In this document: positions 1 through 64,000 of the stretch, in pieces
Layout of the letters: every line of letters starts with the position of its first letter
Numbering within the stretch: the stretch's first letter is position 1
From: Escherichia phage vB_Ec-M-J
Length of the DNA: 64,000 nucleotides
Strand: one strand, 5' to 3'
Sequence record: OQ718158.1
Notes under the pieces: model-generated
Database searches by the model: none
The model's input: only the letters and a program-made list of their open reading frames with translations
What the model was told of the DNA's origin: nothing
Program-made: the position numbers and the translations under genes

Positions 1-2459
1 TAGATACATTTGGCTCACCAATTTTCCAAATGAACAATGGTTCAGTTGTTCAAGGTGACGAACTAAACGAATATGGTCTACATGCTGTATATTCTTATCT
101 AGGTATCACCAACCGTGCATATGTTATTCGTGCTGATATCGATTTGGCTCAACTATCACCAAGTGCAACTGCACCAACTGGCCCAGTACCAAATGGTACT
201 CTATGGTTTGATGCTGCTCAATCACAAATTGAAGCTTATGTTGCTAAGAAAGACAGCCCAAGCAGCTTCTATGACTGGCAATTGAAGCCTGTTACCATCG
301 TAAGTTCTGAAGAAGTTGACGATGTTAGCCTAGTTGGTCTAAACGTTGATGATCTAGTTCTACGTTATAAGCCAAGTAATGGTCAAATGCTTATGTACAA
401 ACGTGCAGCATCTGGTCTAGTACAGGTTGAAACTTATCTATCACCAATCAACAAAGTTCCAGTTGGTTCAACTGTTGAACAAGGTAACGTATGGATTCGT
501 GATGGTTATACTCAAAATGGTTCAAACTATTTTGGCACTCGCTTTGTTCTAAAACGTTATGCATCTCTAACTCAAGTTTGGAATATCGTTCCAGCATATA
601 CTGGTAATTCTTTCCAAGAAGTTGAAGCTAAGAGTGGTGTACTAAACAACAGTTATATTGCTTGCCGTTTTGATGACGATAGTAAGAGTTTCTCTTTCTA
701 TATTCAAAGTGCAAAACTATCAGCAATTAGTGCTCCAGCAGTACCACTAGGTGAAACTGTTATTGAGCAAGCTGGTGAAGATAGTTATTTGACTTTCGCT
801 TACCTAAACAAATCTGTTAAAGTACTTGCAGTACCACAAGGTGGCGTAATTAATACTCAAACTATCATCGATAATCTAAATGTTAGTGCTGATCTTATCA
901 ATGATGGATTCAAATTCAAACGTGAATCTAATGGCGGTTTGGTAGTTACAAACACCAAAGGTTATAGCTTTAAAGTTACCCAAAGCGGTGATGATATTTT
1001 TGCAGCGAATGAACTAGCTAAACTAACTGTAGATAGTAACAACTATTCTCTAGTTAACGTTAATAACTTACGTGTTAGCTCTTCTGTTCCACGTAGTATT
1101 GCTAAAGACGGTACTATTTGGTATGATTTCGGTAATTCCGATAACCTAACTGTTACCATGTACATTGCAGATGTTGCAAATGACGAATGGGATCTAGTAC
1201 AAGAAGATAACAAATATGTTCAAGTTGATGAACCTGCGGCAGACCGTCTAATTTGGGTACGCCCTCTATCTCAAGGCATTGATGGTTATGATTTCTATCG
1301 TAACGTTGATGGTGAGTGGGTTAAACTAGACAATACTGACCAAAGTACTCTAAACGGTATGATTTTCGCTGACTTTAACTTCCCTGAACAAGTTGCTTCT
1401 GCTGCTCTTTATCAGAATGGTATGCTTGCAATTGACCTCGGTAATACCGAAGGTGTTGTTAAGAAAATGGTTAATGGTCAATGGCAAGTTGTTAGTGGTG
1501 TTAGTCTTGATGGTGCAGGTCTATTCGGTCGTGCAGCACAACGCAAACTAATCGTTGAAGCACTAGCTGCTGTAATCATCGGTAATGATGATATCCGTTC
1601 TGAATTCATCAACTTTAACCTAATCTGTGTTCCTGGTTATGTAGAAACTCTAGATGAATGTATTACCCTAAACACTGATCGTAAAGAAACAGCGTTTATC
1701 GTAACTGATGTACCTGCTCGTTTGAACCCAACCGGAAACGGTAGTGCAGTTCAAGAATGGGCTACCAACGCAAACAACGCACCAAGTAATGGTTCAGTAG
1801 GCCGTACTTCTGCATATGATTATGCTGCTCAGTACATGGGCTGGTGTTTAAGTACTAACGTTGATGGTGAAGAAGTTGCAGTTCCAGGCAGTACTGTTGC
1901 AATGCGTACCTATGCGTACAGTGATAGTGTTAGTTATGTGTGGTATCCACCTGCTGGTACTACTCGTGGTGTTGTAACCAACGCTGCAAGTACTGGTTTC
2001 ATTAATAGTGAAGGTGAATATCAACCAGTAGTATACAACCAAGGTCAACGTGACGTGATGTATACCAACAACATTAACCCAATTGCAATGCGTCCTAACC
2101 GTGGCTTGCTAGTATATGGTGATAAAACACTATCTGCTAACCAAACCTCTGCACTAAGCCGTGTTAACGTTGCTCGTTTGGTTGTTTACATTCGTCGTCA
2201 ACTAGAAATCATCTCTGAACCATTCCTATTCCGTTTGAATACTCCAAGTACTCGTCAGGAATTCAGTGGTGTAGTGAATAGCTTCCTAGCTGAAATCGTT
2301 CAACAACAAGGTCTATATAACTTCGCAGTAGTTTGTGACGAAAGTAACAACACTTCTGAACGTATTGACCGTAACGAACTTTGGATGGATATTGCAATCC
2401 AACCTACCAAGTCTATCAACTTCATTTACGTACCTATTCGTATTGAAAAGACTCAATAA
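1..2459 (+). CDS. tail sheath protein (T4 gp18-like); 5' end probably outside the window
   Basis: Track ORF starts at ATG 30, but the frame stays open to position 1 and ATG 30 has no Shine-Dalgarno, unlike almost every other gene here. C-terminus ...FAVVCDESNNTSERIDRNELWMDIAIQPTKSINFIYV matches the conserved sheath C-terminal motif (T4 gp18 ...VCDTTNNTP..IDRNEF...IQPARSINYI, recalled from memory). Tube-like genes follow directly. Confidence 0.9.
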   Translation, partial: DTFGSPIFQMNNGSVVQGDELNEYGLHAVYSYLGITNRAYVIRADIDLAQLSPSATAPTGPVPNGTLWFDAAQSQIEAYVAKKDSPSSFYDWQLKPVTIVSSEEVDDVSLVGLNVDDLVLRYKPSNGQMLMYKRAASGLVQVETYLSPINKVPVGSTVEQGNVWIRDGYTQNGSNYFGTRFVLKRYASLTQVWNIVPAYTGNSFQEVEAKSGVLNNSYIACRFDDDSKSFSFYIQSAKLSAISAPAVPLGETVIEQAGEDSYLTFAYLNKSVKVLAVPQGGVINTQTIIDNLNVSADLINDGFKFKRESNGGLVVTNTKGYSFKVTQSGDDIFAANELAKLTVDSNNYSLVNVNNLRVSSSVPRSIAKDGTIWYDFGNSDNLTVTMYIADVANDEWDLVQEDNKYVQVDEPAADRLIWVRPLSQGIDGYDFYRNVDGEWVKLDNTDQSTLNGMIFADFNFPEQVASAALYQNGMLAIDLGNTEGVVKKMVNGQWQVVSGVSLDGAGLFGRAAQRKLIVEALAAVIIGNDDIRSEFINFNLICVPGYVETLDECITLNTDRKETAFIVTDVPARLNPTGNGSAVQEWATNANNAPSNGSVGRTSAYDYAAQYMGWCLSTNVDGEEVAVPGSTVAMRTYAYSDSVSYVWYPPAGTTRGVVTNAASTGFINSEGEYQPVVYNQGQRDVMYTNNINPIAMRPNRGLLVYGDKTLSANQTSALSRVNVARLVVYIRRQLEIISEPFLFRLNTPSTRQEFSGVVNSFLAEIVQQQGLYNFAVVCDESNNTSERIDRNELWMDIAIQPTKSINFIYVPIRIEKTQ

Positions 2460-2467
2460 AACACTAA

Positions 2468-2491
2468 GGGAACCTTTTGGTTCCCTTTTTT
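2468..2491 (+). terminator. rho-independent terminator after the sheath gene
   Basis: gggaacc-tttt-ggttccc hairpin followed by a T-run, just 3' of the stop at 2459. Confidence 0.7.
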
Positions 2492-2846
2492 ATTGTTTAA
2501 AATTAAATACGTTATGTTATTAATTCAACGATCAGGAATAATATGGAAGAAATACTTAAAAAAACATTACAAGATGTAAGTAAAACTGTAGCAACACAGG
2601 ACGATGCCGTAAAAATCCTTAAAGCTTTTATACAAAATTTGGAACATTGTCGGTATAATTCGAGAATACAATGTTTACACAAATGGTAAATGGTCGGTTG
2701 GTGTAAACTATACAGATCATAAACAAGAAAAAAAGTACTTGTATTGTGTGAATATAGATTGGTTTCCTGTTGATGAGATACTTCAATAAAAGTGTAAGTA
2801 ATAGATAAATAATATAAAGATGTCATTCCATAACAGGAGAATATAA

Positions 2847-3533
2847 ATGGCTACAATGCTTGATCGATATGGCGTTCCGCTCGCTGGCGGTGGTCGTATC
2901 TCTATGAAACAACCTAAAGCAAAATATAAATTCCGTGTTGTTTTCTTTGGCTTCGGTGCTAACGACGATGGCAATATGATTACTCTAGATACCAACACCG
3001 TTGGTGCTGTATCTGTATCACATGAAAACGTCACTGTGCATAGTTATAACAGTTCTGCTCACTATAAAGGTAAGTATACTTGGGATACTATTGATGTGGC
3101 TTTCCGTGATTCAGTTGGTAATGCTTCTGCTAAAGCTCTTTATAACCAAATGCGTAAAGAATTTAACTATTACAGTCAAGAATCTCGTATGACTGATTCC
3201 CAGTTCAAATTTGAAATGTGGATTCAAGAACTAGATGGTTCTAATAGTGAAAACACTTCTAACCTTTTTGAAGGTACTTTGAGTACTTGGGTATGTCAAG
3301 GCTGCTTTATTGAATCTAGTAACTTTGGTGACTGGGATTATTCCTCAAGTGAAGCACAAGTTATTTCTATGACAATTCAACCAGACGGCTGTGCAAAACT
3401 CGGTCCTAATGGTGAAGCGTTCGGTGATGAAATTACTGGTTTCGGTAACCCATCCACTGCTACCTCTATTAGTGGTGCACAAACCAACATTAGTAGTACT
3501 ACTCTACCAGATAGTAACTTCTACGAAAATTAA
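2847..3533 (+). CDS. putative tail tube protein, paralog A
   Basis: ATG with AGGAGA Shine-Dalgarno. Sits directly downstream of the sheath gene. N-terminus MATMLDRYGVPLAGGGRISMKQPKAKYKFRVVFFGFG is paralogous to the next ORF. Size (228 aa) fits a tube protein. Assignment is by position and size, not by recognised tube motifs. Confidence 0.6.
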   Translation: MATMLDRYGVPLAGGGRISMKQPKAKYKFRVVFFGFGANDDGNMITLDTNTVGAVSVSHENVTVHSYNSSAHYKGKYTWDTIDVAFRDSVGNASAKALYNQMRKEFNYYSQESRMTDSQFKFEMWIQELDGSNSENTSNLFEGTLSTWVCQGCFIESSNFGDWDYSSSEAQVISMTIQPDGCAKLGPNGEAFGDEITGFGNPSTATSISGAQTNISSTTLPDSNFYEN

Positions 3534-3551
3534 TTTTTCTTTTAAACGTAA

Positions 3552-3578
3552 GCCTCGAACTAGTTCGGGGCTTTTTTT
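3552..3578 (+). terminator. rho-independent terminator
   Basis: gcctcga-actagt-tcggggc hairpin (one G-U pair) followed by a run of seven T. Confidence 0.65.
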
Positions 3579-3582
3579 ATGC

Positions 3583-3597
3583 TAAATAAAGTATAAT
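3583..3597 (+). promoter_or_regulatory. late-promoter-like motif TAAATAaaGTATAAT
   Basis: TAAATA-N2-GTATA motif 26 nt upstream of ATG 3623; the same motif recurs upstream of the minus-strand fibre genes. Confidence 0.4.
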
Positions 3598-3622
3598 ACC
3601 TTATAAAATAAAAGAGGTTGCT

Positions 3623-4399
3623 ATGGCAAATAACATGATTAATAAATATGGCGTTCCTCTACCATCAGGACGTAACCGTTCAATGTTACAACCGAAAGCA
3701 AAATACAAATTTCGTGTTATTGTATATAATTTCGGTACTGATATAGATGAGCGTGATCACATTGCATTAGATGTTGATAAAGTTGATAGACCTACTGTTA
3801 CTTTCAGTACTCATAAACTATATCAATTTACAACAAATACATCTTACATTGGTAGTCACGATTGGGACCCAATTACTTTAACTATCCGTGATTCAGTTGG
3901 TAATGCATCAGCAAAAGCCTTGTCACGACAATTACAGAAACAATTAGATTTTCAACGAAGAATTACTTCCAGAACTGACCATGATTATGGTTCATATAAG
4001 TTCGGAGTTGTCATTCAGATGTTGAATGGTCGCAACTCTGATGATACACTAGAAGACTTGGGAAGAAACACATTAGTTAATGCAACAACTGCCGCTACCA
4101 ACAATACTGGATTAGTCAACGCTGTTGATCAGTTCATTGGTGGTTCATCATACAATAGTGCTGGCGTTATGGAGTACTTTGTACTAACAGGATGTGTTAT
4201 ACAAAATATATCATATGATTCACTTGACTATAGTTCAAGTTCTCCTGTTGAAATGGTTATTACAATAAAACCTGATAATTGTATCCAATTCGATAATATC
4301 GAAGAAATGTACAGTACTAGAATAAATTCACTTTTACCTGAAAACGTAAACCAAGGATTAGATATCATTGACCGTGTTTTCGGTAGCATTGGATTATAA
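3623..4399 (+). CDS. putative tail tube protein, paralog B
   Basis: ATG with AGAGG Shine-Dalgarno. N-terminus MANNMINKYGVPLPSGRNRSMLQPKAKYKFRVIVYNFG and the internal motif RDSVGNASAKAL are shared with ORF 2847-3533. Confidence 0.6.
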   Translation: MANNMINKYGVPLPSGRNRSMLQPKAKYKFRVIVYNFGTDIDERDHIALDVDKVDRPTVTFSTHKLYQFTTNTSYIGSHDWDPITLTIRDSVGNASAKALSRQLQKQLDFQRRITSRTDHDYGSYKFGVVIQMLNGRNSDDTLEDLGRNTLVNATTAATNNTGLVNAVDQFIGGSSYNSAGVMEYFVLTGCVIQNISYDSLDYSSSSPVEMVITIKPDNCIQFDNIEEMYSTRINSLLPENVNQGLDIIDRVFGSIGL

Positions 4400-4410
4400 G
4401 GAGATAACCC

Positions 4411-5505
4411 ATGAGTGATTTTTTTGATTCATTTGTCAGTACTGGGACTAGTATAGTTAATGGTGTTATTGATAATATCAACATCATTAGAGAACCAGCT
4501 TTTGAGAATTATAACGCTGCACAACGTGTGTTTGGTACAGCAGGTGAAATGGGTTTTTCATTCTATAATTTACCAAAATTTAAGAACAGTTTTATTATCG
4601 AATTCGTACTAACCCCGTTCGCAAAGAATTTTATTAAAACTCAACTCCCAGATACACATACTGATTTTGATGTTAATAATGTATCGTGCTTTGTAAAAGA
4701 TGTAACACTTCCTAGTTTTTCTTTTAGTGTTGAAACCGTAAACCAATACAACAAAAAACGTTTAGTTACTGGTGATATTGTTTATAAACCCAGTAATGTT
4801 GTTTTCTATGATACTGTTGATGGTGCTGGATATCTCCTAATGGATGCATATCGTAAGTTCTACTATGGTGACTTCTTTGACAAGAACCCACAATCTTACC
4901 GAAATGACGTACTCAGTACACCAGAAAATTTCAATGGTTTAGGTGGAAACTGGGGTCGTTCTGTAATGAACAATGGTAACTACGACAACCAGTACTTTTT
5001 CAAATCAATTAATATCTATGAAATTGATAATGAAACCTATACAGTTCATAACATGATAAATGTATTCATCGAAGATATACAATTAGAAACTAAATCTATG
5101 GAAAGTGAAGGTGACCCAGCACTATTATCTTTGACTATGCGTTATGAAGCGTGTAACAACTTTGGTCCTGAAGGGTACTTGAGTATTGGTGTCCCTACAA
5201 TGGAAATTGCACAACTCATCACCGATACTGAAGGTCTTGGTGTGAGTGGATTCTTTAAGTACTTTGGTGAACTTGATGACAAAACTAAAGGAATTTCGAC
5301 AGTTGGTAAAATTATCCGAGCAGGAACATCAGTTAGTGATATAATCAGTAGTGCTGGTGATATCCTTCGTGGTGACATTACTCCTGATACCATCCGAAAC
5401 ATAGGTTCCGCAGTGACAAGAGGTGCAAATGCTATTGGTTTAGGAAGCATCGTTTCTTCTGCAAGCTCAAAATTCGGATTAGGTAATATATTAGGAGATT
5501 TTTAA
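4411..5505 (+). CDS. hypothetical protein in the tail module (364 aa) with a Gly/Ser-rich C-terminal tail
   Basis: Strong Shine-Dalgarno (AAGGAGA); 4-nt gap to the next gene. No recognisable catalytic motif. Confidence 0.7.
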   Translation: MSDFFDSFVSTGTSIVNGVIDNINIIREPAFENYNAAQRVFGTAGEMGFSFYNLPKFKNSFIIEFVLTPFAKNFIKTQLPDTHTDFDVNNVSCFVKDVTLPSFSFSVETVNQYNKKRLVTGDIVYKPSNVVFYDTVDGAGYLLMDAYRKFYYGDFFDKNPQSYRNDVLSTPENFNGLGGNWGRSVMNNGNYDNQYFFKSINIYEIDNETYTVHNMINVFIEDIQLETKSMESEGDPALLSLTMRYEACNNFGPEGYLSIGVPTMEIAQLITDTEGLGVSGFFKYFGELDDKTKGISTVGKIIRAGTSVSDIISSAGDILRGDITPDTIRNIGSAVTRGANAIGLGSIVSSASSKFGLGNILGDF

Positions 5506-6522
<1,017 letters not shown>

Positions 6523-6549
6523 CTTAAACGACCTTATGGAGTTATTAAA

Positions 6550-7083
6550 ATGAATAGATTACAACAAATCCTAACGGATAAAAAACCAGTTTTTGAATAC
6601 CGAGTCAAGTTTGCAGTTGAACCTACCAATGAGCAACTAAGTAAAGTATCACAACGCCTAATGGATCGTTATGATGCATTTGATATTGGTGCACTAAAGA
6701 AAACTATTTTCATGGAAAGACCACTAGATTTTTATGAATTAGATTGTGGTGAAATTTGGATGTTTGATTTCAAATGCCACCGTGGTGTTCAATCAAACGT
6801 ACTAATGTATGAAATTGGCAACCTACTAAGTATGACTGAAGCTCTAATCCGTGTACGTAGTAAAGATGAACCACGTCAACAAGAAATGACCGAACTCGAA
6901 GATGATATTGACTTTGACGATTACGAACCAGTAATTGGTGTTGATTTTGGTAAACCAGAAGACAGCCACGATTTAGCTGGTGAAGAACGTGCTGTAACCG
7001 CAGTTAAAGATGCGATTGAAGCAGTAAAAAGTGACAATAAATACTCTCAATATATGAGTGCTGGTTTTGGTAAAAAGGATTGA
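6550..7083 (+). CDS. hypothetical protein
   Basis: 177-aa ORF with GGAG Shine-Dalgarno, tightly packed in the operon. Confidence 0.7.
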   Translation: MNRLQQILTDKKPVFEYRVKFAVEPTNEQLSKVSQRLMDRYDAFDIGALKKTIFMERPLDFYELDCGEIWMFDFKCHRGVQSNVLMYEIGNLLSMTEALIRVRSKDEPRQQEMTELEDDIDFDDYEPVIGVDFGKPEDSHDLAGEERAVTAVKDAIEAVKSDNKYSQYMSAGFGKKD

Positions 7084-7086
7084 GAC

Positions 7087-7632
7087 ATGAGTATACTTAA
7101 TGAAATGTTAGATTATAATGATGAAGAGCTAAATGAAGCTCGTCCATATAGTCGTTCACAAAGTGCAGTAGATAGTGCAAAAGGAAAAGTAAAAGGCTTT
7201 TTCGGTAGTGGTCAAGTAGAACAAGGTGCACAAGAAGTTGGTGCAGAAGCAAACCGTCTTTGGGCTGAATTTAAACGCTATGTTGGACGCAAATACGGTA
7301 AAGCACAGCCATCAGTACCATATGCTGATGTTGCACAATTCTTCAAAGGAAATAACCTTGATATAAAACATTTGGGCAATAACAGTCGTCGTACTTTTAC
7401 TCCTAAAGATGTTGGTTCTGCTCTATTGGCAGCAGCACGTGACTTGATGAATGATTATCGTGATGATGATAAAGGTGAAGAACAACAACGTCCTGCACCA
7501 CAAGCTCAACCTGACAATGCTCCACAATCAGCACCACAGGAACAGCCAAAAGCACAAGGTTCTAGTATCCCTGATGCTCTACAAAAATTAAGTCCAGAGC
7601 AGCGTGAACAACTTTTGCGTATGCTTTCTTAA
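7087..7632 (+). CDS. hypothetical protein with a Q/P-rich C-terminus
   Basis: 181-aa ORF with AGGA Shine-Dalgarno. Confidence 0.7.
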   Translation: MSILNEMLDYNDEELNEARPYSRSQSAVDSAKGKVKGFFGSGQVEQGAQEVGAEANRLWAEFKRYVGRKYGKAQPSVPYADVAQFFKGNNLDIKHLGNNSRRTFTPKDVGSALLAAARDLMNDYRDDDKGEEQQRPAPQAQPDNAPQSAPQEQPKAQGSSIPDALQKLSPEQREQLLRMLS

Positions 7633-7645
7633 GGAGAATCAACAC

Positions 7646-9157
7646 ATGGATAATTTTTTCAGTACTGAAACTACCACAGTACCTAATGGATATGTATATA
7701 CTTCTCACACTGGTGGCAAATATGTATTTCTAGAAGGTTTCTGGTTTAACGACAATAATATGTTAATGGTAGACCCTAAAAAATACCCATCCATGTACGC
7801 AAGTGCTCGACAACAGATTGTTGAGCACAATCTATCTTCTAGTGAATATAAAATTGGTAACAAATATATTCTTGAAGGTAAAGAGTGTACATTTCTTGGT
7901 GAAAATCGTTTCAATTCTAAAGATGGAATTCTACTAACTGAAAGTGAAATTATCACTGAACTAATGGCAGATGACCACCGTGTATATAATGTTTCAAAAG
8001 AAACTCTACAAAAAGAATGGAACTCCCTAAAATTCTATATCCTTCCACCATATGCTGATGATATTTCTATTCCAGCAGGTATGGAAGTTAGTGGATTTAA
8101 ATTCATCCCTAAAAATCACCGTTTTGTTGATGCAAAATCTGGACGTCCAGTTGACCCAGCAATGACACGTAAACTTTCCGATGAAGGTATGCGTATTGCT
8201 CGCCAATTAGCACCAAAAAACAAACTAATTCCAATTAAATCTACTTTAGTACAAGGTAATACTCGTTCCGAATGGAATGGTAAAGAATTTTGTGATAATG
8301 ATGGTAATGTTGTAATTCCAGAACAAAATGCACATGTAATCTTTAATGCATATCAGCAATTTGTTAAGGCTAACCCTGGTGATTTTCCTTCACTAACTGG
8401 TGATCATGAATCAGGTGAACAACGTTTTGGTTCAGGTGAAAAGCCAGAACAACCCAAACAACCAGTAAAACAGCCAGTATTCGCAACAAAAGAATCCATT
8501 AATGAAGCAGATGAAGAGATTGAAGAAACTGAATCTGTTGTGGTTCCACATGGTTACCGCATTACTTCAAATAAAGGTAAAACATACATTAAACAAAAAA
8601 ATGCATGGTTTGATGTAGAAACTAAAAAACAACTAAATTCTAGTGCTGCAAAAAGTGTTGAACGTGCTGCTCAACGTGATATAATTCGCCATAATAGTTC
8701 TGGTGCAATGAAAATCGGAACTAAAGTAAAATCTAAGAAAGGCACAGAGTATTCTTATATCGGTGGTAACCGCTTTATTAGTGCTGATGGTAAATTGATT
8801 CCAAAATCAACTGCTGATGACATTCTTGCTCGTTATGATGCAGAACGTGCTGATAAGAAAGAAGAAGAACCTGAAGATAAAGTAGATGCTGAAGTATCAA
8901 GTACTGATGTAGTTGAACCAAAAGCTGAACCTACTAAAGAACCAGAACCTGTATCAGAGCCAGAACCTGAAGTTCCTGCTCCTGGTGATGAAGTTCAATC
9001 ATTGGCTTCACGAATTAAAGAATCACCTTACGCTAAGAAAATTACAGTACTCTTAACGCGTGGTGATGAGGTTTCTCTAATTGCTGCTGACATTTTACTA
9101 TCTGGTAAAAAGGATGAAACAGTGCAAATTTTAAAATCATTAAATAAGAATGATTGA
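7646..9157 (+). CDS. hypothetical protein with an internal duplicated module and a Pro/Glu-rich linker
   Basis: Track start 7604 is GTG and overlaps the upstream gene; ATG 7646 has an AAGGAGA Shine-Dalgarno. Duplicated segments PNGYVYTSHTGGKYVF... / PHGYRITSNKGKTYIK... and KIGNKYILEGKECTFLGENRFNSKDG / KIGTKVKSKKGTEYSYIGGNRFISADG. Confidence 0.7.
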   Translation: MDNFFSTETTTVPNGYVYTSHTGGKYVFLEGFWFNDNNMLMVDPKKYPSMYASARQQIVEHNLSSSEYKIGNKYILEGKECTFLGENRFNSKDGILLTESEIITELMADDHRVYNVSKETLQKEWNSLKFYILPPYADDISIPAGMEVSGFKFIPKNHRFVDAKSGRPVDPAMTRKLSDEGMRIARQLAPKNKLIPIKSTLVQGNTRSEWNGKEFCDNDGNVVIPEQNAHVIFNAYQQFVKANPGDFPSLTGDHESGEQRFGSGEKPEQPKQPVKQPVFATKESINEADEEIEETESVVVPHGYRITSNKGKTYIKQKNAWFDVETKKQLNSSAAKSVERAAQRDIIRHNSSGAMKIGTKVKSKKGTEYSYIGGNRFISADGKLIPKSTADDILARYDAERADKKEEEPEDKVDAEVSSTDVVEPKAEPTKEPEPVSEPEPEVPAPGDEVQSLASRIKESPYAKKITVLLTRGDEVSLIAADILLSGKKDETVQILKSLNKND

Positions 9158-9179
9158 TAACTAAAAGGATTTATTTAAA

Positions 9180-10169
9180 ATGGCTAAAAAAATTAATGAA
9201 GCACAAGTTAAAATCGATATCGCAGGACTAGAATCTGAAGATCTAGAAACACTATCTCGTATGCTTGCACTAGCTGGTCAAGCCGAGCGTCAAGCTTCTC
9301 CTGTTGCTGCTCCAGTTCCTTCTATGGGGTCAATGACCCCTTCTCTACCACCAATCGCTCCACTCGATATGGATTCAATTGGTGCTGGTGCAGAAGAAGA
9401 AGTTGGTGGTTCAATGGATGGTGCAATTGATGCACCTGTTGAAGACCCATTAGAAGTTGCTGCTGACTCACTATCTGCTGAAGCTGGTGATTTTGGTGGT
9501 GATTCTGAAGAAGTAAGTATGGATGCAGAGTTCGAAGAGCCTGGTGTTGCAGATGAAGAAGAGTTTTCTTTAGATCTTTCCGGTCAACCTCAACTAGAAT
9601 CAGTTGAAGAAGAGGAAGAAGAAGAAATCATCGAAGAAGAATTCGATTTCAGTCGTATGCTATCTCTAGCTGGTCTTCAAGACGAACCAGAAGATGAATA
9701 TTCAGTAGAAGGTAACCCAGATACTGAAGTTAAAGTTGAAGAAAACACTTTCCTACCAGACCTAACCATCTCTGAAGATGAAGAACAAGGTGACAGTACT
9801 GATTTTGGACCTTACAACACTGAAGCTGATGCCGTTCGTGACGGTCAAGCTAAAACTAATGGTGTAGAAGGTGACCACTTTGTTGTTATTACCAAGGGTA
9901 ACAAGTTTTACTGGAGACGTGTCGTTGATGAAGATGTTGACAACCGTCCTGAACCAGAGTACTATGACAATGACGGTAACGAGAACCGTGTTCACAAATT
10001 TGAACCTAAGTTCCCAGGTACTGCTCTAGGTGACAACCCACTCAATGTTAATGAGAGTGATGAGTCCGTGGAAGGTAACGAAGAACTAGAAGATGAAAGC
10101 GATGAAGAAGTCGAAGACATTTTCGAAAGTCTCCAGAAGAAATATCAACAATTTCTAGGGGACAAATAA
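9180..10169 (+). CDS. highly acidic protein (Asp/Glu-rich; repeated SRMLxLAG motif)
   Basis: 329-aa ORF with AAAGGA Shine-Dalgarno; long E/D tracts (EEEEEEEIIEEEFDF); LSRMLALAGQ and FSRMLSLAGLQ both present. Confidence 0.7.
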   Translation: MAKKINEAQVKIDIAGLESEDLETLSRMLALAGQAERQASPVAAPVPSMGSMTPSLPPIAPLDMDSIGAGAEEEVGGSMDGAIDAPVEDPLEVAADSLSAEAGDFGGDSEEVSMDAEFEEPGVADEEEFSLDLSGQPQLESVEEEEEEEIIEEEFDFSRMLSLAGLQDEPEDEYSVEGNPDTEVKVEENTFLPDLTISEDEEQGDSTDFGPYNTEADAVRDGQAKTNGVEGDHFVVITKGNKFYWRRVVDEDVDNRPEPEYYDNDGNENRVHKFEPKFPGTALGDNPLNVNESDESVEGNEELEDESDEEVEDIFESLQKKYQQFLGDK

Positions 10170-10170
10170 G

Positions 10171-10563
10171 ATGGGATATAATTATCGTGAATTGGTTGAA
10201 GCATTAGATGAAATCACTTCTAGTGAAGAATCTACTGAAGAAGAAAGTTTTGCAGTTGAGACTCCTTCTGATGCTGTTGCCACCGATTTACTTAAAGATA
10301 TCACCGAATGCCTTATCCACATTGTGGATAAGGTTAAATCAGGTGAAGATCAAAAAGAAATCGTAGAAAAGCTTCAAAAAGCGTGTGACATTTTATCGGA
10401 TGTTCGATATAATGATGAAAGTACTGAAGAAGTTGATGAATCCACTGATTGCTGCTTCGGAACCAAAGATATGGGTCCGAAAATTGGTAAAGATGGTGTC
10501 CAAGACTATAAAGTTAAAGATGCTCCTTCATATGCAGCAAGACAGGGTTTCGTGGGGATGTAA
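10171..10563 (+). CDS. hypothetical acidic protein
   Basis: 130-aa ORF starting 2 nt after the previous stop, with GGGGA Shine-Dalgarno. Confidence 0.65.
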   Translation: MGYNYRELVEALDEITSSEESTEEESFAVETPSDAVATDLLKDITECLIHIVDKVKSGEDQKEIVEKLQKACDILSDVRYNDESTEEVDESTDCCFGTKDMGPKIGKDGVQDYKVKDAPSYAARQGFVGM

Positions 10564-10566
10564 TTT

Positions 10567-10944
10567 ATGATTCCTGAACCACACAACAGTACTGAATTTC
10601 AAAACGATGTACTTTTAAAAGTTAGAGAAGTACATGGATCAGACGCTGAATTAACAGACCGTATGCTTCTGATGTCAATTTTTGAAAATTTCAGAACTGG
10701 CGGTGGTTTAAGACTTAGCAAGTTTGGATATACAATTTGTAAAGAAAACATTCTTTATGAATTTACAAAAATCCCCTTGCAAAGAGAGTTCAAAAGTTCT
10801 ATAATCTTTACATCGCTTGATAGGATATGTACTTCACCCTACTATGTAGAAGGGCAGTACATATACCTCTCGGACGCAATGATAGTTACAGAGTTAACAT
10901 TGTGTGGTGATGATTTTAGAATGTTATTTTCGATGCACATGTAG
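10567..10944 (+). CDS. hypothetical protein
   Basis: 125-aa ORF, 4-nt gap after the previous stop, GGGGA Shine-Dalgarno. Confidence 0.6.
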   Translation: MIPEPHNSTEFQNDVLLKVREVHGSDAELTDRMLLMSIFENFRTGGGLRLSKFGYTICKENILYEFTKIPLQREFKSSIIFTSLDRICTSPYYVEGQYIYLSDAMIVTELTLCGDDFRMLFSMHM

Positions 10945-10969
10945 CTTCGAAAATAAAGAAAAAAAGATG

Positions 10970-10997
10970 TTGACAACGCCGAATGATGTGTTATAAT
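10970..10997 (+). promoter_or_regulatory. strong sigma70-type promoter P1 (TTGACA-N16-TGtTATAAT, A-rich upstream)
   Basis: Exact -35 TTGACA at 10970-10975 and exact -10 TATAAT at 10992-10997 with extended TGn; A-tract upstream. Confidence 0.75.
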
Positions 10998-11061
10998 GAC
11001 CATCACGAAGCAAGTTTTCAAAATCACAAGATGTGAGATTGAAAAAGAAATAAAAAAGTTG

Positions 11062-11089
11062 TTGACAAGCCTGAACGATGTGATATAAT
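11062..11089 (+). promoter_or_regulatory. strong sigma70-type promoter P2 (TTGACA-N16-TGaTATAAT), tandem copy of P1
   Basis: Exact -35 at 11062-11067 and -10 at 11084-11089. Flanking sequence is nearly identical to P1 (gatgtg.TATAATGACCA). Confidence 0.75.
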
Positions 11090-11150
11090 GACCACATCAA
11101 GACGGCAAAGAGAAATGCCTTTTTAAATACACGGATGATTCATGAAGTAA

Positions 11151-11194
11151 CAAAGGAACTGATAAGTTAAAAATTCTTTTAACACAGTTCCTTT
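11151..11194 (+). promoter_or_regulatory. leader hairpin (9-bp stem aaggaactg / cagttcctt, ~26-nt loop) in the 5' UTR of the ATPase gene
   Basis: Perfect inverted repeat between P2 and ATG 11261. Confidence 0.4.
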
Positions 11195-11260
11195 ACTTTT
11201 GCCCACGGATTGGCTATAATAGAAACCTAAACGATTTTATCCAACAAAAGGAAAATATAC

Positions 11261-12589
11261 ATGTCTACTCAAAACAACGATATCCTGAACGTAAAACTGA
11301 CTCCTAAGAAAGCTAAAGAAGCAATGGCACTGGCTGACATGATTCAAGATAGCCTGATGATTTGGGGTAGCCCTGGTATCGGTAAATCTGCTATCGCACG
11401 TCAATACGCTGATGAGAACTACCCACTGCGTAAAGATAACGTGGCAAAAATTGAGTTCATGAAACAACAAATCGAAGCTGATACTGAAAATGCTGATCAA
11501 CTTCGCCGTGAACTGGCAGCGTTTGAAGCCAAACTAATCGACCAAGACACTAACTTTATCGATTTCCGTTTGTCTCAGATTGAACCAAGTGACCTTCGCG
11601 GTATCCCAGTTCCAGAGAAAGTGTTCCTTGATATGGATGGTAAGCAACTGATTGAATCTGAACTGGCTAGTGCACAAGATTACATCGCTGAAACAGCAGT
11701 TGTGTGGGCAGCACCTAAAGTACTGAAGCTGTCTCCAGATTGGAAAGGTGTTATTCTGTTTGACGAAATCAACTCTGCAATGCCGATTGTACAGGCAGCG
11801 TCTTATCAGCTAATCCTCGACCGTTGTGTTGGTGAGATGAAGCTACCTAAGACTGCACTGATTCTCGCAGCAGGTAACCGTGAAACTGATGGCGGTGTAA
11901 CGTTCTCTCTAGCTACACCACTGCGTGACCGTATGACCCACATCGAAATGATTCCTTATCATCAAGATTGGATTAACGATTATGCGATTGGTAAGCGTTT
12001 GAACCCAGCAACTGTAGCGTTCATCAACAACACTGGTGCTAAACACTTCAACACCCTTAGCCCACAAGATCCTTCTCACTGTGGTGGTACTTCTCCACGT
12101 TCATGGGAAGCAGTAGCACGCTACGAAGATCTGAAGAAAGTTAAGAACATTGATAAAGAAGTGTTCCGTGCGATGATTGCAGGTCGTGTTGGTGAAGGCG
12201 TAGCAACTGAATACATCGAGTATGTTGATAACGTAGCTAAACTACCAGATACCATGTCCATCCTACAGGGTGAGATTAAAGAGATTGATGCTTCGCTTGA
12301 TATTTCCGCGAACTACTTCATCACTCTGAATCTGGTTTACAAAATTATCGACCTCTACAATGAGAAGCAAGAACAACGTCTACCAGTGGAAGATTGGGGT
12401 AAGCTGTGCAACAACTTCATCACCTTCCTAGACCATAACTTCTCTGCAACTCAAGCAGAACTGGCAGTACTGGCGATTCGTACCATCACGCTTCATAAAG
12501 TAGCGATTACGATTAAAGATGTACCAGCGTTTAAAGACTTCGTTATGAAGTACTCTGACCTAGTACGTAAAGCACGCTCTCTTGGTTAA
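11261..12589 (+). CDS. AAA+ ATPase, MoxR/CobS-like (AAA_5-type)
   Basis: Walker A GSPGIGKS and Walker B ILFDEIN; 442 aa; AAAGGA Shine-Dalgarno; immediately followed by a vWA-domain gene, the typical MoxR/CobS partner. Confidence 0.85.
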   Translation: MSTQNNDILNVKLTPKKAKEAMALADMIQDSLMIWGSPGIGKSAIARQYADENYPLRKDNVAKIEFMKQQIEADTENADQLRRELAAFEAKLIDQDTNFIDFRLSQIEPSDLRGIPVPEKVFLDMDGKQLIESELASAQDYIAETAVVWAAPKVLKLSPDWKGVILFDEINSAMPIVQAASYQLILDRCVGEMKLPKTALILAAGNRETDGGVTFSLATPLRDRMTHIEMIPYHQDWINDYAIGKRLNPATVAFINNTGAKHFNTLSPQDPSHCGGTSPRSWEAVARYEDLKKVKNIDKEVFRAMIAGRVGEGVATEYIEYVDNVAKLPDTMSILQGEIKEIDASLDISANYFITLNLVYKIIDLYNEKQEQRLPVEDWGKLCNNFITFLDHNFSATQAELAVLAIRTITLHKVAITIKDVPAFKDFVMKYSDLVRKARSLG

Positions 12590-12613
12590 TAATTAAAAAG
12601 AGTGTTGACAAGG

Positions 12614-12640
12614 AGGATACCACATGGTATCCTTCTTTTA
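12614..12640 (+). terminator. rho-independent terminator or attenuator between the ATPase and vWA genes
   Basis: aggatacc-acat-ggtatcct hairpin followed by tcttttatc. A TTGACA hexamer sits just upstream at 12605-12610. Confidence 0.5.
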
Positions 12641-12664
12641 TCTTAACTAAACGAGGAAATACAA

Positions 12665-14074
12665 ATGTCAGATAAACGTTTCAGTGATGTTACTCCGGCT
12701 CTCCAGAAAGAATGTCAAGATCGTCTGATCTTAGCTCGCACATCTTTAATGCTAACATTCCCATTCTTTGGTGTACTGGCTTCTCGTCTGCGTCCAGTTG
12801 CAAACAACACATGGTGTCGTACTTTGGCTGTAGATGGTAAGCATTTATTCTACAACGTAGAATTCATCATGGGTATTCAGGACCAATCCAAAAAGTCAGC
12901 ATACGAAGAAGCAATTCGTGAGAAACATCCTGAAGTAACTGAAGAACAACTTAAAGAAATGACAGAAGGTTTGACCGATGAAAACCTGATTGCAGTTATC
13001 TGTCATGAGATTCTTCACTGTGCATATGACCACTTCTTGCGTCGTGGTATGCGTGACCCGCAGCGTTATAACCGTGCTGCTGACTATGCAATTAACCAGA
13101 TTCTTGTTCGTGATAAAATTGGTAAAATCCAAAGCCAATGGCTGTACGATAAAAAGTACGATGGTATGACTGCTGAAGAGATTTATAACATTCTCGAAGA
13201 AGAAGATAAGCAGGATCAAGACGGAGAAGGTGAAGGAAATCCACAGGCTGGTAGTGGTGAGGGTGAAGGTAAATCACGCGGTACTTTTGGTGATATCAAA
13301 GATGGTAAAGGCAAAGGTACAACAATTGACCAGCATGACGTTCCACAAGAAGGTCAAGAGGGTGGTTCAAGTGAGAAACAAAAACGTGATTATATGGATG
13401 ATTTCAAAACAGCAATGATGAATGCTGCTCGTGCAGGTGGTACTCCTGCTGAAATCGCACGTATGATTAACAACTTCAAAGAACCTAAGATTGACTGGCG
13501 TTCCAAACTTCACCGCACACTGCGTAGCTGGTTGAAGTCTGATGCAACTTATCAAAATCCTAATCGTCGTTCATGGGGTGCTGGTTTTGGTAGTTCTGGT
13601 TCATTCTACGGGAATCCAATCTTCCCTGGTATGAAACCAGATGATGATATTGATATTGCAATTGCACTAGATGCATCCGGTTCTATCTCTGAAGATATGC
13701 TCCGTGATTTCATCAGTGAAGTACTGGGTATCACTAAGCAGTTTAAACAATTTAAAATCCGTATCATGACGTTCGATACTGAAGTTTATACTGTTAAAGA
13801 TTACAAAACTGGTGAAGAGAGTAAGATTCTCGAATATCCAGTGAAAGGTGGTGGTGGTACTGACTTTGAAGCAGTATGGGTTCATATGAAGCATGACAAC
13901 TATAAGCCTAAACAGCTTATTATGTTTACCGATGGTGAGCCGTGGCAGTCATGGGGTGATCCTGATTACTGTAAGACACTGTTTGTTATCCACAGTAATC
14001 CTAACAAACAAGCACCATTTGGCGAAACTGTACACTACGAATATGAAGCTGACAAAAAGCGTCAACGTAGCTAA
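12665..14074 (+). CDS. vWA-domain protein with N-terminal HExxH putative metallopeptidase (DUF2201/CobT-like)
   Basis: HEILH motif in the N-terminal half; C-terminal vWA MIDAS-like residues DASGSIS ... GGGTDF ... FTDGEP; Gly-rich acidic linker; GAGGAA Shine-Dalgarno. Confidence 0.8.
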   Translation: MSDKRFSDVTPALQKECQDRLILARTSLMLTFPFFGVLASRLRPVANNTWCRTLAVDGKHLFYNVEFIMGIQDQSKKSAYEEAIREKHPEVTEEQLKEMTEGLTDENLIAVICHEILHCAYDHFLRRGMRDPQRYNRAADYAINQILVRDKIGKIQSQWLYDKKYDGMTAEEIYNILEEEDKQDQDGEGEGNPQAGSGEGEGKSRGTFGDIKDGKGKGTTIDQHDVPQEGQEGGSSEKQKRDYMDDFKTAMMNAARAGGTPAEIARMINNFKEPKIDWRSKLHRTLRSWLKSDATYQNPNRRSWGAGFGSSGSFYGNPIFPGMKPDDDIDIAIALDASGSISEDMLRDFISEVLGITKQFKQFKIRIMTFDTEVYTVKDYKTGEESKILEYPVKGGGGTDFEAVWVHMKHDNYKPKQLIMFTDGEPWQSWGDPDYCKTLFVIHSNPNKQAPFGETVHYEYEADKKRQRS

Positions 14075-14086
14075 GTACTAAATAAT

Positions 14087-14117
14087 GAGAACGGAAAATT
14101 CCGTTCTCTACTTTTTT
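14087..14117 (+). terminator. rho-independent terminator
   Basis: gagaacgg-aaaatt-ccgttctc perfect hairpin followed by tacttttttc. Confidence 0.75.
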
Positions 14118-14121
14118 CAGC

Positions 14122-14149
14122 GGGACAGCTTGGAAAAAGGTGATATAAT
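14122..14149 (+). promoter_or_regulatory. sigma70-like promoter (GGGACA-N16-TGaTATAAT)
   Basis: Extended -10 TGATATAAT at 14141-14149 with a partial -35 GGGACA; the same architecture occurs at 63587-63628. Confidence 0.5.
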
Positions 14150-14183
14150 TATATTTGTAACAACATACATGGAGAGTATTAAA

Positions 14184-14414
14184 ATGGAACAAGAACCAGA
14201 AAAAATTCAACTAACACTAATCGACCTAATCAACGCTGCTAAAATCATGGAAGCTGCTGTGGCTCGTAATTCATTTAAAGTCGAAGAACTTGTTGATGTT
14301 GCTCCAGTCGTATCTAAGTTTGTTGAGTTTGCTAACTCTGCACTCGAAGATATCAAAGCACAAGAAGAAGCTGATGCTGCACAAGCTGCTGCTGAACAAA
14401 ATAAAGGAGAATAA
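14184..14414 (+). CDS. small hypothetical protein (76 aa, Ala/Glu-rich helical)
   Basis: ATG 14184 has a GGAGAG Shine-Dalgarno and lies downstream of the terminator and promoter; the longer track ORF from 14085 would read through the terminator. Confidence 0.6.
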   Translation: MEQEPEKIQLTLIDLINAAKIMEAAVARNSFKVEELVDVAPVVSKFVEFANSALEDIKAQEEADAAQAAAEQNKGE

Positions 14415-14416
14415 TA

Positions 14417-15070
14417 ATGGCTATTCGTCACGTTGGTGTAGTACGTAATACGGGTTCACGAGTATTTGTGGTATGGCGTTCACTCCCTGATGATCCAGAA
14501 CATTGTCTCATTGTTTATCGCGACTCACTTCCTGAAGCATATGCTCAATCTGTTGCAGATTTAGTAATGAATCAAGGTCAATCGAATGTGGATTTGTGGG
14601 AAGTTATGCATAAGATTGGTCATCTAGACGGTCGCAAAATGCTAGATGTTCTTCATAATCTACAACATTTGCGTCGTGCACGTACTTGTGATATTGATAT
14701 GCATGTTGGTGGAAACAGTAAGATTTCTCTTGATGTTCTAAACAACGCAATCAATGATAATGATGCTAAAAAACATGAAGATGGTAAAGTTAAAGAATAC
14801 AACCCATTCAAGCCACAAGAAGTTGATACTTCTGTTGAAGAAGCTACCATTGTTGAGCAACTACTTAAAGATGCACAACGTTATGAGCAGTTGGCTAAAG
14901 AGCACTTTGAACGTGCTTACAACTTAGAACCATCTCTACGTCCACAAGTTCAAGCAACACCTGGAGCACCTGATAGCAAAACTTTCTATATTGAAATCCC
15001 AGAAGGAATTTCACAAACCAAAGCAATTGAGAAAGTTAAACAGGCATTTGCAGAACGTAAAGCAAAATAA
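14417..15070 (+). CDS. hypothetical protein
   Basis: 217-aa ORF with AAAGGAGA Shine-Dalgarno. Confidence 0.7.
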   Translation: MAIRHVGVVRNTGSRVFVVWRSLPDDPEHCLIVYRDSLPEAYAQSVADLVMNQGQSNVDLWEVMHKIGHLDGRKMLDVLHNLQHLRRARTCDIDMHVGGNSKISLDVLNNAINDNDAKKHEDGKVKEYNPFKPQEVDTSVEEATIVEQLLKDAQRYEQLAKEHFERAYNLEPSLRPQVQATPGAPDSKTFYIEIPEGISQTKAIEKVKQAFAERKAK

Positions 15071-15075
15071 TATAA

Positions 15076-15672
15076 ATGAATAAAATAGAATTAGATGAAG
15101 CAATCAATGGTTTATCTAATGTATGTTTCAGTGGCGGGGCAGCAGGTGCTGACCGCCTTTTTTCTATCTATGCAAAAGACAATGGATTTGAAGTAATAAA
15201 TTTTTCATTCAAGGGTCACCAAAGCAGCGTAGATGAAAATACTATATTAGAAATTCCACCCAATATCCTTTGTGATAGTTCAATATTAAAACAATTAAAC
15301 ATTGCATGTTACTCTTTACGCCGTAAAGTTCCTAAGCCTGGTTCGTATGTATATAACTTACTTGCAAGGAATAGTTACCAGATACTTAATACAAAAAGAG
15401 TATATTGTATTGCAAATATTACATCACCTACGCAAGTTTCAGGTGGAACTGCATGGGCCGTACAGATGTATATGGATTCAGTTGACAATCCAGAAATATA
15501 TTGTTATGATATGAACACTCGCTCTGTATTTTATTATGATACAGTACTGAAAGAGTTTACTGAAACATTCTCAATACCAGCACCACACGGTAACTGGACT
15601 GGGATTGGTTCACGTAATGCTACACAAAAACACATGGAACACTTTATTACATTTTTCAAGGACGTAAAATGA
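15076..15672 (+). CDS. Rossmann-fold protein with a DprA/SLOG-like glycine motif (FSGGAAGAD)
   Basis: 198-aa ORF; N-terminal beta-strand plus SGGAxGxD loop resembling the DprA/YpsA/LOG (SLOG) nucleotide-binding signature. Weak Shine-Dalgarno. Overlaps the thymidylate synthase start by 4 nt. Confidence 0.45.
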   Translation: MNKIELDEAINGLSNVCFSGGAAGADRLFSIYAKDNGFEVINFSFKGHQSSVDENTILEIPPNILCDSSILKQLNIACYSLRRKVPKPGSYVYNLLARNSYQILNTKRVYCIANITSPTQVSGGTAWAVQMYMDSVDNPEIYCYDMNTRSVFYYDTVLKEFTETFSIPAPHGNWTGIGSRNATQKHMEHFITFFKDVK

Positions 15673-16598
15673 AACAACTACAAGAACTATATCAAAGAAT
15701 TCTGGATCAAGGTGTCGAAAGCGTTGATCGTACTGGTGTTGGCACTATCAAGCTAATCGGACAACAAATGCGTTTTGACCTAAAAGAAGGTTTCCCAGCA
15801 GTAACTACTAAACGTTTGGCTTGGAAAGCAATGACTTCAGAATTGTTATGGTTTATTGAAGGTTCTCACGATGAGCGTCGTCTGTGTGAAATTTTACACG
15901 GGACACGTGATGTAGAAAAGAAAACAATTTGGACAGACAACTACCTTAATCAAGGTGTAAGCCTTGGTTATTCTGATGGTGAGCTTGGCCCAGTTTATGG
16001 TAAACAATGGCGTGAATGGGAAGATTATAAATTCAGTTCCAGTACTGAAGAAATTCAAGAACTAAAAGATAAAGGGTATAAAGTTATTGATTATACTGGT
16101 TCACATGGTGTTATTATGCGTCGTGTAACTGACCAGCTAAAACAAGTTATTGAAGGTATCAATACTGATCCATACGGTCGTCGTCACATTCTAAGTGCAT
16201 GGAACGTTGGTGAGCTTGATGCTATGACTTTGCCACCCTGTCATAGCTTTGTGCAGTTTTGTGTTGTACAGGGTAAACTAAGTTGTATTCTTCATCAACG
16301 TAGTGCTGATCTATTCCTTGGTGTGCCATTTAATATTAGTAGTTACTCACTACTAACTCATATGATTGCACAAATTACAGGGTTAGATGTTGGTGAATTT
16401 ATTTGGAATGGTGGCGACTGCCATATCTACCAAAACCATATTGAACAAGTAAAAGAGCAACTCCAACGTGAACCACGTACATTACCAGAATTATGGCTAG
16501 ATCCTACTATTACTGATATTGAAGATTTCACTATGGATTCTTTCAAATTAGTTAATTACGATCCAATGCCAACAATCAAAGCACCAATGGCTGTATAA
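15669..16598 (+). CDS. thyA: thymidylate synthase
   Basis: Hallmark motifs TTKR, GPVYGKQWR, SAWNVGELD, LPPCHSF (catalytic Cys), QRSADLFLGVPFNI and GGDCHIYQNH; ~30-aa insertion relative to E. coli ThyA. Confidence 0.95.
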   Translation: MKQLQELYQRILDQGVESVDRTGVGTIKLIGQQMRFDLKEGFPAVTTKRLAWKAMTSELLWFIEGSHDERRLCEILHGTRDVEKKTIWTDNYLNQGVSLGYSDGELGPVYGKQWREWEDYKFSSSTEEIQELKDKGYKVIDYTGSHGVIMRRVTDQLKQVIEGINTDPYGRRHILSAWNVGELDAMTLPPCHSFVQFCVVQGKLSCILHQRSADLFLGVPFNISSYSLLTHMIAQITGLDVGEFIWNGGDCHIYQNHIEQVKEQLQREPRTLPELWLDPTITDIEDFTMDSFKLVNYDPMPTIKAPMAV

Positions 16599-16605
16599 AA
16601 GAAAA

Positions 16606-16629
16606 GGGAGACTTATGTCTCCCTTTTTT
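16606..16629. terminator. bidirectional rho-independent terminator between convergent genes
   Basis: gggagac-ttat-gtctccc hairpin flanked by an A-run and a T-run. Confidence 0.75.
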
Positions 16630-16630
16630 A

Positions 16631-18595
16631 TTATCTTAATGTAACCAGTGTACGTCCGGCAAATCTCACATCAGGAGTTGCAGGAATACTGAACACTACG
16701 CTTGTTCCATTGAATGTGACACTATCAACTTCAACACGAGTGTAAACACCAGTACTTACGAGTTCTTGAATTTCAGCAGTTACTATGTTACTAGCAGTTA
16801 CTGTTAATGTGTAATATGAGCCGTTTAAAACCCACGCTGACGCAGTAAACGGGTCAGTACGTACAGAACCAGAACCAATTGGAACCCATTGTCCTTGGAC
16901 CTTCTGCATCGATGTACGTTCGGTATTTGAGTATGCAATCATACCATCAACACCAACTGAGTTATCAATTGTAGCCAGTACTGGTAATTGAATACCATAT
17001 CGGTTGAAACGAGTACGAATAACACCGTTATCATATATACTTACATCAGCATAACTTCCCATAGTGAAACGTAAGTCTGCACCAAGTAGTTTTATATCAC
17101 TTTGGTTTGTAGTACTTTCTAATGTGAATACACCATTCTCTAGTAAGTTTATGTTTTTGAATTTGTTATTAGTTCCATTGAAATTAGTATTTGCATTATA
17201 AGTACTAACACCATTAACTGTAATAGTGTCACCAGTAGTGTCACCTAGTGTTGTATTACCTTTAACAACTAAATTCCCGCTGGCATTGATGTTACCTGCG
17301 TTTAAATCACCAGTTAGTGATGTTGAACCATCTACAATAATATTTCCATGAAAATGTGATTCACCATTTTTAAATTCAACTTGAACTTTATTCATTGAAC
17401 TTAAAGAAATAATATTACTACTTGCACTTATCCCTACGTTTGTGTTTGATGCATTATCAAAACGTATTACTGGCGTAGCTGCTGGTGTAGCGGTAGTTTG
17501 GAATAATGTTAATGTTCCATTATTAATTCTAACACGCTCAGTTCCGGCTGTTGTAAAACCAATTGCATCATCTGCTGGATGGAATATACCAGTATTAGCA
17601 TCGGACCACTTAGTTGGGTCATTACCTGGGTTGTTCGTTGGGTCAAACGGATTATTATTAAATGTCAATGCTGGTGCTGCTGCACTGCCATACACCACCC
17701 CAAAACGCCCAGAGCCGTCTGTTCCATCATTATACATGGAATCGCCAGTTCTACGTAAACACTCAATCACAACGTTATCTATGGATGTTTGAACGGTCCC
17801 TGCGTTTGTTCTAAATTGGCGATGATTTGCAATCATTACAGTATTGTCATATAATACTGAAGCAGCGGAAATGCTTGTTCTTGACTGACGAAGACGTATA
17901 TTCTTATCTTCAGTTATAATAATCCAATCACCATCTGAAAGTGCAGTTTGGTTCATTGGAACACCAGATGCAAATGGTTTGGTCAAGTCAGTATCTGTTG
18001 CTAAATTTTCAAGGCCATCATGTCCAGTACTGGGAATAGATGCAGTAATAATTCTAGCAAAAGCGTATGTTACTAGTTTAGCACCAGATATATTTGGATT
18101 AGAGTCAACATAATATAAAATTTCAATCCAATTACCTTGTCCAGTTGGATTTGTAGGTGTAAATGTAACAGGACTTGTTTGTGGATTATTTGCTTCATAA
18201 TGTGCTTGTGCTGCATCCATTATACCACGAACGACATAATAATCACCATTAAGCGATGGTGATGGTGCTGGTAGTGGAGTTTGTGCTAAAGGTGGATCGA
18301 TATCATCTGGGATGGGATTATATGTACCAACAAATTGTAAACCACTAGTTACTGAATCTGGTAATTGGGAAGTAAGAAGTTTACCGTTTGCATCTAGGTT
18401 TGCAAAACGTCGATATGCCATTGAACCATCTTCAAAGTCTAGTACACCTTCAAATGCTTTCCATCCTTTATTGTATCTAATCATCCCTGATCTAACCACA
18501 TCAGCGGTTTCTTTAGTCGGTGCTTTAGGTAATTCTAGAAATGCCTGACTATCTATAATTACACCACCATCACCTCTAATTCGATTTATACTCAT
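16631..18595 (-). CDS. tail fibre / receptor-binding protein
   Basis: 654-aa ORF with GAGGAA Shine-Dalgarno; Thr/Asn/Gly-rich beta-rich composition; last gene of the fibre block. Confidence 0.55.
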   Translation of the reverse strand: MSINRIRGDGGVIIDSQAFLELPKAPTKETADVVRSGMIRYNKGWKAFEGVLDFEDGSMAYRRFANLDANGKLLTSQLPDSVTSGLQFVGTYNPIPDDIDPPLAQTPLPAPSPSLNGDYYVVRGIMDAAQAHYEANNPQTSPVTFTPTNPTGQGNWIEILYYVDSNPNISGAKLVTYAFARIITASIPSTGHDGLENLATDTDLTKPFASGVPMNQTALSDGDWIIITEDKNIRLRQSRTSISAASVLYDNTVMIANHRQFRTNAGTVQTSIDNVVIECLRRTGDSMYNDGTDGSGRFGVVYGSAAAPALTFNNNPFDPTNNPGNDPTKWSDANTGIFHPADDAIGFTTAGTERVRINNGTLTLFQTTATPAATPVIRFDNASNTNVGISASSNIISLSSMNKVQVEFKNGESHFHGNIIVDGSTSLTGDLNAGNINASGNLVVKGNTTLGDTTGDTITVNGVSTYNANTNFNGTNNKFKNINLLENGVFTLESTTNQSDIKLLGADLRFTMGSYADVSIYDNGVIRTRFNRYGIQLPVLATIDNSVGVDGMIAYSNTERTSMQKVQGQWVPIGSGSVRTDPFTASAWVLNGSYYTLTVTASNIVTAEIQELVSTGVYTRVEVDSVTFNGTSVVFSIPATPDVRFAGRTLVTLR

Positions 18596-18651
18596 TTAAA
18601 TATTTCCTCAGAATAGATTATATATTAAGTATTTATTTTAGATAAAAGAAA

Positions 18652-18676
18652 AGGCCAACCATAGTTGACCTTTAAA
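18652..18676 (-). terminator. rho-independent terminator (minus strand)
   Basis: Hairpin aaaggccaac / gttgaccttt (one mismatch) followed on the minus strand by ttttctttt. Confidence 0.5.
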
Positions 18677-18685
18677 AAATATAAA

Positions 18686-19465
18686 TTAACGAGTACGCTC
18701 AGGAATATCAATACCTTCATATACCCAAATTGCAGCTTGTTGTGCTTTATAAATTGCATCAGGATCTAAATCATCAACTGCATCAATGTCAGCACATTGC
18801 TTATTACACTCTGCAAATAGAGATTCAACCATAGCAAATGCTTCAGTGTATAGTTGAGTCATTTCAGCAGCAGATAGTTTTACAATTGCGTCATCAAGGA
18901 AAATCGAAACGCTATCAGAACCGGAAGTTACTTGTGTATAATAATTAAGAAGCATTTGACGACCAGCTAGATCAGTACTATAACGATGACCGTTAAACAT
19001 ATAACCAGCATTAATACGATCACTACGAGATGATACTGTGCGTGCTTTCAGATCAGATTTAACTGCTGCAATGTCCATATCAACATAATTATAAGTTTTC
19101 AGTACTGTTAACTCTTTATATTCACCTTCTGCTTCTTCTAAGAATGTGATGACTGGTTGATTACTATCTTGTAGTTTAATATATTCCAAATTCTCATTAA
19201 TTGCGTTCACATTACCAACATTCTTATATTCCAACCACCAGAAACCCTCTTCTTTACGAACAGCGTTATTAGGTTCAATTTCAGAACCATCTTTACTTGA
19301 AATACCATAAAGTGCACGAATATCGCTGTACAAATAACGATATGTTTGTTCATCATCAGGAGTTGCCCCAGGGCGTTCTTTTAAACCCTTAACACCAACT
19401 GGGTTGGAGATGATGTTACCCAATTCATAATTTTCTTTAGAACTACCTTTTACATATGTAAACAT
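18686..19465 (-). CDS. hypothetical protein (possible tail-fibre assembly/accessory protein)
   Basis: 259-aa ORF with GAGG Shine-Dalgarno, immediately downstream of the giant fibre gene. Confidence 0.6.
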   Translation of the reverse strand: MFTYVKGSSKENYELGNIISNPVGVKGLKERPGATPDDEQTYRYLYSDIRALYGISSKDGSEIEPNNAVRKEEGFWWLEYKNVGNVNAINENLEYIKLQDSNQPVITFLEEAEGEYKELTVLKTYNYVDMDIAAVKSDLKARTVSSRSDRINAGYMFNGHRYSTDLAGRQMLLNYYTQVTSGSDSVSIFLDDAIVKLSAAEMTQLYTEAFAMVESLFAECNKQCADIDAVDDLDPDAIYKAQQAAIWVYEGIDIPERTR

Positions 19466-19530
19466 ATAACTACCTCACTTGTTAAGATGGTGTCACCATA
19501 ATTGATGACACCGTTTTTTTATTATAATTA

Positions 19531-22500
19531 TTAAGCAGTACGTTGTGCAATGAACAAATCAGTAACTGGACTTACACCATCATAAATTACTTGGTAAATG
19601 GTCACGCTACCAGCAGTTTTGTTTAGTTCACCATCAACAACAGCATAAGTACCATCAGTTGTAAAGTTTCTGTTACCAGTTGCATCTTGTTTAACATAGA
19701 TGTATACTGATGCAGCTTTACCGCCACCAATTAGGCCAGTAATTGGAGCCAACGTGGTATCTTGGTCTAGAGTGATGAAGTATACGTTACTTGTACCATC
19801 TGGAGTCCATGTTCCGGTTGGAGCAATTACTGATGATGTAACTTGAGTTGGGATTACATCATACTTTTTGGTAGTTACTGTTGTAGTAGTTAAGTTAGCA
19901 TTAGTAGTGGTTAGTTCACCAGTCACTGTTACTGCCTTATCAAACACAGCATTTTCTTTAAATGATGAAGTTGCATTAACGGTTAGAACGTCAGCCGCTG
20001 CGTCACCTAATGTTACGTTACCATTCACAGTTAGTGCTCCACCTACTGTTGCGTTACCAGTAATGGATGCACTTGCAAGTGTAGCCAAACCTGATGTTGT
20101 AATTGTAGAAACGGTTGTTGCAGCGAATCCAGCAGTACCAGTTGCAGTGATATTGCCACCCACTGTTATGTTACCCGCAGTGGTCACTGCACCAGTGATA
20201 TTTGCACCACTTGACATAGTTACTAAACCACCAAATGAACCAGTAGTAGTAACTTCTAAAGTATTACCTTTAAGTAATCCAGTTGCAGTGATGGAAGTAC
20301 CAGCAGTAATTGCAGTACCTGCACTTAATGTGGTTCCAGCAGCTACGTTGTTAGCTGCAGTCAAAGACTTAACAGCTACATCGGAATCTGCTTGGTTCAA
20401 TTGTGCATTTAGTACGCCAGTAACAGTGAAGTTACCGTTGTTTACAACGTTACCATTAACGATTAGGTTGTTGTTTTGTGAACCGACTTCACCAATGGTT
20501 GCAGCCTTGGATATAAGTGATGCACCAGATGTAATATCACTTGCTGCCTGTATTGTTTGTTCGGCAACAATTGCATATGGTTCAATTGTTTGACCACTAA
20601 CATCAATATCAGCATTTATACCACCGTCAACACGCAAGGAACCTGCGATGAACGTATTTGGAAAAATCTGTACTGTTTCTGGGTTTTCACCAGTTTGTGT
20701 ACCAATTACAACATTTGCTCCAGTTTTCACTGCACCAGCAGTTGTGATAGAACCGAGTGTAGTAGCACCAGTTACTGATAGTGTTCCACCTATGGTTGCA
20801 TTGTTTGTTACTATTAAGCCAGTACCTGTACCATTAAAGGTAGACGATGGTGCTGAAATTGCACCAGTAACACCAAGAGAACCACCAACAGTTGCATTAC
20901 CATCTGAATGAATGGTTGTTGCGACAGAAATACTATTTGCAACAACATCAGTACTGGAAAGATCCAAACTACCAGGAGTTAATGTACCAGCAACAGTTAC
21001 ATCATCACTGAATGTAGCTGCACCAGTTACACCTAGTGTAGTACTAAAGTTACCGGATGTTGATGTAATACCAGATGTTACAATAGATCCCGCAGTTGCA
21101 GTTCCAGTTACATCAAGTGTTCCACCTATGGTTGCATTATTAGTAACAGATAGAGCAGTTCCTGAACCATTTAGTGTTACAGATGGAGCAGATACTACAC
21201 CAGTTACACCCAAATCGCCACCAACAGTTGTGTTACCGTCGGAATGCATGGTTGTTGCTACAGAAATACTATTTGCAGTAATATCAGATGATGCTAAATT
21301 CAAACCACCAGCAGGTGTAAATGTACCATTTACGGTTACATCCCCAGTAAAGGTTGAATCTCCTGACACATCAACTGTTGTTGTCGAAACACCACCATTT
21401 AAGTTTGTTAAACCAGTGACACTTAGTGTTCCACCAACCGTTGCGTTGTTGTTAACAGTTAAGCCAACACCTGGTCCAGTTAAGGACGCAGAAGGACTTG
21501 TTATTGCCCCACCAAAAGATGCAGTTCCAACAGAACTTATAGTTGTGGAAGATGATAATGATTTAACTTCAACATCAGATGCTGATAAATCAACACCACC
21601 ACTTGCAGTAAGTAATCCATCAACTTGTAAGGTTCCACCAAGTGTTGCTGCACCAGTACTAGATAGTGTATTTGTACTTACTGATGTTGCAGACAAACTA
21701 CCAGTATTAACAGTACCTAGTGTTGTTATGCCAGTTACGTTTAATGTACCATTTAAAACAGACGCCTTTGTAACAGACAAACTATCAATTGTAGCTGGAC
21801 CAGAAACATCGATAGTTTCTGCATCTAAACTACTTAATGTTGATGCACCAATTACATTAAGTGTTGTTGCAGCTTCTACACTGTTTACCACAAGATCAGC
21901 ACCAGCAAGATTCAAACCACCTTCTGGTATAAATTCACCTTTAACAGTTAATTTCTGAACAGTACTGTCACCTGAAATATCCAACGCAGATGCTGCTACG
22001 CCACCATTAAATGTACTTTGACCAGTAACTGCTAAAGTTGTTCCAACTGTTGCACTGTTTAGTGCTGCATTACCACTTATTGATGCGGCAGGTGCGGTTA
22101 TTGTACCTTCATCCAACTGCAACCCACCAGAAACAACTTGAACACCACCAGTTGCTACTGTAACTTTACCAGCGGTATTAACAGTACCAGATGTGGATAC
22201 TGCACCGACAAGAGTTGAAGTACCATTAACTGTCAAATTACCAGAAATTTCAGGACTACCAGTAACAATACCAGTTGTTAGAACCAAATCTCCACCAACA
22301 GTTGTTGAACCAGTACTTGCTAGTGTTGAAGCTGTGATATCAGCGGAACTTAGATCAATAGATCCATCAACACTAATATCCCCACCAACATGCACGTTTC
22401 CTAATGAATCTAACGATTTAACGGTCACATCAGTTGTGCTTAAGTCAATTATACCAGCAGTTAGTGTGCCAGATACAGCCAAATCACCAGTGATTGCAGT

Positions 22501-25497
22501 GCTTTTTGCAATTTCGATAGTATCATCAGCAGTTGTAATACTACCCACAGTTAGTGTACCGTTTATCGTTGCATTATTATCAACAACCAAACCTTCACCA
22601 ATAGCATTTAACGCAATACTAGTAGCAGTTACTTGAGTAGCTGATACACTCTGTAGTGTGCTATTTCCAGTTGCTTCAATGGTTGCTGCTCTAACCGAAC
22701 CAATTGTTGCATCTGTACTAATTAGTTTTGGTAAAGTACTTGAATTTACTGAATCACTTACTGTGATTACACCAGTACTATTAATGGTTTCAGCACTTGT
22801 TAGTGATTTAACAGTTACGTCAGCAGAACTAAGGTCAACTGTTCCTGATACAACTAAATCACCACCAATATTTGCACCTTCAGTTGTGGTAATTGATTTA
22901 GCATTAATATCAGTTGTTGCTAAGTCAATTGAACCAGGAGTTAAAACACCACTAACAGTTAGGTTACCTGTAATTGTTGTATCATTACTAATTTCAACAC
23001 CACCAGCATTAAAAATAACTGGCGTTTCAACAGAAATAGATTTCACATTACCACTTGCGACGACAGATGCTAATGAAGATGCTCCTGTAATATTTAAAGC
23101 AACACTGTTTGTTGTTGTAGCAGTTATAGTTCCAATACTTGCTTCAGTACTTGATAATTTAGGTAGAACACTAGTACCATTTAGATCATTACTAACGACT
23201 GGACCAGTACTTGTTAGTGATTTAACAGTTACATCTGCCGCACTAAGGTCAACTGTTCCTGATACAACTAAATCACCACCAATATTTGCACCCTCGGATG
23301 TGGCAATTGATTTAGCAGAAACGTCAGTTGTGCTTAGGTCAATTGAACCAGGAGTTACCGAACCACTTACTGTCAAGTTTCCATCAATTAAAGTATTATT
23401 TGTAATAGATACACCTGCTGGGTTAGAAATACTATCAGCTTGAACTACAACAGCAGTAACTTTACCAGAAGAATTTAAGTTAACAACACTAGAATTACCA
23501 CTAACTGTCAAATCTGTAATGGTTGCATCACTAACAGTTGCGTTTGTTGCAGTTAAATCAGTACTTGATAATTTAGGTAGAACACTAGTACCAGTTAGAT
23601 CATTACTAACGACTGGACCAGTACTGGTTAATGATTTAACAGTTACGTCTGCTGCACTCAAATCAACCACACCATCAACAGTTAAGTTACCATTAACAGT
23701 TACACCCTCTGTTACAGTTACAGACTTAGCAGCAACGTCAGTTGTGCTTAGGTCAATTGAACTAGGAGTTAGCGTTCCTTGAATAACAACATCATTTTCA
23801 AATGTGGTATTACCGGAAATTGTTGGCGAAGTTAATGTAGTTGTTGAAATTGAATCTGCACTTACGGAATCTGCACTTATTTCACCCGTTGATGTGATTT
23901 TTGGTGAAGTAATTTCAGTTGATGCTGAAATTGTTGGTGCTGAAACTAAAGTTGTTGCAGATACTGAATTTGAGTTAATAGTATTGGTATTTAGTACATT
24001 ACTAAGAACCATCGAACTACCATTAATTTCACCAGTTACACCAAGAGTTCCACCGATTGACGCATTACCAGTGCTTTCTAAGGTCACTGCTTTCACCAAT
24101 GTTGATGCATTAATCGAATTAGGAGTTAGGTCTTGACCACTTACATCAACAGTTAGGCCAGTTACTACACCAGTAAAGTCAACATCGTTTAAAATAGTCT
24201 TACCACCAACTCTTAGTTGTGGTGTGTTTGGGTCTTGTACCGCATTACCAGTAATTGTTAGGTAATCTAGTTTGTTTAGACCATTACCTGTGATACCGTA
24301 AGTAGCCAAAGATGCGTTACCAAAAGTTGCTGTTTTTAGAACATTTAATGTCGCTGGAGAAACAACTTCAGATTGTATTTCGTTTTGTAGTATTACTGTT
24401 GGACGTAAACCAGTACCAGTATATGCAAACGAAATTCTAGCAGCCGGATCTGCTACGTTTTGTCCTAAACTTACTGCTTTAAGTGTCGCAGTACTATTAA
24501 AACCAGTAATGTTACCACCTAAAGATACAGCACCACCTAATGAAGATGTACCAGAAACATTTAATGTTAGTGCGTTCAAATCATCCAATTGGAATGTACC
24601 ACCTAATGTTCCAGCGATATTAATATCATTAAAGTTTGCAGTACCTGAACTTTCGATATTAGGAATGGTTGCAGTTCCAGTTACTTCAAAATCATGAACT
24701 TTAGTTTTTCCAGATTTTACCTCCAACAATGGTGTTGTTGGGTCTTGAACAGCATTACCTGAAACTGTCAAGTAATCTAGTTTGTTTAGACCATTACCAG
24801 TGATACCATATGTTGAAAGTGATGCGTTACCAAATGATGCAGTAGAAAGAACTGTCAATTTTGCTGGTGACATCAACTCTGATTGAATTTCGTTTTGTAA
24901 TAGTACAGTTGGTCTTTGACCAGGAACAGTATAGCCAAAGTTAAGTCTATACGCTTGACCTGCCGCATCCGGTCCAATACGAACATCACGGAAGTTTGCA
25001 GTACTGTTTATACCAGTAATGTTTGCACCCAACGTAACTGCACCTTGTAGACCAGTAGTCCCAGACACATTAAGTGTTGTAGCATTAATATCAGAAAGAT
25101 TAAAAGTACCACCAAGTGTACCAGAAATGTTTACATCTTTAAAAGTTGCTGTGCCAGTTGAAGTAATATCAGTTGATTCAACAGAATCAAATGATCCTGA
25201 ATTAGCTTCTAAGTTATCAAATTTTGCAGTTGTTCCGACAGCAGCAGTAATGTTTCCTGCAAATGTCGCAGCACCTGAAACATCAGCACCAGCGGATAAG
25301 GTTGCCTTACCAGCAACATCCAATGTACCTGTGACATTCACAGTACCAGCGGTAATTGCAGTGAATACTGCGTTAGCAAAAGACACTTCCCCATTAACCG
25401 TTAGGTCATTACTGAATACTGCATTACCTTTGACCAAAAGATCCTTACCTACCGTGGAATTACCAGATACGTCAAGATCCGTTTTAATCGAGTACAT
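19531..25497 (-). CDS. giant repetitive tail fibre protein (1988 aa)
   Basis: ATG with AGGAGGGG Shine-Dalgarno; T/G/S/V/N-rich with multiple internal tandem repeat modules; paralogous to ORFs 27418-30567 and 25647-27395. Confidence 0.8.
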   Translation of the reverse strand: MYSIKTDLDVSGNSTVGKDLLVKGNAVFSNDLTVNGEVSFANAVFTAITAGTVNVTGTLDVAGKATLSAGADVSGAATFAGNITAAVGTTAKFDNLEANSGSFDSVESTDITSTGTATFKDVNISGTLGGTFNLSDINATTLNVSGTTGLQGAVTLGANITGINSTANFRDVRIGPDAAGQAYRLNFGYTVPGQRPTVLLQNEIQSELMSPAKLTVLSTASFGNASLSTYGITGNGLNKLDYLTVSGNAVQDPTTPLLEVKSGKTKVHDFEVTGTATIPNIESSGTANFNDINIAGTLGGTFQLDDLNALTLNVSGTSSLGGAVSLGGNITGFNSTATLKAVSLGQNVADPAARISFAYTGTGLRPTVILQNEIQSEVVSPATLNVLKTATFGNASLATYGITGNGLNKLDYLTITGNAVQDPNTPQLRVGGKTILNDVDFTGVVTGLTVDVSGQDLTPNSINASTLVKAVTLESTGNASIGGTLGVTGEINGSSMVLSNVLNTNTINSNSVSATTLVSAPTISASTEITSPKITSTGEISADSVSADSISTTTLTSPTISGNTTFENDVVIQGTLTPSSIDLSTTDVAAKSVTVTEGVTVNGNLTVDGVVDLSAADVTVKSLTSTGPVVSNDLTGTSVLPKLSSTDLTATNATVSDATITDLTVSGNSSVVNLNSSGKVTAVVVQADSISNPAGVSITNNTLIDGNLTVSGSVTPGSIDLSTTDVSAKSIATSEGANIGGDLVVSGTVDLSAADVTVKSLTSTGPVVSNDLNGTSVLPKLSSTEASIGTITATTTNSVALNITGASSLASVVASGNVKSISVETPVIFNAGGVEISNDTTITGNLTVSGVLTPGSIDLATTDINAKSITTTEGANIGGDLVVSGTVDLSSADVTVKSLTSAETINSTGVITVSDSVNSSTLPKLISTDATIGSVRAATIEATGNSTLQSVSATQVTATSIALNAIGEGLVVDNNATINGTLTVGSITTADDTIEIAKSTAITGDLAVSGTLTAGIIDLSTTDVTVKSLDSLGNVHVGGDISVDGSIDLSSADITASTLASTGSTTVGGDLVLTTGIVTGSPEISGNLTVNGTSTLVGAVSTSGTVNTAGKVTVATGGVQVVSGGLQLDEGTITAPAASISGNAALNSATVGTTLAVTGQSTFNGGVAASALDISGDSTVQKLTVKGEFIPEGGLNLAGADLVVNSVEAATTLNVIGASTLSSLDAETIDVSGPATIDSLSVTKASVLNGTLNVTGITTLGTVNTGSLSATSVSTNTLSSTGAATLGGTLQVDGLLTASGGVDLSASDVEVKSLSSSTTISSVGTASFGGAITSPSASLTGPGVGLTVNNNATVGGTLSVTGLTNLNGGVSTTTVDVSGDSTFTGDVTVNGTFTPAGGLNLASSDITANSISVATTMHSDGNTTVGGDLGVTGVVSAPSVTLNGSGTALSVTNNATIGGTLDVTGTATAGSIVTSGITSTSGNFSTTLGVTGAATFSDDVTVAGTLTPGSLDLSSTDVVANSISVATTIHSDGNATVGGSLGVTGAISAPSSTFNGTGTGLIVTNNATIGGTLSVTGATTLGSITTAGAVKTGANVVIGTQTGENPETVQIFPNTFIAGSLRVDGGINADIDVSGQTIEPYAIVAEQTIQAASDITSGASLISKAATIGEVGSQNNNLIVNGNVVNNGNFTVTGVLNAQLNQADSDVAVKSLTAANNVAAGTTLSAGTAITAGTSITATGLLKGNTLEVTTTGSFGGLVTMSSGANITGAVTTAGNITVGGNITATGTAGFAATTVSTITTSGLATLASASITGNATVGGALTVNGNVTLGDAAADVLTVNATSSFKENAVFDKAVTVTGELTTTNANLTTTTVTTKKYDVIPTQVTSSVIAPTGTWTPDGTSNVYFITLDQDTTLAPITGLIGGGKAASVYIYVKQDATGNRNFTTDGTYAVVDGELNKTAGSVTIYQVIYDGVSPVTDLFIAQRTA
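22380..23790 (-). repeat. in-frame tandem repeats (~420-nt unit, about three copies) inside the giant fibre gene
   Basis: Near-identical nucleotide blocks around 22800-22940, 23220-23360 and 23630-23770, encoding ...TPSSIDLSTTDV...VDLSAADVTVKSLTS... modules. Confidence 0.7.
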
Positions 25498-25544
25498 AGA
25501 GTCCCCTCCTATAACGATGAACTATATATTCATAACCCATCTTT

Positions 25545-25568
25545 TGTTAATATACTTATATTTAGTTT
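25545..25568 (-). promoter_or_regulatory. late-promoter-like motif AACTAAATATAAGTATATTAACAA (minus strand)
   Basis: 48 nt upstream of ATG 25497; nearly identical 24-mer upstream of ATG 30567. Confidence 0.45.
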
Positions 25569-25597
25569 AATTCACAAAAACACTATTATCTAATACA

Positions 25598-25628
25598 AAA
25601 GAAAAAGCCAACTAAAAAAGTTGGCTTT
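25598..25628 (-). terminator. rho-independent terminator (minus strand) after ORF 25647-27395
   Basis: aaagccaac-taaaaaa-gttggcttt hairpin followed on the minus strand by a T-rich run. Confidence 0.65.
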
Positions 25629-25646
25629 AATTATTAATTTAAAATG

Positions 25647-27395
25647 TTATACACGTTGTGCAACGAAGGTATCAAACACAGTACTGAAACCATCATAGAT
25701 TACTTGGATAATACTTGTTTGACCAACTACAGCACTTACTGTACCAGAAACTACAGAGTATGCACCACCGAAGGTGAAAGTAGTATCAGCAACAGTTGGA
25801 GTTACATAGATATACACTGAACATGCTTGACCACTACCAATTAGACCCGCGATGGAATCCATTGTAACACTTTGGTCAAGAGTTAAGCGATATACGTTAG
25901 TAGTACCATCTGGTGTCCAAGTACCACCTACAGCAGCAGTAGAAGCAGTAACACTAGCAGGGATAACAGAATATTTCTTAGTTACCATGTTGTTTGTAGT
26001 GAAGTTTGCAGTGGTGGTGTTAATAGAACCAGTCACTGTTAGGTTCTTATCAAATGTTGCGTTCTCTTTAAATGTAGATGTTGCATTTACAGTTAAAGTA
26101 TCAGCAGCAGCATCACCAATCACAGTGTTACCATTTGCAGTTAATGTACCACCTACAGTTAGAGCACCAGTTACAGATGCACTTGCAAGGGTAGCTAAAC
26201 CTGATGTTGTAATGGTAGAAACGGTTGTTGCACCGAATCCAGCAGTACCAGTTGCAGAGATATTACCACCTACTGTTAGGTCACCAGCAGTGATACCAAC
26301 AGTACCAGTGATGTTTGCACCACTTGACATAGTTACTGCACCACCAAATGAACCAGTAGTGGTGACTTCTAACGAATTACCTTTTAGTAAGCCTGATGCA
26401 GTGATGGATGTTCCAGCAGTGATTGAAGTACCAGCCGCAACGTTATTAGTTGCAGTTAAAGATTTAACAGCTACATCGGAATCTGCTTGGTTCAATTGTG
26501 CATTTAGTACACCAGTAACGGTGAAGTCACCATTAGTTACTACGTTACCATTAACAGTTAGGTTGTTGTTTTGTGAACCAACATCACCAATTGTTGCAGC
26601 TTTAGAAACGATGGTTGCACCAGAAGTAATGTTACCAACAGCAGATAGTGTTGCAGCAGCTTCAATTGCATATGGTTCTAGTGTTTGACCACTTACGTCG
26701 ATTTCAGCGTTAATACCACCGATTACACGCAATTTACCAGCAATATAAGTATCTGGAATGATCTGTACAGTTTCAGGTTGTTCACCAACTGGAGTACCAA
26801 CAGTTAGGGTTGTACCAGTTTTCACTGCACCAGTAGCTGTTAGTGAAGATACAGTAGTTGCACCAGTAACACCTAGAGTTCCAGTTACACCCAAATTACC
26901 ACCAACTGATGCGTTTGCAGTAGAAGTTAAACTTCCAACAGTTGCTAGACCAGATGCAGTCACAGTAGAAGTACTAACACCACCACTTAGAGTACTTAGG
27001 CCAGTTGCATTGATAGTTGTCGCAGTAGTTAGACTATTAGCAGTAATGTCTGCACCGCTTAGGTCAAGACCACCTTGTGGGATCAATTCACCTTGGACAG
27101 TTAGTTTCTGAACAGTACTGTCACCAGAAACTGTTAGTGATGTCGCAGATACACCTGCTAGAGTAGAAGCACCAGTTACACCTAAAGTTCCAGTAATGGA
27201 AGTTCCTGCTAGAGTAGAAGCACCAGAAACGTTAATTGTGTTAGTATTGATACCACCATCAACTACCTGAATACCACCAGTACTCACTGTTACTTTCTTA
27301 CCGATATTAACAATATCAGTTAGGTTAACAGCACCAGTTACACCAAGAGTTCCACCGATTGTTGTATTACCAGAGATAGCTGGGCTACCAGTCAC
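25647..27395 (-). CDS. C-terminal part of the second tail-fibre paralog (frameshift-split)
   Basis: Track start is GTG without a Shine-Dalgarno. The frame is open upstream to a TAG at 27435-27437 and encodes QVVGTDLVLTTGVVTGSPAISG, collinear with the middle of the 1988-aa fibre. The whole 582 aa aligns with the C-terminal ~580 aa of that fibre. Confidence 0.7.
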   Translation of the reverse strand: MTGSPAISGNTTIGGTLGVTGAVNLTDIVNIGKKVTVSTGGIQVVDGGINTNTINVSGASTLAGTSITGTLGVTGASTLAGVSATSLTVSGDSTVQKLTVQGELIPQGGLDLSGADITANSLTTATTINATGLSTLSGGVSTSTVTASGLATVGSLTSTANASVGGNLGVTGTLGVTGATTVSSLTATGAVKTGTTLTVGTPVGEQPETVQIIPDTYIAGKLRVIGGINAEIDVSGQTLEPYAIEAAATLSAVGNITSGATIVSKAATIGDVGSQNNNLTVNGNVVTNGDFTVTGVLNAQLNQADSDVAVKSLTATNNVAAGTSITAGTSITASGLLKGNSLEVTTTGSFGGAVTMSSGANITGTVGITAGDLTVGGNISATGTAGFGATTVSTITTSGLATLASASVTGALTVGGTLTANGNTVIGDAAADTLTVNATSTFKENATFDKNLTVTGSINTTTANFTTNNMVTKKYSVIPASVTASTAAVGGTWTPDGTTNVYRLTLDQSVTMDSIAGLIGSGQACSVYIYVTPTVADTTFTFGGAYSVVSGTVSAVVGQTSIIQVIYDGFSTVFDTFVAQRV

Positions 27396-27417
27396 AACAC
27401 CAGTTGTTAGTACTAGA

Positions 27418-30400
27418 TCAGTACCAACAACTTGCTAGACTTGCAGCTACAAGGTTAGTTGCACTTAAGTCGAATGCACCATCTACAGTTAGGTTACCAG
27501 CAATGTGTGCGTTACCTAGTGAATCAAGAGATTTAACGGTTACATCAGTATTGCTTAGGTCGATTGAACCAGCAGTTAGTGTGCCAGATACAGCTAAATC
27601 ACCAGTGATTGCAGTATTTTTTGCAATATTAAGAGAAGCAGCAGTTGTTGTTAAAGAACCAACAGTTGCAATGCCACCAACAGATAATGCACCACCAACG
27701 TTTGCATCATTATCAACTTGAAGACCAAGGCCACCACCAGAAAATTCAGCACTATTAGCAGTTACTTGAGTAGCTGATACACTTTGTAGTACACTGTTGC
27801 CAGTTGCATTAATAGTACCTGCATTTACTGTAAAGAGTGTTGCATCAGTTGAAGTAATTTTAGGTAACGAACTAGTATTGGTTGAATCGGTAACGGTAAT
27901 AACACCAGCACTTGTAATTGTCTCTGCACTTGCAAGAGATTTCACAGACACATCAGCAGCACTTAGGTCAAAAGTACCATCAACTACTAAGTTTCCACCA
28001 ACATTAACATCAGCAGTAGTAGTTAGTGAGTTTGCAGTAATATCAACAGTTGTTAGATCAAGACCACCTTCAGGTTTGAATACACCAGTGACAGTTAGAT
28101 CTTTTGCCGCGACAACATTACTTGCTAGATTTAGTGTACCAGCACCAGCAGCTTCAGCTTGTAAAGTTGGAACTGTTACAGAAGTTGTGATTGTTGCAGT
28201 ACCAGAAGACAAACGCGAACCAGATACTACACCAGTACTAGTTAGTGTTCCTACTTTCGCTGCACCAGTAGTAGTTAGTGTGCCACCTGAAACGTCACCA
28301 GTTGCGGCAACAGAAGATGCATTAATTACACCAAATGTACTTGGGTTAGTTGCACTAACTGATTTTGTTACTACATCAGCAGCAGACAAATCAATAGCAC
28401 CAGTTACTGCAAGAGAACCACCAACAGTTACGTTACCAGTAGTTGTTAAAGAAGCAGCACTTACATCAGTAGTGCTTAAATCTATACTACTCGGAGTTAG
28501 TGTTCCAGTAATAGTTACGTTATTAGCAAAAGTAGTGTCACCAGTAATACTTGGAACAGTTAGTGAAGCCATAGAGCCAGCACCAGTTACTGCAAGAGAA
28601 CCACCAGATAGTGCACCAGCCGCAGTTACTGTATTACCAGATACAGACGCACCAGTAACATCACCAGTACTGGTTACTGAACTAGCAGTTAGGCCAGCTA
28701 AAGTAGTGTCCCCAGCAACAGATAGTGTTGTTGTAACATCAACTTTATTTGGGGCGATATCAAGACCATCAACATCAGCTTGGGCAGTTACACCAGTAGT
28801 TGTACCAGTTACTACTAAATCACGTACAGTTACAGTTTGACCAGTAACGCTAACATCACCACTGAAAGTACCTTTAGCAGCACTTACATCACCAGTGAAG
28901 GTAGCAGCAGTACCAGTTAGTGCACCAACAACATTAGCAGTTCCACCAACTTGTAGGTTAGTTCCTACTGTGGTTTGACCAACTGATTCAAGGGTTTGAC
29001 CTTTGATTGCTTCAGCAGCATCTACTGATTTAGGAGTTAGATCTTGTCCACTCACATCAACAGTTAGACCAGTTACAGTACCAGTGAATTCAACATCATT
29101 TAGTACTGATTTACCAGCAACTTGTAGTTGTGGGGTAGCTGGACTTTGTGTACCATTACCAGTAATAGATAGATAATCTAGTTTGTTTAGACCGTTACCT
29201 GTGATACCATAGGTTGCAAGAGATGCATCACCAAAGGTTGCAGTTTTTTGTACATTAAGTACTGCTGGAGATACTAGCTCAGACTGAATTTCATTTTGTA
29301 GAATTACAGTTGGACGTGCACCAGGGGCAGAATAAGCAAAACCATACTTAACGTTAGCATCGGCGGCGTTTTGTCCTAAACTTACTGCTTTAAAATTAGC
29401 AGTACTATTAGCACCGGAAATATCAGCACCTAAAGTTACACCACCAACAAGGCTAGTTAAACCGGATACAGTTAGTGTGTTTGCTTCAATATCATCAAGA
29501 CTGAAAGTACCACCGAGTGTACCAGATACGTTGATGTTATTAAAATTAGCAGTACCAGTACTTTCAATGTTAGGAATAGTTGCAGTTCCTGTTACTTCGA
29601 AATCATGAACTTTAGTTTTACCTGAAGTTACTTGTAATAGTGGAGTTGTTGGATCTTGAACAGAGTTACCAGATACTGTTAGGTAATCTAGTTTGTTTAG
29701 ACCATTACCAGTAATACCAAAAGTGGATAGTGACGAATCACCAAAAGATGCAGTTTTCAATACACTTAGGGTAGCTGGAGACATCAATTCTGATTGGATT
29801 TCGTTCTGTAGAATTACAGTTGGACGAAGACTTGGAGCAGAATAGTTAAAGCTCAAACGGTAGTTAGTGTTTGCAGCATTGGAACCAATTTTAATATCAC
29901 GGAAGTTTGCACTACTATTCACACCAGTAATGTTGGAACCTAATGTAACACCACCTTGTAGACTGGTTAAACCAGAAACAGTTAGAGTTGTTGCATTAAC
30001 ATCAGATAGACTAAATGTTCCACCTAGTGTACCGGAAATATTCACATCTTTAAAGTTTGCAGTTCCAGTTGATGTGATATCAGTAGTTGCAGTGTTTGTG
30101 AATGTTGCATCAGTTGCAGTTATTTTGTCAAATGCTGCGGTAGTGCCAGTTTCAGCAGTAATATTACCTTTAAATGAAGAAGTTCCAAGAACATCCATTG
30201 ATGCCACTTGGGTATCTTTTAGTACAGCAGTGCCAGCGGTTTGTGTTAGGTTACCTGCCATTGATACTGGGCTTTGGAATTGTGCATTAGAATTAATCGT
30301 TGCAGTATCAGAACCAACAGGCAAATTACCAATTACGGAATTACCATGAACTTCAATTCCACCATTCAATGATGCTTTACCAGCAACATCTAGTGTAGAT

Positions 30401-30567
30401 GAAATGTCTACAGTTTCTGCTTCAATTGCAGTGAATACAGCGTCAGCAAAAGTTACAGTTCCATTAACTGTTAGATTTTTATTGAATACTGCATCACCTT
30501 TCACAAGAAGATCTTTAGCAACCGTTGCACCACCAGTTATATCGAGATCTGTTTTAATCGAGTACAT
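27418..30567 (-). CDS. N-terminal part of the second tail-fibre paralog (1049 aa)
   Basis: ATG with GGAGGG Shine-Dalgarno; N-terminus MYSIKTDLD... matches the 1988-aa fibre. Ends ...SLASCWY* exactly where the homolog continues ...LASTGSTTVGG... Confidence 0.8.
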   Translation of the reverse strand: MYSIKTDLDITGGATVAKDLLVKGDAVFNKNLTVNGTVTFADAVFTAIEAETVDISSTLDVAGKASLNGGIEVHGNSVIGNLPVGSDTATINSNAQFQSPVSMAGNLTQTAGTAVLKDTQVASMDVLGTSSFKGNITAETGTTAAFDKITATDATFTNTATTDITSTGTANFKDVNISGTLGGTFSLSDVNATTLTVSGLTSLQGGVTLGSNITGVNSSANFRDIKIGSNAANTNYRLSFNYSAPSLRPTVILQNEIQSELMSPATLSVLKTASFGDSSLSTFGITGNGLNKLDYLTVSGNSVQDPTTPLLQVTSGKTKVHDFEVTGTATIPNIESTGTANFNNINVSGTLGGTFSLDDIEANTLTVSGLTSLVGGVTLGADISGANSTANFKAVSLGQNAADANVKYGFAYSAPGARPTVILQNEIQSELVSPAVLNVQKTATFGDASLATYGITGNGLNKLDYLSITGNGTQSPATPQLQVAGKSVLNDVEFTGTVTGLTVDVSGQDLTPKSVDAAEAIKGQTLESVGQTTVGTNLQVGGTANVVGALTGTAATFTGDVSAAKGTFSGDVSVTGQTVTVRDLVVTGTTTGVTAQADVDGLDIAPNKVDVTTTLSVAGDTTLAGLTASSVTSTGDVTGASVSGNTVTAAGALSGGSLAVTGAGSMASLTVPSITGDTTFANNVTITGTLTPSSIDLSTTDVSAASLTTTGNVTVGGSLAVTGAIDLSAADVVTKSVSATNPSTFGVINASSVAATGDVSGGTLTTTGAAKVGTLTSTGVVSGSRLSSGTATITTSVTVPTLQAEAAGAGTLNLASNVVAAKDLTVTGVFKPEGGLDLTTVDITANSLTTTADVNVGGNLVVDGTFDLSAADVSVKSLASAETITSAGVITVTDSTNTSSLPKITSTDATLFTVNAGTINATGNSVLQSVSATQVTANSAEFSGGGLGLQVDNDANVGGALSVGGIATVGSLTTTAASLNIAKNTAITGDLAVSGTLTAGSIDLSNTDVTVKSLDSLGNAHIAGNLTVDGAFDLSATNLVAASLASCWY

Positions 30568-30611
30568 TTAGTTCCCTCCAAATAGGCAAAAAGCATAAAA
30601 TACATTTGACC

Positions 30612-30635
30612 TTGTTAATATACATATATTTAGTT
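30612..30635 (-). promoter_or_regulatory. late-promoter-like motif AACTAAATATATGTATATTAACAA (minus strand)
   Basis: 45 nt upstream of ATG 30567. Confidence 0.45.
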
Positions 30636-30649
30636 ATTGATATAAAAAA

Positions 30650-30676
30650 TCCAGACTAGATGAATCATAGTCTGGA
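30650..30676. terminator. rho-independent terminator, bidirectional by sequence
   Basis: tccagacta-gatgaatca-tagtctgga hairpin flanked by an A-run and a T-run; lies just after the stop of ORF 30686-31585. Confidence 0.7.
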
Positions 30677-30685
30677 CTATTTTTT

Positions 30686-31585
30686 TTATTTACCGGAAAT
30701 TACTATTTTACCACTAAACGCTTCGTCAGAAGTGAATGTAACATTACCACTTGCATCAATTTGAGTTTCGGTTATTACCAGTTCAAATGGTGATGCTGCT
30801 GTACTGCCTGGTGTTTTATTTGAATATATAGAAATATACAAATTGTCAGGTGTTTGGTTATGTTCTGACGCTGGAACAGTAATGGTGTAATCATCACCAG
30901 ATGCTACCCAATCTGCTATATTAATTAATTTACTATAAGGTACTGTCATTGTTGTTGCTCCTATGATGTTGACTTTGACACTTGTGTATTCAGTGATTTG
31001 ACCAATAACATCAATCGTAATGTCACCAATACCACTCACAGTGACGTTAGTTTGGAATACAGTGTCAAGTGGGATGTTACCAGGATCACCCTGTAGCTGA
31101 ACCATAATATCTGGACCACGACCATGTACTGATTCAGGTAAAGAATAAGTATATTGATCTGTTGTTCCAGGAACTAATGTAAATGCCGATACAGGAACGA
31201 TTTCAGTAGTAACGTAAGAACTATCAGTACCTGGAGTTGTGCTTTGGAGAGGCTTCCAAACACCAAGGTCTTTAATATAGATCTGAATAATATTAGTACT
31301 GTCAACTAAGAAGTAAGCGTCACCATCTACACCGATTGATTCAGATGGTGCAATAGTTCCACGTAAAATACCGGAACCACCACCACCACCGCTATGTGTA
31401 TTCAAATAACCCAATGTAACCAAGTGTGTATTTGCGATTGGGTCACCTGCTGAAACAGGAAGAAGTTGTGTACCCGTGTAGTTCTGGATTTGAACAACAT
31501 TACCATTAGTGGCAATTTGTGCACCATTTTTACCAAGTATGAAGGTCTTCTTCATGGTTCCTTCTAAATTAGAAAAAACTGCCAT
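30686..31585 (-). CDS. receptor-binding protein with shared N-terminal anchor (MAVFSNLEGTM...)
   Basis: 299-aa ORF with AGGAGA Shine-Dalgarno; first ~60 aa paralogous to ORF 32660-33742; poly-Gly linker HSGGGGGSG. Confidence 0.7.
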   Translation of the reverse strand: MAVFSNLEGTMKKTFILGKNGAQIATNGNVVQIQNYTGTQLLPVSAGDPIANTHLVTLGYLNTHSGGGGGSGILRGTIAPSESIGVDGDAYFLVDSTNIIQIYIKDLGVWKPLQSTTPGTDSSYVTTEIVPVSAFTLVPGTTDQYTYSLPESVHGRGPDIMVQLQGDPGNIPLDTVFQTNVTVSGIGDITIDVIGQITEYTSVKVNIIGATTMTVPYSKLINIADWVASGDDYTITVPASEHNQTPDNLYISIYSNKTPGSTAASPFELVITETQIDASGNVTFTSDEAFSGKIVISGK

Positions 31586-31599
31586 TTTTATAATCTCCT

Positions 31600-32655
31600 T
31601 TAAGATAGGGTGATATATGTTATTGGTTGAGCAGCTTTCAATAATGCCCCTGCTGCGGTAGCAGTAACAATCGGATCGGCAATATCGATACGATACGCAT
31701 TATTAACAACATAAACTGCTCTAGTGATATATGTTTTTAAATCTTCGCCATTTTCCCCTGCTCCTGTGATTAGGATTTCGGTTCCAGCAGCTTTAGCATA
31801 TTGATTATCACCCCATGATACACCCAATGCTTCGATATAAGTTTGTCCTGCAACTGTTTGTCTAATTGTGTCATATCGACCAAAGAAAGAACCACCTACT
31901 GTAACAATAAATTTTCCACCTGATTGTTTATGGATAATTGTTCCTGCTGGGAAATATCTCCCACCAGGAAAAACATCATAAGGCACGTAATACTGTTCAA
32001 CTACAGGTATTACTACAGGTCCACGATGACCCGTTCCATCAATTGCAGTGGTTACTTTAAAGTTATTAGATGATTGGTCAATACGGTCAACATACATTCT
32101 TGAGAAACTATATTTTGATATGTTACAATCATCTTGAACAACACAATTAGTCCAGTTGGTATATGTATATTTAGAGCGAGTATATAAGCCCCCTCCTTCA
32201 CCTTCAGTTGCAAGGTGTTGTCCAATAACATCAAGTTCTTTAGTACTGATATTATTAAACTTGGAAGATGACGGCAATCCACGCCATTGAATTCTACTAC
32301 ATGTAATATTAGAAAGTTCAGTAGTATTTAGCCAATTATCAGAGCCTGAAGTATACACAATAATAGACGACTCAGGAATGTGGAGATTACATAATTTAAA
32401 GTTTCGTGGAGGACCAGCAAATTTACCAGATGTTACGCCCCAGTTAATAGAAACCATACGGTTAGTTACTGATGGATCATTTAATAGATGCCCAGATAGG
32501 CCATCAATAATAAAATCAACAGAACCATAAGTAATTACACCAGCGGTTGTCAAACCAGTACCAATTGATACCAACGTTGATGGATAAACTTCATTATTGA
32601 GAATTTTAAAGTCTTTACCCAACTCAACGTGAATACATTGACGGACATTGTACAA
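31600..32655 (-). CDS. probable C-terminal continuation of the tailspike/depolymerase (frameshift-split at an A8 run)
   Basis: Track start is TTG without a Shine-Dalgarno; frame open upstream into the A8 run (plus-strand T8 at 32677-32684); beta-rich composition. Confidence 0.6.
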   Translation of the reverse strand: MYNVRQCIHVELGKDFKILNNEVYPSTLVSIGTGLTTAGVITYGSVDFIIDGLSGHLLNDPSVTNRMVSINWGVTSGKFAGPPRNFKLCNLHIPESSIIVYTSGSDNWLNTTELSNITCSRIQWRGLPSSSKFNNISTKELDVIGQHLATEGEGGGLYTRSKYTYTNWTNCVVQDDCNISKYSFSRMYVDRIDQSSNNFKVTTAIDGTGHRGPVVIPVVEQYYVPYDVFPGGRYFPAGTIIHKQSGGKFIVTVGGSFFGRYDTIRQTVAGQTYIEALGVSWGDNQYAKAAGTEILITGAGENGEDLKTYITRAVYVVNNAYRIDIADPIVTATAAGALLKAAQPITYITLS

Positions 32656-32659
32656 GCGG

Positions 32660-33742
32660 TTATTTTTTATAACGAATTTTTTTTACATATTGTGAATCAT
32701 CAGCATTCACATCATAAGGACCAGAACCTGCAACACCGATACCAATACCCCAGTTTGAAAGAGGAATTGGTGCATTTGTACCATCTACGTTTTCAATCAA
32801 GTTACCTTCTATTACAAATCCGTCTGGGTAATGTGAGTTGACTACGTTCAATTCAATTGCATCACCATATATATCATGGATGTGGTTGTATGAATAACGC
32901 CCAACGGTCATTTTCTCACCAGTGCCTTGCTGAAGAACACCGTACTTACATTGTGTCATTTCATTAAAGCAGAAGTCGATAGTACCTGATTCAGTCATAC
33001 CTTGCATTAGAAATGCAGCAGTACTTGTAATATTAATAAATTTATTAAAATAAAATTTACCATTACCACCAAAGAATTTTAAATAACATCCTGTTAATGT
33101 TGCTTGTTGGATTGTACTATTCAGTACCGATACCATTGTGCCACCGTTACCAGTGATTGTACCACCAAACCATTGAATATCATTCAAATAAACAGCAGTT
33201 CTGATACGATAATTACCACCAGCTTGAATTTGGATTTTGTGTTCTTTAGCATAAACTGCACATGCGTTAACCGCCGCCGTGTCATCAGTGATGCCATCAC
33301 CTTTTGCACCAAACTCTTCTGGAGTTATGTAAAACTGTGCCTGTTGAAGTGTTCCTCCAGTAATAAGTCCGATATAATCAGCACCGTTAACACTGGAAAG
33401 GACATTTTTATTAATGTATAATGATTTTACCCAAACATCATTTGTTTTTGCAAAGATATCAACAATACCCTCAGAATCAACTTGAAAATAAGTGTTGTTA
33501 TTTTTACCAATGTCATTTGTTGGTGGAAGTACGCCAAATAAAGCATTTGGGTTATCTTCAAGATACCTAACGTTTACTGCGGAATCATCGTCATTAGGAG
33601 TTCCCACCTTAACAGGTAGGAACGTTTCGCCTAAAAAGTCTTTGATTGCGACAGAATCGTTTACAAAATTAATAGAAGCACCACGTTTACCCAACTTGAA
33701 TGTTGGCATCATGGTCCCTTCTAAATTGGAAAAAACTGCCAT
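32660..33742 (-). CDS. tailspike N-terminal part: shared anchor plus pectate-lyase-superfamily depolymerase motif
   Basis: ATG with AGAGGG Shine-Dalgarno; N-terminus MAVFSNLEGTMMPTF... shared with ORF 30686-31585; EEFGAKGDGITDDTAAVNA is the signature start of right-handed beta-helix pectate-lyase-type depolymerases; ends in the A-run ...YVKKIRYKK*. Confidence 0.75.
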   Translation of the reverse strand: MAVFSNLEGTMMPTFKLGKRGASINFVNDSVAIKDFLGETFLPVKVGTPNDDDSAVNVRYLEDNPNALFGVLPPTNDIGKNNNTYFQVDSEGIVDIFAKTNDVWVKSLYINKNVLSSVNGADYIGLITGGTLQQAQFYITPEEFGAKGDGITDDTAAVNACAVYAKEHKIQIQAGGNYRIRTAVYLNDIQWFGGTITGNGGTMVSVLNSTIQQATLTGCYLKFFGGNGKFYFNKFINITSTAAFLMQGMTESGTIDFCFNEMTQCKYGVLQQGTGEKMTVGRYSYNHIHDIYGDAIELNVVNSHYPDGFVIEGNLIENVDGTNAPIPLSNWGIGIGVAGSGPYDVNADDSQYVKKIRYKK

Positions 33743-33756
33743 TTATCAACCCTCTT

Positions 33757-34884
33757 TTAAATGTTATCTTGAATAGGCTGAATAGGTGCTTGCCATGATA
33801 AAGTACAAACGATCTTCATTTCACCAAATGAACTGTTGTTTACGGAATCATTGAATACACAAGAAATGATTTCATCTTTACTTGATACTTCGTGGTTGGT
33901 TTCGTTAACAATGTAACGCATTTTGCGGTTGATATCGAAATAATCAACAGGTGCAATTACAGTACCACCAATATCTTCTTGTGCTTCACCACCGAAACGT
34001 ACAAACATTTCATTTACTGGTTCATCATATGCTTGGTTAATATCAACTTCGATATTAGTTACTAGGTATCCAGCAGGGCATGTACCAATAACTAACAATG
34101 CGTTAGTCCATGAATGATCAATAGTGTTGATGATAACAACTGTATCTTTACCTGGTTCACCCTGAATACCTTGTTCACCTTGCTTACCTTCTTCACCGTC
34201 TTTTCCACGGAATAAGATACCAGCACTCCACTCTTTAGTTGGGGTTGATGATGTAGTTACGATATCGACATAATACAAATTACCATCTGTCGTGTTATAG
34301 AAGCAATAATCTTGTGGTAGATTATCAATGCTTGGGAATTGACTACCAGTACTATCAATATGGAAACGACCACGTAGACCTTGTTCACCACGGAAAGGAA
34401 TACCATCACTCCATGTTGCAGTTACGCTTTGATAGAAATATAATTTACCATCTTCAGTATTATAGAATGTGTAATTATTGAAAAGACCAGTTGTTGGAAA
34501 CACCGTACCAGAACTGTCAATGTGGAATGGTTTACCAGTTTCACCAGTATCGCCTTTACCAAACTCTACACGGTTCCAAGTACTAATTGCTTCTTGTGCA
34601 TCGTTTGATTTAAAATATAAAGTACTAGTGCCATTTGCAAGACTAAGATAACACCACCCTAGTTCTTCACCAACACGGAAGAGTTCATTAGGAACTTCAA
34701 AACCTATCTCATTTGGATAAAAGTTTCTACCGTTAGCACCATTTTGTCCAACCACTAGACCTAGGTCTTGGATTGTATTGTCGGAATAGGTTACAATTAA
34801 ATGTCCAGCAGCGTTAATAACTAAACTTTTGATGCCAGAATTATTACATGAACCACCTGACCCATTGTTGAATGAAATTGTCAT
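33757..34884 (-). CDS. tail fibre-like protein with a short collagen-like Gly-X-Y segment
   Basis: Track start 34920 is TTG and would cover the promoter-like motif; ATG 34884 has an AAGGGA Shine-Dalgarno. Contains GKDGEEGKQGEQGIQGEPGKD and duplicated ...LYFYQSV...W..GI.FRG.QG modules. Confidence 0.65.
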   Translation of the reverse strand: MTISFNNGSGGSCNNSGIKSLVINAAGHLIVTYSDNTIQDLGLVVGQNGANGRNFYPNEIGFEVPNELFRVGEELGWCYLSLANGTSTLYFKSNDAQEAISTWNRVEFGKGDTGETGKPFHIDSSGTVFPTTGLFNNYTFYNTEDGKLYFYQSVTATWSDGIPFRGEQGLRGRFHIDSTGSQFPSIDNLPQDYCFYNTTDGNLYYVDIVTTSSTPTKEWSAGILFRGKDGEEGKQGEQGIQGEPGKDTVVIINTIDHSWTNALLVIGTCPAGYLVTNIEVDINQAYDEPVNEMFVRFGGEAQEDIGGTVIAPVDYFDINRKMRYIVNETNHEVSSKDEIISCVFNDSVNNSSFGEMKIVCTLSWQAPIQPIQDNI

Positions 34885-34907
34885 AATATTTCCCTTGTAT
34901 GAGTTAA

Positions 34908-34930
34908 TGTCATATACCAATATTTATCAG
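34908..34930 (-). promoter_or_regulatory. late-promoter-like motif TAAATATtgGTATATGAC (minus strand)
   Basis: About 24 nt upstream of ATG 34884. Confidence 0.35.
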
Positions 34931-34993
34931 TACAAAATACATTTCGTTGCCATTAATAAATAAATGAAAGTTCACTACTAAAAGGGCTTAACA

Positions 34994-35491
34994 ATGGCAT
35001 TAAGATCAAAAGACTTCCTCTTCAAAAGAAAAACTAAAGATGGTTCATGGCAAGAATTTCCTGAATCAGATAGCTGGTATCCTGCTAACTTAGATTATCA
35101 TTGGAACGAACAAACATTACCATTAGCTAGTGGCGGCTATTATGGTAGTACTACAGGATTACATACAATATCCTTTACCCTACGTAACTTCATTGGTAGA
35201 ATTTACGTACTCGCTACACTGGCAAGTAATCCATCTGACGATGATTGGTTCCCAATTAAATTTACCGAAAGCTGCAACTTCTATCTTGAATTTACTGATA
35301 ATGTCATTCTTAACCCAAATGGCGGCGACCTTATTAGAGAACAAGGTACAACTGGTACATTCGCTGAAACCTTAACCGGAAACTTTACCTATCTGAAAGT
35401 TGGTATTGACCGTGATTACATTAGCAAGTATCCATCTGATGTACAAAAAAGTTTAGCTGGTAAGTTAGAACAAATTTTAATTAACTACTAA
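34994..35491 (+). CDS. hypothetical protein
   Basis: 165-aa ORF with AAGGG Shine-Dalgarno; first gene of a three-gene plus-strand operon. Confidence 0.65.
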   Translation: MALRSKDFLFKRKTKDGSWQEFPESDSWYPANLDYHWNEQTLPLASGGYYGSTTGLHTISFTLRNFIGRIYVLATLASNPSDDDWFPIKFTESCNFYLEFTDNVILNPNGGDLIREQGTTGTFAETLTGNFTYLKVGIDRDYISKYPSDVQKSLAGKLEQILINY

Positions 35492-35500
35492 GGATTAGAA

Positions 35501-36109
35501 ATGAAATTAGAAACAGAACAACCAAAACTATTTGTTAAGGGTCATGTACTAATTACTGACGTTACTGATCCATCTAACCAAAAAATCGTTTTGGATAAAT
35601 CAAACGCAATTCACCCTGAAAATATGAGTACTGCTATTGCTAATGCGTTGGCTTATAATCAAGATAGTACTGGTATTCCTATTGGATCTATTAGTGAGAT
35701 GCGTTTTGGTAATGGTGGAACAGTAGTTTTGAGTACTGGTCGTATCACATATAAGAAACCACGCGTGACTTCTTTCGGTGGGCTATACTCTCAGACTTAT
35801 CTGAAAAAAATCAACCCACGTATCTCTGCTGGCATTGATTCACAATATAACAACATTACAACTGTTCACATTCCAGGCCAAGCGTACACTGATATCGTCT
35901 GTATTTGTACATTAGGTTTAGGTGAGCCATCTGACCAAGGTGTTAGCTCTGGTACTAGCATGGATGGGACATATGTATTTGACGAATTGGGTTTATATAC
36001 AAATGGTGATAGCGGTATTCCACTTACCCATATTATTTTTCACCCAGTTGAGAAAAGTGCTAACCGTGTTTTGCAAATCAAATACACAGTTCGTGTCCAA
36101 CTACAATAA
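35501..36109 (+). CDS. hypothetical protein
   Basis: 202-aa ORF with AGGA Shine-Dalgarno. Confidence 0.65.
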   Translation: MKLETEQPKLFVKGHVLITDVTDPSNQKIVLDKSNAIHPENMSTAIANALAYNQDSTGIPIGSISEMRFGNGGTVVLSTGRITYKKPRVTSFGGLYSQTYLKKINPRISAGIDSQYNNITTVHIPGQAYTDIVCICTLGLGEPSDQGVSSGTSMDGTYVFDELGLYTNGDSGIPLTHIIFHPVEKSANRVLQIKYTVRVQLQ

Positions 36110-36121
36110 TAAGGTGATGAT

Positions 36122-37222
36122 ATGAGTGTAAGTTATACAATTTATAGAAGTAATGGTAGCGTTTATGCTACCATTCCAAATAACGTAATATTAGGACCAA
36201 ACCAACCTGGTAGTAACCCAGTACCGTTAAACTTTGCAGGTCGAAATAAAGTTGGTTACGGTCAAGCATGGAACGAAAACTTCCTCCACTTGGTTGAGAA
36301 CTTCAGTGGAGCTACTGCACCTCGTGGTAACGTTAATGGTCAGATTTGGTACAGAAATACTGGCAACACTGGCGAACTACTTCTTGCATTAGTTGATAAT
36401 GCTCGTCAGCCAGTAGATACTACATCTGAAGCTGACTGGGCATCTATCCCAATGATTTCAATTTTCAACACAGTACCAGATGGTGAAAATAGTATTATGG
36501 GTCGTATGGTTCTTACCAGTAATGGTGATTCCCTTCGTGTCCTAATGAAAAATAAAGAATGGCGTGAAATTCAAACATCTCGTCCAGAAAATAAAGAGTA
36601 CTCCACACTACTTGATATCAACTATGATACAGGTAAGAAATATATTGAATTTACACAAAGTAACAGTACTAAGCCATTAGCGTACTTCAATATGGGTGGT
36701 ACTTCACAGGTTGATTCAAATAACTGGACAACATTCACAAATGGTACTGGTGTGTTTGAATTTGGTAGTAACTATTTTTATGAATTGAAAATTATGATTC
36801 GTGAAGTTAGTGATTCATCAGGTGAAATTGTTTCTCTTCCGTATAATTCAAAAACATTTTTCATTAAAGGTCAGTTCTATGTTGATAACCAAGGTACATT
36901 TGTTCCTGGTTCAATTGGTGCAAGTCAGATTCCAGACCCACGTCGCATTACACAACTAGAATCAATCAAGGATGTAATTACAAGTAGTCGCCCTAATTGG
37001 GATGTATCTATGGTAATTAATGGTGTTGACCCAACTCTCCCAAATCCGAATGGTATTACAAAAGCGGATTACGAAAACTGGGTGGTTAACTCTCTTAACT
37101 CTAATAAAAACTTAGGGTTCCGCGTCGATGGTATAGTAAACAACCTTTCGGCAGGTGAGTCAGTTAAGCTTCAAGCATCTGTTCTACTTAATATAACAGG
37201 TATCCCACTAATTGGGGTATAA
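36122..37222 (+). CDS. hypothetical protein
   Basis: 366-aa ORF with AGGTGA Shine-Dalgarno. Confidence 0.7.
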   Translation: MSVSYTIYRSNGSVYATIPNNVILGPNQPGSNPVPLNFAGRNKVGYGQAWNENFLHLVENFSGATAPRGNVNGQIWYRNTGNTGELLLALVDNARQPVDTTSEADWASIPMISIFNTVPDGENSIMGRMVLTSNGDSLRVLMKNKEWREIQTSRPENKEYSTLLDINYDTGKKYIEFTQSNSTKPLAYFNMGGTSQVDSNNWTTFTNGTGVFEFGSNYFYELKIMIREVSDSSGEIVSLPYNSKTFFIKGQFYVDNQGTFVPGSIGASQIPDPRRITQLESIKDVITSSRPNWDVSMVINGVDPTLPNPNGITKADYENWVVNSLNSNKNLGFRVDGIVNNLSAGESVKLQASVLLNITGIPLIGV

Positions 37223-37232
37223 AAAGAAAAAA

Positions 37233-37254
37233 GGAGCCATTGGCTCCTTTTTTA
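37233..37254. terminator. bidirectional rho-independent terminator
   Basis: ggagcc-att-ggctcc hairpin flanked by an A-run and a T-run, between convergent genes. Confidence 0.75.
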
Positions 37255-37719
37255 TTAATATCGATATGGTAAGCTGTTGACAAACTGTGTACCTTGTCGT
37301 ATACTTTCCCACAATGAATAGAAATCCTTCATTAAATTTGTGTTGAGTAATGTGTTTTTTGCACCAGGATGTAATGGTTTGGGCCATGAGCCAATCTTAA
37401 CCCATGCATAACCAGAACTCTCATGATTTAAAGTAGGTACGAATTCATTTTCAACTACAATGACAAATGAATAATATTTAAATTTACCATTCTTCGTACA
37501 AAATACATCAAATGGTATAATATCTATTATCGTTGGAATAGAATCACCTAGCTCTTCTTTAATCTCACGCATAAGACCCTGTAACGGAGTTTCATTATAC
37601 TCAAGCTTCCCACCAACAAATGCCCAGTTGTTAGAATACGTACTTCTTTCTGATCTCAAGTTTAACATCATGTGTCCAGTACTTTTAGATAAAAATATAG
37701 CACCTACTGCTTCATTCAT
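37255..37719 (-). CDS. Nudix hydrolase
   Basis: Canonical Nudix box GGKLEYNETPLQGLMREIKEELG (Gx5Ex7REUxEExGU); strong AGGAGGTG Shine-Dalgarno. Confidence 0.85.
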   Translation of the reverse strand: MNEAVGAIFLSKSTGHMMLNLRSERSTYSNNWAFVGGKLEYNETPLQGLMREIKEELGDSIPTIIDIIPFDVFCTKNGKFKYYSFVIVVENEFVPTLNHESSGYAWVKIGSWPKPLHPGAKNTLLNTNLMKDFYSLWESIRQGTQFVNSLPYRY

Positions 37720-37731
37720 AACAACACCTCC

Positions 37732-39075
37732 TTATTTGTCAGTGAAAGTTATTTTCCAATATCCCTGACGATATACTGACATAATACTCTTATGCCATTT
37801 GAATTTGTCATTATATCTATAATATCCACTATCTTCCATATTATAAACATAGTTGTGTACTCGCGATGGCTCAATAAGTTCTGCTCCATCATTGGTAATT
37901 TTAAACAAATAGTTCGCTGGGATTTCAGTCTCTTTGTAAATGATGTTATGTATGCTATTATTTACATAATATTGTTCAGGTAGTGCGTTATATAACAAAG
38001 AGTCTTTACTAATGAATCCATGTATTGTATAATCAACAGTATAATTACTATTATCAAGCTGAACTACAATCTTGTTAGAATCAGCCCCTTCCCCAAATGA
38101 AGAGATATGTCCTTTTAGTGGGTTATCCTCTTCTATAGCTTGTTGGAATTTAATACCTACAGTCTTGTCTTCATATTCTGGGTCCAAGTACTTAAGGTAT
38201 TTTTCCCATGAATAAATCCCACCATTTGGTGATGTTTCCGATAGTGATTGACTAACAAGAGTGAGTTGGTAAGTATCTGGAATATTAAGTTCAGAGTTTG
38301 TTATTTCATCAACTTTAATACATAAGTTCTTTGGTGTGAATACATCAGTAATGATATCCGAGTAATTACCAATTTCAAAATCAAGTTCATCACGAGCACC
38401 TTTAATATTGGTGGTGATTTGTTGGATAAGTTTTGGTTTCTCAACAATAGCTGGCAAAGAGAACCAAATTGTGGTTTCAAATGTCAATACCATTATATCC
38501 AAATCACTATCGGTTCCTTGTGGGAAACCACGAGTAGTAAATTGACAGTCAATCAACTCCACATCACTCAATGATGTCCAATCCAATGGGTTCTCGGAGA
38601 GTTGTAGTTGAATACTAGGAGCAAACAATGTTGAAATTTGCTCAAATAGTTCCATTTTAGTTTGTGTTTGTGTAACCCAAATATTAACATCAAACGTAAA
38701 TGTCCAAGGTACTGGGTTATGACGAGTTACTTTATACTGTTTATCTAAGTCTTTAGTATATTCGTTAATTCCAGGGGACTTGTTAGTCCCCATAACTAAT
38801 GTTTCATTTGCGTTTGAACGAACTGACTTGCGATCTAGTTTAAGTTGGTTTACACTAATGGTCATGATTGGTGCTGTTGGAAGCACGTTCTCACTGTTAC
38901 CATTAATAATTGCGGCTGCCATACGTGAAATATCTGCATAGCGGCAAGGAACTTTCTTATATTTTGGTTTTCCGTCAGCATCAACACCATTTTGTACTTG
39001 AAATTCACCAAACACTCTGATAAGATGTTTCAGTACTCGACGAAATTGACCATCATAATAATAATCTATTTTCAT
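37732..39075 (-). CDS. hypothetical protein (447 aa)
   Basis: AAGGA Shine-Dalgarno; start overlaps the upstream stop (ATGA), suggesting translational coupling. Confidence 0.7.
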   Translation of the reverse strand: MKIDYYYDGQFRRVLKHLIRVFGEFQVQNGVDADGKPKYKKVPCRYADISRMAAAIINGNSENVLPTAPIMTISVNQLKLDRKSVRSNANETLVMGTNKSPGINEYTKDLDKQYKVTRHNPVPWTFTFDVNIWVTQTQTKMELFEQISTLFAPSIQLQLSENPLDWTSLSDVELIDCQFTTRGFPQGTDSDLDIMVLTFETTIWFSLPAIVEKPKLIQQITTNIKGARDELDFEIGNYSDIITDVFTPKNLCIKVDEITNSELNIPDTYQLTLVSQSLSETSPNGGIYSWEKYLKYLDPEYEDKTVGIKFQQAIEEDNPLKGHISSFGEGADSNKIVVQLDNSNYTVDYTIHGFISKDSLLYNALPEQYYVNNSIHNIIYKETEIPANYLFKITNDGAELIEPSRVHNYVYNMEDSGYYRYNDKFKWHKSIMSVYRQGYWKITFTDK

Positions 39076-40568
39076 TCTGAATCCTTATGTATACGATACG
39101 CTGTATTAGGTTTAACTGCATCATGTAATGGTACACGGTTCGGGCTATTAACAAATTCTGTTAGAGCAAGATCTGCACCTTCCCACGGTTTTCTACCACC
39201 GTAATCGAAAATCACCCAAGAATTCTTGGACGCACTGTATTCCCATAGGGTTACTGGTGTATAATCGGTACGATAGTAGTAATCACCATCAACTGCATCA
39301 CTTGGGAACATATTACCTTCAGGAACTGTACCTCGTGCTGGAGGAATCTTAGGACGATAATCTTGTTGTGAATCGATATTTCCATAAACACTATTAGAAG
39401 TGAATGGGTCATTAACGTAAGTTACTTCTGGTTCTCCCCATTTACCATTTAAGTACTGATAAATGTGTGGTTCTTTGTATTCAATATAAAAATCATCAAC
39501 CCCTTGTGGTGGTGTGCTTTCTGTAGTATACTCAACATCACAATTTAGCCACTTTTTGGCAGATTTATCGTATTGATACAATGAGAAGCCAGTGACATCA
39601 GCCTCGTTTTCTTTAAAGAAGAAGTCACCATCCATCGGTTTGCGAGGAAAGATTGTTCCACGCTTGACTTCTACAGAAATCCATGTATCATTAGATAGTT
39701 CTTTCAGTACTGGGTAAGTTTTCTTGAGGAAATACATTTTATTTGCTGGTTCCTCTGGTAATTCGTATCCATTTAGCATATACTTAGACAAATCAACAGT
39801 ATCTGGTCTGTCATCGAACAAGTGTTCGTTAGTAAAATGAATGTATGGTACTTCATCATCAGCTTGCATAATGATACGGTTCATAATATCCATTTCATTA
39901 CCATAGCTGCTGTTCTCTGAAGAGCCATCATCAGTATTACCATTGCCGTTGTTTGGATCATCTGGGTCATCAGGGTAGTTATTGTTACCTAGAAGGTCAG
40001 AGTACTCTGGTGAATCAGTAAGAGGTTTAACACGGAGTTTGTAAATGTGATGTTGCCATGTAACTGAGTAACCTTCTGACGTTCTAAACCCATCTTGTAC
40101 TACATAGAAGCGGTTTAAACCAGAATCTTTACCAAGTACATCAAAATCACGTAAGTTAGGAAGTTCGATTACGTCACCTGGCATAATTTTTCTTCCCAAA
40201 CGCTGAATCATTGTGTTATAATGAATTGTGATGTCCATAGTGTTAAAGTTGAAGAACAATCCTGGGATTTTCAAGTCAGGAGTTGCTTCTTGGACTTGGT
40301 AGACGCAACTTAAGGTGATAGCTTCGAGATTATAGTTACGACTTGGAGTGTCACCAAAAATTAAATCACCAATGCTTGACACAACGGTACTATCTGATCC
40401 ATAATAATCACCGCCGTATGATAAATCAGTGTTATCAGCGACTTGTTTTGGTCCGACATAGGCATAAAGCCACATGTCAACACCACCGATGTTGTATTGT
40501 TCTGCTATGGCAGAGTCAATGAACTTGTAATCATTGGTTCTACCTTTTTTCCACATTCTATATGCCAT
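39072..40568 (-). CDS. hypothetical protein (498 aa) with a D/N/G-rich low-complexity insert
   Basis: Track start 40580 is TTG; ATG 40568 has a GGAGA Shine-Dalgarno (MAYRMWKKG...). Confidence 0.7.
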   Translation of the reverse strand: MAYRMWKKGRTNDYKFIDSAIAEQYNIGGVDMWLYAYVGPKQVADNTDLSYGGDYYGSDSTVVSSIGDLIFGDTPSRNYNLEAITLSCVYQVQEATPDLKIPGLFFNFNTMDITIHYNTMIQRLGRKIMPGDVIELPNLRDFDVLGKDSGLNRFYVVQDGFRTSEGYSVTWQHHIYKLRVKPLTDSPEYSDLLGNNNYPDDPDDPNNGNGNTDDGSSENSSYGNEMDIMNRIIMQADDEVPYIHFTNEHLFDDRPDTVDLSKYMLNGYELPEEPANKMYFLKKTYPVLKELSNDTWISVEVKRGTIFPRKPMDGDFFFKENEADVTGFSLYQYDKSAKKWLNCDVEYTTESTPPQGVDDFYIEYKEPHIYQYLNGKWGEPEVTYVNDPFTSNSVYGNIDSQQDYRPKIPPARGTVPEGNMFPSDAVDGDYYYRTDYTPVTLWEYSASKNSWVIFDYGGRKPWEGADLALTEFVNSPNRVPLHDAVKPNTAYRIHKDSE

Positions 40569-40610
40569 GTTTGTCTCCAAAATAAATCGGGTATATCTTT
40601 ATTTACCTTG

Positions 40611-40638
40611 TTGACAAACGCAAAGAATGTGATATAAT
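40611..40638 (+). promoter_or_regulatory. strong sigma70-type promoter (TTGACA-N16-TGaTATAAT), third copy of the P1/P2 family
   Basis: Exact -35 at 40611-40616 and -10 at 40633-40638 with conserved gaatgtgaTATAATG context. Confidence 0.75.
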
Positions 40639-40676
40639 GTTTATTAATTAGAGTGACTACTCATTTAGGAGAATAC

Positions 40677-42965
40677 ATGAATCTTACCCAATTATTCAAA
40701 AAAAGCGACGAACTGGCAACTTCTCTGGGTCATACCTTCTTGACTATTGACCATCTAAGTGCTACAGTACTGACAATCGATAGCATCAAAGCAGTATTTG
40801 AAGATATGAACATCGATGCAGACAACCTACACGGTCGTTTGATTGCATATCTGAAGAATACAACATTCCCACATGCACCTAAAAGTGCTGATGGTGATGA
40901 AGCGAACCGCACATCACTTCTCGTGAACCGTGTAGTTCAGGAACTTTCTAAGAAATCAGTAATTGAGCAACTTAAACGTGATGATTTCTCAATTGATGCT
41001 TATTTTGTACTGTTTGAGTGTTTGTCCTTCCCAAATACTGCACTAGAAGCAGCATTGCGTGAAGAGGGTATCACTTGTACTGAAGCAGCACGAACTCTAC
41101 AGAAGCACGTAGAAGCAATCGACAACGGAATCAACCTTCAAAGCATTAGTGATGAGCCAACTGGGGAGAAAAAAGTGGCACAACAGCAACCATCGTCCAA
41201 ACAAAAAGGTTTAGAAGATTACACCACTAACCTAACCGCACTTGCAAAAGAAGGTAAACTTGACCCAATGATTGGTCGCCAGAAAGAGCTTTCTGCACTG
41301 ATTGAAACTCTGGCCCGTAAGACTAAGAAGAATGCCATCCTGACTGGTGAAGCTGGTGTTGGTAAAACTCAAATCATTGATGGTCTAGCACAGGCAATCG
41401 CTGATGGTGAAGTACCAGAGCATCTTAAAGATGTTGAAATTCTGTCTCTGAACGTAGGTGCACTGACGGCTGGTACTAAGTACCGTGGTGAGTTCGAAGA
41501 ACGTATCGATAACCTACTAAAAGAACTGAAGAAACGTGAAAACACTATTGTGTTCATCGATGAAATCCATATTATGGTTGGTGCTGGTTCAGCAAGCAAC
41601 GGTTCTATGGATATGAGCAACATGCTCAAACCTGCACTATCTCGTGGTGAGATTCGTGTAATCGGTGCAACAACTTACGATGAATATCGTAAAAACATCG
41701 AAAAAGATAGTGCACTAACTCGCCGTTTCATGAAAATTGATGTAGTTGAGCCAACAATTGATGAAACCCGTGCGATTGTGAATGGTTTGAAATCTACTTA
41801 TGAAACTTTCCATAACGTAGAGTTCAGTACTGAAGCAATGGATGCAGTTATTACACTAAGTGATAAGTTCCTGAAGAACAAACACTTCCCTGACAAAGCA
41901 ATCGACCTAATGGATGCGGCAGCAGCGAAAGTACGTTCTCGTGAAACTGATGATAACATCATCACTGTTGCACTGATTCAAGAAGTTGTTGCAGGTATCG
42001 CAAACCTAGATATTAACGTGGTTGCTTGCACTGAAAGTGAACGTATGCGTAATCTACCAGATGCACTGCGTTCTCGTGTATACGGTCAAGAAGAAGCAGT
42101 ACAGAAACTGGTTGATAACGTGATGGTAGCTCGTGCTGGTCTGCGTGATAAATCAAGTGTTCAAGGTGCATTCATGTTTGTTGGTCCATCTGGTACTGGT
42201 AAAACTGAAATTACCAAAGCACTGGCTGATGCAACTGGTTCTGAACTGATTCGTTTCGATATGTCCGAGTTTTCACAGGAACATACTGTTGCTAAACTGA
42301 TTGGTTCACCTCCAGGCTATGTTGGTCACGATTCTGGTAACGGTCTGCTACTCGACAAGATTGAGCAGTTCCCGAATGCAGTACTGTTGCTTGATGAAAT
42401 CGAAAAAGCTGATCGTAAAGTACTACTAACCTTCCTACAGGTTCTGGACGAAGGACGTTTGACTGGTTCACAAGGTAAAACTGTTTACTTCAATAACGTA
42501 ACTGTTATTATGACGACTAACCTTGGTGCAGCAGATTCAACCAAGCGTAGTATTGGGATGAGCGGTAGTGATACAGCACAAGATAAAGCTATTAAAGCAT
42601 TCTTGCCACCTGAATTCATCAACCGTATCGATAGTATTGTGACATTCAAAGACCTAAGCAGCGAAGCGATTGACAGCATCATTGATAAGTTCATGGGTAG
42701 TCTGAATGAACAAATCAAAGACCGCAAAGTTAAAGTTTCCCTGACTAAAGCGGCACGTGAGTGGTTGGCAACAAATGGTGTTAAAGTTGGGATGGGTGCA
42801 CGTCCAATGAAACGCACTATTGAGCAAAACATCCGTGTTCCACTAGCTAAAGAGATGTTGTGTGGTTCTCTAGTTAATGGTGGTAACGTGACGTTTGATG
42901 TGATTGATGGTAAATTGGCTATCAAACCTAAACGCACTAAAGCAGTAGAAAAAGTTATTGCGTAA
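40677..42965 (+). CDS. ClpA/ClpB-like AAA+ unfoldase (two nucleotide-binding domains)
   Basis: Track start 40653 is GTG; ATG 40677 has an AGGAGA Shine-Dalgarno. NBD1 Walker A GEAGVGKT and Walker B VFIDEIH; NBD2 Walker A GPSGTGKT and Walker B LLLDEIEKA; Clp-N-like N-terminal repeats. Confidence 0.9.
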   Translation: MNLTQLFKKSDELATSLGHTFLTIDHLSATVLTIDSIKAVFEDMNIDADNLHGRLIAYLKNTTFPHAPKSADGDEANRTSLLVNRVVQELSKKSVIEQLKRDDFSIDAYFVLFECLSFPNTALEAALREEGITCTEAARTLQKHVEAIDNGINLQSISDEPTGEKKVAQQQPSSKQKGLEDYTTNLTALAKEGKLDPMIGRQKELSALIETLARKTKKNAILTGEAGVGKTQIIDGLAQAIADGEVPEHLKDVEILSLNVGALTAGTKYRGEFEERIDNLLKELKKRENTIVFIDEIHIMVGAGSASNGSMDMSNMLKPALSRGEIRVIGATTYDEYRKNIEKDSALTRRFMKIDVVEPTIDETRAIVNGLKSTYETFHNVEFSTEAMDAVITLSDKFLKNKHFPDKAIDLMDAAAAKVRSRETDDNIITVALIQEVVAGIANLDINVVACTESERMRNLPDALRSRVYGQEEAVQKLVDNVMVARAGLRDKSSVQGAFMFVGPSGTGKTEITKALADATGSELIRFDMSEFSQEHTVAKLIGSPPGYVGHDSGNGLLLDKIEQFPNAVLLLDEIEKADRKVLLTFLQVLDEGRLTGSQGKTVYFNNVTVIMTTNLGAADSTKRSIGMSGSDTAQDKAIKAFLPPEFINRIDSIVTFKDLSSEAIDSIIDKFMGSLNEQIKDRKVKVSLTKAAREWLATNGVKVGMGARPMKRTIEQNIRVPLAKEMLCGSLVNGGNVTFDVIDGKLAIKPKRTKAVEKVIA

Positions 42966-42974
42966 AAAAGAAAA

Positions 42975-42997
42975 GGAGAGCATTTGCTCTCCTTTTT
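42975..42997. terminator. bidirectional rho-independent terminator
   Basis: ggagagc-attt-gctctcc hairpin flanked by an A-run and a T-run, between convergent genes. Confidence 0.75.
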
Positions 42998-42998
42998 G

Positions 42999-45900
42999 TT
43001 ATTTAACTTCTAATAGATTTTTAATGTCAGTACCACTTATTTGCAAACTATCGGAGTAAACAGATAGTTCGATTGGATAACTGTTAACACTATAACGTTT
43101 TAGTAAATTAACTTTACCTAAGTTCAAGCCATTAAATGAATATGTCACATTCTCTTTAAAGTCGTGTTCTGCACTATACATTACCCCACAGAGTAAGTTA
43201 TTTGCAAAACGTACTTCAACTTTTTCAAAACCAAGAGAAATAATATCATTCATACTTGCACCAGCACCAGATAGAACATTATTAGTAACACTATATGGAC
43301 TAACTGAATCTGGTTGTGAAACATAAGTAGTATTTTCTTCACTGATAGCAGTAATGTTAGTTACTGTTCCACCAACTACACCAATATATGTATCACTAAC
43401 TAGTGGATATGCATATTCCCATACCCCTTCAGCATTCAGTACTGGTTGAATAATACCAACATCATACTCGAACACGTTAATTTCCACACTATCAGTCATT
43501 TTGGTTCTCACTAACTCACTAAGAACACCTGCACCAGTAATTGGTAAGTTATATCCGTTATCAATGGTAACACCATCAACTTCAAATATCTCGTTAGACA
43601 CTACCCAAACATCAACGTCATCTGGTGTAATTCCATCATTATAAGAACCACCATATAGTGTTGTGTCGTAGAATACTTCATAGTTCATTGCGTCGATAGC
43701 ATAGTTTCTATTTGTTTCATACAACTTAACACCATCAACCAAGAATTCTGGATCAGAAAAGGTTCTAATACGAACGATGTTCAATGCTAGAGGTATTGCT
43801 GGTTCATTCTGTTGTTGTTTAGTGATGTTATCATAACGAAGTACAACTCCAGTACTATCTAGTAGTTCTACAGTTCCGTTCGCAGTGTTTCTTACTGTGT
43901 ACAAGGTTGGTGTGGTGTCAGTTTTGATTTTTGATACACTCAAGATGGTTTCCCATGCATTGTTTTGGTATCTCACGTAATCTTCACCATCAGTTGTGAA
44001 TATCATAACCTTATCACCATCAGATAGGGTATTGTCAATTACTTCAGCTTCTGTATCACTAACAATTGATTTTATTTTATAGAAGTATTTTTCATCATAC
44101 TTACTGTATGATTTACTAATATCATTTTCAATCTTAGCGTAAGAAGGAATACTAACAATTGCTTCTGTTGTTTTATAAGGGTTGATGATAACCATACCTT
44201 CAGTTTTATATCTACTATTGTCTCTCAATTGAACTAGTGAAACACTATTGAATCCATAACCATCAACTGTGAAGCGAATCTGACCAATCTTTCTTCCTGA
44301 TGGGTTAATATCAGAAATGTCGATTATGTACGGATCTACTTCGTCACCTTCAACTTCCCATTTTAACTCGGAAGTTTGTGATTCAAGTGCTAGGTTATCA
44401 AATGCATTCATATCATCGTAGTACTTAGCATCGGTGATGCTATCTAGGATGTGCTGATAATCACTGTACATTGGGTTATTTCTATCAAGAGGTAAGTCAT
44501 CAAGATTTATTTCTGCCAATTGAACTAGTTGACCGTCAGTTATGAATTTGTCTTCCATGAAATCATCAATGCTTTGGTCATCTGGGATACTCTCGTATAC
44601 ACCATTAACATTAACATAAACATATTTTCGTGGCATCATAGTAAATGCATGAATATCAATAGGCATTCTACTTAATATTTCTTCAGCCTTTTCATAATGG
44701 TCGGTAGCATCTTTGTCATACAAACCACGCATACCAGACAATACATGAATTGCGTCATTGTAGAATCGTTGATTTCCATCTTCATCTACATGGCGATATG
44801 AATAAACACCATATTCAACTTCAAGTATAATTCTAACTTCATCATCAGTTGCAGTAGTATTGTTTTCTTTAATTAAAGAAACATACTTTTTATACAACTC
44901 ACTACTAACTTCAAAGTAACCAAAGTTATAATCAGTACTGGATGCATAACCAAACGGTAGTCTGGTACTTGGATTATCATCATAGGTTAACCCACTAAAT
45001 CCACATCCAACCTCATCATGAATTACTTCATCATCTGCACCTGTGTACAATTTCAAACGGTTAGAGAGTGTGTTATACTGAACATAATGATTTACGTCAT
45101 TAAACATTTCATTTTGTGTTGATTCTTTATATACACGATTCAACGTTTCTGTGAATTCTGCGGTTGCTACCAAATCATCTGCATGGTCTGCATACCATTG
45201 GTTAACACCGTAAGCAATCCCTAGAGTTACGTTCAATTCTGGGTAATACAATTGCATCTGATAAGCAACCAATAGGTCGAAATCTTCATCACTGTATTCT
45301 GGGAATGTATATTTGTAACGTTGTAATTCAAAATTACTAACAACATCTTGTGCATTAGATTGATATTTCTTATTCACTTCTTCCAATACATCAACACTTG
45401 CCAAATTATCATTTGGTTTACATTGAGTGTTGTCGTAGTGCATGATAACATCAATTTCTTGGAAACGGCGATTAGGTGTTACGAAATCACTTGGCAATTC
45501 ACCAACTTGCTCCCAACGTTGAGTTACCTCATTGAATTGAGCATATTCATAATCCCAAATGTCTTTTTCCGTTTTAACCCAAGTCCCATCTGCAAATATA
45601 TAGCCATTAGGATCTAAATCATTACACAAACCTTTAATTAAATCATCATCTGAAGTTTTCTGTTCAATCTGGGAACGAATCTTAGTTCTATATGGTTTAA
45701 CTTCTTCAAAGTACTCAACGATTTGATTAATCAAGTTGTCGTTGGAATAGTTCTGTACTAATGATTGTTCTAAACCTACAATATAAATGTAAGATGTTTT
45801 GAATACCCAATCAACAACGCTTTGTTCTACGTGAACATACTTAACCATATCAAACACAATTTCACTCTGATGTAAGTCGAATGAGTTCTTCAATAAAGCT

Positions 45901-48900
45901 AGTGCTTTACGAACGTTAATCTCACGATTACTCAACGAACCATTAGCATCACGAACTGTATAGTCAGCGTATAACATATCATTCAATTCAACTGTACTAT
46001 TTTCACGACCAATTGCTTTCCAGTAAACTGAATCACGTGATTGTGCTTTAATGTACAATGTCCAGATGCCATCAACATCTGTAATTCTGATAATGTCACC
46101 AACTTGATAGTTCTTAGTGTTTGCATCTTCTAGGCTGGATTCTTGTGTATATGCAGTATTTTTATCGTAGCCAATATCATACCAATCTGCTAGTGACCAG
46201 TACTGGGTCATGTCCAATGAAGTTCCTAGTGCTTCAACATAGTCTGATTGTTTAATCATTTTCTGTTGACCTTCACCACGGTTTTCCAATGTAATGGTAA
46301 CCACACTACCAGCACTTGATGGACTATTCATTAGATGAATATAACCATTAGCATCAATATGCACAAAATATACAGAGCTAGTTGATAGTGGGTTAGGTAA
46401 TACACCACTAGTACTTACTAGTACTGCGTCGTTTTCTTTGAACTTGTCACTTTCAGGTGCAATGACTAATTCACTATTGTAAGTTAGTACACGATATGAT
46501 ACTTCATTCGGGTTAACTTCAGTAGTTTTAACATTAAACACTTCGTCCATTAGAACAGTGTTAGTTGTTATATTCTGTGAGCGATAATAGTTATTTGCAC
46601 TTTCTACAAAGTTTCTACGAGCTTCAATTACATCTTGGAACCAAGTCTTATTAGAACCTAAACCGTTTGGTACTAAAGGATATAGTAAATCAATAACAGT
46701 TCCTGATTCAGTAGTTTCTTGACCAATCATAGAATTCCACATAGAAGTCCAGATTGATGGATTGAAGTTATAGCTATCACCTTCTTTACATAATTGATAC
46801 TGGTCATGTTTAATAACTTCAGTATTATCCATGTAATAAGAAACAGTTAAAATACTTGTGTCATCGTTGACTTCAAATTGCATATTACTTAGAATGAACG
46901 AGCTTTCATTGATTGGTGCAAACCAAGGAATGTTAAGCTGTGCTGGTTCTTTAATAATACGAGCAATATCAGTACAAGATTTAGTTCTGGAATGCAATGG
47001 TGGTACATAGATTGTATCACGAACCCAGAAATAGTATTTTGTAACATAAGTATCAGTTGTGCTATCATATTCTAAGAACGTACTATAATTATCTTCCAAT
47101 GCGGTTCCGCTTGGTAGGTACATAGTGTTGTTTTTATTTTTGTTAGCAACGTCTTTGCAGTATTTGTCCCAGTTATATGGTTCAACTGGTGAACATACCC
47201 ATTCAAGAACATCAACAGTACTGTGCGGTAGCAATCTGCCCCAGTTATAACGTTTATATTCATTTGTTGCATCAACATCCACATTACCATCAGCATCATA
47301 GATTGCACGAGTGTAATCTAAGTAGAAAGCAGTGCTGGTGTTCCACCAAACCTGACCAACTTTATCAGCACCCCATGCTTGAATCAATTCACCATTGCTG
47401 TTGTATTGTGCTGGGTCAACTGGAGATGTGTAGGTAACGTTCTGCATCGCTGCACCAGGAATAACACCGTTGATTGGGTCAAACACGTTTAGGTACAACG
47501 CAGTAATGTTAGTACGCTCATCATATGTGGTTGGGCGGTCAAACAAAGTACTTTGTGGAGCTTTAAAACTATATTTTCTGTCAATGTATTCCTGACGCAT
47601 CTCTTCAGTACTGAATCGTGAAACATAACGATACAAGCGTGGGCGAGTATCAGGATCAGTGAAGTCAATAGTGATTGAAGTGTCAAACGGAACTACCATA
47701 ACTCTAGGGTCATTACCCGCAGTATAATATTGACTTTCTATAGTCAATGTATCTGGCATAAAGTTAGTTTCATCAACAAAGTAATAATAATCACCATCAT
47801 TTAGTGGGATATCATCACTTAGAGTTACTTTACAGAATTGTTCTGCATATACATCGGTATTTTCAATTGGAACGATAGAGAGCATCTCAACTTCAGTGTC
47901 TACTAGTTCGAAAATATTCCACAAATCATTACCATCTTTAAACATCCATACAGAATCTGGGATTTCACCACTGTTATTCATATAATTGATACGATCATTA
48001 TATGCAGTACTGAAATCTTTAGTAACGTATGAAATTTCATCTAGTGTTACAGGACCAATGTCTGGAAGTTGGATATTCTCACTTCTTCCACTACGCATTG
48101 GGAATGAAAACTTACCATTTGGACGAGTAATCCAGCGTGAGTCAACCCCTTGTTCACCGTAATAAACAATACCATTACCAGTACCATTTGATGTAGCATT
48201 AACATCAAACGAAACCATCTGTGGTTGTTGTTTAAATTGGTCATTGATTAGTTTAAATTGTAGATTTTTCTTACCATTGATATTACCATAAGTACCAATC
48301 TTAAATGCCCATTCCTGAAGTGCTTTATATTCATCAGTGTCGTAAGATTTAGAAACGCGTAGTACTTTTTCCATTACTTGGTTAGTACCTTTGTCATGAA
48401 TGAATCCTTTATAGAAATCAACACGACTAACATCACTACTAATCATACGTTGTAGATAATCACGAGTTTGATAGCCAATCAAGTGATTTGATAACTCTTG
48501 AAGCTGAACATCACTCACAGGAGTTTCACTATTATAATATAATTCAAAATCAGTTACTAATTTTTCAAATGATGGTAAAGTTCCTGCTTCTAGGATAATG
48601 AAACCAGGTGCTTGTAGGCGACCAGTCCATGACCCAGTAATGTAACCATACATTTTAATCAATTCTTGAATAGCACCATAAGTTGGTTGGTAAATGTAAT
48701 CACCAAAGATAGTTTTATCATCAAAAACAACTGCGTGTTCATATGAACTTAGGCTCAAACGAATCAACGCCATACGTTTTTGTGATTCAGTTGTAGTTCT
48801 CACTGTGAATACGTTACCGATACGCGAAGTTTCGATTTCATATTGACGGATACCTTGGTTTTCATCATCGAGTAGTGACCAAACACCACCACTATTCTGT

Positions 48901-51900
48901 GTAACAGATTGAACTGAACCAAAATCCGCACCAAATTTAGCATTAGCTGCACTTGGAGTACAGGAGATGAACTCACCAGTACTTAAATTATTCTGACTCC
49001 AAATAACAAAGTCTTTAGCAATAGTTGTCCAGTCTTGTTGAGTACCACTATCATTTACATCTTCAAAAATCCAGCCATGTTCTTTTAGATATTCACCATA
49101 TCCACAAATGAAAGTATAAACTTCTTGGTATGTATTGAATATTTTACCATATTCTAATGTACCTTCAGATTTCCATTCATTGTAATGAACAACAGTTCTG
49201 TCTTCCAATTTAAGAGTTACTTTTCTTCCATTTTTAACTGGAATTTTATATTTAAATTTAGCACCAACTAAATCATAACCATCAATTTGATATGCACTAC
49301 CATTCCAAGTAATTTTTACTGCACTCATTTGCTCATCGCGAATGTTATTAGAACGAACTAGACCGATAGTTTGGTTTTCTTGTGAAATCAAACCGAAAGA
49401 TTTAGCAGTGAATGTCAATTGGTCTGCTTTAGTAAAGCCACCAATTTTGTGAGCGACATTGACATAAGAAGAACGAACAACGTCACCGTATTTGGTGGTA
49501 ATGTTCTTATTCTGATACATCAAATAGTCACTAACAAACATTTGATAACCGATAGTACGGGTGTTTTTCTCACCATGTACTAATGTAGTACTGTCAAAGT
49601 TTAGACGCTTACGGGTTTCACCATAAAGGAACTGTGAACCATCAGTATAAACTGGTTTAAGGTTATCATTACGGGTATCCCAGTAATAGTTTGCAAACTG
49701 TGCTGGTTTTGCTTTGTATAGAAGAAGCATTTGGTCATAAGCAAACATCGCAGTGTTCATGTAAGTGAATTCCATGTCACCCATGTCACCATAAGACCAC
49801 GGTTCTGCACGATGATCTAAATTACCACTAACAAGACCTAAAACTTCAGGTGCAATATACTCAACTTCACAAATATCAATACCAGTACTGGTTTTCTCGC
49901 CAGTCTTAGTGATTTTAAATGGCTGTACACCGAAACGCTTGTATTTGTCATATTGACCACGGCGTTCACCTGACAAAATAGTACCAGTACTGCTATCACC
50001 GATAGTACCATCAATATCCCACAATCCACTTGGGACCAAATCACCATTTTCATTCATTACTAGTGCTTCATACACATAAACAACATCACCCTCACGTTCA
50101 CCAACTTGAACTGCGGTTGGTTCGTATTCTTGGTTCCACCAAGTAGGACGTTGAGAGAAGCCCATCATTTCCCACGGATGGGTTGCTGGACGATATGTGC
50201 CATATTGGTCAGTATAGATTGCACGCCATGAACCACGAGCAGGAATTTCAGTACGTTGACCATCAACAACATAATAACTACCAGTATAGTTCCAAGTTCT
50301 CCAGTTATTTGCATCATAATCATGAGTACTGTTACTAATGCCATTGGTTGCTGTGAAGTTAATGTAACCACGTAGTAATAGAGTTTTCTTTTCTTCTGCA
50401 CTATAATCAGTACCAGTGAAATATGGAGTTGGGAATAGGTCTTCACTGTTTAGTACTGGTTTATAATCAATATCCTTGAAAGTAAGATCAATACTATTAA
50501 AGATACGATTTTCCAATTCAAAAACTACGTCATCCATTTTATCAACACCATTGATAACACGGTATGCTTTTGAAATAATACCAGTATGACTGATATTATA
50601 ACAGCTAGATTTACTACCAGCAGTTAAGAATGTTGCTTTTTGTGGTGTATAAGCTTGCAAAATACCCAAGAACTGTGGAGTTGGTGGGACAAATGCACGA
50701 ATAAACCCAGCAGTGCTTGCAACGTTGTCATAGTAGAATGGGAATGTACTATCACGTCCCATATTAATAGCTGTTAGAATCGCATCTACGATGTTTGATG
50801 CACTATTACCAAGAAAAGCACTTGGGTCTTCTTCATACAAACGAAGCATTTGAGTGTTGAACTTGTTAATGAAGCGGAAGTATTCTGCTTGCATAAACAT
50901 GATTGATTCAAACAAATCAATATCTTCATTAGCGGTATGTGCCATTAGTGGTAACATGGACGCTTCGTTTTGAATAATTTTAGTGCCTACACCATTATTA
51001 ACCAAACCAGCAGCCAAACGTTCTTCGTAATTGTTAAAGTCATCAGCAGAACCAGATGTAATATTCTTTTGAATAATATCTTGGAAGTGCAGGGTGTAAT
51101 CACCTTGGTTGATGTATTCAATGTTTGAATTATATGGGTTATTTTGTAGATTAATTGGAACTTCATATGCACCCAACTCTTTATTAGGAGTGATAGTGCT
51201 ACTATAAGTTCTGATTTGTACAACAGAATCTTCATCCAAATCAACAGAGCTATCAATTGTAATACTTTGTACTTGATTATTAACTACAGTTTTTGTGTAT
51301 TCTTTTATTTCCACACCATCAACAACTAGTTCGATAATATCATCAGAATTATCTAGTACTTTTTGTGCCAATTCAAATGTATGATTGTACTTAACGCTTT
51401 GTACCCCATCACCAACGATAACATGCCAATCAAGATATGTTTCACGTTCTGCTTTGTAATATTGATAAGTTCTGTCAACTTCAATTACATAAGCATACAT
51501 TCCTTCAACTGGGTCTTTGAAACTTTCCATGTCATAAACAGTACTGAACACGCGGAACATTACTGTACGTTCAACCTGTGGAGTTTGTTTAACATATTGT
51601 TTGGAGTATTCAGTACTACGAACCCAATCAGTTTCTAGGTTCATTGTATTACCTTCACCAATTACGTTATAGTAATATAGTCCATCAATTTCAACTTCCA
51701 CACCCAAATGCTCGTAAGTATAACGAGTTGATTGTAGGAAATTCTCATATGTGTAATAATTGTAATCACCTAGTTCAATGTTATAACCATAAACGCTATC
51801 AGTTGCATAATTATAGTTAATTTTAAAACCAAATAGTGAAGAACCAGTAAAAGTACTTGATGGATAGGTAGTAGTGTTGTTTAGTTTAACACCATTACGG

Positions 51901-53000
51901 TCATACAATTGGAATTGTGGAAATACGTTCACAGAAGTTTTAGACTGTGCTTGAATCCAATGAGAACCGTCCCAATACATGGAACTGTTACCAAATTCAT
52001 TACCTTTGATAATAAGAACTACGTCACCATCTTGTGGTTCACCACTCGGACGGCTTTCAGATTCTTCGTCTGGGTCTAATGCTAGACCATACACACGTGT
52101 TCCATCTTGCATACGTTTAACATATACTTTATAAATTCGGTTGTTTTCACCATTGTTACCAATACTGGTGAAAAGAATACGCATACCATCTTGTGGAATA
52201 ATACCATCAATACGTATACCGCTGTTAATATCTTTTTGTACGATATCTTCAGGTTTAATAATATCAGAGAACAAATCAACTGTCCCACGGAATTTAGTAC
52301 CGTAGTTCATTAGTTCGATATTTTTATTGTATTCGATAATTGGTGCACGAGCACGAACAAAACGGGAATCTTGCATTAGTTCTTCAGTTAGGATAGTACC
52401 ATCTTCTAAAGTTTCACCTAATGTGTACCAGAAGTTTTGTAGTGACCAAGTGTTACCATTTTCTGCACCACGTTCCATTACAATATAATCTGGAGTTGTG
52501 ATATTATAGCTATTCTTGGAATCCCATAGGTATGAACTGTAGTTGTTCATTTTATTTGGGTTAATTGGTGGGGTCCATGAATAGAACTTACCATTAAACA
52601 AACGGCTTTCATTTTCGGTTAGTGCACCGTAATGATTCATATAGCCAACTAGATCATCATAAAATTGAATTGAACGAATGCTGGAGTTATCATTTCTTGA
52701 GACATACGCAGTGGACAACTGATATAGTTGACGTGCGACTGTTGACTCGTGTAAGAAGATGTTCCCTGCTGCTGCCGGAGAACCCATGTCACCAATGTAG
52801 CCGTCAACTAATTCGTTTTCAGCCGGATTAAACCATTGTTGGATAACATCATCACTGACTTTCTGAATATCTTCTAAGCCTTGCATCCACTCAGGCAATC
52901 TTTTTATGAAAAGCTTCTTCTGTACTGCTTCAGCCATCTGTGTAGGTTGAAACTTAAAATTATTAGTCATTTTTGGACTCCATATAATTCGTTCATTCAT
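42999..53000 (-). CDS. giant virion protein (3333 aa); probable baseplate/fibre protein in the gp7 position
   Basis: Uninterrupted 10-kb ORF directly downstream of gp25-like and gp6-like genes; Y/N/W/T-rich beta-type composition. ATG 53000 lacks a Shine-Dalgarno; in-frame ATG 52970 has GGAG. Confidence 0.75.
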   Translation of the reverse strand: MNERIIWSPKMTNNFKFQPTQMAEAVQKKLFIKRLPEWMQGLEDIQKVSDDVIQQWFNPAENELVDGYIGDMGSPAAAGNIFLHESTVARQLYQLSTAYVSRNDNSSIRSIQFYDDLVGYMNHYGALTENESRLFNGKFYSWTPPINPNKMNNYSSYLWDSKNSYNITTPDYIVMERGAENGNTWSLQNFWYTLGETLEDGTILTEELMQDSRFVRARAPIIEYNKNIELMNYGTKFRGTVDLFSDIIKPEDIVQKDINSGIRIDGIIPQDGMRILFTSIGNNGENNRIYKVYVKRMQDGTRVYGLALDPDEESESRPSGEPQDGDVVLIIKGNEFGNSSMYWDGSHWIQAQSKTSVNVFPQFQLYDRNGVKLNNTTTYPSSTFTGSSLFGFKINYNYATDSVYGYNIELGDYNYYTYENFLQSTRYTYEHLGVEVEIDGLYYYNVIGEGNTMNLETDWVRSTEYSKQYVKQTPQVERTVMFRVFSTVYDMESFKDPVEGMYAYVIEVDRTYQYYKAERETYLDWHVIVGDGVQSVKYNHTFELAQKVLDNSDDIIELVVDGVEIKEYTKTVVNNQVQSITIDSSVDLDEDSVVQIRTYSSTITPNKELGAYEVPINLQNNPYNSNIEYINQGDYTLHFQDIIQKNITSGSADDFNNYEERLAAGLVNNGVGTKIIQNEASMLPLMAHTANEDIDLFESIMFMQAEYFRFINKFNTQMLRLYEEDPSAFLGNSASNIVDAILTAINMGRDSTFPFYYDNVASTAGFIRAFVPPTPQFLGILQAYTPQKATFLTAGSKSSCYNISHTGIISKAYRVINGVDKMDDVVFELENRIFNSIDLTFKDIDYKPVLNSEDLFPTPYFTGTDYSAEEKKTLLLRGYINFTATNGISNSTHDYDANNWRTWNYTGSYYVVDGQRTEIPARGSWRAIYTDQYGTYRPATHPWEMMGFSQRPTWWNQEYEPTAVQVGEREGDVVYVYEALVMNENGDLVPSGLWDIDGTIGDSSTGTILSGERRGQYDKYKRFGVQPFKITKTGEKTSTGIDICEVEYIAPEVLGLVSGNLDHRAEPWSYGDMGDMEFTYMNTAMFAYDQMLLLYKAKPAQFANYYWDTRNDNLKPVYTDGSQFLYGETRKRLNFDSTTLVHGEKNTRTIGYQMFVSDYLMYQNKNITTKYGDVVRSSYVNVAHKIGGFTKADQLTFTAKSFGLISQENQTIGLVRSNNIRDEQMSAVKITWNGSAYQIDGYDLVGAKFKYKIPVKNGRKVTLKLEDRTVVHYNEWKSEGTLEYGKIFNTYQEVYTFICGYGEYLKEHGWIFEDVNDSGTQQDWTTIAKDFVIWSQNNLSTGEFISCTPSAANAKFGADFGSVQSVTQNSGGVWSLLDDENQGIRQYEIETSRIGNVFTVRTTTESQKRMALIRLSLSSYEHAVVFDDKTIFGDYIYQPTYGAIQELIKMYGYITGSWTGRLQAPGFIILEAGTLPSFEKLVTDFELYYNSETPVSDVQLQELSNHLIGYQTRDYLQRMISSDVSRVDFYKGFIHDKGTNQVMEKVLRVSKSYDTDEYKALQEWAFKIGTYGNINGKKNLQFKLINDQFKQQPQMVSFDVNATSNGTGNGIVYYGEQGVDSRWITRPNGKFSFPMRSGRSENIQLPDIGPVTLDEISYVTKDFSTAYNDRINYMNNSGEIPDSVWMFKDGNDLWNIFELVDTEVEMLSIVPIENTDVYAEQFCKVTLSDDIPLNDGDYYYFVDETNFMPDTLTIESQYYTAGNDPRVMVVPFDTSITIDFTDPDTRPRLYRYVSRFSTEEMRQEYIDRKYSFKAPQSTLFDRPTTYDERTNITALYLNVFDPINGVIPGAAMQNVTYTSPVDPAQYNSNGELIQAWGADKVGQVWWNTSTAFYLDYTRAIYDADGNVDVDATNEYKRYNWGRLLPHSTVDVLEWVCSPVEPYNWDKYCKDVANKNKNNTMYLPSGTALEDNYSTFLEYDSTTDTYVTKYYFWVRDTIYVPPLHSRTKSCTDIARIIKEPAQLNIPWFAPINESSFILSNMQFEVNDDTSILTVSYYMDNTEVIKHDQYQLCKEGDSYNFNPSIWTSMWNSMIGQETTESGTVIDLLYPLVPNGLGSNKTWFQDVIEARRNFVESANNYYRSQNITTNTVLMDEVFNVKTTEVNPNEVSYRVLTYNSELVIAPESDKFKENDAVLVSTSGVLPNPLSTSSVYFVHIDANGYIHLMNSPSSAGSVVTITLENRGEGQQKMIKQSDYVEALGTSLDMTQYWSLADWYDIGYDKNTAYTQESSLEDANTKNYQVGDIIRITDVDGIWTLYIKAQSRDSVYWKAIGRENSTVELNDMLYADYTVRDANGSLSNREINVRKALALLKNSFDLHQSEIVFDMVKYVHVEQSVVDWVFKTSYIYIVGLEQSLVQNYSNDNLINQIVEYFEEVKPYRTKIRSQIEQKTSDDDLIKGLCNDLDPNGYIFADGTWVKTEKDIWDYEYAQFNEVTQRWEQVGELPSDFVTPNRRFQEIDVIMHYDNTQCKPNDNLASVDVLEEVNKKYQSNAQDVVSNFELQRYKYTFPEYSDEDFDLLVAYQMQLYYPELNVTLGIAYGVNQWYADHADDLVATAEFTETLNRVYKESTQNEMFNDVNHYVQYNTLSNRLKLYTGADDEVIHDEVGCGFSGLTYDDNPSTRLPFGYASSTDYNFGYFEVSSELYKKYVSLIKENNTTATDDEVRIILEVEYGVYSYRHVDEDGNQRFYNDAIHVLSGMRGLYDKDATDHYEKAEEILSRMPIDIHAFTMMPRKYVYVNVNGVYESIPDDQSIDDFMEDKFITDGQLVQLAEINLDDLPLDRNNPMYSDYQHILDSITDAKYYDDMNAFDNLALESQTSELKWEVEGDEVDPYIIDISDINPSGRKIGQIRFTVDGYGFNSVSLVQLRDNSRYKTEGMVIINPYKTTEAIVSIPSYAKIENDISKSYSKYDEKYFYKIKSIVSDTEAEVIDNTLSDGDKVMIFTTDGEDYVRYQNNAWETILSVSKIKTDTTPTLYTVRNTANGTVELLDSTGVVLRYDNITKQQQNEPAIPLALNIVRIRTFSDPEFLVDGVKLYETNRNYAIDAMNYEVFYDTTLYGGSYNDGITPDDVDVWVVSNEIFEVDGVTIDNGYNLPITGAGVLSELVRTKMTDSVEINVFEYDVGIIQPVLNAEGVWEYAYPLVSDTYIGVVGGTVTNITAISEENTTYVSQPDSVSPYSVTNNVLSGAGASMNDIISLGFEKVEVRFANNLLCGVMYSAEHDFKENVTYSFNGLNLGKVNLLKRYSVNSYPIELSVYSDSLQISGTDIKNLLEVK

Positions 53001-53017
53001 TTGATTTATTTATGATA

Positions 53018-53042
53018 TAAAAAAGACGTTCCGAAGAACGCC
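53018..53042 (-). terminator. rho-independent terminator with UUCG tetraloop (minus strand)
   Basis: Minus-strand ggcgttc-ttcg-gaacgtc followed by tttttt, between the gp6-like stop and the giant gene start. Confidence 0.65.
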
Positions 53043-53050
53043 TTAATGTG

Positions 53051-56000
53051 TTATGAACCAATGTTAATGTTACTCTTAGCCAAGGAATTGACTATCTGTA
53101 CGTTATCAACTGATGCAGTACTTAAGAAAATCTGGTCAGAACGTGAAGGGATTTCAAATAGTGAGCCAAATTTAGAGTTAGGGTTTTGAGCTACGATAAC
53201 AATAGTACTAATATGTCGTCCTAATTGGGAGTGAATGTATGTACACAAGTCTGTGTAATAGAAACTTTCACCAAAATCCCAGTTGTCAACATTAAAATAC
53301 TCGTTAGTTAGTGCTACGACATTTTGACGAATTTCATCATCACTCATTGTACTGTTAGGCAATTTGACGACTTTAAAATCTGCTTTATAATCTTCAGCAG
53401 CACTCGCACCAAATAATGGTAGATATTCTGCACTATGCCAAATAATACTGTCACTGATGACTATTTTTTGTTCAACTTCTTTAAAAATGTCTTTCAATTC
53501 AACAGATGTTGGCGGTTTAGGCATATTACCTTGTGTTCCATTCTTCAACCATACATCAACTTCAGTTTTGTATGAATTGGTTAATACATACATGTCAATC
53601 AAGTTTGTTCTACTTGGGTCAATGCGATTATCATCTGGTGCATAATGTTTCCAGTGGAAATCAATACCAGTTCTTGCATTCGTTTTTACGGTATATTGTG
53701 AAGTTACATCTTTATAACCATAATAATCTAACTTTTGGTTAACATCAGCATTAGTACCGATATTAACAATAGCACGATAAAACGCAAGTTCAGGAGTTGC
53801 AGCAGTTGTATCATCAGAATAGGTCAAGTTCTCAATTAATTGGTTTAAACGGTCATTATTATTACCAACAGTTTGTTCAATGAAGTAATATTTACCATCA
53901 TAGTTAAAGCCAACTATAAAGCCTGAACCTTTACTATAGATACCACTCAATGTTGTTGAGCGAATAGCATTGTTGCGAACAAATTCACTTCTCTTATACG
54001 CATTAGTTTCTGCAAGTGCCTGATCCATTGTATAAGCCCATGAAGAATCAAGAATAGTGAAAGTATCATTCGGTAATGACAGTACTGATATAGTGAAATC
54101 ATCGTTTTCTTGGAAAACCAATATACCACCATATTTAACTGAATCTTCACCAGTCCAATTTGGTACAATTTCTCTGAATTGATTAGGTTCTAGTGGGATT
54201 CCATTACTATCAACGTTTTCAGAGGTGATAACCACACGAGAACCATCAAGATACCCGTTTTCTTGTTGAATTGTGTCATAAATTTGGAAATCTATGTTAC
54301 TTGTCAACCCAGCATTACTATTGCTTGTGGTATTTGATGATAAAATTTCAATTTTGTCACTTTGAACACTACCAGTACTAATATCAGTTATCTTTTTAGA
54401 AGAAACGAAGTAAAAACGAACTTTATCACCACCAACGAACACATATTCAACGCCATTCGCATCAAATTCCCAGGTTTCAGCAGTATATTTGATGTTAATC
54501 ATAACAAGAACTTCATTTCCATTATAAGAAATAGTATCTTCATCAGTACTGATTTCTAATGGAATCCAAGAAGTTGTTTCTTTATCATGAATAATAACAA
54601 AATCTGTCTTTTTATCAAGCATTGCAGCGATTGCTTGCACTTCGACACTATTAAAACGTGTTCTGTATTGTAAAATGTACTCTTGTGCTTGCATATTTGA
54701 TGAAACTGAAGTACTTAGAACGTAATATCCATTATCAAGAACACTAACAATACTAGCCCACACAGTAGTTCCGGCATTTGAAAACTTAATCAACGTACCA
54801 ACTTGATAATTTCCGAATACGTTACCTGTTGCCCCCATAATACGACCATACGTATTAGTTGCGTAATTAGAATTGTATTCAGGTGTCCATTTTTGTTGAA
54901 TTTCAATACCAATTGTATTCGGTGGATATGCTTGATAACGTTGGATTACAGCATTCTCACCAATCAATGGCTGAATATTATCAATTACAATACTAGCATT
55001 TGTTTTGGTAGTTGGTAATTGTAAAGATTTATTAAATTGTGTGTTTTCTTGATACATTGAACCATCATCACTAAACACATCAGTGTTTTGATACTTACCA
55101 GTTGGATCATTAATATCAATGAATCGTGACTGTCCACTATATAAACGGTTAATTGCTTTAGATTTAAGAACTGTGTTACCCAAACTCAACGGAGCAATGT
55201 TATAGTCTTCACCGTTAACAAAACGGTTTTGAGTGTAATACATTTGTGGAGCACGAGCCTTAATTTGTTCAATTGTTTCTGCACTTTGTGCACGATCTGA
55301 TTCATATTGCAATGTGAAACGAATATCCAAAGTACTGGATTCATAGCTTGATTGTGTTTTGGTTCTATAGGTGTATTTTACACTTTTGTTCTGGATTTCA
55401 GACGTTTTAATGTTGTATGTTTCACCATTACTAACACGATACCATACACGATACGTCCCACGAGGAACAACACCACTACGAGAATCAGGATACTTAATAG
55501 TAATCTGGTCTTTATCACGAGTTGTGACAGCAAAGATTGTTTTTAGTTGACGGTTAACAGTATTGTATGCGATACTTTCCATAGATGGAACTTTGGTCCA
55601 TTTAGTACGTACAATACCATCTTCGTTGATTTCCTGAACCCAAACATCAGTTTCGTTGATATTATCTACGTTGATGTCTTGGATACGGTTTTCTTCACGA
55701 ATATTATATTGGTAATCTTGGTATGTCAATGTCCCTTGAACAAAATAAACGAAGAAACCAGTATTTGGTGAACTAAATCCGTTACCATCATTCTGATAAA
55801 CGATATATTTTTGCTCTTGTGGTTCAGGGTGACGCTCTTCAACACCAACTGCTGTAATATCAGGGTTGACAACTTCAAATGTCATCGATTCACCATTAAC
55901 TGTAGCTGTGAATGGAAGACTTGGTGCTGACATTGGAATTGTATTCATACGATATAGCTGACGAGAAACACCATTGATATCGATACGTTTAACCGGATTA

Positions 56001-56512
56001 CCAAACTGGTTAGTACTGACAAATGAACTGTTCATAACTAGAATGAAGTTCTCATACCAGTTTGTGTCCATTGGGTCATTCCAACGAATGATTTTATCCT
56101 TAAGTGATTCGTTAAAACTATTACGAACGTCTTGGTTGGTTTTTATTTCTGTTAATTTAGCAACTGCACGACCTGGATATGAACGGCGTGGAGAGTAAGA
56201 AATCATTTTTGCGAGTTTCAGTACTGATGCACGACGAGTAGCAGTATCTAGGAAGTTCTCACGAGTGTTTAAATCCATACGGAATGCTAAGTTCTGTCCT
56301 AGCATAGAAATGGTATCTAGAATAAAGATGAACTGGTCGTTTTCGATCCAGTCGTTGAAAGAATCTGGGTACGTAGCACGTAGATAGTCAATCATACTTT
56401 GACGGATTGTATCAAAGTCATAAGCTGTTAGATTGATCTTATAAAAGCTTTCATATACTTGAGTCCAATCTTCACCAGCGTATAAATTTGATTGCCTTTT
56501 TTGTTGTGACAT
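53051..56512 (-). CDS. baseplate wedge protein (T4 gp6 / P2 gpJ-like), 1153 aa
   Basis: AAGGAA Shine-Dalgarno. N-terminal region NLTAYDFDTIRQSMIDYLRATYP... resembles the gp6/gpJ N-terminal domain (T4 gp6 ...FLDYDFEGSRLNVLCDLLAYNT..., recalled from memory). Sits directly downstream of the gp25-like gene. Confidence 0.7.
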   Translation of the reverse strand: MSQQKRQSNLYAGEDWTQVYESFYKINLTAYDFDTIRQSMIDYLRATYPDSFNDWIENDQFIFILDTISMLGQNLAFRMDLNTRENFLDTATRRASVLKLAKMISYSPRRSYPGRAVAKLTEIKTNQDVRNSFNESLKDKIIRWNDPMDTNWYENFILVMNSSFVSTNQFGNPVKRIDINGVSRQLYRMNTIPMSAPSLPFTATVNGESMTFEVVNPDITAVGVEERHPEPQEQKYIVYQNDGNGFSSPNTGFFVYFVQGTLTYQDYQYNIREENRIQDINVDNINETDVWVQEINEDGIVRTKWTKVPSMESIAYNTVNRQLKTIFAVTTRDKDQITIKYPDSRSGVVPRGTYRVWYRVSNGETYNIKTSEIQNKSVKYTYRTKTQSSYESSTLDIRFTLQYESDRAQSAETIEQIKARAPQMYYTQNRFVNGEDYNIAPLSLGNTVLKSKAINRLYSGQSRFIDINDPTGKYQNTDVFSDDGSMYQENTQFNKSLQLPTTKTNASIVIDNIQPLIGENAVIQRYQAYPPNTIGIEIQQKWTPEYNSNYATNTYGRIMGATGNVFGNYQVGTLIKFSNAGTTVWASIVSVLDNGYYVLSTSVSSNMQAQEYILQYRTRFNSVEVQAIAAMLDKKTDFVIIHDKETTSWIPLEISTDEDTISYNGNEVLVMINIKYTAETWEFDANGVEYVFVGGDKVRFYFVSSKKITDISTGSVQSDKIEILSSNTTSNSNAGLTSNIDFQIYDTIQQENGYLDGSRVVITSENVDSNGIPLEPNQFREIVPNWTGEDSVKYGGILVFQENDDFTISVLSLPNDTFTILDSSWAYTMDQALAETNAYKRSEFVRNNAIRSTTLSGIYSKGSGFIVGFNYDGKYYFIEQTVGNNNDRLNQLIENLTYSDDTTAATPELAFYRAIVNIGTNADVNQKLDYYGYKDVTSQYTVKTNARTGIDFHWKHYAPDDNRIDPSRTNLIDMYVLTNSYKTEVDVWLKNGTQGNMPKPPTSVELKDIFKEVEQKIVISDSIIWHSAEYLPLFGASAAEDYKADFKVVKLPNSTMSDDEIRQNVVALTNEYFNVDNWDFGESFYYTDLCTYIHSQLGRHISTIVIVAQNPNSKFGSLFEIPSRSDQIFLSTASVDNVQIVNSLAKSNINIGS

Positions 56513-56583
56513 AATTTATTCCTTTAAATCAGTAAAGTACTAGTTCAGTACTGGGAATTATATATAGAAATATTTATCCAAAA

Positions 56584-56610
56584 AGAAAAGCACCCCGAAG
56601 AGTGCTTTTA
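56584..56610 (-). terminator. hairpin with flanking A/T runs (putative terminator or attenuator)
   Basis: agcac-cccgaaga-gtgct stem-loop followed on the minus strand by ttttcttttt. Confidence 0.45.
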
Positions 56611-56614
56611 TAAT

Positions 56615-57010
56615 TTACAAAGATGATACAGAATAGGTAGCCATTCTGTTGTTACTTCTTGCATCAAAAACTATAGTTAATTCTTCAAGAGTATTGAGAA
56701 CAACATATTCAAGTACTATATCCATCTGATAACCGTACTCAATTCTTGATATTTGAAGTTTCTTTAAGCTTAAACGTGGGTCCAAGCTAATAATTCTACG
56801 GGCATCTGCTTCCAAAAGGTTGATTGTATTATAACCATCCAATTCAAATAGCAAATCCCACGCAATGAACCCATAATCAGCATCAAATGCACGTTCACCT
56901 TTTTTTGTATTGAAATGATTCATTAAATCCTGACGAACCAATTCACTGTCATACAATGTTTCAGTTCTTCCAACTACTGGAGTTGAAAAACCTTTAAAAA
57001 CAATTGCCAT
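56615..57010 (-). CDS. baseplate wedge protein (T4 gp25 / P2 gpW-like)
   Basis: 131 aa with AAGGAA Shine-Dalgarno; size and position fit gp25/gpW; ...GERAFDADYGF... resembles the gp25 ...GSRPFDPEFGC... core. Confidence 0.7.
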   Translation of the reverse strand: MAIVFKGFSTPVVGRTETLYDSELVRQDLMNHFNTKKGERAFDADYGFIAWDLLFELDGYNTINLLEADARRIISLDPRLSLKKLQISRIEYGYQMDIVLEYVVLNTLEELTIVFDARSNNRMATYSVSSL

Positions 57011-57025
57011 TATGTATTTCCTTTA

Positions 57026-57514
57026 TTATACGGATTCGACGATGCGAGCCATCTTCTCCGCTCTGGATGTGGTTTGTTTGTACCACGAACTATCACGCAT
57101 TTCTTTACCAGCAGTTTTATAATCACCACGACCGAGAGCAGCCATCGCTTTTTTGAAATTTAAAACTTTTGATTTACCCATTTGGAACACCATAAACCAC
57201 AATACACGCTGAACCTGTACTGGAGCAGTCATTCCAAATTGATCATAGATTGATTTTGCGTCATTGTAAGCGGTCTGAGCATCTTTTATAAGGAGAGCAT
57301 CAGCTTCTGCTTCAGTGAGTCCATTTTTGAAACTTTCACCCTTAAGTACAAGGTGACCGTAACCAATGGTATCAAGACCTAGACTGTCTTTATATACCCA
57401 AAACTTATCATTTTTAAAATAACCAAGTTTTTTCTGATACGCAATAGTACCTTCAAATTCTTTAATTTCTTTAAAAAATTGTTCGTCGGTATTTTTGATT
57501 TCCCATTTACTCAT
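57026..57514 (-). CDS. endolysin, T4-lysozyme-type (GH24)
   Basis: 162 aa; EFEGT...KD..G..TIGYGH catalytic region and C-terminal ...MVFQMG...W..QT..RA... as in T4 lysozyme; GAGGAA Shine-Dalgarno. Confidence 0.85.
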   Translation of the reverse strand: MSKWEIKNTDEQFFKEIKEFEGTIAYQKKLGYFKNDKFWVYKDSLGLDTIGYGHLVLKGESFKNGLTEAEADALLIKDAQTAYNDAKSIYDQFGMTAPVQVQRVLWFMVFQMGKSKVLNFKKAMAALGRGDYKTAGKEMRDSSWYKQTTSRAEKMARIVESV

Positions 57515-57551
57515 AAAGATTTCCTCATTATTATTTATAGTACTGAAATAT

Positions 57552-60215
57552 TTATTGACATGCCTCTAATCTACGTGCCATTAATTCAGCACGGCGTGTA
57601 GTTTGACGATACCAAGCTGAATTTCGAATTTGAGCAGCAGCTTGCTTGTAGTTACCTTTAGCCATTTCAGATAGCATTGACTTAAATTTCATTACACCAC
57701 CTTTACCCATCTGGAATACCATTTGACATAGAACTTGTTGTGCCATGTAAGGTGTTTTCATCTTATAAGAAGCGTAAATGGATTTTGCGTCATATATAGC
57801 CTTACTACTATCACGCACCAACATATCATTGGCTTCCTGTTCGGTAATCCCACCAGAGAAGTTTTCACCACCAACAATCAAGTGACCGTAACCAATAGTT
57901 GGGAATCCACGACTATCCAAATATCTCCAAAATTTGCCATTACGGTAATATCCTTTAGCTTGTTGATACGCCATTGTTCCTTCATATTCTTTCAATTCAG
58001 AAATAAATTGTGAATCACCCGGAACAACTTTCCAATCAATTGCAGTCTTATCAACATTACCCACATTGTATGATTCTTGTGCAGTAGGTACTGGAGTACC
58101 ACCTGAACGTTGTGTTCTTCTACGACGAGGGACATGACGAGAACCACGTTGAGAATACCCAGTACCGATAGTTTTAATTTTAGTTGTTACAACTAATTCA
58201 TCACTATCAACAGAAGGTTGAACAACAGCTTTCGGTGCTGCTTGGTTCGTTGCTTGTCCTGCAATTAATGTTTTATTTCCCGCTTCAGAACCTGTACCAG
58301 TCTGGGATGCATAGAATAATCCAGGGTCAACTGAACCACTAAATCCTAGTACGTTGGCAGAGGTAACTCTTATTTCAAATTGAATAACACCATTAGCTTT
58401 ACCGATAACTTGACCTTTTTGAACAACGTCTTTATTGAGCAAATCTGATTGAATATTATAAAATACAGATTTATATCCAGACTTATGTTGAACCAATAAA
58501 GCACCATTAGTGATAACAACTACACCGCCATCTGGAGCTACAACATCACCCTTGCACTGTATTTCCCAGCCACTTCTATCAGCTTTACCACCACCACTAG
58601 TCGGGACACCTTTCCCCCAATAACCGTATTGGCGAATGGTTCCACTACACGGCATGAACATATGAAGACCTTCATATGTAATGCTATAACCAGTCATACC
58701 AGGATCAGAAGTCATTAAATCTTGTGTTTGAACTTGTTCTGTTTCTGTTGTATAATTTACATATTGAATTGCTTCAGTGTCCTGTACTGGAGCTAAAGTT
58801 GGAGCTACATCATTAGCAGGTTCAGGTTGAACTGGGGATTCACTATTCCCACTACCACCACCTTGACGTGGAGGTTCAACAGTACTGCCGTGATTCTCAG
58901 CATCAACCCAAGCCGATATATCATGTATATGATCATTCAAGCCAGCAGATGGGGTGCGGAAGTTTGGTGCATTAAATTCAGCAGTACCACTATTACCACC
59001 ACTGTTAACAGTAAGAGTTTGACCACCACCACTAATAATAGCTGATGAAGAACCAATAAGATTAGCACTGGTAGCAGCAGAGATTGACGCATTAGAACCA
59101 GCAGTTATATCAGTACTGCTACCACTTTGCATACGTAATGAAGCTGCTGTTACTAAACGTAAATCTGCTCCAGCGTTAATAACAACCTGACCACCAACTT
59201 TAGCATCCAATGCACCAACCAAATCTAGTTTAGTGTTTGCACCAACACGAGCATTGAAGTCTGCTCCACTTTCAATATTATATGAGCGTCCAGCAACCAT
59301 GTTAATATCTTGACCTGCACGAATGTTAATATTCTTATCACAGTGCATTTCAATATCACCTTCACCAGTGAATTTAATACGTGCAGTACCATCACGGTTA
59401 ATTAAAAGAACATCACCAGAGGCTTCAGATAACAACAACTGTGCACCACTACGTGTTTTAATTACAACGCCTTCATTTTTACGAGAACCAACACGAGTAT
59501 CGTTCACTGGGTTATTGAATTGGGTATCCTGATAACCATCTGGATCTTGATCCCAAGTAGGTGCTGTTAATTCTTCTTCTGTGTAACCATCATCAATAAT
59601 AAAACTGTTACCACGAGGTGAGGAAAGACCATAAACAGTACTGGTGGTCTGGCGAGTACTACTACGGTTAGCAACACCCGCTTCCTCATCATAAAGTAAG
59701 TTTTGTTTTTTCAGACCTGCAATAATTGGAACGTTTGCATATTTGTCTTGAGTACTGGTAGAAATTGTATTACGGTCATAATCAGTTACGGGTAATGGCA
59801 TATCAGTACCTGCATAATTGCTTATTTCAGTAGCCATCCCAGGAACCATCGTATTCATACGTTGGTCATAAACACAACCAATCCAATACGCTTGGAATGT
59901 TCTTGCTTGTGCAAATATAACAACAACAGTACATCCGACATCAGGTGGAACCGCCCAAAAACCATATCCCTTTGGATATTGACCATAAGCATCAGCACTT
60001 GGTATCCCTGGAGTTTTACCAGCGAATGGAGACATGTATGATGCTTCAATCCATGACTCTTTTGAATTTTTATCACTTTGTGAACCTTGAATCCACACTT
60101 TTAGCTTACCGGATTTAGTTGGGTCACGGTTATCCATCACGGTTGCTAGTTGTGGATACGAAGGGTCAAAACGACCCAACTGTTGTTGGGCATATTTCTT
60201 ACTTGTATCTGCCAT
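57552..60215 (-). CDS. baseplate central spike / tail-associated lysin (gp5-like) with C-terminal GH24 lysozyme domain
   Basis: N-terminal OB-fold region ...VMDNRDPTKSGKLKVWIQG...FWAVPPDVGCTVVVIF... resembles the gp5/VgrG N-domain; central Gly/Ala/Ser-rich beta-helix-like repeats; C-terminal ~160 aa paralogous to endolysin 57026-57514. Confidence 0.8.
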   Translation of the reverse strand: MADTSKKYAQQQLGRFDPSYPQLATVMDNRDPTKSGKLKVWIQGSQSDKNSKESWIEASYMSPFAGKTPGIPSADAYGQYPKGYGFWAVPPDVGCTVVVIFAQARTFQAYWIGCVYDQRMNTMVPGMATEISNYAGTDMPLPVTDYDRNTISTSTQDKYANVPIIAGLKKQNLLYDEEAGVANRSSTRQTTSTVYGLSSPRGNSFIIDDGYTEEELTAPTWDQDPDGYQDTQFNNPVNDTRVGSRKNEGVVIKTRSGAQLLLSEASGDVLLINRDGTARIKFTGEGDIEMHCDKNINIRAGQDINMVAGRSYNIESGADFNARVGANTKLDLVGALDAKVGGQVVINAGADLRLVTAASLRMQSGSSTDITAGSNASISAATSANLIGSSSAIISGGGQTLTVNSGGNSGTAEFNAPNFRTPSAGLNDHIHDISAWVDAENHGSTVEPPRQGGGSGNSESPVQPEPANDVAPTLAPVQDTEAIQYVNYTTETEQVQTQDLMTSDPGMTGYSITYEGLHMFMPCSGTIRQYGYWGKGVPTSGGGKADRSGWEIQCKGDVVAPDGGVVVITNGALLVQHKSGYKSVFYNIQSDLLNKDVVQKGQVIGKANGVIQFEIRVTSANVLGFSGSVDPGLFYASQTGTGSEAGNKTLIAGQATNQAAPKAVVQPSVDSDELVVTTKIKTIGTGYSQRGSRHVPRRRRTQRSGGTPVPTAQESYNVGNVDKTAIDWKVVPGDSQFISELKEYEGTMAYQQAKGYYRNGKFWRYLDSRGFPTIGYGHLIVGGENFSGGITEQEANDMLVRDSSKAIYDAKSIYASYKMKTPYMAQQVLCQMVFQMGKGGVMKFKSMLSEMAKGNYKQAAAQIRNSAWYRQTTRRAELMARRLEACQ

Positions 60216-60228
60216 CTTAAATTATTCC

Positions 60229-62484
60229 TTATTCAATTATACTATCGTGACGTTTGAGTGCACGAATTACAATTGCAGCCTGAATTTGTTGTGTAAATGA
60301 ACCACCTGCACCAAAATCATGAACAATTTTGTTAACACGATATACAGTTTGGTTAAATGTAGTTGGTGTATTAATATCAAGAACACCAGTATTATCATTT
60401 ATAGAAACCACAGGTTGTAATTTCAATAAAAGATATGCTTCAGATGTAATATAGTTAGCAACATGGTAATCTTCGGGATTAATTTCCATATCTTCCCCAT
60501 TAATTACCTGTTCAAGATATTGGATATATGAATAATCACTCCAACCCAACCAGAATGGGTCACCAACAACACGCATATCCAATTTACACAAGAATGGACG
60601 ATTGTAATAGTTGTCACGAATTTTACGGCGATCCATTTCATATGTGCTACTGTTATCGTTCAATGATGCAGACAATGTTGTTTCATTATTTGTTGCTTCA
60701 GTCGGCATTGTAAACACTTCACCATATCGATGACCAATTCCATCGGTTCCACCGTCATTTTCTTCATATGTGGTTACATAATCTTCAATATACTGTGGTA
60801 GAACGTTTACTTGATAGTTATTATAACGATCCTGTTCTTCAGCATTACCAACTTGCATTTGTTCTTTTGCTAAAGTTTCAACTTGATTGAGTAGTTGTTC
60901 CTGTGCCTGTGTTAACATACCACCAAGATCACGGGTGACGCGTAAATCACTTGTTTTTGCCCATGCATCTGGTATACTGTTGTACTGAACCCCTTGGATA
61001 TTCAATTCTTGGGAGGTGTGAGTACCAGAGTGGTTAGCAACATCCTGTATCGGTCCAGGGTTACGAGTTGTAGCTACAAAGAATTGCTGATCAAACTTCA
61101 AATCAAGGTCTAGAATCTCACTATTGAGTCCACTAAACTGATAATTGTAAGTTTTCATGTTAATCTTTGGTTTTTGGTCATTTGGGTCTACATATTTCTC
61201 GGCATTTTCAAAGAAATACTCAAATGTAAAGTTTTCTGGCTGTAAATCTGATTCATGAACAATATCACCAATTTTAAAACGAACAATATAGAAAACAACT
61301 TTATAAACTGATGTATTTCTGTAATTATCAAATCCAACATATTGTTTAAGCGGGATTATATTAACAAATTGACGAACACTAGTACTATCATCAGCCTGTA
61401 CAGTACAGGTATCTATTACGTCATCGATAATTCGAGAAATTGGAGTACTTGGATTCCATGAAAAGTTTTTAGAACCCTGTGCACCACTTTTTGTAGCTCC
61501 AGCTTCTGCCATCTGTTTAGAATCATAGTTTATAAACAAATCCTGTAAATCTGGGGCAACTTTAAATTCAAAGAACTTCCCTTCTGCTAACTCACCAAAT
61601 TTATAACGCAAATAACCATATTGCTGGTCTGCCATTTGATTCAATTTATCTTCCAAATCAAAACAAAAATCACCAAAGTTTTCTGCTGTGCAGTTAAATG
61701 GTTCTTTAAGAGTCCATTCCACATTATCCACTAGAGCCGCACGGTTATGAACAAGACTCATAGAATACATCATAGTACTACCACTTTGTGATGCACTAGC
61801 GGTAACACTGTTAATCTTCACGGACCATCTACGAGTTGTTTCTGGTATAGTTTCAGGTACACCATTAGTATTGAATCCAATAAATTTCAATTCTAATATC
61901 AAAGGTAAGTCCATGAACTTATGATACCTTAGTTTATTACTTAAAGAAATTAGTTCATCATATAAACTCATACTATTATTTTCTGAAAGGTTCAGTACTG
62001 CTGTGTTGAAGCAATAGTTGGTTGTCATCCCTGGAGTTGAAGGACCAGCTTGCGTCATCTGAACACTTGTGATATTATACTTTCCAGTTACACCACTTTC
62101 AGAGATGACATGACGTTGAACTTCAGCATCTGGGTAAAGCCAGAAGTTTTTGAAATCATCCTTGTCTAATGCGAAAAGGGAAAAGTGCCAAGTTGGATTG
62201 TCATACTTTAACAATTTATTGTCATAAGGAATAACAAACTCACTTAGATCCAAGTCTTCATACACTTGGTCAACGCTTGCACTTTGCTTTGGTAAAGACT
62301 GTACGTTACTAACCTTAGCTTTAAAATTGTTTTTTACTTTTTCAAGATCATTTTGCAAAGTATTAGCAGTGGCTTTTAAGCTTTCAATAGTACTTGTTGC
62401 AGTTTCTTTTGCTGCCTTTGCAGAACTTGTGATGTTTGAAATATCATTTTTAAAATTATCAACAGAACTTTGTAAATCTGCCAT
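60229..62484 (-). CDS. hypothetical baseplate-module protein (751 aa) with N-terminal coiled coil
   Basis: GGAG Shine-Dalgarno; immediately upstream of the gp5-like gene. Confidence 0.65.
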   Translation of the reverse strand: MADLQSSVDNFKNDISNITSSAKAAKETATSTIESLKATANTLQNDLEKVKNNFKAKVSNVQSLPKQSASVDQVYEDLDLSEFVIPYDNKLLKYDNPTWHFSLFALDKDDFKNFWLYPDAEVQRHVISESGVTGKYNITSVQMTQAGPSTPGMTTNYCFNTAVLNLSENNSMSLYDELISLSNKLRYHKFMDLPLILELKFIGFNTNGVPETIPETTRRWSVKINSVTASASQSGSTMMYSMSLVHNRAALVDNVEWTLKEPFNCTAENFGDFCFDLEDKLNQMADQQYGYLRYKFGELAEGKFFEFKVAPDLQDLFINYDSKQMAEAGATKSGAQGSKNFSWNPSTPISRIIDDVIDTCTVQADDSTSVRQFVNIIPLKQYVGFDNYRNTSVYKVVFYIVRFKIGDIVHESDLQPENFTFEYFFENAEKYVDPNDQKPKINMKTYNYQFSGLNSEILDLDLKFDQQFFVATTRNPGPIQDVANHSGTHTSQELNIQGVQYNSIPDAWAKTSDLRVTRDLGGMLTQAQEQLLNQVETLAKEQMQVGNAEEQDRYNNYQVNVLPQYIEDYVTTYEENDGGTDGIGHRYGEVFTMPTEATNNETTLSASLNDNSSTYEMDRRKIRDNYYNRPFLCKLDMRVVGDPFWLGWSDYSYIQYLEQVINGEDMEINPEDYHVANYITSEAYLLLKLQPVVSINDNTGVLDINTPTTFNQTVYRVNKIVHDFGAGGSFTQQIQAAIVIRALKRHDSIIE

Positions 62485-62495
62485 ACTTTACTCCA

Positions 62496-62810
62496 TTAAC
62501 CTATGTTACGAGTACCGTTCAAATAGTTTTGCACTCGTTGATTTGAGGGAACACGAATTGTGATACCACTATTAAAATTGTATATTGGGTCTTCTCCTAA
62601 TATATCAGGATTCAATAGGGCAAATACATAATACAGACGTTCATTACCATACATTTCGTATGCTAAACGCCAAGGTTGATGCTCATACTTCAATGGAATT
62701 ACATAGAAGTCGTCAGTATCAGCAGGAACCATATCACGTGGTAAATTGTAACCAAGATACCACGTTTGTTTAACCTTTGCATAAGGAGAGTATTGACTAT
62801 AATTGGACAT
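62496..62810 (-). CDS. hypothetical protein (104 aa)
   Basis: GGAGG Shine-Dalgarno; start overlaps the upstream stop by 1 nt. Confidence 0.6.
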   Translation of the reverse strand: MSNYSQYSPYAKVKQTWYLGYNLPRDMVPADTDDFYVIPLKYEHQPWRLAYEMYGNERLYYVFALLNPDILGEDPIYNFNSGITIRVPSNQRVQNYLNGTRNIG

Positions 62811-63541
62811 TAGATAAATCCTCCATTACGTAATAGTTCACCACGCTTAAATGCATTTAGGTTGAACTTTTTAGTCATGTAATCAGATGTTGGTTGTTCT
62901 TCAAGTTGAAGCGTTACCGATATTTTCTGTGGAACCCATACCTCATCTTGTGGATTCATATATCCAGTACTTCTAAGCTGTTCGAAGAATTTACGACTAT
63001 CCATATCAGATAAATTAAAAGTACTATCACTACTATTCAATGGAACCTGAATGTAAGAAACATCATTTGGATATGTAAAATTATATGCTTTCAAAATAAC
63101 AGGAATATCATTATATGTATAACGACCATACCCACTTAATAGTAAAATTGGCGGTGGTGCACCTGCAATTGCTAGTTCGGGATTATTAGCAGATGCTGCT
63201 TGACGACCAAAGTCCATTAAGGACACGGAACGAATAAAATGAACACAAGCCAATGCATACATTGCTTCAGCAGCAGTGTTTGCATAAAACTCACCTTGGA
63301 TAGTGAAAATTGTGTTTGTTGTATTCTTGTAGTTGTTGTAGTTACTGTTAGTATGTATAGGGGACTGTGTTTCATATTGAACCGACCTTTGTTCAGTTAC
63401 AGTTGGGGTTACAGTCCAAACCAAACCATTTGTTGGACGCAGAAACGATAGCAATGTTGGCTCTGAACTGTTGCCAAAATCACCATACACATAGTTAGCA
63501 CCTGCGGTTTTAGGTCTTAATCGGATTCTACGATCAATCAT
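62810..63541 (-). CDS. hypothetical baseplate-module protein
   Basis: Track start 63631 is TTG; ATG 63541 has a GGAGA Shine-Dalgarno at 8-nt spacing. Confidence 0.6.
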   Translation of the reverse strand: MIDRRIRLRPKTAGANYVYGDFGNSSEPTLLSFLRPTNGLVWTVTPTVTEQRSVQYETQSPIHTNSNYNNYKNTTNTIFTIQGEFYANTAAEAMYALACVHFIRSVSLMDFGRQAASANNPELAIAGAPPPILLLSGYGRYTYNDIPVILKAYNFTYPNDVSYIQVPLNSSDSTFNLSDMDSRKFFEQLRSTGYMNPQDEVWVPQKISVTLQLEEQPTSDYMTKKFNLNAFKRGELLRNGGFI

Positions 63542-63586
63542 CTTTTTGATTCTCCATAAGAAGGGAACATTTGATGTATTTATACG

Positions 63587-63628
63587 TGGGACAAAGACGT
63601 TTTTGGTGCTATAATAACATTGATGGTA
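63587..63628 (+). promoter_or_regulatory. sigma70-like promoter (GGGACA-N16-TGcTATAAT)
   Basis: Same architecture as the promoter at 14122-14149. Confidence 0.45.
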
Positions 63629-63672
63629 CAAGGAATGTACCTATTGGATTTAAAACATGGAGAGTTGAAATA

Positions 63673-64000
63673 ATGACAAATAGGCCGAAGCGTAAAAAGT
63701 ATCTTAACAATGCTGATTTACTTCGTGAGATACAAAAAAGTAAAATCTCATATTGCTGGTTACTTGATAAGTGCTACAGTATGTACGATTATATCGTTTT
63801 TGATGAATCCGAAATCACAGCAGAACTTTTAGATAAAGCTAAAGCAGCACGTATTAAACGTCTCAACAATGAAATGCTTGATGCAATTCGTGAAAAAGAA
63901 GGTATGAGTGCGAAGAAAGCGAAGGAATACGCAGATGAGCACAATTTAGTACTAACTGATGTACCTATCGATGAGGTGGTTATTCGTGTAATTACCGATG
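63673..64000 (+). CDS. possible late sigma factor (T4 gp55-like); 3' end outside the window
   Basis: ATG 63673 with GGAGA Shine-Dalgarno; open to the window end. N-terminus MTNRPKRKKYLNNADLLREIQ resembles the gp55 N-terminus (...KPKYNYVNNKELLQAII..., recalled from memory). Confidence 0.4.
   Translation, partial: MTNRPKRKKYLNNADLLREIQKSKISYCWLLDKCYSMYDYIVFDESEITAELLDKAKAARIKRLNNEMLDAIREKEGMSAKKAKEYADEHNLVLTDVPIDEVVIRVITD

Follow-up and report, generated by a model that had tools for sequence, protein, structure and literature searches.

Two adjacent genes of Escherichia phage vB_Ec-M-J, here called ORF A and ORF B, raise the question of whether proteins dominated by aspartate and glutamate are carried within the phage particle or act as DNA mimics against restriction. 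They lie in a stretch of 64,000 nucleotides (record OQ718158.1), referred to below as the window, and a sequence-only reading of this DNA had left both roles open. ORF A and ORF B are already-catalogued virion proteins of a jumbo coliphage of the 121Q/RaK2 type, and their sequence signatures suggest packaging into the phage head as opposed to a role as classical DNA-mimic anti-restriction proteins. New here are the N-termini of both ORFs, which resemble the capsid-targeting sequence (CTS) of T4, the resemblance of a repeated “LAG” motif to the scaffold tail, and the compositional likeness to gp97 of phiKZ.

Composition and genomic setting

The window derives from an Asteriusvirus-like jumbo coliphage, with 99.7% identity to Asteriusvirus-like phages. 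The two genes and their syntenic orthologs in 121Q, phAPEC6, RaK2 and CBB are as follows.

9180 to 10,169, plus strand: ORF A, very acidic and mostly disordered by prediction; PHROG 15988; orthologs 121Q gp560, phAPEC6 gp267c, RaK2 gp050 and CBB_213
10,171 to 10,563, plus strand: ORF B, acidic and helical; PHROG 14971; orthologs 121Q gp561, RaK2 gp051 and CBB_214

The description of ORF A as an Asp/Glu-dominated reading frame at these coordinates proved correct: its 329-residue translation has a computed pI of 4.05, with 93 Asp and Glu residues (28.3%) against 20 Lys and Arg, a net charge of about −73, and acidic runs such as VEEEEEEEIIEEEFDF. The neighbouring ORF B, also said to be acidic, has 130 residues, a pI of 4.21 and 24.6% Asp plus Glu; the calculation of pI and charge proposed in that reading thus bears it out for both genes. 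No other of the 42 ORFs in the window is as acidic as these two, and their 121Q orthologs rank second and fourth among the 446 ORFs of at least 100 residues in that genome. Both reported copies of the SRMLxLAG motif are likewise present in ORF A, as LSRMLALAGQ (residues 25–34) and FSRMLSLAGL (residues 157–166). Acidity alone cannot tell a packaged protein from a DNA mimic, because phiKZ gp97 and T4 gp67 both have a pI of 4.05.

The location between tail genes and an early block was also described accurately, with sheath, tube and gp4-like genes upstream and sigma-70 promoters downstream. ORF A and ORF B are the last members of a six-gene block (5965–10,563), whose other genes and flanking signals are listed here.

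3582 to 3600, plus strand: late-promoter-like CTAAATAAAGTATAATACC, a candidate operon start directly after a terminator at 3550–3573; the operon extends to include ORF A and ORF B
5965 to 6522, plus strand: 185-residue acidic ORF with the N-terminus MKPKQQVDE↓ALGLP (the arrow marks the putative cleavage position); [VI]xE↓ALG.P is kept in RaK2 and CBB
6550 to 7083, plus strand: 177-residue virion protein, the block member best detected in proteomes; CBB_210, phAPEC6 gp270c, JP4_291
7087 to 7632, plus strand: 181-residue ORF with a conserved ..L(N/Q)E then (A)RPY at residues 15–18; the RaK2 gp048 ortholog is found in virions
7646 to 9157, plus strand: 503-residue virion protein directly 5' of ORF A; PHROG 16305; phAPEC6 gp268c (six peptides), RaK2 gp049 (seven peptides)
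10,970 to 11,089, plus strand: two tandem perfect sigma-70 promoters, TTGACA-16-TGnTATAAT (10,970–10,997 and 11,062–11,089), at the boundary with the MoxR/vWA genes

ORF B is translationally coupled to ORF A, as is the next ORF, and the synteny with the sheath, tube and gp4-like genes upstream of the block is kept in distant metagenomic relatives. Sites related to the candidate late promoter, of the form CTAAATA[TA]A[AT]GTATATTA, lie 5' of minus-strand structural genes at 25,548–25,565 and 30,616–30,633. No enrichment was seen for the T4 late promoter TATAAATA, and no copy of it precedes the block; the CTAAATA-type motif fits better. Sigma-70 promoters appear only 3' of the block. A database annotation of the 181-residue ORF as “Hsp70” found no support here.

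Virion families and proteomic detection

ORF A matches the profile of PHROG 15988, “virion structural protein,” over its full length (residues 1–329, E = 8e-124), and ORF B matches PHROG 14971, which bears the same label, over residues 3–130 (E = 1.5e-44). Orthologs of one or both have been found by mass spectrometry of virions: in CBB, CBB_213 with five peptides (18.9% coverage) and CBB_214 with one (PMC5259590); in RaK2, gp050 with one peptide (5.3%) and gp051 with two (18.7%) (PMC3622015, Table S3); and in phAPEC6, gp267c with one peptide (4.9%) (PMC7247149). In the virion proteomes of GAP32 and JP4 the orthologs were not detected. The 177-residue protein of the same block is far better covered, with 13 peptides and 60.5% for CBB_210, 41% for phAPEC6 gp270c, and detection of JP4_291.

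Low coverage of ORF A is partly to be expected, since tryptic peptides of 7–35 residues make up only about 42% of it. Even so, one to five peptides per detected ortholog argue against a major component present at 100–200 copies. By coverage arithmetic the single peptide of the phAPEC6 and RaK2 orthologs corresponds to residues 12–27; it is tryptic at both ends and is therefore uninformative about cleavage at E7. The same arithmetic gave no unique solution for the CBB_213 peptides.

Neither ORF A nor any of 48 family members matched a Pfam or NCBIfam family; for ORF B all Pfam matches were below threshold and NCBIfam gave none. Foldseek searches of the AF2 models against PDB and BFVD returned members of their own families only. 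A sequence-profile search of PDB with ORF A was empty, while the matches of ORF B were to de novo helical bundles and reflect generic helical composition.

N-terminal protease signatures

The T4 protease gp21 cleaves after L/I-x-E, and the internal proteins of T4 carry N-terminal targeting propeptides of 10–19 residues; in the CTS of IPIII, processing is governed by positions L8 and E10 (PMC9026906). ORF A and ORF B each begin with a conserved candidate propeptide of this general kind (about 7–19 residues, L/I-x-E and then a small residue).

9180 to 9200, plus strand: candidate CTS-like propeptide of ORF A, MAKKINE followed by A8, ending in a gp21-type I-N-E↓A; N6, E7 and A8 are invariant
10,171 to 10,200, plus strand: candidate CTS-like propeptide of ORF B, MGYNYRELVE (10 residues) followed by A11; [LI]xE↓[AS] in 14 of 14 homologs, including RaK2 and CBB

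An N-terminal [LI]xE site is found in 43 of 48 homologs of ORF A (INE↓A in the window), and in ORF B L-x-E10 followed by Ala or Ser is present in all 14. Both sites are preserved in RaK2 and CBB. Among metagenomic relatives the ORF A site is kept and the ORF B site is kept in part, while the 185-residue neighbour has lost the Glu at the cleavage position in two of them (GIEH↓ALGVP and TIED↓ALGIP). As a three-residue motif, L/I-x-E occurs many times by chance in Glu-rich proteins, which weighs against the head-internal reading discussed below. At genome scale, 15 of 446 121Q ORFs carry the N-terminal signature, and these include four of the six genes of the block (hypergeometric P = 1.2e-5) together with the major capsid protein (MCP), the scaffold, the gp67-like gp600 and two further virion proteins. 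In the window the signature marks four of the six block genes and 1 of 35 elsewhere (P = 7e-4), and L/I-x-E followed by Ala or Ser was found at the N-terminus of none of the 24 tail, baseplate and fibre ORFs. The machinery that such sites would need is present in the lineage as the gp21-like protease gp601, the gp22-like scaffold gp602 and the MCP gp603 of 121Q; these genes lie outside the window, so that the assignment rests on relatives of 84–99% identity.

Architecture of the two proteins

The AF2 model of ORF A has a mean pLDDT of 59.6, with about 131 residues below 50 and the acidic tracts unstructured, and about 75% of the chain is predicted to be disordered. From this background emerge conserved islands: a module at the N-terminus, the pair of LAG helices, a small β-α-β-β domain and, at the C-terminus, a further helix. 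The features beyond the propeptide are the following.

9243 to 9281, plus strand: LAG motif 1, residues 22–34, LETLSRMLALAGQ, within a predicted helix (residues 19–38)
9360 to 9791, plus strand: predicted disordered acidic region containing Pro, Ser and Gly, residues 61–204, variable in length and sequence, pLDDT mostly below 50, interrupted by motif 2
9642 to 9677, plus strand: LAG motif 2, residues 155–166, FDFSRMLSLAGL, with a short predicted helix (residues 157–163)
9753 to 9776, plus strand: LPDLTISE, a candidate protease site immediately N-terminal to the folded domain; family consensus LLPDLSLxE↓D
9795 to 9929, plus strand: β-α-β-β domain, residues 206–250, GPY..E..AV.DG...TNGVEGDHFVVITKGNKFYWRR, pLDDT 88–97
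10,110 to 10,157, plus strand: predicted C-terminal amphipathic helix, residues 311–326, VEDIFESLQKKYQQFL, with an I-F-E↓S invariant in 48 of 48 homologs

The β-α-β-β domain is the only confidently folded portion of the AF2 model; G210, T226, N227, G228, F234, W245 and R247 are invariant, a stand-alone form of 62 residues exists (P0167), and Foldseek searches of PDB and BFVD found no match to its fold outside its own family. At the candidate site before this domain P193, D194 and L195 are invariant, E199 occurs in at least 90% of sequences, and [LI]xE is present in 46 of 48 homologs. After LAG motif 2 an [IL]xE↓S is found in 39 of 48 homologs; the window copy reads LQD. The conservation of ORF A sits chiefly in such short docking-type motifs and not in the acidic stretches. 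When the N-terminal module and the LAG motif were sought elsewhere, the module was found in one copy per genome and confined to 72 RaK2-like records of 50,697.

ORF B is modelled by AF2 with helices at residues 5–18, 34–56 and 61–83, and ends in a conserved tail:

10,459 to 10,560, plus strand: conserved C-terminal tail of ORF B, FGT..M.PK....G...YK.K.APSYAARQGFVGM, a low-confidence prediction

Its match to PF12699 (phiKZ_IP) was set aside, as it scores 18.6 bits against a gathering cut-off of 27 and is found in only 4 of 14 members (the query and three close relatives); generic helical families match ORF B as weakly, and ORF A does not match PF12699.

LAG helices and the scaffold tail

The LAG motif is not a chance occurrence. 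The relaxed pattern [LIMFV]..[LIMFV]..L[AS]G[LIMVQ] finds only the two sites of ORF A in the 20,504 residues of window proteins, and nine sites in the 153,906 residues of 121Q six-frame ORFs, giving a probability of about 1e-4 for two or more in one protein of 326 residues. Motif 1 hardly varies across the retrieved homologs, which extend to about 35% identity, and motif 2 too is conserved among them. The Ser codons of the two copies belong to different families (TCT and AGT), and the repeat is therefore maintained at the protein level and does not stem from a recent DNA duplication.

The LAG helices are similar to a conserved tail at the C-terminus of gp22-like scaffolds, where h..h..L[A/S]G[I/L/M] is present in 119 of 120 among the homologs listed, the exception being a truncated protein of 307 residues (P0218). 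Of 137,643 positions scored with a PSSM of the ORF A-family motifs, the tail of the 121Q scaffold came 7th, and among C-terminal tails it came 1st. In the reverse direction the likeness is modest, as a scaffold-tail PSSM ranked motif 1 only 28th (per-protein P of about 0.06), and it was noticed post hoc. The two settings also differ: the scaffold helix lies at the extreme C-terminus, while ORF A has two internal copies and none at its end. The top non-self match of both PSSMs, 121Q gp546, looks folded and may match by chance. The shared tail of herpesvirus UL26 and UL26.5 and the cargo peptides of encapsulins are analogues of scaffold docking tails and of cargo loading. From here one might go further and regard the h..h..L[A/S]G[I/L] helix as a general prohead docking peptide of the T4 superfamily, with ORF A as a bivalent, protease-processed, polyanionic organiser of the inner body of 121Q-type jumbo phages that might be ejected with the DNA and whose motifs might serve elsewhere as tags for loading cargo; we offer this as speculation and think it rather unlikely.

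Possible head-internal proteins and the alternatives

The reading that best accommodates these observations, to which we give a probability of about one half, is that ORF A and ORF B, expressed late, become part of the prohead and remain to some extent within the mature head, as functional counterparts of the internal and prohead-core proteins of T4. The N-terminal MAKKINE↓A of ORF A and MGYNYRELVE↓A of ORF B would each serve as a T4-like CTS ending in a site for the gp21-like protease. The two amphipathic LAG helices may dock ORF A to the binding partner of the scaffold tail, either the shell interior or the core. During maturation ORF A would be cut at L/I-x-E after residue 7, ahead of the folded domain and within the C-terminal helix, and in most homologs also after motif 2. 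Fragments kept in the head might then add to the DNA-embedded internal mass, or inner body, of 121Q and phAPEC6, and ejection with the DNA is conceivable. Both of these phages have been described with an inner body like that of phiKZ (PMC5646251 for 121Q, PMC7247149 for phAPEC6), and ORF A and ORF B are possibly part of it. Location in the head, cleavage itself, docking through the LAG helices and membership of the inner body are what we infer from these features. Several points weigh against the head-internal reading: the block lies about 60 kb from the portal-protease-scaffold-MCP block, in a module on the neck and tail side; no homology to any characterised internal protein was found; and since the internal proteins of T4 are basic, the packing of an acidic protein with DNA calls for a different explanation.

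If ORF A and ORF B are instead assembly factors, scaffold-like or chaperone-like and acting in head completion or in neck or tail attachment, possibly together with the MoxR AAA+/vWA-metallopeptidase, they would be largely removed and the peptides seen in virions would be remnants; we consider this possible, if on the doubtful side. Peptides are few and detection is inconsistent across virion proteomes, and the multiple conserved L/I-x-E sites of ORF A fit fragmentation. The core proteins gp22, gp67 and gp68 of T4 are cut to fragments that mostly leave the head (PMC9026906). The two genes stand directly after the gp4-like head-completion gene and directly before MoxR/vWA, and vWA MIDAS sites bind acidic ligands. 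A chaperone role in virion assembly or processing has been proposed for the MoxR-vWA-peptidase pair by Iyer et al. (PMC7824862). However, orthologs were detected in three independent proteomes of purified virions, and a functional link to MoxR/vWA has been down-weighted because those genes have strong sigma-70 promoters of their own, probably with different timing, and are missing from the neighbourhood of ORF A's distant counterparts in L009 and L011. The assembly-factor and head-internal readings overlap, their main difference being the amount of protein that stays in the head. A place outside the head, as minor collar, whisker or tail-surface decoration proteins, is suggested by the surrounding neck (gp13-like), sheath, tube and gp4-like genes, and CBB has unexplained tail “hairs” (PMC5259590). 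We find it unlikely, as the N-terminal signature that is missing from the tail, baseplate and fibre ORFs of the window is present in 121Q in the MCP, the scaffold and the gp67-like protein, as a polyanionic disordered protein with neither an oligomerisation domain nor a β-rich fibre domain would make an atypical external fibre, and as the family occurs in phages that have no hairs of the CBB type.

Of the two options in the sequence-only reading, that of a packaged internal or scaffold protein has gained ground through the PHROG families, the detection of orthologs in virions, the late-type operon and the N-terminal L/I-x-E↓A peptides, while that of a DNA mimic has gained no support beyond composition, though it is conceivable for a co-injected protein. 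As polyanions, delivered with the DNA or made in the cell, the two proteins would block DNA-binding defence or nucleoid proteins of the host, such as type I restriction-modification enzymes or nucleases. The net charge and pI of ORF A suit such a role, a disordered chain might be suited to passage through the tail, and internal proteins of the T4 type delivered by a CTS are often anti-restriction factors (PMC3012670). The role nevertheless appears improbable to us. None of the 48 family members resembles Ocr or ArdA or falls into a Pfam or NCBIfam family, and neither Foldseek against PDB and BFVD nor the PDB profile search gave a match to the fold. Known mimics are compact with fixed arrays of charge, whereas ORF A is largely disordered by prediction and its AF2 model lacks a compact carboxylate-array fold. 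The gene belongs to a late-type operon in a position neither early nor leading, though delivery by ejection from the virion is conceivable. Its strict synteny with structural genes over long evolutionary distances is unlike the fast turnover of anti-defence genes, and its conservation favours docking-type motifs over the acidic parts.

If the head-internal reading is right, the capsid-targeting principle of T4 extends to jumbo phages of 350 kb, a conserved scaffold-tail motif has been identified across T4-like phages, and a means of loading cargo into very large capsids is at hand; if it is not confirmed, ORF A and ORF B are ordinary minor virion proteins. The six-gene block is nominated here as a set of candidate head-internal proteins, of which ORF A and ORF B are the most distinctive, and two simple sequence rules are offered, an N-terminal L/I-x-E↓A peptide and a LAG helix resembling the scaffold tail.

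Comparison with known systems

The nearest parallels to the N-termini are those of IPI–III and Alt of T4, which share a short conserved peptide with L/I-x-E at its end and Ala or Ser next in the chain; the candidate propeptide of ORF B is exactly 10 residues long and, like the CTS of IPIII, has L8 and E10. As in T4, the lineage has a gp21-like protease, a gp22-like scaffold and a gp23-like MCP, and orthologs of the two proteins are found in virions. In contrast, the T4 internal proteins are small, basic and folded, while ORF A and ORF B are markedly acidic and for the most part predicted to be disordered, with genes that are not near those of the head core. In composition they are like gp67 and gp68, substrates of the prohead protease whose acidic fragments are retained in heads and which consist of a helical N-terminus followed by a poly-acidic tract (gp67 has a pI of 4.05 and 44% Asp plus Glu). 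No homology to the internal proteins, Alt, gp67 or gp68 was found by Pfam or NCBIfam, and gp67 and gp68 were compared by eye, alike in composition only. The 121Q lineage, moreover, already has a gp67-like gene at the canonical position between portal and protease, gp600, which has 31% Asp plus Glu and exceeds every other protein of that genome in acidity; ORF A is larger than gp67 and gp68, contains LAG helices as well as a folded domain, and is encoded in a different module.

T7 Ocr and ArdA share with ORF A a very low pI and a large net negative charge. They are rigid dimers shaped like DNA, whereas ORF A is predicted to be disordered, and they are early proteins, whereas ORF A is encoded in a late-type structural operon with conserved synteny to structural genes; searches of Pfam, NCBIfam, Foldseek PDB/BFVD and PDB profiles gave no match to either family or fold.

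The inner-body proteins of phiKZ are processed at S/A/G-x-E sites, unlike those considered here, and the abundance of ORF A and ORF B appears low. Homology of the ORF A family to phiKZ gp97 was rejected, with an hhalign probability of 0.2%. The likeness to gp97 lies in composition and layout: a pI of 4.05, 25.9% Asp plus Glu, and a long acidic disordered region joined to a small folded domain. In both systems the genes form a run of consecutive virion-protein genes, and the 121Q/phAPEC6 lineage shows an inner body in bubblegrams as phiKZ does, 121Q and phAPEC6 being the only phages outside the phiKZ group with such a body in the literature covered.

Acidity and occurrence in virions

The window belongs to a jumbo myovirus in the Asteriusvirus / RaK2-like group. 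Over 6 kb it shares 99.7% identity with Escherichia phages Turkey3, EC.P1 and fEgEco12; with 121Q and phAPEC6 the figure is 84%. Its two most acidic ORFs lie side by side:

9180-10169, +, ORF A, 329 aa
10171-10563, +, ORF B, 130 aa

ORF A has a pI of 4.05, with 93 Asp+Glu against 20 Lys+Arg, contains the run VEEEEEEEIIEEEFDF, and carries two SRMLxLAG copies, LSRMLALAGQ (motif 1) and FSRMLSLAGL (motif 2); ORF B has a pI of 4.21 and 24.6% D/E. An acidic ORF with two such copies, next to a second acidic ORF, was what the sequence-only reading had reported, and the computed charge, acidic run, motifs and coordinates confirm it. The 121Q orthologs rank 2nd and 4th in acidity among 446 genome ORFs.

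Both ORFs fall into families labelled "virion structural protein" (ORF A, PHROG 15988, E = 8e-124; ORF B, PHROG 14971, E = 1.5e-44), and syntenic orthologs are present in 121Q (gp560/561), phAPEC6 (gp267c/266c), RaK2 (gp050/051) and CBB (CBB_213/214). Virion proteomes of these related jumbo phages contain CBB_213 (5 peptides, 18.9%) and CBB_214 (1 peptide) (PMC5259590), RaK2 gp050 (1 peptide, 5.3%) and gp051 (2 peptides, 18.7%) (PMC3622015 Table S3), and phAPEC6 gp267c (1 peptide, 4.9%), the ORF B ortholog being absent from the phAPEC6 list (PMC7247149). Neither ortholog was detected in the virion proteomes of GAP32 or JP4 (49 proteins). The low coverage is partly due to composition, as tryptic peptides of 7-35 residues cover only ~42% of the length of ORF A and one stretch of 122 residues is free of Lys and Arg. 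We consider both proteins virion-associated, with a probability of roughly 0.85. Since they had already been catalogued as virion proteins this basic finding is not new; the literature on the orthologs assigns no location or function.

Candidate prohead protease signature

The T4 prohead protease gp21 cuts after L/I-x-E, and T4 internal proteins are targeted to the core by N-terminal propeptides of 10-19 residues (capsid-targeting sequence, CTS), with processing of IPIII governed by CTS residues 8 and 10 (PMC9026906; PMC3012670). ORF B begins MGYNYRELVE↓A (arrow, candidate protease cut), with L8 and E10, a site kept in 14/14 homologs (RaK2 MFDYRKLME↓A, CBB MSNLRKLME↓S). ORF A begins MAKKINE↓A in 43/48 homologs, with N6, E7 and A8 invariant, comparable to MAKINELLRE↓S of T4 gp24. 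The two ORFs belong to a block of six small to medium genes (5965-10563, +), most of whose orthologs are virion proteins, and similar sites occur in neighbours:

5965-6522, +, 185-aa ORF with conserved protease-site-like N-terminus MKPKQQVDE↓ALGLP
7087-7632, +, 181-aa ORF with conserved protease-site-like ..ELNE↓ARPY, residues 15-18

When the signature is defined as [LI]xE[AS] with Glu at positions 6-20, only 15 of the 446 ORFs that reach 100 aa across the whole 121Q genome carry it, including the major capsid protein (MSQLLNE↓S), the scaffold (MSKLEKLLKE↓S), the gp67-like gp600 (MANLKLLQE↓A), two further virion proteins and 4/6 block genes (hypergeometric P = 1.2e-5). A relaxed pattern in the window retrieves 4/6 block genes versus 1/35 others (P = 7e-4), and none of its tail, baseplate or fibre genes. 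RaK2 and CBB retain the block sites; metagenomic relatives keep the ORF A site and, only in part, the ORF B site, and in two of them the site of the 185-aa neighbour has no Glu. Four additional L/I-x-E positions are conserved at domain boundaries of ORF A: after motif 2 (39/48 homologs; LQD in the window copy), at E188 (30/48), at E199 (46/48) and at E316 (48/48). The putative CTS/gp21-site signature common to the block is new, and we give even odds to ORF A and ORF B being head-internal and protease-processed.

Conserved islands and predicted structure

When 1.84 billion representatives were searched exhaustively by profile, only 85 relatives of ORF A were found, and its N-terminal module occurs in 72 of 50,697 isolated-phage records, once per genome and always in RaK2-like phages. 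Conservation is limited to islands, between which acidic linkers vary freely in length and sequence.

Conserved islands of ORF A
Residues 1-36: M.KKINEA.V.ID..GLES.DL.TLSRMLALAGQAE
Motif 2: FD[MF].RM..LAG[IL].E
LLPDLSL.E
Domain, roughly residues 206-250
TALGDNPL
C-terminal helix: DIFESL..KY..FLG

In the AF2 model (mean pLDDT 59.6), residues 19-38, 90-100, 157-163 and 311-326 are predicted to be helical, a single beta-alpha-beta-beta domain (206-250, pLDDT 88-97) is predicted with confidence, and the remainder is predicted to be disordered; searches with 48 family members returned no fold, PDB, Pfam or NCBIfam match. Distant relatives retain the N-module, a Met/Asp/Gly-rich linker and C-terminal parts, carry one or two more "..L..ML.L[AS]G[VIL]" motifs, and preserve the gene order gp13-like, dNMP kinase, sheath, tubes, gp4-like, few small genes, ORF A-like.

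ORF B is predicted to form three helices (5-18, 34-56, 61-83); its loops are acidic, and its C-terminal tail is conserved. Membership of Pfam phiKZ_IP was rejected, as the match scores 18.6 bits (cut-off 27), appears in 4/14 members (the query and three close relatives), and is equalled by weak matches to generic helical families and de novo helical bundles.

Transcriptional context

The block follows genes for the sheath, three tube paralogs and a gp4-like head-completion protein, and ORF A, ORF B and the next 125-aa ORF are translationally coupled (stop to start, 1-4 nt). The surrounding features are:

3582-3600, +, late-promoter candidate, CTAAATA...GTATAATA, directly 3' of terminator 3550-3573
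25548-25565 and 30616-30633, -, similar late-promoter candidates, 5' of structural genes and downstream of intrinsic terminators
10567-10944, +, 125-aa ORF coupled to ORF B, synteny kept (RaK2 ORF052, CBB_215)
10970-10997 and 11062-11089, +, tandem near-identical perfect sigma-70 promoters, directly 3' of the block
11261-12589, +, MoxR-type AAA+ ATPase, sigma-70 promoters 5' of the gene
12665-14074, +, DUF2201 metallopeptidase-vWA protein (PF13203 1.5e-36, PF09967 1e-21)

The three late-promoter candidates share a CTAAATA[TA]A[AT]GTATA[AT]TA-like element, to whose 18-mer pattern both minus-strand copies fit exactly (0.08 expected by chance), and we regard it as a candidate late promoter for the phage group; 121Q encodes a late sigma factor. 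On the + strand after the 3582 element there is no convincing terminator until past the MoxR gene, the only matches being two weak in-gene ones at 7803 and 8762 (+). The sigma-70 promoters (TTGACA, 16 nt, TG-extended TATAAT, an A-tract ahead of each) sit within the 317-nt gap 5' of the MoxR gene, and would imply strong host-RNAP (early) transcription directly after the late structural operon. From the 3582 element, the lack of a convincing terminator until past MoxR and the sigma-70 pair, ORF A and ORF B would thus lie at the end of a late structural operon abutting an early-type unit, in agreement with the position first described for them.

Head interior or DNA mimicry

By analogy, acidity would be no argument against a head-internal role, because phiKZ gp97, T4 gp67 and 121Q gp600 are also highly acidic. 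The inner-body protein gp97 has, like ORF A, a pI of 4.05 (D/E 25.9%) and combines an acidic disordered region of ~460 residues with a folded C-terminal domain, and T4 gp67 has the same pI of 4.05. The most acidic protein of 121Q, gp600 (282 aa, D/E 31%; L015 32879-33727, outside the window, between portal and prohead protease), has a helical N-terminus and a long poly-acidic tract and resembles core proteins of the T4 gp67 type. Both 121Q and phAPEC6 show an inner body like that of phiKZ, which measures 91 x 18 nm in phAPEC6, and no phiKZ homologs are present (PMC5646251; PMC7247149). The inner-body proteins could reasonably come from the block 5965-10563; low, inconsistent peptide counts argue against ORF A as a major component.

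The sequence-only reading had also proposed a DNA mimic, and the two proteins might act as a co-injected polyanionic decoy. We find this improbable: only the charge that suggested it speaks for it, there is no similarity to Ocr or ArdA, the predicted disorder of ORF A would offer no rigid charge array, the gene lies in a late operon in deeply conserved synteny with structural genes, and the conserved residues cluster in short docking-type motifs. Of the two original proposals it is the packaged protein that gains support.

The authors of the phAPEC6 study proposed RCC1-like proteins as DNA-organising candidates for the inner body. A tandem array of ~13 RCC1-like genes is found in 121Q (gp234-248, L018 17089-31255, minus strand, outside the window), one of which also has an N-terminal [LI]xE[AS] match.

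Resemblance of the LAG motif to the scaffold tail

The gp22-like scaffold of 121Q/JP4 (121Q gp602, L015 34438-35553) ends in ...DDMAFLKELDVLSGINKK. Among its listed homologs (P0178-P0297; 33-100% identity, many from marine T4-like phages or marine metagenomes), 119/120 have h..h..L[A/S]G[I/L/M] a few residues from the C-terminus, that is, hydrophobic residues at -8 and -5, L at -2, A/S at -1, G, then I/L/M (for example VELEQIRKLAGLSR, IIEIKRLAGLQ and YLEELSILSGIIKK). The single exception, P0218, is truncated (307 aa), and all full-length scaffolds retrieved carry the peptide; the C-terminus of T4 gp22 differs in having no such ending. Both LAG motifs of ORF A fit the pattern. With a PSSM built from motifs of the ORF A family only, the tail of the 121Q scaffold comes 7th of 137,643 positions and ahead of every other C-terminal tail. 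The reverse test is weaker: a PSSM from scaffold tails places motif 1 only 28th (per-protein P ~0.06). This apparent resemblance of the LAG helix to the scaffold tail is new and, as a sequence lead noticed post hoc, moderately supported. Through this motif, ORF A may attach to the partner that the scaffold tail binds; we hold it to be possible and rather unlikely that the LAG helices serve as docking peptides or that the proteins are inner-body members. The likeness and the block signature are both directly testable.

The best non-self match for both LAG-motif PSSMs is DIFELEQIEYLAGQ in 121Q gp546 (L021 10335-10712), a 125-aa hypothetical protein encoded two genes before the gp13-like neck gene and ~2 kb upstream of where the window starts. 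This match may be due to chance, since the protein looks folded.

Neighbouring genes

The 125-aa ORF (10567-10944) bears the unsupported label "transcriptional regulator HdfR" in fEgEco12; it has no N-terminal L/I-x-E signature and was in no case detected in virions. Several records name the 181-aa protein (7087-7632, +) "Hsp70 heat shock protein", and it has no Hsp70 or other Pfam match. The vWA gene (12665-14074) is often mis-annotated "HNH endonuclease" (PHROG 1314, RefSeq); its ortholog occurs in JP4 virions (1 peptide), and that of the MoxR ATPase in phAPEC6 virions (6 peptides). The 503-aa virion protein (7646-9157, +) has an apparent internal duplication, VPNGYVYTSHTGGKYVFLEGFWFND... 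and VPHGYRITSNKGKTYIKQKNAWFDVE..., with acidic and Pro-rich linkers between the two copies; its mechanical start, GTG 7604, overlaps the preceding gene, and the annotated start is ATG 7646.

Follow-up and report, generated by a model that had tools for sequence, protein, structure and literature searches.

A conserved promoter, leader and terminator arrangement upstream of a MoxR ATPase operon in Rak2-like jumbo phages is a candidate promoter-proximal attenuator

This work describes the anatomy, conservation and covariation of a noncoding leader region in Escherichia phage vB_Ec-M-J, where two tandem predicted promoters are followed by an intrinsic terminator and then by a two-gene operon encoding a MoxR-type ATPase and a protein with a VWA-like domain. 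Because the layout is kept across a family of related giant phages, the leader is probably a real, previously undescribed expression-control element. It is absent from Rfam, and no description of it was found in the literature. Our preferred reading, to which we assign a probability of roughly 55%, is that the gap is a compound transcription-control region that works as a promoter-proximal attenuator, in which the terminator would limit the output of strong promoters into the operon. How active the promoters are, how efficiently transcription terminates, and how long the transcripts are and when they appear are predicted from sequence throughout; the literature searched yielded no transcript data for any phage of the genera Asteriusvirus, Alcyoneusvirus, Eneladusvirus or Mimasvirus.

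Coordinates refer to the whole stretch of 64,000 nucleotides that was analyzed (sequence record OQ718158.1; the window), and features given with coordinates lie on the + strand. The phage belongs to the genus Asteriusvirus, is a Rak2-like jumbo coliphage, and is 99.9% identical to phages fEgEco12, EC.P1 and Ecwhy_1. From 1 to 16.6 kb of the window, every gene has the same orientation. The initial annotation placed a 316-nt noncoding gap at 10945-11260, and we agree: the gap is bounded by a 125-aa ORF, which falls in phrog_15638 (function unknown) and has no Pfam match in our Pfam and PHROG scans, and by the ATPase gene. Among the relatives compared, the gap holds no conserved ORF, because short ATG frames vary in length or are missing from one relative to another. 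The GC content of the leader region is 31-35%, versus 37-46% in flanking genes.

The first downstream gene encodes an N4 gp24-like MoxR/AAA ATPase (11261-12589; phrog_1297) and is preceded by the Shine-Dalgarno sequence AAAGGAAAA (GGA at 11250-11252), which together with the ATG at 11261 spans 11248-11263. The second operon gene (12665-14074) encodes an N4 gp25-like protein with a DUF2201_N metallopeptidase-like domain (PF13203, 1.5e-36) and a VWA-like domain (PF09967, 9.7e-22), and a terminator at 14087-14117, GAGAACGG...CCGTTCTC plus TACTTTTTT, closes the operon. ARAGORN found no tRNA or tmRNA gene in the window. An Rfam search over 10000-12500 at permissive thresholds returned noise only, the best of it scoring 14.8-19.5 bits where the gathering scores are 42-120. 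A blastn search of 5,426 E. coli genomes with the leader gave no match at E <= 1, on which ground host mimicry or a role antisense to the host was rejected.

The tandem promoters annotated initially at 10970-10997 and 11062-11089, 92 bp apart, are exact matches to TTGACA-N13-TGn-TATAAT. Their coordinates were correct, and the notation originally used for them, N16-TGn, was slightly loose, because the 16-nt spacer already includes the TGn. In P1, the -35 element TTGACA occupies 10970-10975, TGT 10989-10991 and the -10 element TATAAT 10992-10997; in P2, the corresponding elements are at 11062-11067, 11081-11083 (TGA) and 11084-11089. A 54-nt direct repeat holds both promoters (copies at 10949-11002 and 11041-11094; 81% identity), and each copy consists of an A-rich, UP-like tract and one promoter. 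The A-rich tracts also hold up on inspection, with 15 A in the 24 nt before each -35 element, to which AAAAAAAGA is adjoined in P1 and P2 alike. Transcription is predicted to start at about 11002-11005 from P1 and at about 11094-11096 from P2. The part of the leader that would be transcribed from P1 only contains an imperfect hairpin, TTTTCAAAATCACA-AGA-TGTGAGATTGAAAA (11015-11045; 14-nt arms, 86% complementary), which also appears in the fold and is partly conserved within Asteriusvirus. From 11094 to 11119, the start-site motif ACATCAAG is followed by a small 5' hairpin (GGCA at 11104-11107 with TGCC at 11116-11119), the same arrangement as at the early promoters near the left end of fEgEco12.

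P1 is conserved in Asteriusvirus and also in Klebsiella phages of the genus Alcyoneusvirus; P2 is absent or degenerate in RaK2 and Muenster. All genera other than Asteriusvirus have a single promoter, and in phage SP27 tandem duplication has occurred again, giving three copies. As judged by comparison among relatives, P1 is the ancestral copy and P2 is a recent, Asteriusvirus-specific duplicate of it.

A third copy, previously reported upstream of a ClpA-like gene, is indeed present at 40611-40638 as an exact pattern match 40 nt before that gene (Shine-Dalgarno sequence AGGAGA, ATG at 40678). At each of 10970, 11062 and 40611, the hexamers match at 12 of 12 positions with a 16-nt spacer; the third copy has TGA before its -10 element and no A-rich tract (4 A in the 24 nt upstream). 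These three matches to TTGACA-N13-TGn-TATAAT in the window compare with 0.14 +/- 0.38 expected, and none of 100 dinucleotide shuffles reaches three. The shorter pattern GACA-N13-TGnTATAAT occurs five times in the window, always on the + strand, versus 0.02 expected. Its two extra matches (14124 and 63590) mark a GGGACA-N16-(TGA)TATAAT promoter at 14122-14149, which follows a terminator in the usual order, and a GGGACA-N16-(TGC)TATAAT promoter at 63588-63615, upstream of a gene for a gp55-like late sigma factor (ATG at 63674). The family in the window is larger than the initial annotation stated.

That annotation regarded these sites as an early-promoter family using host sigma70. A phage promoter family with a sigma70-type consensus does exist, and this promoter class is already known by prediction, but the early regulon cannot be delimited by the 28-nt motif. 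In the near-identical fEgEco12, the approximately 27 consensus promoters of the early region at the left end have a different spacer, AGTACTG-TATAAT, and the counterparts of P1 in Eneladusvirus and Mimasvirus have the -35 element TGAAAC(G) of the "divergent RpoD-like" class, TGAAAC(G)-N-TGGTATAAT. The P1/P2 motif could therefore belong to either an early or a middle timing class. Promoters of the divergent class were tied to DNA-synthesis genes and to the gp55-like sigma gene in a study of phage CBB (PMC5259590). The extended -10 element TGnTATAAT is perfect in all of the approximately 20 distinct relatives examined, among which the ATPase has diverged to 54% identity.

The leader hairpin had been given as a 9-bp stem at 11151-11194. 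The hairpin is real, but it is larger than this: the whole structure spans 11144-11199, with a main stem of perfect 10-nt arms (11152-11161 with 11185-11194), a 7-bp inner stem (11166-11172 with 11177-11183) closed by the loop AUUC, and an outer stem extension, GAAGUAA/UUACUUU. Its predicted folding energy is -17.4 kcal/mol (z = -5.0), and homologous hairpins in relatives range from -12.8 to -20.5 kcal/mol. Together with its tail, UUUACUUUUG, the structure at 11144-11203 is, on the evidence of the fold and of covariation, an intrinsic terminator, with termination itself a prediction. In the alignment, 95.9% of cells in the terminator helix are paired, and four pairs exhibit double changes; by comparison, slid alignments reach at most 51% paired cells, and none of 500 shuffles matches the observed value. 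RNAalifold recovers the helix independently, with one pair occurring as CG, AU and GC, and the annotation of phage G17 lists an ARNold terminator at the homologous hairpin.

A U-tract follows the hairpin in every lineage, with canonical tails such as UUUCUUUUUU in relatives, and the terminators of Eneladusvirus and Mimasvirus have stems of 8-11 bp and loops of 4-6 nt. The window copy is atypical: only 4 of the 10 bp in the main stem are G-C, the 23-nt "loop" folds into the inner stem, and the U-tract is interrupted. Its efficiency could therefore be low. A simple terminator scan of the window did not call the hairpin at 11144-11199, and no alternative anti-terminator pairing was seen in the leader or in the relatives compared. 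The same terminator would presumably also end the late structural operon of approximately 7 kb that arrives from upstream. This role was missed in the initial annotation, as were the U-tract, the second hairpin and the promoter P3.

P3 (TTTACT-N17-TATAAT; 11192-11220) was located by a promoter scan and by conservation. It overlaps the terminator tail, which contains its -35 element, and is predicted to be weaker than P1 and P2. P3 is conserved in Asteriusvirus, takes a TATCAT form in Alcyoneusvirus, and reads TGGTATAAT in JNE01; at the same position, other genera have TTGNCA and a weak -10 element. The possibility that P3 is a T4-type late promoter was rejected, as TATAAATA is not enriched (2 occurrences versus 6.9 expected). 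The upstream regions of late genes show ATAAATA-like motifs, which P3 lacks. Directly after the terminator lies the second small hairpin, GCC-CACGGAUU-GGC (11201-11214), whose stem of 3 bp in the window is extended to 4-8 bp in other lineages.

The terminator element is kept in approximately 20 distinct lineages, which comprise Asteriusvirus, Alcyoneusvirus, Eneladusvirus, Mimasvirus and unclassified metagenomic relatives. Across these lineages, the order of promoter, short leader, terminator and ATPase gene is invariant; elsewhere in the same genomes, the usual order is a terminator and then a promoter. A covariance model built without RaK2 still recovers RaK2 and Muenster (31 bits, E 4e-4). 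In the 64-kb window, the leader site is the sole strong match to the covariance model, at 65 bits, with the next match at 24.9 bits, and no further copy of the two-hairpin element was detected by the model in the window or in positions 1-50 kb of fEgEco12. The weaker matches fall on ordinary terminators or on terminator-like hairpins overlapping a promoter. In the more distant, PA5oct-like phage vB_Pa-PAC2, no such element is found upstream of the ATPase gene.

In the mechanism that we propose, host sigma70 RNA polymerase would start at the tandem, near-ideal promoters P1 and P2, each with a UP-like tract, a consensus -35 element and an extended, consensus -10 element. The terminator would be reached approximately 50 nt past the P2 start and approximately 140 nt past the P1 start, and most transcripts would stop there, yielding RNAs of about 105 and 200 nt. 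The remaining transcripts would read through, gain the hairpin with the ACGGAU loop and enter the MoxR-ATPase/VWA operon, which would be expressed also from its own, weaker P3. The terminator would thus be used doubly, ending the upstream late structural operon and limiting the output of P1 and P2. The unit would act as a promoter-proximal attenuator, in that a terminator would limit what a strong promoter delivers to the operon. Since terminated RNAs would lack the second hairpin, this hairpin would make sense only in read-through or late transcripts. Termination may be either regulated or constitutive, and the evidence for an attenuator fits both. Against the attenuator reading, the conservation of the terminator could be wholly explained by its ending of the upstream late operon.

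The initial annotation proposed that the region could encode a small RNA or an attenuator. The comparative data point that way, because covariation supports reading the hairpin as an intrinsic terminator, and sequence alone cannot separate the two. If P1, P2 and the terminator were a free-standing gene for a trans-acting small RNA, of approximately 105 nt here and approximately 55-75 nt in other genera, then the ATPase operon would be transcribed from P3-type promoters only. The region does have the classic signature of such a gene, in that, at a conserved intergenic site, a strong promoter is followed first by a short 5' segment without structure and then by a terminator hairpin and its U tail, and the terminator is canonical and strong-looking in the genera other than Asteriusvirus. 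Moreover, a -35-like TTGNCA and a weak -10 element directly follow the terminator in most lineages, so the ATPase gene may have its own promoter everywhere. However, although the terminator and U tail expected of an Hfq-type small RNA are present, the would-be seed is minimally conserved, as just UUAAR and A[U/C]GGA, and in Asteriusvirus, where P2 was inserted, the RNA has an entirely different, non-homologous 5' end. The leader also resembles neither E. coli DNA nor any Rfam family, and the conserved hairpin with GGA in its loop comes after the site of termination, so it cannot belong to such an RNA. We consider a small RNA gene possible but unlikely.

Somewhat more doubtful is an ordinary arrangement in which the hairpin serves only to terminate the upstream late operon, P1 and P2 precede it by chance, their transcripts read through it well, and the leader is a long 5' UTR. 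The uniform gene orientation up to 16.6 kb is consistent with this explanation, as is the finding that no other terminator-like hairpin lies between the last ORF of the structural module (end 10944) and the ATPase gene. The Asteriusvirus terminator is non-canonical, and overlap between promoters and terminators is common in this genome; such overlap is also described as widespread in bacteria in the accessible part of a preprint (bioRxiv 10.64898/2026.08.19.745784). Nevertheless, the promoter was kept in front of the terminator in every lineage, across deep divergence, while the remaining intergenic sequence turned over, and the usual, reverse order is used elsewhere in the genome. In Eneladusvirus and Mimasvirus, the terminator is of textbook strength and only approximately 25-30 nt from the predicted start.

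In a comparably doubtful explanation, the leader would serve as a platform to which host CsrA, or a phage protein of the same specificity, binds so as to control translation or stability of the ATPase mRNA, or read-through into it. CsrA recognizes A[U/C]GGA in an apical loop in vivo, and its SELEX consensus is RUACARGGAUGU with GGA in the loop (PMC4347634, PMC5207318). The A[U/C]GGA motifs of the leader match this recognition motif, and a link with CsrA is speculative. Such motifs occur before the terminator, in the loop of the second hairpin and, in Asteriusvirus, in the Shine-Dalgarno sequence; in the window their GGA trinucleotides begin at 11133, 11207 and 11250, and are thus 74 and 43 nt apart. 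The upstream motif, AUACACGGAUGA (11127-11138; GGA at 11133-11135), matches the SELEX consensus at 10 of 12 positions and corresponds to AUGGA(A/U) in other genera. In the second hairpin, the loop always reads (N)GGA(N), the GGA (11207-11209 in the window) being present in 22 of 22 sequences, while the stem exhibits four covarying pairs. The leader of the gp55-like sigma gene, which has the same promoter class, contains GGUACA-AGGAA-UGUACC, and the Eneladusvirus leader of this gene has UAAAAC-AAGGAUC-GUUUUA in the same place. On the other hand, the sigma-gene leader of Muenster is without the loop motif, the upstream motif can be read as either GGA or AUG and is lost in one lineage (L029), and the second hairpin in the window has a stem of only 3 bp. 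The Shine-Dalgarno sequences of Eneladusvirus and Mimasvirus lack GGA, and the window shows no excess of hairpins with GGA in the loop (28 versus 32.7 in shuffles). Slimmer still are the chances of a broader hypothesis, in which the terminator and the A[U/C]GGA-loop hairpin would be the founding example of a jumbo-phage RNA element that recruits CsrA or a phage protein of like specificity, and would, together with the near-consensus CsrA hairpin of the sigma-gene leader, tie middle-class genes, and hence the late switch, to the host Csr network and its carbon and growth state.

A transcription-primed replication origin, comparable to T4 oriF or to the primary origin of T7, where an AT-rich region lies downstream of tandem promoters, would be in keeping with the tandem strong promoters and the AT-rich noncoding stretch, but is very improbable: GC skew tracks gene orientation without an inflection at the leader, the tandem layout gives way to a single promoter in all other genera, and the conserved parts are covarying RNA hairpins and not an unwinding element. 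Ribosome-mediated attenuation by a leader peptide, encoded in the 11-codon ORF that runs from the ATG at 11135 to the TAA at 11168 and enters the 5' arm of the terminator, is effectively refuted, as the short ATG frames vary in length among relatives or are missing (3 codons in A4 and RaK2, 2 in Erwinia phage pEa_SNUABM_50, absent in L019 and L022), the ORF at 11135 has no Shine-Dalgarno sequence, and there is no alternative anti-terminator pairing.

Rak2-like jumbo phages (Asteriusvirus, Alcyoneusvirus, Eneladusvirus and Mimasvirus) are being put forward as therapeutic agents against E. coli, Klebsiella and Erwinia, and their transcription program is known only from motif predictions. The locus described here, in which a strong predicted host-polymerase promoter meets a conserved terminator within tens of nucleotides, offers a concrete and cheaply testable handle on that program. 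It precedes a MoxR-ATPase/VWA gene pair whose conservation extends from N4-like phages to jumbo phages. If either the short RNA or the attenuation is real, the leader would found a new family of cis-regulatory RNAs, suitable for deposition in Rfam, and the terminator would have two uses at once, ending a late operon and restraining a promoter embedded there. Binding of CsrA to the GGA motifs, if it occurs, would link the timing of phage gene expression to host physiology. The occurrence of one, two or three promoter copies in close relatives also provides a natural series for studying the effects of promoter dosage.

Several known systems resemble parts of this arrangement. The early promoters A1, A2 and A3 of phage T7 are strong sigma70 promoters arranged in tandem, in the same direction, within a few hundred base pairs, and the region described here likewise has several strong host-polymerase promoters in one direction. 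The T7 promoters, however, are located at the genome end, drive the whole early operon and are not known to be followed by a terminator within 100 nt, whereas the present pair lies among structural genes and runs into a terminator immediately; the two sets have no sequence relationship. In phage lambda, transcription from PR' to tR' yields the 194-nt "6S" transcript and is subject to antitermination by Q. Like the candidate leader, PR'-tR' combines a strong promoter with a short, terminated leader RNA, and the downstream genes need read-through. Lambda relies on an adjacent Q gene, a Q-binding element in the promoter and a sigma-dependent, promoter-proximal pause; no counterpart of these was identified here, where the analysis covered the upstream 125-aa ORF (phrog_15638) by Pfam and PHROG scans.

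Within the same phage clade, RpoD-like promoters with UP-like elements and "divergent RpoD-like" promoters (-35 element TGAAACG) were predicted in the Rak2-like jumbo phages CBB and GAP32 (PMC5259590). The promoter classes are the same as those found here, and one member precedes the gp55-like sigma gene. That work differs in that it concerns promoters only, as predictions, and the promoter-terminator layout, the tandem duplication and the leader structures are absent from it. Leaders controlled by CsrA (PMC4347634, PMC5207318) resemble our element in the A[U/C]GGA motif, with one copy in the apical loop of a short hairpin; the candidate sites here number at least two, lie tens of nucleotides apart and, in Asteriusvirus, include one over the Shine-Dalgarno sequence. 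They differ in that the candidate sites here flank a terminator and not only the ribosome-binding site, and the site at the Shine-Dalgarno sequence is not conserved across genera. Finally, the overlapping promoter-terminator pairs described in the accessible part of the preprint cited above (bioRxiv 10.64898/2026.08.19.745784) resemble P3, whose -35 element is in the terminator tail; in the early region of fEgEco12, -35 elements are repeatedly embedded in hairpins. In such pairs, as far as that part of the preprint describes them, a terminator is followed or overlapped by the next promoter; what distinguishes the leader reported here is a strong predicted promoter in front of the terminator.

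The 316-nt gap at 10945-11260, which the initial annotation suggested could encode a small RNA or an attenuator of the ATPase operon, appears from comparative sequence analysis to carry a promoter-proximal terminator or leader RNA that is conserved throughout a clade of jumbo phages. The earlier interpretation thus pointed in the right direction, but was incomplete. In megablast searches, the region 10500-12600 matches Escherichia phages EC.P1, Ecwhy_1, fEgEco12, WPEC5, BF17, WPEC3 and Turkey3 over its full length (99.7-99.9% identity), the 121Q/PBECO4 group (genus Asteriusvirus) at ~88% identity and, more weakly, Klebsiella RaK2-type phages. Because of these identities, we assign the window to a Rak2-like jumbo myovirus of ~350-385 kb. 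The fEgEco12 annotation corresponds one-to-one with window coordinates until ~16.6 kb.

Upstream of the gap, late genes for tail sheath, tail tube, head closure, small terminase and virion proteins form a long run in one orientation, the last ORF of which encodes 125 aa (10567-10944). Downstream are the ATPase gene (11261-12589; 442 aa; MoxR/AAA, phrog_1297), whose homologue is called N4 gp24-like in the RaK2 and Muenster records, and a gene for a DUF2201_N and VWA protein (12665-14074; 469 aa). A terminator at 14087-14117 closes this two-gene operon. The 125-aa ORF lies directly 5' of the promoter in every lineage examined. It is labeled "transcriptional regulator HdfR" in the fEgEco12 record; a Pfam search gave no match at E <= 0.1, its PHROG (phrog_15638) is of unknown function, and the label looks unsupported. 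A 13-nt inverted repeat (10924-10956; 92% complementary, 7-nt loop) covers the stop codon of this ORF and reaches the A-rich tract of the first promoter. Between the ATPase and VWA genes, at 12605-12645, a 12-bp hairpin, AAGGAGGATACC-ACAT-GGTATCCTTCTT, is followed by TTATCTT and overlaps a promoter-like TTGACA-N17-TATCCT; possible roles in the operon are internal attenuation and processing.

The three promoter copies noted initially are real and not a chance occurrence: exact TTGACA-N13-TGn-TATAAT is found three times in the window, at the expected places (0.14 copies expected; no shuffle reached three). Two of these, P1 (-35 at 10970) and P2 (-35 at 11062), are indeed 92 bp apart, and each lies in one copy of a 54-nt direct repeat (81% identity). 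The third, at 40611, is located as described, 40 nt 5' of the ATG of the ClpA-like gene, which has the Shine-Dalgarno (SD) sequence AGGAGA. An A-rich upstream tract is present at P1 and P2 (15 of 24 nt are A, with AAAAAAAGA beside the -35), but is absent from the copy at 40611. With a relaxed -35, the family has five members, all on the plus strand (0.02 expected). The additional two are at 14122-14149, after the terminator of the ATPase/VWA operon, and at 63588-63615, where GGGACA-N16-TATAAT precedes the gene for a gp55-like late sigma factor (ATG at 63674). Separately, GTGATATAAT has five exact copies in the window (0.33 expected). Two of them, at 5336-5345 and 8676-8685, are inside structural genes and may be internal promoters; the latter has a TTGAAC -35 at 16 nt (8658-8685). 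On the minus strand, a perfect TTGACA and a perfect TATAAT are 15 nt apart and lack a TG motif (55729-55703).

To the gap alignment of nine phages we added 18 ATPase-encoding loci from IMG/VR (54-93% identity) and, from GenBank, Erwinia phage pEa_SNUABM_50 and Cronobacter phage GAP32. All lineages have TGnTATAAT without mismatch in the interval from the end of the 125-aa ORF to the ATPase gene. The -35 varies: Asteriusvirus and Alcyoneusvirus have TTGACA, Eneladusvirus- and Mimasvirus-like phages have TGAAAC(G), and an intermediate group of metagenomic loci has GGGACA. P1 is ancestral. P2 is confined to Asteriusvirus, with at most a degenerate remnant in RaK2 and Muenster. It looks like an early-promoter cassette duplicated ahead of the ancestral leader, because it bears the start-region motif ACATCAAG and then a small hairpin, which are hallmarks of promoters at the left end of fEgEco12. 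In the first 20 kb of that genome (L034), small hypothetical genes are preceded by ~27 consensus sigma70 promoters. Features common to these promoters are A-rich tracts upstream, AGTACTG in the spacer immediately 5' of the -10, and ACATCAAG followed by a 5' hairpin rich in GC (GGGGAGAA..UUCUCCCC, for instance) and then the SD. In phage SP27, the P2 unit is perfectly duplicated in tandem once more (94 nt; 504-691 of the phage sequence, L011), giving three promoters and a gap of ~410 nt, which indicates a recent copy-number change through unequal recombination. The left end of fEgEco12 also has four copies of the repeat AAAGGGATTGACTCCGGTCAGTCCCTTTGCTATTAT (9491-9526, 13489-13524, 16758-16793 and 19510-19545), a 12-bp terminator-like hairpin with a TTGACT -35 in its 5' arm and a TATTAT -10 right after the stem; we view it as a putative terminator fused with the next promoter.

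The leader hairpin, originally given a 9-bp stem, exists, with perfect 10-nt arms (11152-11161/11185-11194), but is larger than claimed. The whole structure spans 11144-11199 (dG -17.4 kcal/mol, z -5.0); it has a 7-bp stem inside the arms and an A/U extension outside them, and is a predicted terminator. In every lineage, a hairpin and U-tract occur 25-55 nt after the predicted start. Among 17 distinct sequences, the stem sequence varies while pairing is kept: 95.9% of cells are paired, and four pairs are changed on both sides. When the pairing was slid, at most 51% of cells were paired, and none of 500 shuffles reached the observed covariation. RNAalifold independently predicted the same helix from a 22-sequence model-derived alignment, in which one pair is CG, AU or GC depending on the lineage. 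In RaK2, a matched one-base deletion in each arm preserves the helix, and the homologous hairpin is annotated as an ARNold terminator in the phage G17 record. The window terminator is atypical (long inner stem, few G-C pairs, interrupted U-tract), whereas those of other genera are canonical, as in the Erwinia phage (AAGGCACUGA-gaaa-UCAGUGCCUU-CUCUUUUGG). Two Eneladusvirus relatives have identical terminator stems and reverse-complementary loops (gaaa at 822-825 of L013, tttc at the same position of L021), a difference that suggests hairpin-mediated loop inversion.

Directly 3' of the U-tract is a second, short hairpin (11201-11214 in the window, stem GCC/GGC) with GGA in its loop in 22 of 22 sequences. 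Its stem is 3-8 bp and varies with lineage (GCCAAA/UUUGGU, GUCAGA/UCUGAU, UGCUUA/UAAGCG, GCUCA/UGAGU), with four covarying pairs. Because the loop is conserved and the stem variable, this hairpin probably acts as an RNA-level element rather than as a palindromic DNA operator. Most lineages also have an A[U/C]GGA-like motif 5' of the terminator (AUACACGGAUGA at 11127-11138 in the window); this motif aligns ambiguously and is missing from one lineage. With a covariance model built from the two hairpins, the leader is the sole strong site in the window (65 bits; next match, 24.9 bits). The model recovers RaK2 and Muenster, both of which were left out of its construction, and detects nothing comparable in fEgEco12 1-50 kb.

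From the observed anatomy, conservation and covariation of the leader, we infer the following steps of initiation, termination and read-through. Host sigma70 polymerase would start strongly at P1 and P2, and most transcripts would stop at the terminator, yielding RNAs of ~200 and 105 nt (~55-75 nt in other genera). The read-through fraction would express the two-gene operon together with a third promoter, P3 (11192-11220; TTTACT-N17-TATAAT), whose -35 is inside the terminator tail. Between Asteriusvirus and Alcyoneusvirus, no other part of the gap is as well conserved as P3; phage JNE01 has TGGTATAAT. For the other genera, TTGNCA is formed where the U-tract ends, and a weak -10 follows ~17 nt downstream. 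Given such sites, every lineage may have a modest promoter specific to the ATPase gene.

The late structural operon entering from upstream must also be ended by the leader terminator. It is mainly the order of its elements that argues for the unit having a role beyond ending an operon: terminators elsewhere in these genomes precede or overlap promoters, whereas here a perfectly conserved promoter precedes the terminator in every lineage. Among the lineages compared, we saw neither an alternative anti-terminator pairing nor a conserved leader peptide, and termination is therefore probably constitutive or protein-controlled, rather than riboswitch-like. Two features favor a cis-acting leader, that is, an attenuator: the 5' part is weakly conserved, and the conserved second hairpin lies past the termination point. 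Canonical strong terminators and the P3-type promoters are more consistent with an independent short transcript, or free-standing small RNA. Both could be true.

That the GGA motifs are CsrA sites is a low-probability reading. CsrA recognizes GGA in hairpin loops, with the SELEX consensus RUACARGGAUGU and, in Salmonella CLIP-seq, AUGGA or [A/C]UGGA in apical loops (PMC4347634, PMC5207318). The A[C/U]GGAU loop of the second hairpin and the upstream motif fit this description, and AUACACGGAUGA agrees with the SELEX consensus at 10 of 12 positions. A 6-bp hairpin, GGUACA-AGGAA-UGUACC (63625-63641), occurs in the leader of the gp55-like sigma gene, which has the same promoter class; GUACAAGGAAUGU there is a near-perfect sequence match to that consensus, and the SD is ACAUGGAGAG. 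PBECO4 retains this hairpin with the loop AGGAU, and at the equivalent place Eneladusvirus has a hairpin with another stem (UAAAAC/GUUUUA in Serratia phage BF and Yersinia phage fHe-Yen9-04) and AAGGAUC in the loop. However, GGA-loop hairpins are not enriched across the window, the GGA of the SD is not conserved, and the sigma-gene leader of Klebsiella phage Muenster lacks the motif. Demonstration of CsrA binding or of a small RNA function would increase the importance of the leader element.

Two promoter classes were predicted previously in CBB and GAP32, which are related phages (PMC5259590): RpoD-like promoters with UP-like elements, clustered in an early region, and divergent promoters whose -35 is TGAAACG, close to DNA-synthesis genes and the gp55-like gene. 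These promoter classes are thus not new. The conserved unit of promoter, leader, terminator and hairpin has no match in Rfam, and we found no mention of it in the searchable phage literature. In its tandem promoters, the window resembles T7, with early promoters A1, A2 and A3; in having a strong promoter ahead of a short terminated RNA, the leader resembles lambda PR'-tR'.

What the first reader, a model, noticed from the sequence alone, without database searches (positions are those of the whole stretch)
11261..14074. MoxR/CobS-like ATPase plus vWA-metallopeptidase pair under tandem strong promoters
A 442-aa AAA+ ATPase (Walker A GSPGIGKS, Walker B ILFDEIN) is followed by a 469-aa protein that combines an HExxH motif (HEILH) with a C-terminal vWA MIDAS motif (DASGSIS, GGGTDF, FTDGEP). 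This MoxR/vWA architecture is known from cobalt chelatase CobS/CobT and from bacterial NTP-dependent conflict systems, and phage copies are often annotated CobS/CobT-like, but no CobN partner is present here and their role in phages is unresolved. The pair is driven by two tandem consensus promoters, implying very early, high expression. It could be a chaperone-like remodeller, a host-takeover factor or an anti-defence module.
Basis: partly seen in the sequence, partly recalled or inferred. Interest (0 to 1): 0.65.

Follow-up and report, generated by a model that had tools for sequence, protein, structure and literature searches.

The report
Known phage ATPase and vWA-peptidase pair
The two genes are the jumbo-phage version of coliphage N4's core genes gp24 and gp25: a MoxR-type AAA+ ATPase and a partner that joins a zinc-peptidase domain to a vWA domain. 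The pair is very widespread and already described, but nobody has tested what it does.

Summary

The window comes from a Rak2/121Q-like jumbo coliphage (99.8% identical to phage Ecwhy_1). The pair is homologous to phage N4 gp24/gp25, two of the 14 core genes of N4-like phages. The phAPEC6 GenBank record already notes these genes as "MoxR ATPase" and "N4 gp25-like protein". Iyer et al. (2021) described the pair as a MoxR-vWA chaperone pair with an N-terminal metallopeptidase. So it is already known, although its function has never been tested.

It is not CobS/CobT, not an HNH endonuclease (a widespread misannotation), and not a recognised defence system.

New details from this work:
- ATPase-then-vWA order held in 78 of 78 viral contigs.
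- Three small conserved partners (125, 76 and 217 aa) extend the unit to five genes in this clade.
- Conserved terminator hairpins lie in the 5' leader and between the two genes. This tempers the claim of "very early, high expression".
- Tail-fibre-like genes are frequent neighbours.
- The ATPase was found by mass spectrometry in purified virions of two relatives.

Best guess (about 0.4): an ATP-driven remodelling and processing machine for tail or fibre assembly. The main rival is an early/middle role in replication or host takeover.

The parts
10567..10944 (+). 125-aa protein of unknown function. It is a conserved upstream neighbour of the ATPase and is called 'HdfR' in phage fEgEco12 without support.
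   Evidence: No Pfam family; phrog_15638, function unknown. phmmer finds 74 ORFs of 100-150 aa. One lies directly upstream of the ATPase in 54 of 79 viral loci.
10949..11002 (+). Promoter P1: A-rich UP-like tract, TTGACA (10970), 16-nt spacer with TGTG, TATAAT (to 10997). First copy of a 54-nt tandem repeat.
   Evidence: 12/12 match with TG; direct repeat D1; 3 perfect sites in 64 kb against 0.21 expected. Phage G17/121Q has an 11/12 match at the same place.
11041..11094 (+). Promoter P2, second copy of the 54-nt repeat (hexamers 11062-11089).
   Evidence: 12/12 match with TG. Conserved as 12/12 in G17 and RCIP0023, as GGGACA-17-TATAAT in Munch, and as an extended -10 only in CBB.
11152..11203 (+). 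Leader hairpin (AAAGGAACUG...CAGUUCCUUU) followed by ACUUUUG. Terminator-like; a possible attenuator or the 3' end of a short leader RNA.
   Evidence: Inverted repeat I5. Annotated as a terminator in phage G17. dG -15.4 kcal/mol, and -14 to -15.2 in four relatives whose stems carry compensatory changes. The whole leader folds with z = -3.9. No Rfam family.
11261..12589 (+). 442-aa MoxR-class AAA+ ATPase, homologue of N4 gp24. It carries two lineage-specific insertions (about residues 54-95, helical, and 119-146).
12610..12645 (+). Terminator-like hairpin plus U tract between the two genes.
   Evidence: Scan hit with 12 pairs. dG -17.5; conserved with different stem sequences in G17, RCIP0023, Munch (annotated there as a terminator) and CBB.
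12665..14074 (+). 469-aa protein: N-terminal zincin-like metallopeptidase (DUF2201_N, HEILH at 114-118), disordered Gly/acid-rich linkers (about 188-232 and 292-326), C-terminal vWA domain with a complete MIDAS. Homologue of N4 gp25.
14087..14118 (+). Hairpin plus U tract after the vWA gene (terminator-like).
   Evidence: Scan hit; dG -14.2; terminators annotated at the equivalent place in G17 and Munch.
14184..14414 (+). 76-aa protein of unknown function, a conserved downstream partner.
   Evidence: phrog_13789, unknown. A profile finds it in 75 of 79 viral loci, between the vWA gene and the 217-aa gene.
14417..15070 (+). 217-aa protein of unknown function, a conserved downstream partner and a candidate third component.
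   Evidence: No Pfam family; phrog_15894, unknown. tblastn hits in 65 of 80 viral loci, always 344-738 nt after the vWA gene; 69 of 79 by profile. Not found in the N4, LUZ7, rV5-like or phage G loci. The phAPEC6 homologue gp262c gave 1 peptide in virion mass spectrometry.
15076..16629 (+). Rest of the transcription unit in Rak2-like phages only: a SLOG/DprA-like 198-aa protein, thymidylate synthase (15669-16598) and a strong bidirectional terminator (16600-16629).
   Evidence: phrog_768 at 4.7e-27; weak Pfam YAcAr match below its cut-off (E 0.0012, 19.1 bits against 28.2) and Pfam Thymidylat_synt 3.6e-101; terminator. The same gene order is seen in G17, RCIP0023, Munch and CBB.

Best explanation
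The two genes encode a two-protein, ATP-driven remodelling and processing machine of the N4 gp24/gp25 family.

Shown here:
- Gene 1 is an AAA+ ATPase of the MoxR/dynein/midasin structural class with all catalytic residues intact.
- Gene 2 joins a zincin-type HExxH domain, through flexible linkers, to a vWA domain with a complete metal-ion-dependent adhesion site (MIDAS).
- The ATPase-then-vWA gene order is almost invariant across hundreds of viral genomes.

Inferred by analogy with NorQ/NorD, CbbQ/CbbO and midasin:
- The ATPase forms a hexamer that docks one vWA protein.
- The MIDAS captures an acidic residue of a client protein.
- ATP hydrolysis pulls on the linker or the client and presents it to the peptidase for a specific cleavage.
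- Leaky terminators before and between the genes keep the ATPase in excess over the peptidase partner.

Most likely biological role (inferred, about 0.4): maturation or assembly of virion parts, above all tail or tail-fibre proteins, as Iyer et al. 2021 proposed. In this clade it probably works with three small conserved partners (125, 76 and 217 aa). The genes would be transcribed from host sigma-70 promoters, ahead of the late genes.
For: Identity:
- Family matches, alignments, models and fold searches.
- Pairing: ATPase upstream on the same strand in 78 of 78 viral loci and in 17 of 18 genome-collection loci with enough upstream DNA.
- The two proteins have nearly the same distribution among phage records: 808 records for the ATPase and 728 for the partner, with matching genus counts.

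Mechanistic precedent: a NorD finger enters the NorQ pore and the ATPase remodels the NorD linker (PMC13036017). Reviews of MoxR-vWA systems include the tail-development pair p618/p892 of the archaeal virus ATV (PMC7159879; PMC7824862).

Virion link:
1. In all Rak2-like phages examined the pair sits inside the large structural-gene region, between the tail sheath/tube genes and the tail-fibre genes. The CBB paper describes that region as about 70 kb.
2. In the environmental viral clade, a 410-620 aa protein with an Mtd_N tail-fibre N-terminal domain lies two genes after the cassette. It accounts for 15 of the 131 flanking ORFs scanned, and 9 of 10 were verified individually.
3. In N4-like phages a 'second structural module' adjoins the gp24/gp25 homologues (PMC4193335), and LUZ7 has a tail protein gene two genes upstream.
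4. The ATPase was detected in CsCl-purified phAPEC6 virions (6 peptides, 19% coverage) and is flagged ESI-MS/MS in the PA5oct record.

Stoichiometry: conserved terminator hairpins with covarying stems.
Against: - Timing looks early or middle rather than late. The promoters are consensus host sigma-70 type, the class the CBB authors assign to early genes (PMC5259590).
- N4 gp24/gp25 are middle genes (PMC4193335).
- In LUZ7 the pair directly precedes the DNA helicase and DNA polymerase genes, and middle genes there are mainly for replication.
- In N4 the next gene is dCTP deaminase. In a Pseudochrobactrum element the neighbours are DNA ligase and a sliding clamp.
- The virion mass spectrometry may reflect contamination. 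Thymidylate synthase was also detected in phAPEC6 and RNase H is flagged in the PA5oct record. The vWA-peptidase itself was not detected, and the CBB ATPase is not annotated as structural.
- The pair occurs in podoviruses, myoviruses and jumbo phages with very different tails.
- The peptidase fold could not be confirmed against solved structures.
- No physical interaction, ATPase activity or proteolysis has been shown for any member.
Confidence: 0.4

Rival explanations
1. The molecular machine is the same, but its clients are not virion proteins. It would act early or in mid-infection on replication or nucleotide-metabolism complexes, or on host proteins (host takeover). Examples would be remodelling or cleaving a host factor, or maturing a phage enzyme complex.
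For: - Consensus sigma-70 promoters of the early class.
- Middle-gene status in N4 and position at the head of the replication operon in LUZ7.
- Recurrent neighbours: dCTP deaminase (N4), dUTPase and ThyA (Delftia phage RG-2014), ThyA and a SLOG/DprA-like protein (window), 5'-3' exonuclease or RNase H, DNA ligase and clamp.
- The only other perfect sigma-70 promoter in the window drives a ClpA/ClpB-type AAA+ protein. This suggests a set of protein-remodelling factors all placed behind the phage's strongest host-type promoters.
Against: - These neighbourhoods differ between lineages, and none of the enzymes co-occurs universally. ThyA is next to the pair only in the 6-7 Rak2-like loci among the 80 viral loci.
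- The links to structural genes and the virion mass spectrometry point the other way.
- No candidate client is known.
Confidence: 0.3
2. The ATPase, perhaps with the 217-aa partner, is a real virion component. It would be delivered with the DNA and act at the very start of the next infection, while the copies made from the sigma-70 promoters serve later in the cycle.
For: The ATPase was detected in CsCl-purified phAPEC6 virions with coverage similar to accepted structural proteins (6 peptides, 19%). The 217-aa homologue gp262c was also detected. The PA5oct homologue is flagged ESI-MS/MS.
Against: - Clearly non-structural enzymes appear in the same lists.
- The ATPase is not annotated as structural in CBB. 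From my own recollection of the N4 literature, not checked here, gp24/gp25 are not among the known N4 virion proteins.
- The vWA partner was not detected.
Confidence: 0.1
3. It is an anti-defence or counter-defence module that degrades or remodels a host immunity protein.
For: Early-type promoters. Peptidase plus ATPase is a plausible way to destroy a host protein. MoxR-vWA pairs do occur in bacterial conflict systems (PMC7159879).
Against: - The pair makes up two of the 14 core genes of all N4-like phages and is found in 700-800 phage records across very different hosts.
- Catalytic residues are invariant. This is the profile of a housekeeping function, not a patchy accessory gene.
- No PADLOC match, and no VMAP, iSTAND or effector-type third component.
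Confidence: 0.07
4. It is a CobS/CobT-type cobalt chelatase fragment, that is, an auxiliary metabolic gene.
For: CobS/CobT share the general AAA+ plus vWA architecture. A distant Rhizobiales relative of the ATPase weakly matches the CobS-like phrog_249 (1.3e-10).
Against: - No CobT, CobT_C or CbbQ_C domain, and the partner carries a peptidase domain instead.
- The window ATPase does not list phrog_249 among its matches.
- No CobN among five of the six large ORFs of the window.
Confidence: 0.02

Closest known systems
Coliphage N4 gp24 (AAA ATPase) and gp25 (vWFA protein); core genes of N4-like phages (Schitoviridae)
   Same: Homologous over most of both proteins (29% and 27% identity, E 1e-26 and 1e-32). 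Same gene order, same PHROG families (1297, 1314), same HExxH + MIDAS + Walker motifs. Function listed as unknown (PMC4193335, PMC2784036).
   Different: The jumbo-phage ATPase is 90 aa longer, with two insertions between Walker A and Walker B. The partner has an extra insertion and longer low-complexity linkers. It is transcribed from host sigma-70 promoters rather than by N4 RNAPII. The three small conserved partners were not found in the N4 locus examined.
MoxR AAA+ / vWA pair with N-terminal metallopeptidase in group 2.2 jumbo phages (Iyer, Anantharaman, Krishnan, Burroughs & Aravind 2021, Viruses 13:63)
   Same: The same architecture and very probably the same family. The paper proposes a chaperone-cochaperone pair for virion assembly with proteolytic processing.
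   Different: That paper gives one sentence of comparative-genomic inference and does not link the pair to N4 gp24/gp25 in the passages retrieved. I did not check that its example accessions (ASV44729.1, ASV44728.2) are direct homologues.
NorQ/NorD and CbbQ/CbbO (bacterial MoxR-vWA remodellers)
   Different: NorD and CbbO have no peptidase domain. Their roles are iron insertion into nitric oxide reductase and Rubisco activation. There is no detectable sequence similarity at the level of a profile search against PDB sequences.
Acidianus two-tailed virus p618 (MoxR-type ATPase) and p892 (vWA)
   Same: A viral MoxR-vWA pair tied to tail development, cited as precedent in PMC7159879 and PMC7824862.
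   Different: An archaeal virus with no peptidase domain. Homology to the present pair was not tested here.
Aerobic cobalt chelatase CobS/CobT and the phage 'CobS/CobT-like' genes
   Same: AAA+ ATPase plus a vWA-containing partner.
   Different: A different family. The CobT, CobT_C and CbbQ_C domains are absent, the partner has a zincin domain, and no CobN was found among the five large ORFs scanned.
MoxR-vWA ternary conflict systems (Kaur et al. 2020, eLife 9:e52696)
   Same: A core MoxR-vWA couple, sometimes joined to peptidases.
   Different: Those systems are defined by a third component (VMAP, inactive STAND, FtsH or beta-propeller) and effector domains. None is present here. The present pair is a phage core module.
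FtsH (AAA+ module fused to an M41 zinc peptidase)
   Same: A functional analogy only: ATP-driven delivery of a substrate to an HExxH peptidase.
   Different: FtsH is a single membrane-anchored polypeptide of the classical AAA clade without a vWA domain. No homology is claimed.

Membership tests
N4 gp24/gp25 family (PHROG 1297 / PHROG 1314) | Significant full-length similarity of both proteins to N4 gp24 and gp25 | tested here: met
   BLASTP E 1e-26 and 1e-32; phrog_1297 at 3e-105 and phrog_1314 at 7e-128
N4 gp24/gp25 family (PHROG 1297 / PHROG 1314) | ATPase gene lies upstream of the vWA gene on the same strand | tested here: met
   Window; N4; 78 of 78 viral loci; 17 of 18 genome-collection loci. 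rV5-like phages are an exception, with the two genes divergent and about 3.7 kb apart.
MoxR-class AAA+ ATPase | Intact Walker A, Walker B, sensor 1 and arginine residues | tested here: met
   Invariant K42/S43, D168/E169, N206, R207/R224/R280 in 32 sequences
MoxR-class AAA+ ATPase | Score above the Pfam gathering threshold for AAA_3 (PF07726) or AAA_5 (PF07728) | tested here: not met
   AAA_3 17.9 bits (cut-off 27); AAA_5 15.5 bits (cut-off 22). Relatives at 32-35% identity do carry PF07726/PF07728 in the precomputed annotation.
MoxR-class AAA+ ATPase | Beta-hairpin insertions in helix 2 and before sensor 1 (the AAA+ clade of MoxR, dynein, midasin and chelatases) | tested here: inconclusive
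MoxR-class AAA+ ATPase | Works with an adjacent vWA-domain partner | tested here: met
   Adjacent vWA gene. A physical interaction was not testable.
DUF2201_N + DUF2201 (predicted metal-dependent peptidase with vWA-like domain) | Both Pfam domains above threshold and in this order | tested here: met
   126.8 bits and 77.8 bits, against cut-offs of 23.2 and 26.4
vWA domain with functional MIDAS | DxSxS...T...D motif and the vWA fold | tested here: met
Zincin metallopeptidase | HExxH on an active-site helix, a third zinc ligand, and the zincin fold | tested here: inconclusive
   HExxH is invariant and lies on predicted helix 105-124. Invariant D140 on the next helix (132-149) is a candidate third ligand. 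No solved structure matched the N-terminal domain. There is only a weak Pfam PhageMetallopep match (E 0.015).
Zincin metallopeptidase | Proteolytic activity | not testable with these tools
   Needs biochemistry
CobS/CobT cobalt chelatase | CobT/CobT_C domains in the vWA protein, a CbbQ_C-type ATPase, and a CobN partner | tested here: not met
   None of these domains in either protein. No CobN among five of the six ORFs of 800 aa or more in the window; the 3333-aa ORF was not scanned. The rest of the genome was not available.
HNH endonuclease (the common database name for gene 2) | An HNH nuclease domain | tested here: not met
   No HNH family in the Pfam scan down to E 0.1. The name comes from the PHROG 1314 label.
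MoxR-vWA ternary conflict / defence systems | A third signature component (VMAP, iSTAND, FtsH, beta-propeller) or a match to defence models | tested here: not met
   PADLOC gave no significant match. The neighbours have no such domains.

The most novel reading that the evidence does not exclude
The conserved unit would be a five-gene module rather than a pair: 125-aa protein, ATPase, vWA-peptidase, 76-aa protein and 217-aa protein. It would form a new kind of split, ATP-gated maturation protease. Its ATPase (and the 217-aa partner) would travel in the virion, and its expression would be set by a conserved leader attenuator or short leader RNA placed behind the phage's strongest host-type promoters. 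Its clients would be tail-fibre proteins, or host proteins cleaved at the start of infection. This would be a widespread phage function (about 25,000 clusters at 50% identity) with no characterised counterpart.
Probability: 0.15. Interest if true: 0.7.

Novelty: already known. Interest (0 to 1): 0.35.

Why it matters
The family is one of the most widely conserved phage gene pairs without a known function. It supplies two of the 14 core genes of N4-like phages. It is present in 700-800 sequenced phages from podoviruses to half-megabase phages. It has about 25,000 cluster representatives in metagenomes. No structure or experiment exists for any member.

Finding its client proteins would fill a real gap in phage biology. 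It would also correct a propagated misannotation ('HNH endonuclease', 'anti-sigma factor').

This particular window adds no new kind of system. Its value lies in the regulatory anatomy (tandem promoters plus conserved terminators) and the three conserved small partners, which point to concrete experiments.

Tried and rejected
- Sequence and profile searches of both proteins against PDB sequences found nothing useful.
- NCBIfam and PADLOC gave no meaningful matches.
- Rfam found no family in the leader or anywhere in 10800-14300.
- RNAalifold on a MAFFT alignment of five leaders did not recover the hairpin, because the 5' arms were misaligned. It proposed instead a pairing between the U tract and the Shine-Dalgarno region, with only weak covariation. 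I did not rely on that result.
- An iterated profile search started from the 125-aa protein drifted onto the ATPases. A direct BLASTP shows no similarity, so I used only the first-round hits.
- The T4-type late promoter motif TATAAATA is not enriched in the window (2 sites against 6.9 expected). It could not be used to class the genes as late or not late.
- Literature searches for DUF2201, sll7028/sll7029, COG3864 and the Pfam accessions found no functional study.
- The CRISPRi-ART paper did not mention N4 gp24/gp25 in its main text, and the 2026 jumbo-phage review does not mention MoxR or vWA.
- The PA5oct paper's main text does not mention the homologues, so no expression class was obtained from it.
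- Rejected interpretations: CobS/CobT chelatase, HNH endonuclease, anti-sigma factor, and a membrane protein (the CBB annotation). The N-terminal hydrophobic helices are a confidently modelled, conserved part of DUF2201_N.


Full report

Yes. ORFs 11261..12589 (442 aa) and 12665..14074 (469 aa) lie on the + strand exactly as described.

The second protein matches Pfam DUF2201_N (putative metallopeptidase, 1.5e-36) and DUF2201 (VWA-like, 9.7e-22). The first protein reaches only weak AAA matches in Pfam, with AAA_3 and AAA_5 below their cut-offs. It matches the phage family phrog_1297 'ATPase' at 3e-105.

Alignments with 29 and 31 homologues down to about 35-45% identity show that every quoted motif is invariant:
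- ATPase: Walker A (G36, G39, K42, S43), Walker B (D168, E169), sensor-1 N206, and arginines R207, R224, R280.
- Partner: HExxH (H114, E115, H118), and the MIDAS residues D336, S338, S340, T399, D423.

The two promoters are perfect 12/12 matches with a TG-extended -10. Only three such sites occur in 64 kb, against 0.21 expected. The two belong to a 54-nt tandem duplication that includes an A-rich upstream tract.

**2. What genome is this, and are the genes known?**

The region is 99.0-99.8% identical to nine deposited Escherichia jumbo phages (Ecwhy_1, fEgEco12, EC.P1 and others) and 87% identical to the 121Q/PBECO4/phAPEC6 group.

Both proteins are homologous to coliphage N4 gp24 and gp25 (29% and 27% identity; E 1e-26 and 1e-32). 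These are two of the 14 core genes of N4-like phages, are listed as 'Unknown' and 'vWFA domain', and are described as middle genes (PMC4193335; PMC2784036). The phAPEC6 GenBank record already carries the notes 'MoxR ATPase' and 'N4 gp25-like protein'.

Iyer et al. [quoted passage not shown] They proposed a role in virion assembly with proteolytic processing (PMC7824862).

So the finding is already known as a gene family and as an architecture. I found no experimental work on any member.

**3. Folds**

AlphaFold2 models were built from the alignments.
- The N-terminal peptidase domain had no solved-structure match. Its assignment rests on the Pfam match and the invariant HExxH. Invariant D140 on the following helix is a plausible third zinc ligand (inference).

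**4. Distribution and pairing**

- tblastn finds the partner in 728 phage records and the ATPase in 808, with almost identical genus counts. They include Rak2-like jumbo phages, N4-like podoviruses, rV5-like myoviruses, PA5oct, Atu_ph07 and Bacillus phage G.
- An exhaustive profile search finds 24,830 cluster representatives (50% identity) at E <= 1e-3 and 6,543 at E <= 1e-30.
- In 78 of 78 IMG/VR loci with enough upstream DNA, the ATPase lies upstream on the same strand, directly adjacent in 74. The same holds for 17 of 18 loci from the genome collection.
- The genome-collection loci I examined look like phage or prophage DNA. A Pseudochrobactrum locus has DNA ligase and a sliding clamp nearby. 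A separate 480-kb metagenome scaffold, found through an ATPase homologue, carries T4-like genes.
- rV5-like phages place the two genes divergently about 3.7 kb apart. PA5oct has three small ORFs and a homing endonuclease between them.

**5. What it is not**

- Not CobS/CobT: no CobT, CobT_C or CbbQ_C domain, and no CobN among five of the window's six large ORFs.
- Not an HNH endonuclease: no HNH domain. The name is inherited from the PHROG 1314 label.
- Not a recognised defence system: PADLOC finds nothing, and the neighbours lack VMAP, iSTAND or other third components.

**6. Expression signals**

The strong promoter is conserved but the tandem duplication is not. G17/121Q has two promoters, Klebsiella phage RCIP0023 has one perfect promoter, Munch has a weaker one, and CBB has only an extended -10. 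The CBB authors assign such RpoD-like promoters with UP-like elements to early genes (PMC5259590).

Between P2 and the start codon lies a hairpin followed by a U tract (11152-11203).
- It is annotated as a terminator in phage G17.
- It is kept in all five phages with different, compensating stem sequences: GGAACUG/CAGUUCC, GGACUG/CAGUCC, GGCACUG/CAGUGCC and AGCACUGA/UCAGUGCU. The dG values are -14 to -15.4 kcal/mol.
- The whole leader folds better than shuffled sequence (z = -3.9) and matches no Rfam family.

A second conserved hairpin with a U tract separates the two genes (dG -12.5 to -18.6). Further ones follow the vWA gene and thyA.

The claim 'very early, high expression' is therefore plausible for transcription initiation but is not established for the proteins. 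The layout suggests attenuation, or a short leader RNA of about 105 nt, and a graded output with more ATPase than partner. That would fit a hexamer working with few vWA subunits, as in NorQ/NorD (PMC13036017). This last step is inference.

**7. More than a pair**

Three small neighbours of unknown function are conserved with the pair in the clade that holds the Rak2-like phages, PA5oct and many aquatic viral contigs:
- A 125-aa protein directly upstream (54 of 79 loci).
- A 76-aa protein downstream (75 of 79 loci).
- A 217-aa protein downstream (69 of 79 loci).

All five genes are present in 46 loci. The three have no Pfam family and no informative name. They were not found in the N4, LUZ7, rV5-like or phage G loci I held. 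They are candidates for adaptors or clients.

**8. What does it do?**

Two lines of evidence pull in different directions.

For a virion (tail or fibre) assembly role:
- The pair sits inside the structural region in every Rak2-like phage examined, between the tail sheath/tube genes and the fibre genes. The CBB paper puts that region at about 70 kb.
- In the aquatic clade, a variable-length protein with an Mtd_N tail-fibre N-terminal domain lies two genes after the cassette. It accounts for 15 of the 131 flanking ORFs scanned, and 9 of 10 were verified individually.
- N4-like phages have a second structural module beside the gp24/gp25 homologues, and LUZ7 has a tail protein gene two genes upstream.
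- The ATPase was detected in CsCl-purified phAPEC6 virions (6 peptides, 19% coverage), and the PA5oct homologue is flagged ESI-MS/MS.
- The archaeal virus ATV uses a MoxR-vWA pair for tail development.

For an early or middle, non-structural role:
- The promoters are of the host sigma-70 type.
- The genes have middle-gene status in N4.
- The pair stands at the head of the helicase/polymerase operon in LUZ7.
- Nucleotide-metabolism genes are frequent neighbours: dCTP deaminase, dUTPase, ThyA and 5'-3' exonuclease.
- Obvious non-structural enzymes appear in the same virion proteomes.

I rank the assembly/processing role first (about 0.4) and the replication or host-takeover role second (about 0.3). 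An accessory anti-defence role is unlikely for genes as conserved as the DNA polymerase and the capsid protein.

**9. Verdict**

But the pair is a known, widely distributed phage module whose architecture has been published, so novelty is low. The open question of its function is real and of moderate interest. This window contributes regulatory and neighbourhood details rather than a new kind of system.

Noticed in passing
window 11152-11203: A conserved hairpin plus U tract lies between the tandem promoters and the ATPase start codon. Its stem covaries in five Rak2-like phages (dG -14 to -15.4). It is a possible attenuator, or the end of a leader RNA of about 105 nt. There is no Rfam match.
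   Followed up: partly
window 12610-12645 and 14087-14118: Terminator-like hairpins lie between the ATPase and vWA genes and after the vWA gene. The first is conserved with different stem sequences in G17, RCIP0023, Munch and CBB. This suggests graded expression, with more ATPase than partner.
   Followed up: partly
window 40611-40638 and 40677-42965: The only other perfect sigma-70 promoter in the 64 kb window has the same TGTGATATAAT extended -10. It drives a 762-aa ClpA/ClpB-type double AAA+ protein (AAA, AAA_lid_9, AAA_2, ClpB_D2-small). All three consensus promoters in the window therefore precede AAA+ remodelling ATPases.
   Followed up: partly
window 10567-10944, 14184-14414, 14417-15070: Three small proteins of unknown function (125, 76 and 217 aa) are conserved with the pair in 54, 75 and 69 of 79 viral loci. 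They give a five-gene cassette. The 217-aa homologue (phAPEC6 gp262c) gave one peptide in virion mass spectrometry.
   Followed up: partly
L038 9831-11123, L045 9784-11055, L097 9901-11271 and similar loci: In aquatic viral contigs, the second gene after the cassette encodes a 410-620 aa protein with an N-terminal Mtd_N (major tropism determinant) domain and a variable C-terminus, like a tail fibre or receptor-binding protein.
   Followed up: partly
window 12665-14074; public records listed: The vWA-peptidase is widely misannotated as 'HNH endonuclease' (from the PHROG 1314 label), 'putative anti-sigma factor', 'Zn-dependent hydrolase' or 'putative membrane protein'. The 125-aa neighbour is called 'transcriptional regulator HdfR' in fEgEco12. 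None of these names has domain support.
   Followed up: yes
L025 (Klebsiella phage RCIP0023) 7229-9186: Thymidylate synthase appears split into two pieces by an 'intron-associated endonuclease' gene. This suggests a group I intron in thyA, as in T4 td.
   Followed up: no
L023 (PA5oct) 7096-9857: In PA5oct the ATPase and the vWA-peptidase are separated by three small ORFs and a putative homing endonuclease. This shows the pair tolerates being split.
   Followed up: no
window 15076-15672: The 198-aa protein next to thyA matches phrog_768 'DprA-like DNA recombination-mediator' (4.7e-27) and weakly matches the SLOG family YAcAr. The gene is syntenic in Rak2-like phages only.
   Followed up: no
window 9180-10169: A 329-aa, extremely acidic, low-complexity protein just upstream, annotated as a virion structural protein in relatives. 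The neighbouring 130-aa protein (10171-10563) matches phrog_14971 'virion structural protein' and weakly matches phiKZ internal head proteins.
   Followed up: no
window 11195-11204 with 11243-11252: RNAalifold proposed pairing between the U tract after the leader hairpin (CUUUACUUUUG) and the Shine-Dalgarno region (CAAAAGGAAA). This could mask the ribosome-binding site. Covariation support is weak and may simply reflect the complementarity of U-rich and purine-rich sequences.
   Followed up: no
whole window: The T4-type late promoter motif TATAAATA is scarce (2 sites against 6.9 expected), although most of the window encodes structural genes. Late promoters in this phage must look different.
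   Followed up: no
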